Made by a program: the position numbers and the translations under genes
The notes under the pieces: model-generated
The model's input: the letters and a program-made list of their open reading frames with translations, nothing else
Told to the model about the DNA's origin: nothing
The model's database searches: none
Assembly: GCA_003614675.1 (NCBI GenBank)
Contig: ML002211.1
Span: 62,001 to 90,578, forward strand
DNA: 28,578 nucleotides
DNA from: Dimargaris cristalligena
Taxonomy: Eukaryota
Reading direction: 5' to 3'
Shown: piece after piece, positions 1 through 28,578 of the stretch
How positions within the stretch are numbered: the first letter of the stretch is position 1
Layout: every line of letters starts with the position of its first letter

Positions 1-143
1 TCAATCGATTCCTTCGCCCTACTACTTGTCGGTTATCCATCCCATTCCCCCGATCCAATACCACCTATCCACAGTTGACCCCCCAACCGCGAGGTCTATT
101 GTTCATTCGCTTCTCAGGATCTCTACTGCCTCACATGTACACC

Positions 144-1592
144 ATGTCAGACGAAGGACTGCCCGAATCGAAGCGACCCAAGCTGGCTGAAGCCGAGTCT
201 GAGACTAAGGTTGACCAAAGCAAGACCGAGACTCCAGCTGCTCCCGCCGTCGCTGCTGCCACGCCCGCCACTACCACTCAGGCCCCTCCCCCCAAGAAAG
301 ACAACCGTCCCCAATATGGCCGTAAAGGATACGCTAAACCCGTGGTGAGAGTACCCATTCCTCCCAAGGCGACCGCTGCCGGCGGCGAGAATGGCCAAAC
401 GGAAGTGACCGAAGAAGGGGGGGAAGGTCCCTCCGGCAAACGGTTACCCAAACGACGGGTGGCTCTTCTGATGGGATTCTGTGGTACGGGCTACCACGGT
501 ATGCAAGTCAACCCGGGCGCCAAGACCATCGAAAGTGAACTCTTCGGGGCGCTGGTGAAGGCCGGGGCCGTGTCATCCGACAATGCGGATAACATCCAGA
601 AGATCGGGTTCGGCCGGGCCGCCCGGACCGACAAGGGGGTCCACGCGGCGGGCCAGGTCGTTTCGTTCAAGATGATCATCGAGGACCCGGAAATTGTGGC
701 CAAAATCAACGAAGCCCTACCCCCGGCCATTCGCGTTTGGGGATTTGTGCGGACGCCCAACTCGTTCAACGCCAAAAACCTCTGCGGCTCCCGCATCTAC
801 GAATACCTGCTACCCACCCATGTGTTCCTGCCGCCCCGGCCTAAACCGGACCAGGTGCCCGATATCAAAGAGGCCGGGCCTTTACGCAGTTCGCCCGCCG
901 ATATGGCCCAACGCCGGGCTTACCGGATCGACACCGCCACGCTGACTTCGGTCCGGGAGGCCCTGCAGCAGTACGTGGGTACCCACAACTACTACAATTT
1001 CACCATCCAGAAGAAATTCAACGACCCCAGCGCCAAACGCGTCATCAAGTCGTTCGAATGCAGCGAACCCATGCTCCTCGCCGATGATACCGAATGGGTG
1101 AGTCTGAAAATTCACGGGCAGTCCTTCATGATGCACCAAATCCGGAAAATGGTAGCCCTGGTGATTCTCCTCGTTCGTTCGTCCCTACCCCTCGATTTGA
1201 TCCGCCGCTGCATGACCGCCGACCGGGTCAATATCCCCAAAGCCCCCAGTCTGGGCCTGCTATTGGACCAGGTCGTGTACGACGGCTTCAATAAACGGGC
1301 GGCCACCGAAGACCGACCCGTCATTAAATTCGACCCTTATCTCGCTGAGATTGAGGCGTTTAAGCGCCAGTACATCTACGAACCCCTGGTCCAGGAGGAA
1401 CTGCGCGACGATGTGTTTGATTCGTGGCTGTTGTTTTACGAGGCGTTCCCCGAATTCTTCCCATTCCTAAGTTCCGGAGGTACGGTTGTGGGCGAAGACA
1501 TGAAGCCCCGGTTCGCTCCGTCGGTAGAGGCCGCCGTGGCCGCAGGAATGGTGGCCGGTAATGGGTCGGACGCGGAAGCCGGGGATGATTAG
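144..1592 (+). CDS. PUS1: tRNA pseudouridine synthase, TruA family, Pus1-like (intronless)
   Basis: TruA motifs GFCGTGYHGMQ, catalytic AARTDKGVHA, Y-x-GTHNYYNFT, GQSFMMHQIRKMV and PKAPSLGLLL, all typical of eukaryotic Pus1. The ORF-track start at 75 is a TTG; ATG at 144 (accATGt context) is preferred, and ATG 135 is in frame as an alternative. Confidence 0.95.
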   Translation: MSDEGLPESKRPKLAEAESETKVDQSKTETPAAPAVAAATPATTTQAPPPKKDNRPQYGRKGYAKPVVRVPIPPKATAAGGENGQTEVTEEGGEGPSGKRLPKRRVALLMGFCGTGYHGMQVNPGAKTIESELFGALVKAGAVSSDNADNIQKIGFGRAARTDKGVHAAGQVVSFKMIIEDPEIVAKINEALPPAIRVWGFVRTPNSFNAKNLCGSRIYEYLLPTHVFLPPRPKPDQVPDIKEAGPLRSSPADMAQRRAYRIDTATLTSVREALQQYVGTHNYYNFTIQKKFNDPSAKRVIKSFECSEPMLLADDTEWVSLKIHGQSFMMHQIRKMVALVILLVRSSLPLDLIRRCMTADRVNIPKAPSLGLLLDQVVYDGFNKRAATEDRPVIKFDPYLAEIEAFKRQYIYEPLVQEELRDDVFDSWLLFYEAFPEFFPFLSSGGTVVGEDMKPRFAPSVEAAVAAGMVAGNGSDAEAGDD

Positions 1593-3130
1593 TCCGCCCA
1601 ATACCCTATTTATCCGCTCACCCCTTTCCTACGATTCCTACATACGAACACGCACTGGTTATAAGTCCTGGGGTTAAGCAAGGGGGGGGGGTGGCTATTT
1701 TAAATCGAGGGGAACGCGATCATTCTACCTTTATTACCCCTCTACCTCCTCCCAGGTATACAGCCGAACAAGTTTGTGCAAATATATACTCACCATTTTC
1801 CCCTATTAATTACACTATAGACATACCTCCTTATCTTCCTCCTGCCCCCCTATTTCCCCCCTATCCTCCGTTGGCTTCCCACTTCTAATCCACTACATGT
1901 ATCTATCTATGTGTGCTAATCATACCAGTTGAACTGCGCACACGATGGGAATATCGGTGATCCCCAATGAGTGTCCAATTGGGTGATATATACCCCCCAC
2001 CGACACATACATACGTGTCAGCGAATGGTGCAACTAAATAATTCAACGTTTGTATTATTCTCATTTGCAGATAGATACAAACCATATAAATATCCAAATT
2101 GATAAATTATTAAAAGGATCGTGTTATCTGCCTATAAGTTGAAGCCAGCTGGATAATAGAACCTACCCACTCGGACCAAATACCTGCCGAGCTGGACAAA
2201 GTACGTAATTGAACCGTTTGGTCCGCATCACCAGGCTAGTCAACTAGGGCCAGCCTACTTGACCCTTCCCGTTAAGGCCTCTGCGATTCAGCTTTGCCAC
2301 ATATTTGACCATACTTGATCATACATGTCCATGGGTATCTCTCCCCCCTCTCTTGGCTACATCCTGTCCGACGAGTTTCATATACGGCATGCTACTATTG
2401 GCCCCCTTGGCAACACCAACAGAATATACCGCTGCTATATCCATATGAACCTGGCACTTTTAGACCGAAGTGGGGCTTTCTAGTTTAACACCCCCCCCCC
2501 ACTCTATTTTTTGTCGAGTTTCTCCAACCTCGCCCTGCCCCAGCTGAGGAGATCGTGATAAATTCGAGGTGTATGTGTTCCTTTTAATCCGCCTGGCTGT
2601 ACTTAACTTGGGCCCATGTTATTGTGTATCAGACCAGTTCAATCTGAACCCCCTCAATTCACCAACCATTACATCACATCTGCAGGAGAAGGGTGTCCAA
2701 GCCATTCATTAGCCCTTTGCACCGCAATGAAAAAAGGATAGCTGCAGTATGTGGGTTGTAAACCGGTGGAAAGATCAGTGACACTCCACACCCATACCCA
2801 CCCCCTGCTCCTTGCACTTGTCAAGCTCCTTGGCACCTATCTAATGTACAATTGCAGCTGCAGGAATGACTATTATGGTCTGTCCACAAACTAATCTGCA
2901 CAGGACTACAAGTATGGGCGTAACCGGAAACCCGACTCTGCTAGAGGATGGAGGAGGAGCGTGAACTATAACCCAATTGTGATTGTTGACGTGAACCCTG
3001 TTTAGGTTTCCGTTGGCTGTATTCAACTAATGACGACCTGATCGTTCCGGGTATGGGAGTGGTTCATCCGATCCCTTCAAAAGAAAACACTACTCAGTAA
3101 GTGAGCCATATATAGATAGATAGAGACATA

Positions 3131-3138
3131 TATATAAA
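3131..3138 (+). promoter_or_regulatory. TATA box of the small secreted peptide gene
   Basis: TATATAAA about 100 nt upstream of ATG 3230. Confidence 0.55.
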
Positions 3139-3229
3139 GAGGGATAGGTTTGCTTGGCCTAAATCCATCACCACCTATCCTCTGTGCCCCAGACGCCTCA
3201 TTCCCAGTCACCCGCCGCTCGTTATCGCC

Positions 3230-3466
3230 ATGAAGTCTATCCAACTCTTTGCCGTTTTCTGCTTCACTGTGGCCGTCACCACCCTCCAAGTCCAGGCCAA
3301 ATGTTCCGGCGGCTACCGCGGCAAGCGCTCCTTGGTCGATGATTGTCGCAAAGCTGGTGGCAAATGTTGCGCTTTTGTGCCACAGGGTCAAGATGGCATT
3401 GATATCACCAGCCTGGACCCCCATGCCGCCTGTAGTTTCTGCTTCCAGTTCTACGAATATTCGTAA
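3230..3466 (+). CDS. Small secreted cysteine-rich protein (78 aa), defensin/effector-like
   Basis: Signal peptide MKSIQLFAVFCFTVAVTTLQVQA with an A-x-A-like cleavage site (VQA). Six Cys in the 55-aa mature part, C/T-ending codon bias like neighbouring genes, gccATG context, upstream TATA and downstream AATAAA (~3581). Confidence 0.8.
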   Translation: MKSIQLFAVFCFTVAVTTLQVQAKCSGGYRGKRSLVDDCRKAGGKCCAFVPQGQDGIDITSLDPHAACSFCFQFYEYS

Positions 3467-4483
3467 ACCATTCTAGAGGCTGGGTCTATAGCTACATCAC
3501 CAAAAAAACATAGGAAGACATACCACTACTATTGTTGGTGTACAACTGATTAGGGCCCCCTATCCTTCTATACCTACTTAAATAAACCATTCAAAACTAT
3601 AACGAGTGGGAGACAGTATGATCTATAGAAGTCCTTAAAATGCCATGGGTCATTTCCAACTACTAAATACTTGCTGCGTAAAGTTTGTCTGTAGAGTACG
3701 ACTTTAAATATAATTTGCCCCGGGAAGGGTGTCGGACAAACTATTCGGAAATAACCAAATATCTCAACGTTGGTAATAAAATCCTACAATCCTCAAATTA
3801 TAAAATACAGCCTTCACTTAGCCGAGGGTCTATTTGAAAAAAGGGGACTGATCTGTCCTTGGAAAAATCATAGCATCCATATTTACCACACTCCCCCCTA
3901 GGTGATAAGCAACATCTTCCCTACATATACTTACGGACGAGAATCACAGAAAAAAATGGTTTGTATTGAATCACAGCCTAATCGACTTAGGCGAGGTTAA
4001 AGCGGATTAATGACCACAAGGCAATCCACAAGAGTGATCATGACTGGGATAACGGATATAGTACTCAATGCAAAGGAAGGGTGATGGAAATTAGATAATG
4101 ATATAGTATAAATAAGGCAATTCAGCAGGAAATCAGAAACAACACTCCCAATATTGAAATTTAGAAATCAAATTGATCAGGTAGCAAAAAAAAAATACAG
4201 TCGCTTCCTAAACAAATAATAAAAGTTAAGCAGAACTAAACACAACCATGTTATGCAACAACGAAAAAGAAAAATTGGCAGCCCGCTGGTCAATAAGACC
4301 AAGTGGGCGTAATAAACGCAGAGAGGAAAAGGCGATCAACATCGACGAGCAGTGGGAAGGGGAGGATCGGATAAATAATACACAGGGGTGAATGTTTTTT
4401 GGGCCTCACCGGTTTTGAGAAAATTAAAGAAAAGATAGGGATTAGGGTGACCCTAAACCCATTGGGCTAGACAAAGTCAGGGT

Positions 4484-7400
4484 TTAATAGTTGGGGTCGC
4501 GACCACCCATGGGGCGCTGGCGGCTGGGGTCCTGGTAGGTAGGGGGTTGCTGAGCGGGGTAGCCCTGGGCGCCACCATAGGCATCCTGGTAAGGAGCCTG
4601 CTGGCTGGGATCAAGCGAGGGGAACCCACTGTTCTGGTTCATGAAATAGCTGGCGTCCATGGCACCTCCCTGGTGGGCCTGTTGCATGTGCGGGTGGCCC
4701 GGGTACATGGAGGGCGGGTTGCTATTATGGTTGCCACCACCCAGATGGGACGAGGATCCCTCATCGTAGGCATTGAGGTAATTGTAGGTGCTGGGGTCGT
4801 AGTCCATGGTGGTAGGGGCCTGGTTCAGCAACTTGGCGGTGTCGGCATCGTCGTAGAGGGGGCCGTTGGCGCTCATGGTACTATAGTTTTCGGAACCCAC
4901 AGTGGAGGAGTTGGTCTCATCCTGGCGGCGACGTTCCTTACGCTTGATGGAACGCAGGCGACGGCGTTCGTAGTCTTCCCAGCGGCGCAGAGGCACCTTG
5001 GAGCCGTCGAATTCACCTTCCTTCTTGCTATGGTCATCGCCCTTGGCTTCGCCATCAACCTTACGGGTTTCACCCCAGGAGAAATCGTCAAAGTGCCAGT
5101 AGGCGTACACGGGCAGGATGAAATTCCAGACGGGCAAGGCCAGCAGGTAGACAAACATCCAGGCCAAGTAGATCCACTTGCGGGTGGTGATGAGAATCAG
5201 GATACCGGGCAGGAACAGCACGGCGAACAGCATGATCAGGGGCAGGTAGCTAGCGAACGAGTCGTAGGCGGTACGGAACAACTGGACCAGCAGGACGAAG
5301 GTCATGGCAATAGCAACGGGAAGCACCACGGTACCGGTCAGATCCAGGAACACAACGAACTGCATAGAAAAGCAGAAAGTACCGCACAGATTGCGCACCA
5401 GCACGAGTTCCATCAGATTGTGGATAGTGGAGTTAATCCAACGACGGCGCTGGGAAAGGAGCACCTTGAATTCATCCGGGACCACCGTCTTACACACAGC
5501 CTGGGGCATGAACATCATCTTACGGTGGGGGAAGTTACGCAGCATGAGGGTAGTCAGGAAACGATCCTCACCGAGAAGTAGCAAGTTCTTTTCGTGCAGA
5601 GTGTGGACGACGTTCTGGGAGTATTCCTGGATGATCTCGGGCTTGGTGATGATGGGAACCCAGTCGCTCTCACCCTTTGGCGCCTTCAGACGGTACATGC
5701 AGAAACAGCCAGGCAGACAGGTCACACCACCGAACACCGATTCGAAGGCCTTACCCAGGTGATGGGAGATGTAGTATTCGTAGACCTGGATCCAGGTCAC
5801 CCAGGACTCACGCTTGTTGGCGATCTTGGTCTCACCGCACAAACCCATAATCAGGGGGTCGTTGTTCATGCAGTTCACCAGTAGACGGAGCGAGTCGGGA
5901 TACACCTTGGTATCGGCATCCACCATAAGTACGATTTCGAACAGGTCGGGGGTAACGCCCATAAGGTGGTGGACCTTGCGGAACAAGTCGTAGTCCAGGG
6001 GAGTCATGCGGTCGTTGTAGATGACGCGGCTGAAGAAGTTCATCAGGATAATCTGCGAGTCACGCTTACCACGGTTACCGGCCTTGGGCTTGTCCTGTTC
6101 GGCGGGACCACCGCACTTGACGACAACAACGGTGGGAATGCGACGGTTCTTGTACGGATAGTGACCGGCGTAGACCTTGGCCATGTTCAGCTGCTTGCCA
6201 CCATCAGCGATGGCAATGTAGCTGCAGGGTTGGGGGTCAGCGAACAAGGGGTCCACTTCGATCAAATCCACACAAATCTCAGGGGTGCTGCGGTCGTTGC
6301 CACTACCGGTAATCATACCGTCGGCGATGATGAACAACAGCTTACGAGAGTCACTATAGTCAGTAGAAGCCAGAGACTCGACGGTGGTGCGAATAGAGTC
6401 CTCACCCTCAGAGTAACAGGTAACGAGGAGCAACGTAAACAATTCATCGCTGGCGGCGTCGCTCTGGATGATAGCACCGGAAGTGGTGTTGTTCTTCTTG
6501 GCCCAGGGAGTGGAGCTCGAAGCCATGATGGGCTTGGCGCCGGTCTTACGGCGAACCAGCTGGAAGGAGAGGATCCAGGAGAAGGTCAGGGCCATAAAGA
6601 ATTTGATTAAAACCAGACCCAGAATAACCACCAGGGCGACGTAGTTGAAAAGATTGACGGCGAAACAACCCATAGTGGACTTGGCCAGCTTGCCAGCGAA
6701 ATACTTTTGAGTGAGACAGGGGATGAGGGCCTTAAGGCTATCGGTTCGGTAAAAGAGTAGGGTGGCATCAAAGTGGTCGTACTCGGCAGCGATACGGATG
6801 GCCTGGTCCACGGGGTCGTCGGTGATGGGGTTGGTGGTGATGTTGAGGTAGGGAGTCAGATTAAGGACGTTACCATCAACCACAAACGAGCCCTTCGAGA
6901 CGTTGTCCCACCCCCAACCGATGAGGCGGACCTCGTCCTTGATCCAGCCTTGGGCGATAGCGTCGGTGATGGTTGGGAAAGGACACCCGCCAAGGCCGTT
7001 GTTAGCGTCACAGGTATCCAGACGGACAGCAGCATACTTCTGTTCAAAGCTCTGACAGTCGGTGGGCTGGACGCGAACGAACAAATTGGTAAGGTCCTCA
7101 CCGGCCGTGGGCTTGGGGTCCCTGGGGTAGTTTTCAGGCGTGATGGTATAAGCACGACCCAGATAGTTGACAGTGTTGGTCATACCGGGGCTGATTTCGA
7201 GGACGTTGTCCTGAACTTGAACGTCGGTTGAGCGGCAGAAGGTGGTGGTGAAGAATAGGGTGAGGTAGACGACGGCGGCACAGATGAGACAGATGATGAA
7301 GCACAGGGCGAACTTCTCCCGCCAGGCCTGCTGCATAGACTTGTCGCCCATACCGAGTTTGGCCAAGATAAAGCCGGGGCACCAGAAGGAGACGACTTTG

Positions 7401-7552
7401 GCGAAGATGGGCCAAACTCCGCCGGACTTTTCGCCGTGACCAGTGACCATACGGTCGGGAGCCTGCTGGCGCTCGGGACGGATGAGGGTTTTGCCTCGGC
7501 GGAGAGTGCCACCGCGGGCACCCTGGCCGCCTTCTAGGTTAGGATTGTACAT
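4484..7552 (-). CDS. CHS3: Chitin synthase, division 2 / class IV (Chs3-like), 1022 aa, intronless
   Basis: GT2 chitin synthase motifs VTCYSEG, GNRGKRDSQ, LMVDADT, CLPGCF, GEDRFLT, QRRRWINST and WHFDDFSWGETR. N-terminal RRGKTLIRPER, QQAWREK plus a TM helix, and a cytochrome-b5-like segment (VVDGNVLNLTPY). No myosin motor domain. Confidence 0.93.
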   Translation of the reverse strand: MYNPNLEGGQGARGGTLRRGKTLIRPERQQAPDRMVTGHGEKSGGVWPIFAKVVSFWCPGFILAKLGMGDKSMQQAWREKFALCFIICLICAAVVYLTLFFTTTFCRSTDVQVQDNVLEISPGMTNTVNYLGRAYTITPENYPRDPKPTAGEDLTNLFVRVQPTDCQSFEQKYAAVRLDTCDANNGLGGCPFPTITDAIAQGWIKDEVRLIGWGWDNVSKGSFVVDGNVLNLTPYLNITTNPITDDPVDQAIRIAAEYDHFDATLLFYRTDSLKALIPCLTQKYFAGKLAKSTMGCFAVNLFNYVALVVILGLVLIKFFMALTFSWILSFQLVRRKTGAKPIMASSSTPWAKKNNTTSGAIIQSDAASDELFTLLLVTCYSEGEDSIRTTVESLASTDYSDSRKLLFIIADGMITGSGNDRSTPEICVDLIEVDPLFADPQPCSYIAIADGGKQLNMAKVYAGHYPYKNRRIPTVVVVKCGGPAEQDKPKAGNRGKRDSQIILMNFFSRVIYNDRMTPLDYDLFRKVHHLMGVTPDLFEIVLMVDADTKVYPDSLRLLVNCMNNDPLIMGLCGETKIANKRESWVTWIQVYEYYISHHLGKAFESVFGGVTCLPGCFCMYRLKAPKGESDWVPIITKPEIIQEYSQNVVHTLHEKNLLLLGEDRFLTTLMLRNFPHRKMMFMPQAVCKTVVPDEFKVLLSQRRRWINSTIHNLMELVLVRNLCGTFCFSMQFVVFLDLTGTVVLPVAIAMTFVLLVQLFRTAYDSFASYLPLIMLFAVLFLPGILILITTRKWIYLAWMFVYLLALPVWNFILPVYAYWHFDDFSWGETRKVDGEAKGDDHSKKEGEFDGSKVPLRRWEDYERRRLRSIKRKERRRQDETNSSTVGSENYSTMSANGPLYDDADTAKLLNQAPTTMDYDPSTYNYLNAYDEGSSSHLGGGNHNSNPPSMYPGHPHMQQAHQGGAMDASYFMNQNSGFPSLDPSQQAPYQDAYGGAQGYPAQQPPTYQDPSRQRPMGGRDPNY

Positions 7553-8140
7553 GGTAGGGTTCGCTAAAGGAGCGGTGGGAAAGATATAAAAAAAACCTAA
7601 ACGGATGAAGGGGTTGGGGAAGGGGAAAGGGTGGCTGCAAGCTATAGGAAGCGGCAGAACAAAAATAGAAGCAAGGTCGAAAGGCTGGGAAAGACCAAAA
7701 CAAAGACCAGGCGCCGGTGGATATAAAGAAGAGCAGGCTGGTTATTCAAAAAAGAAGAAGGCAAGAACCAACCGAGCGGACTCTGAAACAGCAATGAGGT
7801 CAAGACAGAGGAGACAGCGTAGCGTAGCGCAAAGAGAAGAGGATAGAAGAAAGAAAAGGGAGGAAAATTAGCGGGAGATAAAGGGGTTAGAGGAAAGAAG
7901 GGCTAACTGGCATTCCAAGACTGAAATACAGCAACCAGGGCAAGTGGTACAGAGTTAACGGAAGGAAGAGGCCGACTCGACAATAGAAATGGCTCACACA
8001 AGGGGAAACCAACCGAGGATAAGAGTGGGAAAGGGGACGAAAAGGAATGTTTGGATTGCGAAATGAAAATGAGTGTGAATGTGGTCGAGTGGGTGTGCGA
8101 AGAGTAAGTGGCCACTGAAGGGGTGGGCGACCGCCTCAGC

Positions 8141-8147
8141 TTATATA
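8141..8147 (-). promoter_or_regulatory. Candidate TATA box of chitin synthase, ahead of a long pyrimidine-rich 5' leader
   Basis: TATATAA on the minus strand, followed by ~550 nt of C/T-rich (minus strand) sequence up to ATG 7552. Confidence 0.4.
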
Positions 8148-11100
8148 TCTCCGCTGGTGCCGGAGGGACCCGGTCGGAGAGCCGGGAACCCCTGCACTCC
8201 CCCCCCTCCCTCCCTTCTTCCTTAGCATTTCATCTGTATCAAACAGCCCAAGGAAAGGGGATGAGAACAAGTGCTATTGTTGCCCATCGAACTATATATC
8301 CAGAACAAAAGGCCGGTTCCCGGCCGTGTACTTGACATTGTATGCGCCGAAGTTGATTGTTAGGTTTTATAGCCCTGTCCACTCCCCCTCCCTCCCTCCT
8401 TCAACTTTACACCATGCCATTCCAGACCAGACCAGCCATCTATCCACTAGGGGGGTGGGGACCAGGGGGGTGGTGGGCGCATACAGCCTGTATGCTAGTG
8501 GGCCCCGCGTCCTATTATCCCCCATCAATCTTACTCGCATACACTCGGACTGTATTGCTCTACATTATTCTATTGGTGGCCCTCTAACCATCCCAGCCGC
8601 TGGCGGCAGTAGGGAAAGGCGAACCGGAACGAGAGTGGCCACATCTTGAGTAAAATAAATAGTATATTCTCCCTTCTTAACTCACCTCAACTCCCCTTCC
8701 TCTTTCTCATCCCAATTATAGCCGCTGTTGCCACCTCAGATGATGGATTAGTTGCACAATACACACCCTCTAAAAGCCATTGTTCATGCATCGTTACTCC
8801 GCTGGATAATTGTTGAGGATCTGTGCGCGGAGTTGGAATCGCGACAACTCCGCTTCCCACTCGATAACTCGGCGACGCGTCCTAGCTAAGTCACTGTCCA
8901 GAATACGGATACTTCCTCCAGTCCCATGCGTCCATGTACTTCCGGAATACCTGACCGCCGGTATTATTGCGGCTGGGCAGGGTGTCCGAAAATGAACCTC
9001 TACAGTCAGCTGCACCCACATGTCGAACATTCCTGCATAGTATGCACCTCCTATTAATGAATCCAGCCTAAAATGGGCCATTCCAAGAAATTCCCCGTGG
9101 CTTCCCTTAGCTGGCTTAGTGATGCTATAATCATCTTATATTTGCCCCGAATTTTAAAAAACTTAGGTTTAGCGTCGATTTTCACACCACTAACCTCCTG
9201 CAGCCATTTTATGCGCTGGTATCCCCCTATGCACTACACCAATTTCGCTGACATATTCCGCGTTTCGCCTAATTACTGGAAATGCACCGCATAAAGACGA
9301 TCTGGCATTGAGGGGGAGATGTCTTTGGCCAGTGGTTTTCTTGAAGTAATGCTATGGGTAAAAGAACCATCACTAACCTTATCCGCGATGGCTAGTGTCC
9401 AATCATCTCGGTAGTCGTGAATCCTGCTGTAGCTACCCCTCTTACTTAATAGATCCCTCAGCTTTATATGATTACATAGGTGTTGTTGACCCCTTCCCTC
9501 ACCTCCACTTAAATGGCATTTGTTTAATAGCTGATCCCCTTCAAACCAACCGCATATTCGGAGTGGAGCCGGCCTATCGGCTACATATACTCGGGGCTGT
9601 CTTATATTCCAAGGTAGGCCCAGAATATTAGGCATATAACCAAGGATATTATAGTACATCAGCAGCATAAAAAAACTGTCCACCAGAAGTGGATAATGAT
9701 GGCAATGGTGGATACTTTTCTTTCCCCATCCAGTCCTCAGCCAATTCTCAATTTTTATTGGCCAATTGGACGAAAGGCGTAGAAGGATTGCTTACCAATA
9801 ACAGAGTGATTGACACCCCGCCATTCCAATAAGACACTGCATCGGTTTTTTTTCTCTAAGCAGGCCATTGGGTAGCCAGTTCGCCCAGCACTCACCAGTT
9901 ACAATGACCGCTTACTTTCTTTCGTATTCATTCCATGGTTGTTCTTAATTTCCATTGACAAAGGTGATGTCCCCTATTAAGCGCGTATCTTGTTACACGT
10001 AGGCCGGGTGGGACTAGCATGTAGAGTATACGGAATAACATATTTTGGTATGTTGGTTTATAAAGACATGGATAACCCTGGGCGACGTGTGCCATTTCTT
10101 CGTTTTGCCCCGCATTGATCCATTTAGTCGACCAAACTAGTAACTACTCAGCACCTGCCCACTTAATGAAATTATATTCCAAGTGCCTAGCTGCTGTAAT
10201 ATTACTAGACATTTCAGTACGGTTCCTACCTGTTGGCGTAGCTCTTGCCATACAATTCCATTAAGCGGGTCATACAACATACACGCTGTTCAGACAACCA
10301 GTTTCTTCCCTCTGGTTTTATCACTAGCATTATATTGAGAAATTGAGCTTACTCATTCCATTGGCCCCATTGTCTAGATTCCAACAAATTCTTCGATCAT
10401 ATATTTCTTTACTATCATGCGCGTACCCTTAATTAGTTTGCCACTTAATAACGTGATGTACCCATTATCCCTTCAAACAATCGGGAACTACTTATACACT
10501 TACATAAGCATCAACGCTTTTCCAAGGCATTATTGTTCTCCAATCGAGCCCTCTGGATCACAACTATCCCGTTAGTCACGCTTATTAAAACGCCGCCGGT
10601 TATTGTGCCATTCGGTATAGCACAATGTTCCTTTGGAACCTTTATTGGTTTGACAATACGAATTATCCTGCACCCTTCATCTCTCACTAGCACCCTCTCT
10701 TGCTGAGTAACACCTTACCACAGTTTATATATACTACTTCGTAACTGCCCATATGCTATCATCAGGGCCAGATAGAGGATGCCTTGCGTGACTTTAATAC
10801 ATACATATATGTATTATTTTTTCTTTTTTTTTCATTGCATTACTGTGGTACCCAAAACATCGCAGGCGCGCTACGGTCACTCAAAGCGCTCCAGAATGCT
10901 TTGGCCCCATTTCCTCTTTGGCCAAGCAGGTCTAATTCAACTTAAGCAGACTTAGAGATGCCCTGGCTTAGCACATGGCCATTTTACCGCTTTGTTGTCG
11001 AATTCATTCCCATGTGCCCATCTACTTGATCAGCCTCAATAGCTATAACACAGCCATTCGTATCCAGTTTTTATTAATCCCTCTCGCTACTGACAAACTT

Positions 11101-12282
11101 TACCAACTTGTAACTATGGCACATCTTCACGAATTTCGGACGGTACCAGTTGCCTGCACTGCCAATATCTCTGCGGTTATTGGGACGAGGAGTACAGTCG
11201 CCCCTTTGATCATGACTGTAGGCGCAACGTTTGCTGTTTTTTTTTTCTCAAGGATGGAGAGGGGGAGTGACAAACCGAAATAGGCAATGGTGGCCAACCG
11301 AAGATGACCGCCATTCAGTTTCCTCGGACTATCATTCTTTATCCATTGCCATTTTCAGAACGTTGTGTGAAATGCCTGCGTAGTCTCGTCTGCTGTTGAA
11401 CTAGCCGCCCACAGGCACAGTGGTCCCAATGTATGCTTGCGAATCGGCCAGCCTGGCGGAGTTTTGGCCGCAAGGGTAATCCTCATTGACTAAACATTCC
11501 AGTACTGGACTCGCACCATTACCGATTTCTTCGGATGCCTAATTATATAGTCTGGTTTACTTAACACCGTTCCCGATTTAGTTGACCACTTGCTAATGAA
11601 TGAGAGTATCCACAGTCTTAGTTTATACTCCAAATAGGGATATAGCCTATTTGACTGTAGTGCCGGGTAAACTGATACCCAACTAAGCATTTCCCACTCC
11701 CTTTAACCGACCATATAGCCCAAAACTCGGCCTACGTGGCTCTGCTTTTAACAAGCGCGGGGGTTGCTTATGTGTAGCGCCATCCCCTTTTCCCTACATG
11801 TACGCTTATTTCTCACACTTTCTGAAATTTATTCCCTGCTGGCCGTATTTAAGGACCTACTTTTACCAACTTGGCTGACCGATTCCTCTTCGTTTGCGCA
11901 TTTCGTCCGGGCCAGTGAATTCTTTTACATACTCTCACTGAACCCTTATCCCTCGCCTATGCAGCTAGTACTTCTTAGTCAACCTCGAATGACCCGGACT
12001 TATTTTTCTTGGCCATATCGCCTTCCTTTCAACTTCCTTAGACACATATTCAATTTAACACCCTAGTGACCCTGCCGTGTTCCCCTTTATACTCGACTCA
12101 GCCCACTCTAGGCCCTGTTTATTGGTATATTTATAGCTCCTATATTACTTTGGCTTTTTCATAGTTTCGGAGTTTAGATATTCCTTACGGACCCTGGTCC
12201 AACCAACTCGGGCTCCCTTTCCCTCTACTTTCTAGTATTTATCCCGTATATTAACCCGGCCCACACCAACCTGTCTTCATAT

Positions 12283-15070
12283 ATGCACAGCTACAAAATT
12301 ATTACCTTTAAGTTGGCTGTACCGGCCCAGGCTAAGCCTTCCCGAGTGGTCAAGAAGACTCAGTTCAAACGGCGGGCTTGCGACCGGTGCGTCGCTCGTA
12401 AAACAGGGTGTGACGGTGAACTGCCCTGCCTTAAATGCCGCTCAGCTGGTGCCAACAACTGTCACTATAGTAAAATCAGCCGACAACCTCCAAGGCGCCA
12501 CAATAAAACCACAACCACCTCTCCGACTTCGACTAATTCCCCACCTCTGCTACCCGCCAGTCCCCCGGGGCTGCTAACCATATCAACTACCCCTGATACG
12601 TGGCCGATTTCACAAGCCAATCCCCTCGTCCAGCCGCGTCTGCCACCCATTTGTACTCCAAGAGATTCCGCCACTATATACACAGGCCCTACCGGTAGCA
12701 CCGGCGTTGTAATTTCCGACCAGGGCCTCAGAGATGGCCAGACCATTTACCAGTCCAGTGCATATGATTTGCCTTCCATTGCCCAAAGTCTGCCGACCCC
12801 TCCTACCCTGGTCGACTGGTTCCAATTTGACGGCTCGGCCCCGTCCGTCGATGGACTACCATCCAAAGCGGCCCCTTTAGTGCCCATCAGTGAGCGACTT
12901 AAATCCCTTACTCAGTCTCTTCGGGGCCCCGAGGGGCCTAGCGGTAATAGCAACCGCCTCCCCAACCGGAGAGGACCGCCCCCACGCTTAGTCTCAAATA
13001 CTATCACTCAGCATCTATCCTCCCCCCCATTCAGTTGTATATCCACCACGGGCCACCCATCATCGCCGCTGGGCGTATCGGGCAACTCTTCCTTTGCGTC
13101 GTCGATGTCATCACCACATCTGTCATTTACTGTGTCTCACTCCGTAGGGCCCTATACATCCCCTTCGTCGGTCAATTTTTTAGACATGAGCAACTTGGAC
13201 CTCATCACCAAAGAACTATACAACGAGCAGTTTGCCCTCCAAATTGGCCGTCTGAACCAACTCACTCGTCCCCTCAAATCCCAGGAGGACACTCTTTACG
13301 CACCGGGTCTCACGCGAACACTAGTTGCCATATTCGTGCTCAATCATGCACGTAATTTTACCCGTCCTTATCTAGATCGCCTGATTCGAAAACTAGACCG
13401 CCAAGAATTAACCCCTTTGGCCCTCAACTACCTGTTAGGATTTGCTATTGGTGTGCTGCCCCATGGTTCGCTGTCCCCCATTGCTCGCCGTAACATTACC
13501 ACCGCCTACTTGGAGCGAATTTACTACCTGGCCATGGGCCAGTTTGAAGGCGATGCGGCACTTGACACGCCCTACATTTTGTATTTGGCCTCTCGGCTCC
13601 ATGTGTTCAGTAAAACCAGCGATAAATACTCCTTCTTCGTCGGTAGGTACCATTGGCTCGTTGTTTGAACATAGATTTCAACCCAGTGTATTTATCCCCG
13701 TTATTCTATGTAGTTCAGTTTAGGGAAGGCTATTTTAGTATACCTATGTATCCGCTGCCCATCAGCCATGCGAACTATTCGCAAGTAGATTAAATTGTCT
13801 AATGGTGTTTGACCCCCCCTCCGCCATACCTATTGTATATACTCCAATCACCTGCTAAACTTTTGAATTCGATTTTAAGCGCTTGGTATTAGGTAAGGTC
13901 AGCCCCCCCACCTCCCTCCCTTCTTCCATGGGTTAAGCCTTATTATTAATTTTTTGCGCATCTATGAGCAATTTCAATACTGCCTCAATTTTGGTGGCGT
14001 TTCCCTGTCCATATGGTAGCTCCAACCATCCACCTGTTACTTATAGAACGCGCCGTTTTCATTGCACTTGTTATATTAGAATGATAACCCAGATGCGTTA
14101 CCACATCGTCGATCTACCCACCCAAATTACTTATGGCCCTGAGACACTTGTGGCTGTTCTGCGTAAAGAATACAAACGTCGTATATTCTGGGAGATCACC
14201 GCCTTGGATAGCCTAATCTGTTGCTTTTTGGGAATCCCGGGAAATTTTCGGGAAGAAAATATTTGCGTTGATCCCATTGATGACCGACTTCTTGGTCATT
14301 TATTGCAGCTAGCTCCGGATGACGACGTCTTTCCAGCCATTATTCCGGCCCTTGGGACTACGGTTTGCGGTAACCCGGTACTTATCCGACTTACCCATCT
14401 AGTATACAAGGCCAGTAATTTGCGAGCCAAAATCCTACCCCCCAATAGTGTCTCGGATTTCCGGCCCTACTACGAACTTAATGCCCATCTTCAGACTGTC
14501 CACCGGGAGTTGTTACAAATGTTCCCATTACCCCGATCTAACAAAATACCCAGCCATTTGACGGCTGCTCAGATGCTGCAATTCACCGGACTCGGTATGA
14601 TCCATTCCGCCTTTACCTCGGTAGTTCTTTTACTGAATACGCACAACTGGTCGTTTGGGGCCAGGGCCATCCGCCCCGAGACCGACCCTTTTCTGCATCA
14701 AATGGGTCTACGCGCGGCCCTCCAATTTACAGATTATTGTCTACCATTCTTGAGGCATCTACCGCCGCAGCGCCACCATTTGTGTGCCAGTAACTGTTGT
14801 TTCCTGGCGGCCTATCGACTTGCTATTTATTTAGGGCAGCTTAAAGAAACTATGGCTGTTGCTCCCGAGACTCCCCTAATATTTAACCAAACGCTAGATA
14901 CGATCCGGACATATATTACATATTTGGACGAATACCGGGCCTATGTCACTTACGTGGATTCCTACCAAGCCTTGCTGCAGCAGCAGCTCTATGATGTGGG
15001 GGTTGATGTAAATGTGGCCCGAATCGAGAGTACCCGCCACACCGGTAACCAGGTAGTTGAACCAGTTTAA
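12283..15070 (+). CDS. Zn(II)2Cys6 transcription factor with fungal-specific TF (middle homology-like) region, paralog 1; exons 12283-13642, 13880-13892, 14080-15070 (787 aa)
   Basis: RRACDRCVARKTGCDGELPCLKCRSAGANNC (C-x2-C-x6-C-x5-C-x2-C-x7-C) and downstream YH-x-VD...EYKRRIFW...D motifs. Donors GTAGGT (13643) and GTAAGG (13893); acceptors AAG (13879) and TAG (14079). Exon lengths sum to 2364 nt, in frame. Confidence 0.88.
13880..13892 (+). other. 13-nt coding micro-exon of TF paralog 1 (CGCTTGGTATTAG, gives A-L-G-I-R)
   Basis: Flanked by a branch-like GCTAAAC and ttttAAG upstream and GTAAGG downstream. It reconciles the phase-1 donor with the phase-2 acceptor and is homologous to the micro-exon in paralog 2. 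Confidence 0.85.
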
Positions 15071-16866
15071 GATGGGATGCCACTCGCTGTTTGTTATATT
15101 ACTTATAAACTAATACTGTCATGGGAATTTATTCAAGGCCCTATTGTGATGTGGCCCGAGCTTCCATAATGCCATCAGATCACACGGACCATCACCGGGA
15201 GATCGGAACCGGGCCATCAATTTCGGACCTGGCTTTATCAAATTTCAACTAGTTTTATCAACGTTCTGACATGTACCGGTGGCTTCACCTGCAATCCTTG
15301 CTACGAAATAAGACCCTGTTTTAGTTATCTAAAGGTTTGCTGACCTTCTTTTTGTCATCTCACGGACATCCCAACTCGTGGGACCTTGTTTTCTGACTCT
15401 GACGGAGTGCTGACCCTACCGTTGCACATCAGCCCCACGAGCCTTTGGGTAAGCATCTTTATTGTATAATCGTCCTATTTAATTCAGTGGCTAGTAGAGT
15501 TGCCACTGATAAGGACGATCTCCCTTCCAACAATGATTACTTGTTAGGACAACAACCGGCCGAGAAGGCCTTATCAGAGGGCTAATTCCATATTGCCCAA
15601 ACCCAGCAATGAACATACACTGTTTGCCACAAAATGATACAATAGGTATGTGTTTTCCATGTGTAGGCTGTGCAGTATAATCCCCTCCTGTTTTGGATGC
15701 AAGGGGGGGTTAGCCTTCATAATGCAAATGGTCGACTTTGACTTTTAATATACACGCGCGTTTTGAATTTGCTAAGTTGGAGGAGGGGCCATGGACGCTA
15801 GCCCCTATTGTCGGCCCAATTGTAATATTTACTGGCGATTATTCCCCCTTATATTGATGGAGTAGAAAGGTCGAACTGGGCTAAAGCATCTAACAAGAAT
15901 TGGGATTGAAGACCAAGCTGGCCCCCCAAGTAACCAGCTGTATCGACACTTATAGTGCATGGTGTACCTCATTGTCACATGGATGGGCTTACGTGTTCAT
16001 TTCCTAGCTGACTAGAAGTGCGAAGGTACGAATATGCCAATTGGATCTGTGAAGGTTTCGGCCATTTTCACCTTTTCTTGAAGGATCTATTAGTCGTGTG
16101 ATTGGCGGAGGCAGCTAGAAAACAATACCCAGTTCCCTACCGATAATTCTTCAAAATATACACTACTCTATTACGAGTGTCATTCATCAACTACCCATTC
16201 GGATGGACTATGGGTTGGGAAGTGAAAAAATCATAATATGGGTCTGGGATATTTTTTGCCCTAAGATTGACCTGTAACCCTAATGTAACGACGGCTGGAG
16301 GTGTCTTAAAAAGGCAAGTAATACACAAACATACTACAACCTCTCTCTCCATGTAGCTGGGCGGGGTGTTTATCCTCAAAACCCATCGTACCTTGGCTTC
16401 TCATTCACTTGCACACCTACCGTGTGGCGCCCCTTCCAGTTGATAGTGAAGGGCAAAATAATACTTGGAAGGGTTTATATCGGCTTCCGATTTTGTATTT
16501 AAACGCACGCCTCCACGCCCCCACCCTTGGGGGAGTTGACCTCTTCGGCAGCGGGACTTCAACTTGATTTTGTCCGCCGGTTCATCGGTACTCCGTAATC
16601 TCCCACGGCGCTTGGTCCCTATAATATTCTCTCCCGAAAACGCATGTCCCTTTGTGTTCTTTCTGTAAGCAGTACCCACATTCTTGGATAATTTCCTAAT
16701 ACCTAGTTGGCTGGCCCCCTATTACATACTTACATGCCACGCCCGCCCTCAACCGTGGTTTTTTTTTCTTCCCCGAATTCCCCTTGCCAGCATACTATTT
16801 TGAAGGCGCACTGTTCTACCACTCTCCTGAACCTCCTCTGCCATACATGCCATTACTCACCCGTCC

Positions 16867-19821
16867 ATGGGCGAATATGAAATTCTGAGCTTTAAACTGG
16901 ACGTGGCGCCGGGCGGTAATGCCTACCACCAGCCTCCAACCTACCGGCGCCGGGCCTGCGACCGCTGTGTGGCCCGTAAAATCGGCTGCGACGGGAAACT
17001 GCCCTGCTCCCGTTGCCAGCGGGCTAACCACCAGACCCAGTGCCACTATAGTACTATTAGTCGTCAGCCCCCTAAGCGGCGGTCGAAGCCGAGTCAGACT
17101 CGGGGTCCACAGCATCCACCGCCCCTCCTCCATGGTCCGGAATTGGCATTACCCACCCTCCCGGATTCAGGCAGGCCTGGGTCACCACCACTACTACCAC
17201 CACAGCTGCCGCCCGGGTGTTGGCCTAGGACCCCCCTCCCCGCGCCAGTCAGTGGCACAGTGGGCTCTTCATTCGCCTTAGTGGCTGTTGCTTTGCCTGC
17301 CGCCCCCCTTTCGCCCCAGACCACTAGCTCTGGGCCAGCTAGCAGTGTACCAAGCGTGTCTCAGTCCCTCCTATCTAACCTTTCCAGCTCACCCCCTTCA
17401 CCTTCCCCAGCTCAGCTTAACTCTCGGCCCCCTTTGCCTTCATTTATTGAGGTTATTCAGCAATGTAAACCAGCCACCACTATTATTACCTCACGTCCTC
17501 CTACTGGGACAAGAGCACTAGGTTCGGTTTCCACTGACCCTTCAGCTCACCGGCCAACAACAACTGGAACTACTGTCGCATTATTTAATGTACCTCCGAC
17601 TCCACCACACCTCCCATGCCCACCCGCCGCGTCCACTCAGCAGCTCTCGCTCGACGTTCGATTACGCCACTTAATCCAGTCCTTGGATCTAACGGGACCA
17701 ACTACTATGCCGCAGGATCACAGCGATTCGATATGCCTCAATGGTATTTACTCCAATCATCATCATCATCATAGGGCGGAAGGTGGTGGTGGTGATGATG
17801 ATGATGTTGGCCAGGACCCAAAAATTCCCGCCTGGGACGATAACAACAGTCTTGGTTGGTTTAGCTATAACCCGTATGATATGACCATTGACATCCCGGC
17901 CTTCTTCGCCGGCCCGCATGGATCCCAGTTTCTGCAACGCTTCTACCAATTGGGCGGACTACTTACCCAGCGAACCCTCCAGTCCCGTGAGGAAGCCATC
18001 TACCACCCCCGGTTGGTGCACTCGCTGGTGGCCATCTACGTTGGTCAGCAGGTGCGCGTTTTCCAGCGTTTATATCTCGAACGGATTTACCGCAAAATCC
18101 GGCGGGGTGAGGTATCTGCCGCCGTCTTGAACTACCTCTTGGCCTACGGGTCGGCCGTGGTCCAATCCACCCCTAGTGCCCGGCGTGCAATATCCGCGAT
18201 ATATTTTGAGCAACTCCGTAGTACTATTCCCGGGGAAATGGCTAGACCGACTTTAGAGACCCCCTACCTGATTTACCTTATTGGTTCACTGCACGCCACA
18301 ATTAATGAAAGCGAGGGCTTTGGTTACTATATAGGTAAGTTCAAGAGCCTCCTCCTCCTCCCTTTTCTTCCCCTACCTCATTCACTGATTATCTATAATA
18401 GGTTCTATTCGCCCGCCTTAGGCGCAGGTGTGGCTTGATTACCACTTAAGGCCGGACTTCAATTTTAGCGATTGGCTCAGCAAGGGTCCAATGTCCAGCC
18501 CCGACCTGTTTCCTTCTGATTCTTAAATGATACTTATTCGCTTCCTCGTAATTACTTTCTTAAAAACCCTAAAATACCATTGGCCATCTGTGTATTGACT
18601 TATTCGACAATTAGCATTGGGCAAAAGGTATAGTCGCTATACTATTCAATCATTGCCCGGAATCCCTCCCTACCTTACTTTGTCCTTGGGAAACTTATGG
18701 CCCAATTATCTACGGCTAAACTATTCCCCCTCTCTGACATATCCTCCTAACCATTTTGTATATTTGCAAAAATTTATTTCTTCACATGCACGAATAGACT
18801 CATGCTAGAAGCAAACTACCATCTAGTCGACCTCCCGAACACCGAGACAGGCGCGGCGATAGTCCACTCCTCTGTATCATTCGACCTATATGTCGAGTTG
18901 ACTAAAGAGTACAAGCGCCGGTCCATCTGGGAGCTCGCCACCTTTGATAATCTCATTTTCTGTATGCTTGGCTCCCGCAGTTTTTTCACCGCCACCCGTA
19001 TGAAGGCCCGCCCTATCAATGACCGGCTAATACACCAGCTGTTCCAGCTGAACCCGGACCAAGACAACTTCCCGATCCTTATACCAGGTATTAGGCATAC
19101 CCTTTGCGGGTACCCCACTCTGATCGACTTGGCCCTGATTGTGGGTAAAGTGGCCGACCTGCGGGCCAGTGTCGCCGAAGCGGTGGAGGCTACTGGTGAA
19201 CCCGACCTGACCCTGTATTACCAACTTAATAATGAATTGGACCAGCTCCAGGTGCGACTCTTAGCCGAGTACCCCCTACCGGAGGACGAGCCCAGCGGTG
19301 AGTTAGTCGAACGAAACGCGGCTTACTTTAGCAGTCTGTATACCCTGCACTCGACATTCTTCTCCACCCAGATGATCCTTAATGTTTATAATTGGAATAT
19401 TTCGGCCCCAGCCAGACCCGCCAGTCAAAGCGAAACCAGGCAAACCGTAATAACCCCCTTCCGCCCCGAACAACACCCCGCATTCCGCTACCGGGGCCTC
19501 CAGGCGGCGCGATTTTTCGACCGGCAATTATACCCCATTATTCGCAAACTGCCCTTCCAGTTCCATACCAATGTGTTTAGCGGGGCGGCCTTTCTCAGTG
19601 CACTTACCTTTGCGCTCATTTTGCCCTCCGACCCCACGGTCAATATGAGGCACGTGAACCAGTGCGTTCGAGATTATCTCGACTACCTAGCGGAACTAAC
19701 GAAGTATATTTCGTACGTACAGTCCTATATTGTTCTACTCGGTCACTTGCTGACCACCCTTAATTTGCCGCCGGTGAATGACACGACCCTTCAAGTATAC
19801 CCACGGAGCCACTTCAGCTAA
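16867..19821 (+). CDS. Zn(II)2Cys6 transcription factor with fungal-specific TF region, paralog 2; exons 16867-18334, 18615-18627, 18798-19821 (834 aa)
   Basis: RRACDRCVARKIGCDGKLPCSRCQRANHQTQC, YHLVDLP and KEYKRRSIWELATFD. Donors GTAAGT (18335) and GTATAG (18628); acceptors TAG (18614) and TAG (18797). Exons sum to 2505 nt, in frame, and are collinear with paralog 1. Confidence 0.88.
17758..17806 (+). repeat. Compound coding microsatellite (CAT)5...(GGT)4(GAT)4 encoding HHHHH-RAE-GGGG-DDDD
   Basis: Read directly from the sequence inside exon 1 of TF paralog 2. Confidence 0.85.
18615..18627 (+). other. 13-nt coding micro-exon of TF paralog 2 (CATTGGGCAAAAG, gives A-L-G-K-R)
   Basis: Preceded by a branch-like TTGAC and aatTAG, followed by GTATAG. 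It restores the frame and has the same length and peptide pattern as in paralog 1. Confidence 0.85.
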
Positions 19822-21697
19822 TGATTCGGGCGGTTTGGACCAGTAGAAGGCGCGGCTGTATAGACGGATGACTATGAGTTACGACAGCCATCTTGAGATT
19901 GTTATCATAAATATGCCATAGAACGGACATCATATGGGAAAGATTCAACCAGGCTGTATAACATAAAATCCGTTGGATGAGGCAAATATTATTGGTTAAT
20001 AATGAATCTCCCGCACATTTCCCCATATGCCTACCATTTAAACGCCTATACAGTTGGGCCGAACTTCACCCATATCGTGTATTTAATTTATTTTCCTTTA
20101 GTTCCCCAAAACCAGTATGCGGTCTTTACACTATTTTAGCTATTACACAAAACGAACGGAGCAGATATGATCATGCTTAATTTCGCTTAATTTCCTAATT
20201 CAATATTGTTCAATTAAGGGTATGTAACCGATTAGTTCCAGAAAGGTGGCCTACAGAGAGTTAGGCTGATATCGCCTTTGTATAAAGGTGTGAATCGAGG
20301 GTATTGGTGGGGTTTTTTTAAATTATTATAATATGTACTGTATGGAGGGTTCACCATTGGCCTGTGATTGGGACTCCCGAATGTCCCTTAGTGCCCTCCT
20401 ATACCATTTCATTTGATGTGTGCTATTCGTTGCTTTCATTTTTGCCCTGTGATTCACTGGTATGGTACAGCAAATATACCATGTATTGCCAATTCCGTTG
20501 GGTTTGAGGTATTTGCACTCCCCTCGGGCCATGTTCCATGTATCCACCCATTCTGACCCATTGTGGTGCTTGCCTAGCCGTTTGAGCTGTTATGCGAAAT
20601 GCCTCCAAGGAATTCCGGAGGTAATGAAGGGGGAGGGGTTAATTTGGAGTGTTACACAGTGTACCTTGGTATACGTAGGCCAAGTATCTGGTCACGTTGA
20701 TCGATTACTTTTAAAATAGTCGCTCAGGCAGATTATTCTTCCATTCTCCCTTCTCCTGTCTTCCCGTTAACCCACTATATCGACAATGTACACTATTGTG
20801 ATTATGGTTAATATCGGTTATAGTGGACGGAACGAGCATGTTGGCCGCGGTGAGAGGCCGTGTTTCGCAGGTTCGTAGCTAGGACCTCGCCTACTATATT
20901 ATAGCAATTTAGATAATATACCTTCATCATTGGTGTTTGCTTAGTTGTACGAGCAATGATGGGTTGCGACATCTTACTTCCCTTCCCCCCTCCCCTTGCC
21001 GACCTTAACGGAATATTGATCTCTCTCTTTCTCTCTCTCTCCGTTTTCTCATCTGGTACACATAAACAGTCAGTGCTTAAAGGGCTAGGGTATACAATGG
21101 GACGGGGTGGGTGATTTTTTTGGAAGGGGTAAAGCCTCATGAGCATTCCGCTCAGAGTCCACAGTGTCAGTTTCATCAGTGCGAGGTATCTCTCCCACAT
21201 CCCCATTGTTATTTAAGGCTGTTTTTTTTTTATTACGGAAAGTCACTCAAGGCAACACAAGTAACAGTGGTGGACCTTAAATGTACTACCCATTTGGCAG
21301 CTCACCATGGGAAAATGAGGAGGGGGGAGAAGGGGAAGGATGGGGTAGGTGTTCTCTACAGTCTATTTACGCTTAATACCGTTTATGTTGGCTGGGGTAT
21401 TATGGTATTTGTCTGACAGTATACTGGGCATCCTCCATAGAAACTGACTATAAAAAACTCCCTGGCCGCCCAAAAATGGCTCTATTTCCCAATCATCTTT
21501 ATCAATCGACCGTTTTTATATGTATCTTCTGTATTTATCTCTATTAATATTTACATTCTGGACAGTAGTTTATTCTTTATCACGTTACCCTTTTTTTGAA
21601 TGACCTTTTTAATTGGCTATTAGCAATATTACCATTTGAGGTTCAATAAGTGTTCCCTTTTCACACTCACATTCACATACGCCCCCGAGCCTTCATA

Positions 21698-23096
21698 ATG
21701 ATGTCATATAGTGCTTGGTGGTTGTTTGCACTGGCTGCTTCGGCGGTTTCGGCCAACGGTAAGGGTTTATATAGTTTTAATATATTGTTAGACTATTTAA
21801 TAATAAAATATCCGGTATTTAGTCCCAAGATGGAGGGGGGGGTATAGGGACTACTAGTGTGGCCAAGGCCACCTGTCAATCCCACGGCTGTAACGCCGAT
21901 GCTAGGACCCCTAACAAACTCTAACCTACCTTTTCCAGTGGGATTATGGCCATATTTATCTTTGGTGCGTGACATTAGACTGCAGTCAGGATTACGATAT
22001 CATCTCCCAGGACGGGATTAACGACATTTCCCAGTGTGCCAGGATGTCGGGGAATATCCGGGTCGCTTCGACAAACCTCACAACTCTACACCTTCCTAAC
22101 CTTACGGTCTTACGCGGCGACCTATTCATCAAGGACAACGATTACCTCAAGTCCGTTGAACTTCCCCGCCTTCTGCGTTTGAATGGGGCGTTGGCGCTAT
22201 TCAAAAACGGTGTTCTGGAAACTCTGGATACACCGGCCCTAACCTACCTCCGGTCCCTCGAGGCCGTTGACAACCCGCAGTTGAAAAACGTGGGTTTCCC
22301 CGCTGAACTCCGGGACATTGACCTGCTCCGTTTGGTGGGTAGTCGGGTGATTAAGCTGGGCGGTATTAAGCCCCAGGGCGTAGGGAGCATTGAGATTGTG
22401 GATAACCCGGAAATGGATACAATCTCCTTTAACCACCTCGTCAAGGTGCACAGCTCTCTGCGAATTGCCAACAACCACGAAACATGCAGCTTACATTTGC
22501 CCAGCCTGACTAACATCGGCCGGGGCCTGGAGCTGGCCCACCTGCGGATTGTCAAGGCGCCCCGGCTCGAATCGGTCGGAGGGGGGGTGCACGTCCACGA
22601 CAACTGGTTCGAGGAGATTGAGCTCGACGACCTGACCGAAGTAGAAGAATCGGTGCGGCTCCACAACAACTCCCAACTGCGGGTCTTCTCCTTACGGGCT
22701 TTGGAGCGGGTCGGGGGCAGTTTGGTGGTGTACAACAACACCCAGCTGGAAAGTATCGCCGACCTGGATGAACTGGAGACGGTGAACGGGGACATCAATA
22801 TTCGGGGTTCGTTCCGGACGCTGTCCATGCTCCAGTTGGAACAGACGGCCGGCCGCATCATTATCAAGAGCACGGAGCGCCTTGACTGCAAGGATATCAA
22901 GAAAAACCTGGCGATCAAACCGGCCAGTGACAAATGGGTGTGTCAGGAGGAGGTGGACCGGAATGAAGTGATTGCGTTGGCGGAGTCGGACCAAAGTGGG
23001 GGTAAAAATGGAGCCGTTCAGCCGACGCCGGGTTGGTCCATGGGTATTGCGCTGGGAGTCACGGGTCTGATGTCTATAGTCCAGTTCCTGTTTTAA
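21698..23096 (+). CDS. Ecm33/Pst1/Sps2-like GPI-anchored cell-surface protein with receptor L-domain repeats; exons 21698-21758 and 21979-23096 (392 aa)
   Basis: Exon 1 encodes the signal peptide MMSYSAWWLFALAASAVSAN. Intron GTAAGG(21759)...TAG(21978) gives an in-frame join G+AC = Asp. Repeated LPxLxxVxGxLxIxxNxxL units, N-terminal C-x17-C and C-terminal Cys pair, then a KNGA omega-site region and hydrophobic C-terminal tail. Confidence 0.88.
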
Positions 23097-24191
23097 GCAA
23101 TAAAACCGGCCGTGGCCATTGGCCGCGCGGCGGTCGACATAGGAATAGTACTTTCTCTGTTATACATTTTAAAAGATTGCCATAGTCACCAGTCCGTTTC
23201 ATTCGTCATGCAACGCCCCTGTCTATGATCCGAGTCTATTTTCCAGGGGGGTATGGGCATAATGATGGGTCGCTGTCATCTGCTTATAGAGCGACGCTTA
23301 CCTAATGCGGCATTGCCAATTTGCAACCAGGGTTTATCCATGGCTAGCTAGCTAGTTGTAGAGTTATGTGGTATAAGGTTATATGTGGTATATTACCTTC
23401 TAAGAAAGCGGAGGGAAGGGGAATGCGGCGGAGGAGGGGGAGGTTGGAGGTGGTGGTGATGGGAGGGGTCACGTTGAAGGAGTAACATGGCAAATATATT
23501 TTCCATCCAATAAAGTTGAATTCTAATCTGAATGAATATTTCCCGCGCCACTCTACAACAGCCCGTCACGGATGGCTGGGCCAGTCGGCCAATAGCACGG
23601 TGTACTGGACCGGTCTATCCTTTACCGAATTTCAAGTGCTGAATCTAGTGGTGGTGCCACTGACGCCACATACCCAACCAACGCACTGGCTCTTATATCA
23701 CATGTGACGACCGCCAATATAATAATTTTACCCAAGGTCATTCACACGCTCATACGAAATCCAGCTGTGCGCTCATTGGCACAGGCCGGCAGATTTATTA
23801 TACCTTCCCGTTAGTGGCAATCGTGGACTGCTGGGTTGGGTGGGTGGATGAAAAAGCAGTCCAATGGCATCCATTTGGTGGACGTGTCTTTTAAATTACC
23901 CACACGTCTTTTGCTACTATGGGCCAAGGTCATTTTATTCCAACCCCCTCTCCCCTATCCGAGGGTGTTCGTATAGCATATTCAACTTAACGGTTGTTAA
24001 ATCACGAGAGCGGAGCGCTGACGTGTTTGAAGATTGGGAGAGAGGGTCAGCAGGATGAAAAATATGGGACGGTGATTTCACCTATCGCCTGGAGTTATTG
24101 GCATGGTGGAGAGTAGTAGAGGGAACATATTCTTAGTGGCCTGACTACACTAAACCTATACAATACACCACCATACAGAGGCACCGGATAC

Positions 24192-24223
24192 GCGGGGTAG
24201 AGGGGGAGATACGTGTATATAAA
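24192..24223 (+). promoter_or_regulatory. Candidate glycerol kinase core promoter: SYGGRG (CreA/Mig1-type) site and TATA box
   Basis: GCGGGG at 24192-24197 and TATATAAA at 24216-24223, followed by a C/T-rich leader to ATG 24654. Confidence 0.4.
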
Positions 24224-24653
24224 CTTGGCCATGTCCCCCCAGAAGGACTCTATCCCATAGTCAGCCCCCATCGCCCCGCATCACCTCTTCCTTTGTTATT
24301 CAGTGTTAACGTGTGGGTCCCGTTGGTTCTTTTAGCTGCCCCGCCCCGCCATTTTAGTCTATTTCGCCTCCCAAGTTTCTCCCAGGCTTGCCTGAAACCC
24401 TGATACTATCACTCAACCTACATAGCCCTTATTTTTACCGTCTCCCTTGGATATATACTGTTCCCAAGCCCTGCCATACTTACTCTGAAACCTTTTACTT
24501 TTGATAGTATTTCCTGTTACTGCTGTTCCTTCTACTCTTGTTACTTGTATACCACCCCCTCTCTGAACTCTCGCTTTTTCCTGTATTGGCCCTTTTATTT
24601 TACCGCCTACTCTCCCCTGTTACTCTAATCCCTCTTTACCTCCCTCTTAAACC

Positions 24654-26562
24654 ATGCCCTCTTTCATCGGTGCCATTGACCAGGGGACTACCTCCTCCCG
24701 CTTCCTCATTTTCGACAAGTCCGGTGTAGTCATCGCCTCCCACCAGCTTGAATTCCCCCAGTACTTTCCTAATGTCGGGTAAGTGGTACTATTGCTCTCG
24801 CTTATTATTAGATATCAGGGTCAGTTGCTCTCTGGTCACACTAGTCACTAAGAAGTGCTTCACTAGACTGGCCAGGAAAGGATTTTCACACTACTCAGAC
24901 TAACTGTGTTACCTTCCTTGCGCCGACCTGGTCACACGGCTAGTAGCCACAGCGGCTATTGACATGTGTGTAAAAGAAGGGTGTTCAAAATCTATTGATC
25001 TCTTTTCGTAGTCGGAAAAAGTAGTGCTGGGCCACATGTCACGTGGCTACCGAAATCGATCTTCTTGGATAACCTATGCAAGTGTATGGAGCGGCCTTAA
25101 CTAACATCTAGTTTGTTATGACTATATTGTTGCCATCGATCATTTCGCGTCATGTATATATAGCTGGGTGGAACAAAACCCCAATGAAATCCTTCAGTCC
25201 GTTACACATGCCGTCGAGAAGACTGTAGCCAAATTCGAGGCCAAGGGCCACAGCGTGGCCGATATCAAGGCCATCGGGATCACTAACCAACGTGAAACCG
25301 CCGTGGCCTGGGACCGTAAGACGGGCCAGCCGCTCTGCAATGCCATCGTGTGGAACGACACCCGTACCAAGGATGTCGTTCACGCCTTGGCCGACTCCCA
25401 TCCCTCCAAGGATGTCAACTGTATCCGTGATATCTGTGGTCTGCCCCTGACGACTTACTTCACCGGTGTCAAGCTCCGCTGGATGTTGGAGAACGTACCC
25501 GCGGTAAAGGAGGCCCAAGACGAAGGTCGCCTGATGGTCGGTACCGTCGACTCGTGGCTCATTTATAACCTGACCGGTGGGGCCACTAATGGTGGTATCC
25601 ACGTCACTGACGTGACTAACGCCAGCCGTACTATGTTGATGAACATCCGCGATCTCAAGTGGAGTGACGAACTCTGCTCGTTCTTCCAAGTATCCCGCGA
25701 GGCCTTGCCCAAGATTGCGTCTTCCTCGGAAGTCTACGGTCATGTGGCCGACGGGCCCCTCAAAGGCGTCCCTATCGCCGGCTGTCTCGGTGACCAACAG
25801 GCCGCTACCGTGGGCCAGAAGTGCTTCAGCCCCGGTGAAGCCAAGAACACCTACGGTACCGGTTGCTTTATGATCTTCAACACCGGCCATGAACTGACCT
25901 TTTCCGACAATGGCCTTCTCTCCACCGTGGCTTACCAACTGGGCCCCGATACCAAGCCCGTCTACGCCCTGGAGGGCTCCATCGCCGTGGCCGGTTCCGC
26001 CATCAAGTGGCTGCGCGATAACATGGGTTTAATTCAGGAAGCCGCCGATATCGGCCGCTATGCCTCCGAGGTCAGCAACACCGGTGGCGTGTATTTCGTC
26101 ACCGCCTTCTCGGGTTTGTTCGCCCCCTACTGGCGTGACGACGCTCGTGGCTGTTTGATTGGCCTCACCCAATACGCCAACCGTAACCACATTTGCCGGG
26201 CCACGCTGGAGGCCATTTGCTTCCAGACCCGCGCTATTTTGGATGCCATGAACGCCGACAGCAAGCAGTCCCTGAGTGTCCTCAAGGTCGACGGCGGTGT
26301 GACCAATTCCGATGTGTGCATGCAGCTCCAGGCCGACATTCTGGGCATCGAAGTCGTGCGCCCGGCTAATATCGAAACTACTGCGCTGGGCGCCGCCTTC
26401 GCCGCCGGTTTGGCCGTTAAGGAGTGGGACAGCATCGATGATATTATCGGTAGCCAGGGCGATGAGAATGTGGTCTTCAAGCCCTCGGTGGATGCCAATG
26501 ACCGGGATGGCCGCTACGCGAAGTGGAATGAAGCCATTAAGCGCAGTTACGGCTGGGCCTAA
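24654..26562 (+). CDS. GUT1: Glycerol kinase (FGGY family); exons 24654-24778 and 25164-26562 (507 aa)
   Basis: Exon 1 (absent from the ORF track) encodes [21 protein letters not shown]. Intron GTAAGT(24779)...TAG(25163) joins GG+C to give G-W-V-E. Motifs [54 protein letters not shown] and LKVDGG. Confidence 0.96.
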
Positions 26563-27305
26563 AATGTAACCCTCCCCCCTCTCTTCACCACTCTGACGAA
26601 GGGAGAGGGTTCCACCGAACTCTCTTCTCTTCCCAACATGTCTTTGTAATAGCAACTACTTGAAGTTCTGCTTTTTTCTTTTGTTTTGCCACTGGCTTTG
26701 GACTTTTTTTAAACAAATAGTCGTAGATATACTGCGTAATTCGGTTTGTTTCAATATGTCTTGAACGCCTTTATTTACTCGCATTCGAGTAGCTAGCCAT
26801 CTTATATCATATTGTATAAATAATTTATGGTTGAAATCCCATATATATCGCTACACATGAAATTGGCCCTACTACTAAAAGTACAGTTTGGTCTATTAAT
26901 GCAACAATTTGCAGAGTCACTCGAAAGACATACGATAAATATCCATATAGGTGGACCATTATATTAAGGCCACGTGACCTTAGGGGGACAAACATAACCT
27001 TCCCCCCCCCTTATATTATCCACCCATCTATTGCCACCAATATAAGCCAAGGAGACTTAGCCTATATTGTGATGGGGTGGGGGTATGTTCAGAAAGGGCA
27101 GGGGCAGTGCTGATACTCAATTGAGTACCAGCCTAGTAGGTGGGGCTATATTTATGCTTATAATTGTGCTAACCCCATAATACAATTATAAGCCCTGTCC
27201 TTTTAAGCTCTGCCCTGTTTATTTTAACTAACTCTTTAGCTAGCTGTTATAAATAAAAAGAAAGGGCACTAAAAGGTGCCACTAAAAGGTAAAAAGGATG
27301 TCAGA

Positions 27306-27631
27306 CCTTCTAATCTACCCTAATCCAGATGCCTTAGTGTCCATCCCTATAAGGCCTTATAGTACTATATTAACCTCCCCATAGTCACCCCTGGTACTAT
27401 GGGATCATCAATATTATGTAACCTCTCCCCTTCCAGACTCTGCCTCTTTGCACTAATTACTTAAGTACTAATATGAAGACTCTTCCAGTTACCATCAGAG
27501 TCTTCCTGACCCTAATGGCCATCCAGTTGGCCTATTTCCCCTATACCTTAGTCTTAGTAGTATCCTTCCCCTGGGGCCTCCCTCTGGAGTTGTCCCCATA
27601 TATATATAACTAGGCCCCTTTTAGGACTAGT
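27306..27631 (+). repeat. Left arm of ~330-bp imperfect inverted repeat
   Basis: Reverse complement of 28081-28391. The core 27356-27407 matches 28289-28340 with 2 mismatches in 52 nt, both transitions. Confidence 0.9.
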
Positions 27632-28080
27632 ATCATGGAGTGGTGGTATTAAGCCACAAAAATGAATAACAAAATATTATCAAAAGGGCAGGGTGGCTTC
27701 TCCAGGTAAACTGATTAGTCCCTCTAATAAAAATTCAATATAAAATACTTTATAATAAAAAAACCAGTTTAAACTAAGTAATAGTAATACCAGTTTGGAA
27801 GCTCAAAAGGACCATTTCCTTAGTGTCACCTGGGTTTACCACTCTTAGCCTATCAAGAGTCCTGGGGGCAGGCTTCTAATGGTAGGCAGGGCTTAGACTC
27901 AGCCAAGTGGGTCCTAGTGTTAGGTGGGGGGGCATAGTACTAACTAATAAAGACTATAAATGCAGAGTCAGGTAAGGGATATGCAATGGGAACACTTACT
28001 AGTCAGTATATGAGGGGGTGAGTATATATAGAGTTTATTGGGGTAAACTAGGGGGGGTAAGAAATAAGCTAAGGAATTGA

Positions 28081-28391
28081 ACCAGTCCCAATAGGGCCTA
28101 GTTATATATATGTGGGGGACAACTCCCAAGGAAGATACTACTAAGACTAAGGTATGATAGATAGACTGACCAGACATCCATGAGGATCTGGAAGACTTGG
28201 GTAGTAACTAGAAGAGTCTTTGGATCAGTACTGGGGTGATTGGTGCAAACTAAGGAGTCTGGAAGGGGAATATTTGTGTTGTATAGGGTGATCCCATAGT
28301 ACCAGGGGTGACCATGGGAAGGTTAATATAGTACTATAAGTCTGAATAGGGACAGACAATTACTATGTCCAGATTAAGTCAGATTAAAAGG
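28081..28391 (-). repeat. Right arm of ~330-bp imperfect inverted repeat
   Basis: Aligns by eye along its whole length to 27306-27631, e.g. atacCTTAGTCTTAGTAGTATC, GGAGTTGTCCCC and TATATATAACTAGGCCC; spacer ~450 bp. Confidence 0.9.
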
Positions 28392-28578
28392 ACCAACACT
28401 TGGCAACTGTAGTGAACTTACCATATTTTTACCTACTTTTATTTTTTATCTATTTTTTACTCTTATTAGAAGTATGCCCCTAACAAGTGAATGAGCCCCT
28501 GCCCCTTGTAAAGAACTGAAATTAAATCCTTGAAAACTGAACTTTATTTGAAAAGATAGATAATAAAAGGGAAAGGTG

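Follow-up and report, generated by a model that had tools for sequence, protein, structure and literature searches.

Two tandem Zn2Cys6 genes of Dimargaris cristalligena very probably share a frame-restoring 13-nt micro-exon

Introduction

Dimargaris cristalligena is a mould parasite that belongs to the zoopagomycetes (Kickxellomycotina). The window analysed in this work is a whole stretch of 28,578 nucleotides of its genome (assembly GCA_003614675.1, contig ML002211.1, positions 62,001 to 90,578 of the forward strand), and it carries two Zn2Cys6 genes in tandem (gene 1 and gene 2). In both genes, the phase 1 end of the large first exon does not fit the phase 2 start of the last exon, and a 13-nt AG-GT cassette lies in the gap between them. 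The first-pass annotation had read this cassette as a conserved coding micro-exon hidden in both paralogs and as a possible splice switch. The locus raises two questions: whether the cassette is a real exon, and whether its inclusion is likely to be regulated.

Gene anatomy and splice sites

The features of both genes, with their positions in the window, are as follows.

12283..13642, + strand: gene 1 exon 1; open frame from ATG with the Zn2Cys6 domain, a low-complexity linker and the start of the helical regulatory domain; phase 1 end
13643..13879, + strand: gene 1 intron A; 237 nt, GTAGGT...TTTTAAG
13880..13892, + strand: gene 1 putative micro-exon; 13 nt, ALGIR with flanking bases; AG before, GTAAGG after
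13893..14079, + strand: gene 1 intron B; 187 nt, GTAAGG...ATATTAG; TCCCTCCCT at 13913-13921
14080..15070, + strand: gene 1 last exon; phase 2 start after TATTAG, remainder of the regulatory domain, stop codon included
16867..18334, + strand: gene 2 exon 1; Zn2Cys6 domain, then a linker containing a His/Gly/Asp run, then the start of the regulatory domain; phase 1 end
18335..18614, + strand: gene 2 intron A; 280 nt, GTAAGT...CAATTAG
18615..18627, + strand: gene 2 putative micro-exon; 13 nt, ALGKR with flanking bases; AG before, GTATAG after
18628..18797, + strand: gene 2 intron B; 170 nt, GTATAG...CGAATAG; TCCCTCCCT at 18663-18671
18798..19821, + strand: gene 2 last exon; phase 2 start after GAATAG, stop codon included

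The exon phases, cassette positions and peptides that the first-pass annotation had given for both paralogs were exact to the base on recheck. Exon 1 ends with ...TTC GTC G before the donor GTAGGT in gene 1 and with ...ATA G before the donor GTAAGT in gene 2. The micro-exon borders are canonical AG...GT in both genes and the intron lengths are workable (237/187 and 280/170 nt). Internal exons of at most 30 nt are counted as micro-exons in this work. With the cassettes included, both genes have uninterrupted ORFs of 787 aa (gene 1) and 834 aa (gene 2), with the junction peptides YSFFV-ALGIR-MITQMRYHIVDLP and FGYYI-ALGKR-LMLEANYHLVDLP, respectively. The length of the exon is not a multiple of three, so without it the protein would end after 1 or 3 further codons; the direct join reads E* in gene 1 and DSC* in gene 2, in agreement with the early stops claimed before. 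The N-terminus of gene 1 can be aligned with gene 2 and with relatives. The last exon of gene 1 is 100% identical over 329 aa to the public protein model P0001, and the last exon of gene 2 shares 39% identity over 93% of its length with Tieghemiomyces parasiticus IWQ60_007512.

The only other clear intron in the window is a 384-nt intron (GTAAGT...TATAG) in the neighbouring glycerol kinase gene, so the intron sizes of the two micro-exon genes are normal here. A strict CTRAY branch motif was found near the 3' end in none of the four introns, bar TTGAC in gene 2 intron A, and a strict YTRAY scan gave a motif at most 60 nt from the 3' end in two of the four. Judged by eye, the glycerol kinase intron is no stricter in this respect.

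Chance level and conservation of the cassette

Frame-restoring AG-N-GT cassettes are common in these gaps (38 in gene 1 and 14 in gene 2, those with stops included). The 13-nt cassette is the sole stop-free frame-restoring one in the gene 2 gap besides a 1-nt cassette and its own 67-nt extension. Both gaps were shuffled 30000 times, and a matching pair of cassettes (equal length, at least 10 nt, stop-free, peptides at least 80% identical) was obtained in only 7 of the shuffles. When cassettes down to 4 nt were allowed, a matching pair was obtained in 217 of 20000 shuffles.

The micro-exons of the two genes are identical at 7 of 13 bases and at 4 of 5 residues, and three conserved residues are encoded by different synonymous codons. 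The lack of similarity between the flanking introns that had been claimed was borne out, as they are unalignable between the paralogs (global-alignment z against shuffles of 0.39 for intron A and 1.85 for the other) and share only 9-10-nt words at chance level. These differences in DNA beside a conserved peptide argue that selection acts on the micro-exon peptide and not on its DNA. One of the shared words is the CT-rich 9-mer TCCCTCCCT, common to both introns B, which was noticed post hoc and lies 21 and 36 nt past the micro-exon donor.

Ranking of splice models and comparison with relatives

ORF-preserving models with one or two introns were scored against a family profile that was built from 17 relatives and contained no Dimargaris sequence. 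The micro-exon model ranked first in both genes, out of 1466 models in gene 1 (492.8 bits, next 484.6) and out of 1204 models in gene 2 (536.5 bits, next 525.8). In the alignment of the library hits, the flanking blocks of 17 of the 26 relatives are spaced in the same way, by a five-residue segment x-[L/M/I]-[G/A/S...]-x-[R/K/N/Q...] (TLGRR, SLAHR, GLSKR, DLGKS and ALAMR are examples). The family is small, as these 26 are all the matches that a library of 1.84 billion representatives gave with an E-value of at most 0.001. No transcript-derived full-length protein was found among the matches of the protein searches. The comparison of sequences suggests that the micro-exon is conserved as an exon outside the window as well.

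The best single-intron models (480.7 bits in gene 1 and 522.2 bits in gene 2) leave the micro-exon unused and splice from a donor 4 nt downstream (GT at 13647 or 18339) straight into the last exon. The reading frame is kept without stops in both cases, and the proteins are three residues shorter (FFV-GR-MITQ in gene 1 and YYI-GK-LMLE in gene 2). However, these models score 12.1 bits (gene 1) and 14.3 bits (gene 2) under the micro-exon models, break the five-residue spacing that is kept in the 17 relatives, and leave an in-frame ALGxR within both introns unexplained. The downstream donors GTACCA and GTTCAA are also poor matches by eye to the GTAAGT-type sites of these introns, and a second GT 4 nt on is part of the normal GTRRGT donor consensus, which counts against its use as a donor of its own. 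We regard this way of splicing as very unlikely.

Domain and fold context

The Zn_clus domain (PF00172) was detected in gene 1 at residues 31-68 (26.4 bits) and in gene 2 at residues 29-66 (30.5 bits), both above the cut-off of 21. The micro-exon lies about 385 residues (gene 1) and 423 residues (gene 2) downstream of the Zn cluster. No PF04082 match was found by Pfam in the exon translations of the window or in P0001. Among the relatives, PF04082 exceeds the 23-bit cut-off in P0003 (26.7), P0011 (28.6) and P0017 (28.5), and remains below it in P0010 (20.2) and P0012 (17.7). The envelopes in P0010, P0011, P0012 and P0017 cover the micro-exon segment. The search of PDB sequences with the family profile matched only Zn-cluster DNA-binding domains (Put3, Gal4 and Hap1, E 0.008-0.08) and left the regulatory domain unmatched.

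The AF2 model of P0001 (mean pLDDT 75.3) predicts a single continuous helical domain through the junction, in which ALGIR forms residues 244-248 of helix 239-252 (block pLDDT 93). Residues of about 130-557 of this model were aligned by VIA-align with Cep3 chains in the ten top rows at Z 15.8-18.2 (335-354 residues aligned, rmsd about 4-5 Å with one row at 6.7), and the next unrelated fold had a Z of 13.5. The relation to Cep3 is clear only with VIA-align and not with Foldseek, which found nothing in the PDB at E up to 0.001 and gave weak E-values of 0.016-0.26. The peptide is thus placed by the fold model in the middle of a helix, at a buried position, within a confidently predicted all-helical Cep3/Gal4-like regulatory domain. 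The earlier reading, in which the peptide belongs to a helical part of the fungal-specific transcription factor domain, agrees with both the fold model and the PF04082 envelopes of the relatives.

In both paralogs, the 13-nt cassette very probably represents a true coding micro-exon, given its top rank against the family profile, the matching segment in the relatives, its predicted position mid-helix and the conservation of its peptide over its DNA. The core claim of the first-pass annotation, a conserved coding micro-exon common to both genes, was upheld by the splice models and by the spacing kept in the relatives.

Existing gene models

The GenBank model of gene 1 (H4R33_000377, P0001) already includes the micro-exon (...YSFFVALGIRMITQ...). 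The ab initio pipeline behind this model is given as Funannotate (PMC9866270), and the gene 1 micro-exon was thus found independently by such a pipeline. The JGI model of gene 1 (BJ085DRAFT_32913) is without the micro-exon and ends in a spurious intronic exon. P0009 is the only public model of gene 2 that was found, and it lacks the micro-exon and has 14 residues deleted. The exon is missed in the JGI gene 1 model and in P0009, but the claim that it was hidden in both genes does not extend to H4R33_000377. Of the public models of the two genes, one is truncated (319 aa), one is clipped (622 aa) and one is damaged internally (577 aa). The models of five further relatives break exactly at the micro-exon junction, and these, with BJ085DRAFT_32913 and P0009, confirm the expectation that gene predictors miss such exons and split or clip the genes.

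Public models that split the gene or begin at the junction (P0002, P0019, P0024 and P0026) would also be expected if the halves were separate genes, or if the loci were decaying pseudogenes, with a coincidental cassette. We find this scarcely credible, because 12 of the 26 relatives match the query in one unbroken stretch over the junction, the ORFs are intact in both halves of both paralogs, the predicted helical domain runs on through the junction, and a coincidental cassette arose in so few of the 30000 shuffles.

The main value of this work is in annotation: both transcription factor genes can now be given correct models at their full lengths of 787 and 834 aa. Since the same junction breaks the models of five further relatives, one search rule (AG-13 nt-GT encoding x-L-G/A/S-x-R/K) could repair the whole small family in Kickxellomycotina.

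Age of the paralogs

The gene 1 and gene 2 proteins are 34% identical. Gene 2 clusters with the T. parasiticus protein and gene 1 with four other relatives, each at a support of 100/99. This sequence grouping indicates that the paralog split predates the divergence of Dimargaris and Tieghemiomyces, which would make the shared exon structure old. The micro-exon, together with the positions of the flanking phase 1 and phase 2 introns, was probably inherited from the unduplicated gene.

Constitutive inclusion or a switch

We consider it likely that the two genes are old tandem paralogs of a small, lineage-restricted Zn2Cys6 family, each with three coding exons, in which the 13-nt micro-exon is ordinary and most likely constitutive. 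The micro-exon would supply A-L-G-x-R, the five central residues of a buried helix in a Gal4/Cep3-like regulatory domain. Splicing may proceed by intron definition, whereby each GT-AG intron of 170-280 nt would be recognised and removed independently, and the tiny size of the exon would then be no obstacle. If the micro-exon was skipped or either intron was retained, an early stop would be expected to cut the protein inside the helical domain. Transcripts without the micro-exon would more likely be splicing errors, possibly cleared by NMD, than a designed isoform. That the exon is most likely used constitutively is suggested by priors on fungal splicing and by its predicted buried position mid-helix.

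The opposite reading holds that inclusion is regulated, and that skipping or intron retention deliberately yields a truncated DNA-binding protein or an NMD shut-off, in the manner of Xlr2. The exclusion of the micro-exon does truncate the protein almost at once in both paralogs, and the exon structure is kept in proteins of only 34% identity, although an old intron pair can persist without any regulatory reason. Over the starting positions of the skip frame, the chance of meeting a stop within 4 codons is 12% in gene 1 and 18% in gene 2, which gives a joint expectation of only about 2% (12% x 18%) for so early a stop in both genes. The common 9-mer past the micro-exon donor, in introns that are otherwise unalignable, could also be counted in favour of a switch, bearing in mind that it was picked post hoc. 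A precedent has been published in the 20-nt glucose-dependent microexon of the Zn2Cys6 gene Xlr2 (PMC11121469). However, that microexon is reported to sit in the DNA-binding domain, and its short form is described as a separate transcript and not as a product of skipping (PMC11121469). Exon skipping is also rare in fungi, where it is reported for 3% of alternative splicing events against 61% for intron retention (PMC3925392).

The product of skipping also speaks against a switch. Exon 1 alone already encodes about 140 residues of the predicted helical domain (seven helices and half of the eighth), so the truncation would fall mid-helix and leave a partly folded fragment instead of a clean module. 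The DNA-binding-only isoform that had been proposed does not hold in that form. We therefore think a deliberate switch improbable. Still more doubtful is a specific version in which the micro-exon acts as a post-transcriptional gate, with TCCCTCCCT as its control site, so that contact with the host mould, for example, would lead to skipping of the exon or retention of one of its introns and turn both paralogs from full activators into short DNA-binding proteins without the regulatory domain, or into none.

By themselves, the early stops that follow skipping carry little weight, and the idea that they are a designed feature of these genes was set aside as weak at their joint expectation of about 2%.

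Comparison with known systems

Both proteins of the window resemble the Gal4-type Zn2Cys6 regulators (PF00172 with PF04082) in their N-terminal Zn2Cys6 cluster, and some of their relatives reach PF04082. They differ from those regulators in that the two proteins themselves have no PF04082 match and belong to a small family. The solved structural relative is Cep3, on which the large all-helical C-terminal domain of the predicted model can be superposed (Z 15.8-18.2).

The micro-exon is comparable to the conserved mis-annotated microexons of at most 15 nt that are reported from plants (PMC8831610), as both are tiny coding exons that are conserved, are required by the frame or domain and regularly escape annotation or are misplaced by it. 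The plant microexons are described on the basis of RNA-seq, whereas the evidence for the Dimargaris exon is comparative.

A literature search for micro-exons in fungal zinc cluster genes gave no description of this exon, and Xlr2 of Trichoderma virens was the only relevant case. According to its report (PMC11121469), Xlr2 also has a very short internal exon that is not a multiple of three (20 nt), with canonical flanking introns and a peptide that is conserved despite third-position changes. The Xlr2 microexon was likewise missed by most gene models and included in the annotation of one ortholog. The two exons differ in what they encode, as the Xlr2 microexon provides two cysteines of the DNA-binding domain, whereas the Dimargaris exon contributes to a helix of the regulatory domain and lies within the Zn2Cys6 domain in neither gene. 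The Xlr2 microexon is documented by RNA-seq and depends on conditions, whereas the Dimargaris exon is supported by sequence comparison. The short form of Xlr2 is a downstream transcript without the DNA-binding domain, whereas a protein made without the Dimargaris exon would retain that domain but lack the regulatory domain's C-terminal two thirds. Xlr2 belongs to an ascomycete and the Dimargaris genes belong to a zoopagomycete. Among fungal Zn2Cys6 genes, the Dimargaris exon would be the second frame-shifting microexon and the first from an early-diverging lineage, and it would extend the Xlr2 precedent if its inclusion were regulated.

Structure of the two genes

The two tandem Zn2Cys6 transcription factor genes of Dimargaris cristalligena (gene 1 and gene 2) each contain a 13-nt micro-exon that is very probably a real, old coding exon and is most likely constitutive. 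The region 12000-20500 was read and the coordinates were then re-derived by script. The exons of both genes and of the glycerol kinase gene (FGGY_N, FGGY_C) are listed below.

Exons of the two genes and of the glycerol kinase gene
12283-13642, gene 1 exon 1, ends in ...TTC GTC G, donor GTAGGT
13880-13892, gene 1 micro-exon, 13 nt, AG before and GTAAGG after
from 14080, gene 1 last exon, preceded by TATTAG
16867-18334, gene 2 exon 1, ends in ...ATA G, donor GTAAGT
18615-18627, gene 2 micro-exon, 13 nt, GTATAG after
from 18798, gene 2 last exon
24654-24779, glycerol kinase exon
24780-25163, glycerol kinase intron, 384 nt, GTAAGT...TATAG
25164-26562, glycerol kinase exon

The exon borders, cassettes, junction peptides and skip stops described in the first-pass annotation all match on direct reading and by script. 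The ORFs with the cassettes included encode 787 aa (gene 1) and 834 aa (gene 2), with the junction peptides YSFFV-ALGIR-MITQMRYHIVDLP and FGYYI-ALGKR-LMLEANYHLVDLP, respectively. Exon 1 joined directly to the last exon reaches a stop after one codon in gene 1 (E*) and three codons in gene 2 (DSC*); stops this early in both skip products have a joint expectation of about 2%. The Zn2Cys6 cluster (PF00172) is encoded by both exons 1 (26.4 bits in gene 1 and 30.5 bits in gene 2). The introns before (A) and after (B) the micro-exon are 237 and 187 nt long in gene 1 and 280 and 170 nt long in gene 2, and their ends are GT-AG. The linker of gene 2 exhibits a His run followed by Gly and Asp runs at 17757-17810 (HHHHHRAEGGGGDDDD), and most of it is cut from the public model P0009.

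Also within the window are a tRNA pseudouridine synthase (PF01416; 138-1589, +), a chitin synthase with a CHS4 domain (4487-7555, -; Chitin_synth_2, 843.9 bits) and a Receptor L-domain repeat protein (21915-23093, +). No functional link between these neighbours and the two regulators was found within the window.

Public gene models

GenBank protein H4R33_000377 of D. cristalligena (P0001, 577 aa) matches the last exon of gene 1 at 100% identity. P0001 includes the micro-exon, as it contains ...YSFFVALGIRMITQ..., and drops the Zn cluster and further portions of exon 1. The JGI model BJ085DRAFT_32913 of the same gene (P0002, 319 aa) is without the micro-exon; past ...YSFFV it enters a spurious exon in intron A and stops. 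The only public model found for gene 2 (P0009, 622 aa) joins ...GFGYYI to VDLPNTE..., with 14 residues deleted. The micro-exon had been described as hidden in both genes, which holds for P0002 and P0009 and does not hold for gene 1 as modelled in P0001. Going by the locus tag, the H4R33 models presumably derive from the low-coverage genomes of PMC9866270, where the annotation, in the accessible text, is ab initio (Funannotate/Augustus).

Both P0001 and P0002 remove a 24-nt "intron" at 13354-13377 (RNFTRPYLD becomes H), a segment whose residues are conserved in the alignment with gene 2 (RVFQRLYLE) and relatives. This cut looks like a prediction artefact, as do the other internal exon 1 cuts, among them the one by which P0001 loses its Zn cluster.

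Conservation of the segment in the family

The HMMER scan with P0001 over 1.84 billion representatives identified only 26 proteins at E up to 0.001. At the protein level, 17 of the 26, aligned with the two spliced models, have a five-residue segment at exactly the same position and spacing (SLSNK, TLSSN, DLGKS, TLGRR, SLAHR, GLSKR, GLARQ, GLAKN, ALAMR and GLSVR, for example). In the T. parasiticus protein IWQ60_007512 this position reads TKGKS. P0022 is a repetitive and doubtful match.

Predictors were expected to miss the exon and break the gene, and seven models (P0002, P0026, P0004, P0008, P0009, P0019 and P0024) do break here. P0002 and P0026 terminate just beyond the junction, and the tail of P0026 starts with GKF, the translation of a G/GTAAGTTY donor. 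The segment in P0004 is replaced by a 38-residue insertion that starts with CKY, the translation of T/GTAAGTAY; the P0026 tail and the P0004 insertion would both be read-through into the intron. P0008 and P0009 have deletions at the junction, and P0019 and P0024 begin directly after the segment. The breaks in P0004, P0008, P0019, P0024 and P0026, which belong to other genes or genomes, suggest that the family widely shares this structure, which is difficult to predict.

The proteins of gene 1 and gene 2 are 34% identical across 477 residues. The maximum-likelihood tree was constructed from the two window proteins and 19 relatives, omitting P0001, P0002 and P0009 (the window's own genes) and P0019, P0022 and P0024-P0026 (fragments or doubtful). 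Gene 2 is sister to the T. parasiticus protein (100/99), and gene 1 branches with four other relatives that form a clade (100/99). Judging from these pairings, the duplication is older than the Dimargaris/Tieghemiomyces split. That both paralogs have the same phase-1, 13-nt, phase-2 structure is most simply explained by inheritance from their ancestor.

Ranking of splice models and chance tests

The profile was built from 17 relatives, with Dimargaris sequences and broken models excluded, and all ORF-preserving one- and two-intron models at most 150 nt from the junctions were scored against it. Of 1466 models in gene 1, the one with the micro-exon scores highest (492.8 bits; runner-up 484.6), and in gene 2 it leads a field of 1204 (536.5 bits; runner-up 525.8). 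The best exon-less models use a donor 4 nt downstream, replace ALGIR and ALGKR with GR and GK, and score 12.1 bits (gene 1) and 14.3 bits (gene 2) lower. This second GT follows the exon 1 donor by 4 nt, at 13643-13648 (GTAG/GT) and 18335-18340 (GTAA/GT). Splicing from it to the last exon would keep the frame and shorten the protein by three residues, the single in-frame bypass of the micro-exon; the GT itself probably belongs simply to the donor consensus.

Frame-restoring AG-N-GT cassettes are frequent: the gene 1 gap has 38 and the gene 2 gap 14, counting those with stops. Only three in gene 2 are stop-free: 1 nt, 13 nt and a 67-nt extension of the 13-nt one. Equal-length (at least 10 nt), stop-free cassette pairs with peptides at least 80% identical occurred in 7 of 30000 shuffles, and in 217 of 20000 with cassettes down to 4 nt. 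The two micro-exons have 7 of 13 bases in common versus four of five residues, and Ala, Leu and Gly of the segment use different synonymous codons in the two genes. The flanking introns, earlier noted as dissimilar, are not alignable between the paralogs (z-scores 0.39 and 1.85). Judged on sequence, residue sharing in excess of base sharing, together with unalignable introns, marks the peptide as the target of selection.

Structural context

When modelled by AF2 with the family alignment, P0001 (mean pLDDT 75.3, pTM 0.73) is disordered through residue 112. ALGIR (residues 244-248) is predicted within helix 239-252, in a block with pLDDT 93. Superposition of the helical domain (about 130-557) on Cep3, a kinetochore protein of the Zn2Cys6 type whose central domain is Gal4-like, gives Z 15.8-18.2 and 335-354 aligned residues among the best ten matches; the next fold scores 13.5. 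Foldseek alone is weak (E 0.016 or worse). PF04082 was not detected by Pfam search in the window's own proteins, and its envelope covers the segment in the relatives P0010, P0011, P0012 and P0017. The Cep3 superposition and these envelopes thus bear out, in its essentials, the first-pass assignment of the peptide to a helix of the fungal-specific domain.

Splicing and comparison with known micro-exons

The glycerol kinase intron, placed after the first 42 codons, served as the window's sole reference intron, and its branch region, judged by eye from sequence, is as loose as in the micro-exon introns; the sizes and signals of the latter are thus normal here. Fungi are thought to splice mainly through intron definition, under which the 13-nt exon would be the remainder between two introns each removed independently. 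Skipping or retention would cut the protein mid-helix, about 140 residues into the helical domain, and such transcripts may decay. Because the predicted truncation falls there, the products are more likely splicing errors than a modular isoform.

The 9-mer TCCCTCCCT is present in each of the otherwise unalignable B introns, at 13913-13921 (21 nt past the micro-exon donor) and 18663-18671 (36 nt past it). It was chosen post hoc from a blastn-short match, and has four copies in the window versus 0.39 expected (0 of 100 shuffles reach four). The remaining copies (8207-8215 and 8389-8397) are in unrelated non-coding DNA. The 9-mer may act in splicing as an intronic element, or be no more than CT-rich filler. 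A regulatory reading of the micro-exon is speculation.

Regulated use of the micro-exon as a splice switch is improbable. It has a precedent in the glucose-dependent 20-nt microexon of Xlr2, a Zn2Cys6 gene of Trichoderma virens; however, the Xlr2 short form is a separate transcript (PMC11121469, accessible text), and exon skipping makes up only 3% of fungal alternative-splicing events, with intron retention at 61% (PMC3925392, accessible text). The micro-exon can help to correct the annotation of this small lineage-specific Zn2Cys6 family. Micro-exons of this kind are already known, and the gene 1 copy is already in one GenBank model. As far as the accessible text of PMC11121469 describes it, Xlr2 resembles the two Dimargaris genes as a Zn2Cys6 gene with a micro-exon absent from most models, whereas its micro-exon is 20 nt long and lies in the DNA-binding domain and those of Dimargaris are 13 nt long and lie in a regulatory-domain helix.

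What the first reader, a model, noticed from the sequence alone, without database searches (positions are those of the whole stretch)
26975..28578. Sharply bounded 1.6-kb CpG-free zone with reciprocal CpA/TpG substitutions: repeat-targeted hypermutation (5mC- or RIP-like)
Seen: CpG is common elsewhere in the window, but none was found after 26974. Aligning the two repeat arms shows CA in one opposite TG in the other, the footprint of an ancestral CG mutated on opposite strands: taatcCAgaTG vs taatcTGgaCA, gtcCAtccc vs gtcTGtccc, CAtcCAgtTG (27520-27529) vs TGtcTGgtCA, and TGaagac vs CAaagac. Several TA vs CA/TG sites also occur (cacTAat/cacCAat, tacTAat/tacTGat, caTAgt/caTGgt, gacTAgt/gacTGgt), consistent with a second CpA>TpA hit. 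Known: RIP is demonstrated in filamentous Ascomycota (CpA), and CpG-biased RIP-like patterns occur in some Basidiomycota. Inference: if this is an early-diverging fungus, it points to a poorly described genome-defence process acting right next to a housekeeping gene.
Basis: partly seen in the sequence, partly recalled or inferred. Interest (0 to 1): 0.72.

Follow-up and report, generated by a model that had tools for sequence, protein, structure and literature searches.

The report
CpG-erased repeat island in Dimargaritales fungus
The last 1.6 kb of this fungal DNA piece is a patch of high-copy, non-coding repeats that has lost every CG step to C-to-T change while the neighbouring gene and spacer kept theirs, the footprint expected of DNA-methylated repeats and seen here in a little-studied fungal lineage.

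Summary
The last CpG is at 26973. After it come 1605 bp with 0 CpG, against 65.6 expected from composition, or about 45 at the window's intergenic rate. The next-longest CpG-free gap in the window is 179 bp.

The two inverted arms (about 27250-27636 and 28070-28431) carry 8 reciprocal CA/TG sites. Simulation gave a mean of 0.58 and a maximum of 5 in 20,000 runs.

The window comes from a Dimargaritales fungus (Kickxellomycotina), most likely Dimargaris cristalligena. Contigs of four public runs show that the zone is high-copy repeat DNA. Its edge (about 26941) lies within 40 bp of the CpG-free edge, and the single-copy flank keeps a CpG o/e of 0.79.

Outside former CpGs the arms look neutral: 30 transitions to 20 transversions, GC no lower than the flank, and no demonstrable CpA>TpA excess (p=0.37).

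Best reading (about 0.65): slow deamination of 5-methylcytosine in CpG-methylated repeats. Related Kickxellales carry DNMT1 and UHRF1 and have repeat-confined 5mC. A RIP-like mutator is not needed, but it is not excluded (about 0.15).

I could not test DNMTs or 5mC in this organism. The scan had already noted the same footprint on at least eight other pieces of this genome. This is a known kind of process in a new lineage, of moderate to low interest.

The parts
25168..26562 (+). Glycerol-kinase-type gene (FGGY_N + FGGY_C). This is the 'housekeeping' neighbour, and its CpG content is normal.
   Evidence: Pfam E 6e-56 and 3e-48. CpG o/e is 0.97-1.08 in 500-bp windows across it.
26563..26940 (.). 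Single-copy spacer between the gene and the repeats. CpG is retained.
   Evidence: 26563-26973 has 11 CpG against 14.0 expected, o/e 0.79. In each of 4 runs one contig covers it at flat single-copy depth (tables 2 and 8).
26941..27212 (.). First repeat piece, marking the edge of the repeat island. It still holds the last CpG (26973, inside CACGTG).
   Evidence: Contig pieces from other copies start at 26941 (X4 records 26 and 27, about 90% alike). The single-copy contigs of all 4 runs end at 27063-27068. Summed depth rises from bin 26911-26983 onward.
26974..28578 (.). CpG-free zone: 0 CpG in 1605 bp, open at the window end. It is non-coding and made of several repeat pieces of different abundance.
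   Evidence: for the CpG counts. No stop-to-stop ORF exceeds 92 aa. Pfam gave no match at E below 0.1 for the 6 ORFs scanned, and Rfam gave none at E up to 1. About 2900-3600 contig pieces per run lie on the laid stretch, nearly all on the zone.
27250..27636 (+). Arm A: a partial copy of an abundant repeat family.
   Evidence: Alignment to arm B. Contig pieces from other copies cover 27378-27629 (table 8). At 27618, loose ends from other copies continue as arm B does (table 7).
28070..28431 (-). Arm B: a copy of the same family in inverted orientation. The family unit appears to run on leftward to about 27900.
   Evidence: Pieces from other copies cover 27898-28117 and 28204-28398 (table 8).
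28444..28578 (.). The most abundant repeat piece, at the window end.
   Evidence: Summed contig depth is 370,000-960,000 in X1 against 1084 for the single-copy flank, and similar in the other 3 runs (table 2). The tool warns that this is not a copy number.

Best explanation
The zone is the start of an island of old, high-copy, non-coding repeats in a Dimargaritales fungus, most likely Dimargaris cristalligena.

Most likely mechanism: the repeats, but not the adjacent single-copy DNA, are (or long were) methylated at CpG by a DNMT1-type maintenance system. Spontaneous deamination of 5-methylcytosine then turned every CpG into TpG or CpA, independently in each copy and on either strand, until none was left.

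Shown: complete CpG-specific loss, its C>T/G>A nature, its occurrence after the two arms separated, its confinement to repeated DNA, and the sharp edge.

Inferred: that 5mC is the cause, that the host has the enzymes, and that the process is slow decay and not an active mutator.
For: 1. Specificity. There are 0 of about 45-66 expected CpGs, while C in other contexts is plentiful (CC o/e 1.91, CT 1.35).

2. Direction and timing. The arms carry 8 CA/TG reciprocal sites (chance mean 0.58, maximum 5 of 20,000). This implies about 16 CpGs in the arms' common ancestor, close to the 15.0 expected from composition. All were lost in both arms, on both strands, and interleaved within 4 bp (27524 CA, 27528 TG).

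3. Repeat targeting.
- The zone has no copy elsewhere in the window.
- About 2900-3600 contig pieces per run lie on the laid stretch in 4 runs from 2 studies.
- The single-copy contigs stop at 27063-27068, and pieces from other copies start at 26941.
- CpGs at 26922 and 26933 sit just outside that edge.
- At 27086/7 and 28343 other copies read C where the window has T before G. That would be a CpG if the G is unchanged in those copies.

4. No general hypermutation. Non-CpG transitions to transversions are 30:20, and zone GC is 0.405 against 0.375 in the flank.

5. The required rate is plausible. CpG loss of at least about 24 times the non-CpG transition rate (95% bound) is of the order recalled for methylated CpGs in mammals.

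6. Lineage context.
- Supplementary file 1 of Funabiki et al. (eLife 2023, PMC10538959) lists DNMT1, UHRF1 and a class II zf-4CXXC_R1 protein for the Kickxellales Coemansia reversa and Linderina pennispora, and 5mC 'Y' for Linderina (rows read).
- Lax et al. 2024 (PMC11258239, passage read) state that 5mC in Phycomyces lies almost only in repeats, 'similar to Linderina pennispora'.
- Amselem et al. 2015 (PMC4352252, passages read) link CpG-only signatures in fungal transposons to Masc2/DNMT1-type enzymes and 5mC deamination.
Against: - No DNMT gene and no 5mC measurement could be checked for this organism. No genome is held, and no methylation-reporting run was listed.
- Pure CpG>TpG/CpA decay should enrich CA and TG. 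Instead they are at o/e 0.80 and 0.92, and TA is at 1.31, against 1.01/1.04/1.03 in other non-ORF DNA. This needs either an AT- and TA-rich ancestral repeat or further CpA>TpA change.
- If every C/T mismatch is taken as C>T, CpA sites are lost more often than CpC or CpT sites (0.44 against 0.19 and 0.12; p=0.006).
- Total loss (0 left) is more extreme than I recall for methylated repeats in most organisms.
- Reviews describe early-diverging fungi as having near-undetectable 5mC (PMC13297926, passage read).
Confidence: 0.65

Rival explanations
1. An active, homology- or repeat-triggered cytosine mutator hits duplicated DNA in bursts. It would be RIP-like, run by a RID/Masc1-like methyltransferase or a deaminase, prefer CpG and hit CpA second.
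For: - Erasure is complete and sharply bounded at the repeat edge.
- TpA is in excess (o/e 1.31) and CpA/TpG in deficit (0.80/0.92). TpA/ApT is 1.39 and (CpA+TpG)/(ApC+GpT) is 0.96 in the zone.
- There are 11 TA-versus-CA/TG sites between the arms. CpA loss is 0.44 against 0.12-0.19 for CpT/CpC if all mismatches are taken as C>T (p=0.006).
- CpG-biased 'RIP-like' patterns are described in Pucciniomycotina (Horns et al. 2012, PMC3318451, abstract read).
Against: - Non-CpG transitions to transversions are only 30:20.
- GC is not lowered relative to the flank.
- C-runs are intact (CC o/e 1.91).
- The CpA signal vanishes when the 52 conserved TpA sites are counted (p=0.37). Eleven mismatches are about what neutral T<>C change at so many TpA sites would give (inference).
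- CA and TG products alternate within 4 bp, so there is no single-strand processive tract.
- The arms are old (6.4% transversions), leaving time for slow decay.
- The classical RIP indices are also 'positive' in the unmutated flank (1.03 and 1.02), so they do not discriminate here.
- Badet & Croll list this species as no_rip (supplement row read). Their screen targets canonical RIP k-mers, however.
Confidence: 0.15
2. Much of the CpG-free state was inherited. The repeat family went on multiplying from master copies that were already CpG-poor, so only a small part of the CpG loss happened at this locus.
For: - Loose-end consensus sequences from other copies are themselves CpG-poor. By my own reading of the 24 consensuses shown out of 1544 loose-end rows, there are 3 CpGs in roughly 600 nt (table 7).
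- Many contig pieces are at least 99% alike to the CpG-free window sequence (318-463 per run), though many of these may be this locus's own short unitigs.
Against: - The arms' common ancestor had about 16 CpGs against 15.0 expected, a normal content, and both arms lost all of them afterwards.
- At 27086 and 28343 other copies read C before G where the window has T.
- This reading shifts the timing only. It still needs the same CpG-specific process.
Confidence: 0.1
3. The zone is an artefact or foreign DNA: a chimeric assembly joining the fungal gene to DNA of another, CpG-poor organism, or a sequencing artefact.
For: - The published assembly of this species comes from single-cell amplification, which is prone to chimeras. 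The species appears in Ahrendt et al. 2018, PMC6784888, seen only in the search listing. That the assembly was made that way is recalled.
- The zone lies at the window end.
Against: - Contigs of 3.7-7.0 kb from 4 runs in 2 studies all cross from the gene flank into the zone, up to 27063-27068 (table 8).
- One 202-nt contig matches 28098-28297 exactly at single-copy depth (X1 record 6).
- The same runs, all labelled with the same organism, hold thousands of related repeat pieces.
- Earlier notes describe the same footprint on other pieces of this genome (unchecked AI notes).
Confidence: 0.03

Closest known systems
CpG-signature decay of transposons in fungi with Masc2/DNMT1-type CpG methylation (Microbotryum, Puccinia, Melampsora, Tuber; Amselem et al. 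2015, PMC4352252)
   Same: C>T changes are concentrated at CpG in repeated DNA, with genes spared. The signature is attributed to deamination of 5mC (passages read).
   Different: Here the loss is total (0 CpG in 1.6 kb), whereas that paper reports a CpG bias in 10-40% of copies. The host is a Zoopagomycota fungus, not a Dikarya species. Neither the enzyme nor 5mC has been shown for it.
Repeat-confined 5mC in Linderina pennispora (Kickxellales) and Phycomyces (Mondo et al. 2017 as cited by Lax et al. 2024, PMC11258239)
   Same: Linderina belongs to the same subphylum. 5mC is reported almost only in repeat-rich regions (passage read). DNMT1 and UHRF1 are listed for Linderina and Coemansia.
   Different: Those are methylation maps, not mutation footprints. 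Mondo et al. itself was not read. Dimargaritales were not covered.
Canonical RIP of Neurospora crassa and other Pezizomycotina (RID-dependent)
   Same: C>T changes are confined to duplicated DNA, and TpA is enriched.
   Different: Here the target is CpG. CpA preference, a large transition excess and AT enrichment are absent or unproven. Premeiotic timing and a RID gene cannot be tested.
TpCpG 'RIP-like' hypermutation of Pucciniomycotina (Horns et al. 2012, PMC3318451)
   Same: CpG-centred C>T change in repeats of a fungus outside the Pezizomycotina (abstract read).
   Different: No TpCpG preference can be seen here. All CpGs are gone, and the base 5' of the inferred sites is mixed T, C and A (read from the alignment).

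Membership tests
5mC-driven CpG decay of methylated repeats (DNMT1/Masc2-type) | Loss is specific to CpG and yields TpG/CpA | tested here: met
   0 of 65.6 expected CpGs. 8 CA/TG reciprocal sites between the arms, against a chance mean of 0.58.
5mC-driven CpG decay of methylated repeats (DNMT1/Masc2-type) | Confined to repeated DNA, with single-copy DNA and genes spared | tested here: met
   Repeat edge at about 26941 and last CpG at 26973. Flank o/e 0.79 and ORFs 0.90.
5mC-driven CpG decay of methylated repeats (DNMT1/Masc2-type) | Net gain of TpG and CpA | tested here: not met
   CA o/e is 0.80 and TG 0.92 in the zone, against 1.01 and 1.04 in other non-ORF DNA. The ancestral composition is unknown.
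5mC-driven CpG decay of methylated repeats (DNMT1/Masc2-type) | Host encodes a CpG methyltransferase (DNMT1/DNMT5/Dim-2 class) | not testable with these tools
   No genome is held. Only relatives are covered: DNMT1 and UHRF1 are listed for Coemansia and Linderina.
5mC-driven CpG decay of methylated repeats (DNMT1/Masc2-type) | 5mC is present on the repeats | not testable with these tools
   Only contig-level DNA runs were listed.
Canonical RIP (RID-dependent, Pezizomycotina) | C>T preferentially at CpA (or CpT) | tested here: inconclusive
   Loss fraction 0.44 for CpA against 0.19 and 0.12 for CpC and CpT (p=0.006) if all mismatches are C>T. p=0.37 when conserved TpA sites are counted. No outgroup is available for polarity.
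Canonical RIP (RID-dependent, Pezizomycotina) | Large excess of transitions and AT enrichment of the mutated DNA | tested here: not met
   Non-CpG transitions to transversions are 30:20. GC is 0.405 in the zone against 0.375 in the flank.
Canonical RIP (RID-dependent, Pezizomycotina) | RIP indices: TpA/ApT high and (CpA+TpG)/(ApC+GpT) low (thresholds 0.89 and 1.03, recalled) | tested here: inconclusive
   The zone gives 1.39 and 0.96. The unmutated flank also passes both (1.03 and 1.02), so the indices do not discriminate here.
Canonical RIP (RID-dependent, Pezizomycotina) | RID/Masc1 homologue present; premeiotic action | not testable with these tools
   No genome is held.
TpCpG RIP-like hypermutation (Pucciniomycotina) | Preference for T 5' of the mutated CpG | tested here: inconclusive
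   All CpGs are lost. The 5' base of the inferred sites is mixed (alignment).

The most novel reading that the evidence does not exclude
Dimargaritales, and perhaps other Zoopagomycota, may have an active repeat-triggered cytosine mutator that wipes out CpG completely and then erodes CpA to TpA. That would be a RIP-like genome defence arising outside Dikarya, with a different target rule and so far no known enzyme. The total erasure, the razor-sharp repeat edge, and the TpA excess with CpA/TpG deficit in the zone are compatible with it.
Probability: 0.12. Interest if true: 0.7.

Novelty: new member of a known kind. Interest (0 to 1): 0.33.

Why it matters
If the reading is right, repeat-confined CpG methylation has been strong and long-lasting enough in a mycoparasitic Zoopagomycota lineage to strip its abundant unclassified repeats of every CpG, while leaving a gene 400 bp away untouched. 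Early-diverging fungi are usually summarised as 6mA-rich and nearly free of 5mC (review PMC13297926).

None of the full-text searches on this topic listed a paper that reports such a footprint in Zoopagomycota. Listings, and passages of six of the papers found by those searches, were read.

The footprint is also a practical marker. CpG-free blocks delimit repeat islands in this fragmented draft assembly. The sharp edges would allow a direct test of how far methylation spreads in these fungi.

Tried and rejected
- **Whole-genome analysis.** No genome is held for this window. Genome-wide CpG maps, a family consensus and a DNMT search were therefore not possible.
- **DNMT search through the protein databases.** I had no permitted query. 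DNMT sequences appear only in a paper's supplement, which is neither a window nor a stored sequence, so I did not use them.
- **Other copies in the window.** blastn of the zone against the rest of the window found none.
- **Other windows of the scan.** A look-up by sequence found no look-alike windows.
- **Metagenome scan.** An exact scan with a 21-nt motif from the conserved arm core found 0 loci. I did not use the second scan that was allowed.
- **Coding or RNA identity of the repeats.**
  - No stop-to-stop ORF exceeds 92 aa.
  - Pfam on 6 of the 27 ORFs gave only two chance-level matches (E 0.1 and 0.22).
  - Rfam gave nothing at gathering score for the window or at E up to 1 for the zone.
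  - No tRNA was found.
- **Expression.** No RNA holder was listed.
- **Polarity of the CpA/TpA mismatches from other copies.** Read laying showed only 40 of 397 variant rows and no contig sequences, so no rooted spectrum could be built.
- **Bewick et al. 2019** (the fungal DNMT survey) is not held under its DOI or its PMC id.
- **Badet & Croll supplements** hold no per-species DNMT table that I could find.
- **Rejected readings:** a chimeric contig (four runs cross the junction), and a synthetic or vector-type CpG-free sequence (the arms are 79% alike with a natural substitution pattern).
Full report
**1. What is there**

The window is fungal nuclear DNA. It carries:
- a tRNA pseudouridine synthase (3-1592)
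- a class IV-type chitin synthase (4484-7552, minus strand)
- two Zn2Cys6 factors
- a receptor-L-domain protein
- a glycerol-kinase-type FGGY gene (25168-26562)

The best named relatives of the chitin synthase are Tieghemiomyces parasiticus (80% identity), Dispira simplex (74%) and Dimargaris xerosporica (71%). All three are Dimargaritales, Kickxellomycotina. The only 100% hit is the window's own blinded record, on a contig of 90,578 bp. Earlier notes of this scan name the genome Dimargaris cristalligena (unchecked). That fits the published assembly statistics: 30.65 Mb, 48.05% GC, largest scaffold 110,356 bp (supplement row of Badet & Croll 2025, PMC12543289). I take the order as shown and the species as a likely inference.

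**2. The observation**

The window has 1352 CpGs, the last at 26973. From 26974 to the window end (1605 bp, GC 0.405) there are none.
- Expected from composition: 65.6.
- Expected at the window's own non-ORF CpG o/e of 0.69: 45.4, giving P(0) of about 2e-20.
- Next-longest CpG-free gap in the window: 179 bp.

The 411-bp spacer between the kinase stop codon and the zone has 11 CpGs against 14.0 expected (o/e 0.79). Twenty low-GC 500-bp non-ORF windows range from 0.40 to 0.98.

**3. The repeat arms**

The zone holds an inverted repeat: about 27250-27636 against 28070-28431.
- Over 314 aligned columns the arms are 79% identical, with 46 transitions and 20 transversions.
- Eight sites have CA in one arm opposite TG in the other (7-8 under three scoring schemes).
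- Placing 46 transitions at random gave a mean of 0.58 such sites and never more than 5 in 20,000 trials.
- Of 10 adjacent double transitions, 8 are of this one type.

If an ancestral CpG is lost at random as TG or CA in each arm, half of the lost sites become visible as CA/TG. Eight visible sites therefore imply about 16 ancestral CpGs. Composition predicts 15.0 for the arm. The common ancestor of the arms thus had a normal CpG content, and all of it was lost afterwards in both arms.

The products alternate over short distances (27520 CA, 27524 CA, 27528 TG). The hits fell on both strands of the same copy, which does not fit one strand-specific tract.

**4. The zone is repeated DNA, and the edges coincide**

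Within the window the zone has no other copy. In contigs of four public DNA runs from two studies, all labelled with the same organism, the picture is as follows.
- The flank 26400-26910 is covered by exactly one contig per run at flat depth.
- Those contigs all end at 27063-27068.
- Pieces from other copies begin at 26941.
- In all, 2926-3631 contig pieces per run at 80% likeness or better lie on the laid stretch.
- Summed depth rises from 5-fold to several hundred-fold over the single-copy value. The tool warns that this is not a copy number.
- Changes among copies are mostly transitions: in X1, 229 transitions against 67 transversions.

The repeat edge (about 26941) and the CpG-free edge (26974) are within 40 bp of each other. 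CpGs at 26922 and 26933 sit just outside the repeat. One CpG (26973, in CACGTG) survives inside the first repeat piece.

The four runs crossing the junction also rule out a chimeric join.

At 27086/27087 the window has TG. Other copies read C at 27086 and A at 27087, and in X2 more contigs carry the C than carry the A. At 28343 most other copies read C before G. Both would be CpGs if the neighbouring G is unchanged in those copies, which the truncated table cannot show.

**5. What the repeats are**

They are non-coding and unclassified.
- No stop-to-stop ORF exceeds 92 aa.
- Pfam and Rfam gave no match.
- No tRNA was found.

This agrees with Badet & Croll's annotation, in which 2.11 of the 2.19 Mb of repeats in this species are 'Unknown'.

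The uneven depth and the loose ends indicate a mosaic of fragments. Arm A is a partial copy, and the family unit runs on through arm B toward about 27900 (tables 7 and 8).

**6. Decay or hypermutation?**

Outside the former CpGs the arms look neutral.
- There are 30 transitions to 20 transversions.
- The zone is not more AT-rich than its flank (0.405 against 0.375).
- C-runs are abundant (CC o/e 1.91, GG 1.75).

- If every one is taken as C>T, CpA is lost more often than CpC or CpT (0.44 against 0.19 and 0.12, p=0.006).
- The arms also share 52 conserved TpA sites. Counted against all conserved sites, the excess disappears (p=0.37).
- With about 0.05 transitions per site per arm, neutral T>C or A>G change at that many TpA sites would by itself give roughly ten such mismatches (inference).
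- Without an outgroup the polarity is open.

One point counts against pure CpG decay. CA and TG are not enriched (o/e 0.80 and 0.92), while TA is (1.31). Other non-ORF DNA has 1.01, 1.04 and 1.03. Either the ancestral repeat was TA-rich, or CpA/TpG went on to TpA.

The classical RIP indices are 'positive' in the zone (1.39 and 0.96) but also in the unmutated flank (1.03 and 1.02), so they do not help here. The thresholds of 0.89 and 1.03 are recalled.

From 0 survivors in 32 arm-sites, CpG loss ran at least about 24 times faster than non-CpG transitions (95% bound). That is high, but of the order I recall for methylated CpGs in mammals. The arms are old (6.4% transversions).

**7. Lineage context**

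No paper found by six full-text searches on this topic reports CpG erosion or RIP-like mutation in Zoopagomycota. What was found:
- A 2026 review does not mention the phylum and describes early-diverging fungi as nearly 5mC-free (PMC13297926, passages read).
- Funabiki et al. 2023 (PMC10538959, supplementary file 1, header and two rows read) list DNMT1, DNMT2, UHRF1 and a class II zf-4CXXC_R1 protein for Coemansia reversa and Linderina pennispora, with no DNMT3 or DNMT5. They mark 5mC as present in Linderina.
- Lax et al. 2024 (PMC11258239, passage read) say that 5mC in Phycomyces lies almost only in repeats, 'similar to Linderina pennispora'.
- Amselem et al. 2015 (PMC4352252, passages read) tie CpG-only signatures in fungal transposons to Masc2/DNMT1-type enzymes and 5mC deamination.
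- Horns et al. 2012 (PMC3318451, abstract read) describe TpCpG hypermutation in Pucciniomycotina.
- Badet & Croll 2025 (abstract and supplement rows read) find RIP-like signatures only in ascomycetes and list Dimargaris cristalligena as no_rip.

Bewick et al. 2019, the main survey of fungal DNMTs, could not be read. Its tables may bear on whether Dimargaritales have DNMT1.

**8. Verdict**

The most economical mechanism is long-term deamination of 5mC in CpG-methylated repeats maintained by a DNMT1/UHRF1-type system (confidence 0.65). It is inferred from the footprint and from relatives, and is not shown for this organism. An active RIP-like mutator with CpG first and CpA second remains possible (0.15). 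Inheritance from already CpG-poor masters may add to the effect (0.10). An artefact is unlikely (0.03).

The scan had already recorded the same footprint on at least eight other pieces of this genome. Most follow-ups reached the same reading. One of them reported erosion spilling a few hundred bases into single-copy DNA, which is not seen at this edge.

This is a new lineage for a known kind of process. It is tidy and unusually complete, but not a new system on present evidence.

Noticed in passing
window 26974-28578: Besides CpG, the zone has an odd dinucleotide profile: CC 1.91, GG 1.75, CT 1.35 and AG 1.18 are high, while GC 0.69 (down to 0.33 in 28001-28500), GA 0.74 and TC 0.77 are low. 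I cannot say whether this is the repeats' own composition or a second mutational bias.
   Followed up: partly
window 26968-26979: The last surviving CpG sits in the palindrome CACGTG, about 30 bp inside the first repeat piece. It may be chance, or a protected binding site.
   Followed up: no
window 2251-3000, 8001-8750, 15251-16000, 21001-21750: Patches of lowered CpG o/e (0.37-0.57) lie in non-ORF DNA, with CpG-free gaps of at most 179 bp. They may be old, more eroded repeat relics or simply AT-rich spacers. Their copy number was not checked.
   Followed up: no
window 4484-7552 (-): The chitin synthase ORF is 1022 aa without interruption. The database record for the window's own protein is 861 aa (84% of the ORF), while relatives are 1050-1058 aa. 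The deposited gene model may be truncated at one end.
   Followed up: no
window 13964-15070 (+) and 18802-19821 (+): Two long ORFs (368 and 339 aa) have no Pfam family at E up to 0.001.
   Followed up: no
window 27086-27087 and 28343-28344: At these sites the window has TG, while other copies in the sequencing runs read C at the first base and, at 27087, A at the second. These may be three-state CG/TG/CA sites that would give the polarity of the mutations if the contig sequences could be read.
   Followed up: partly
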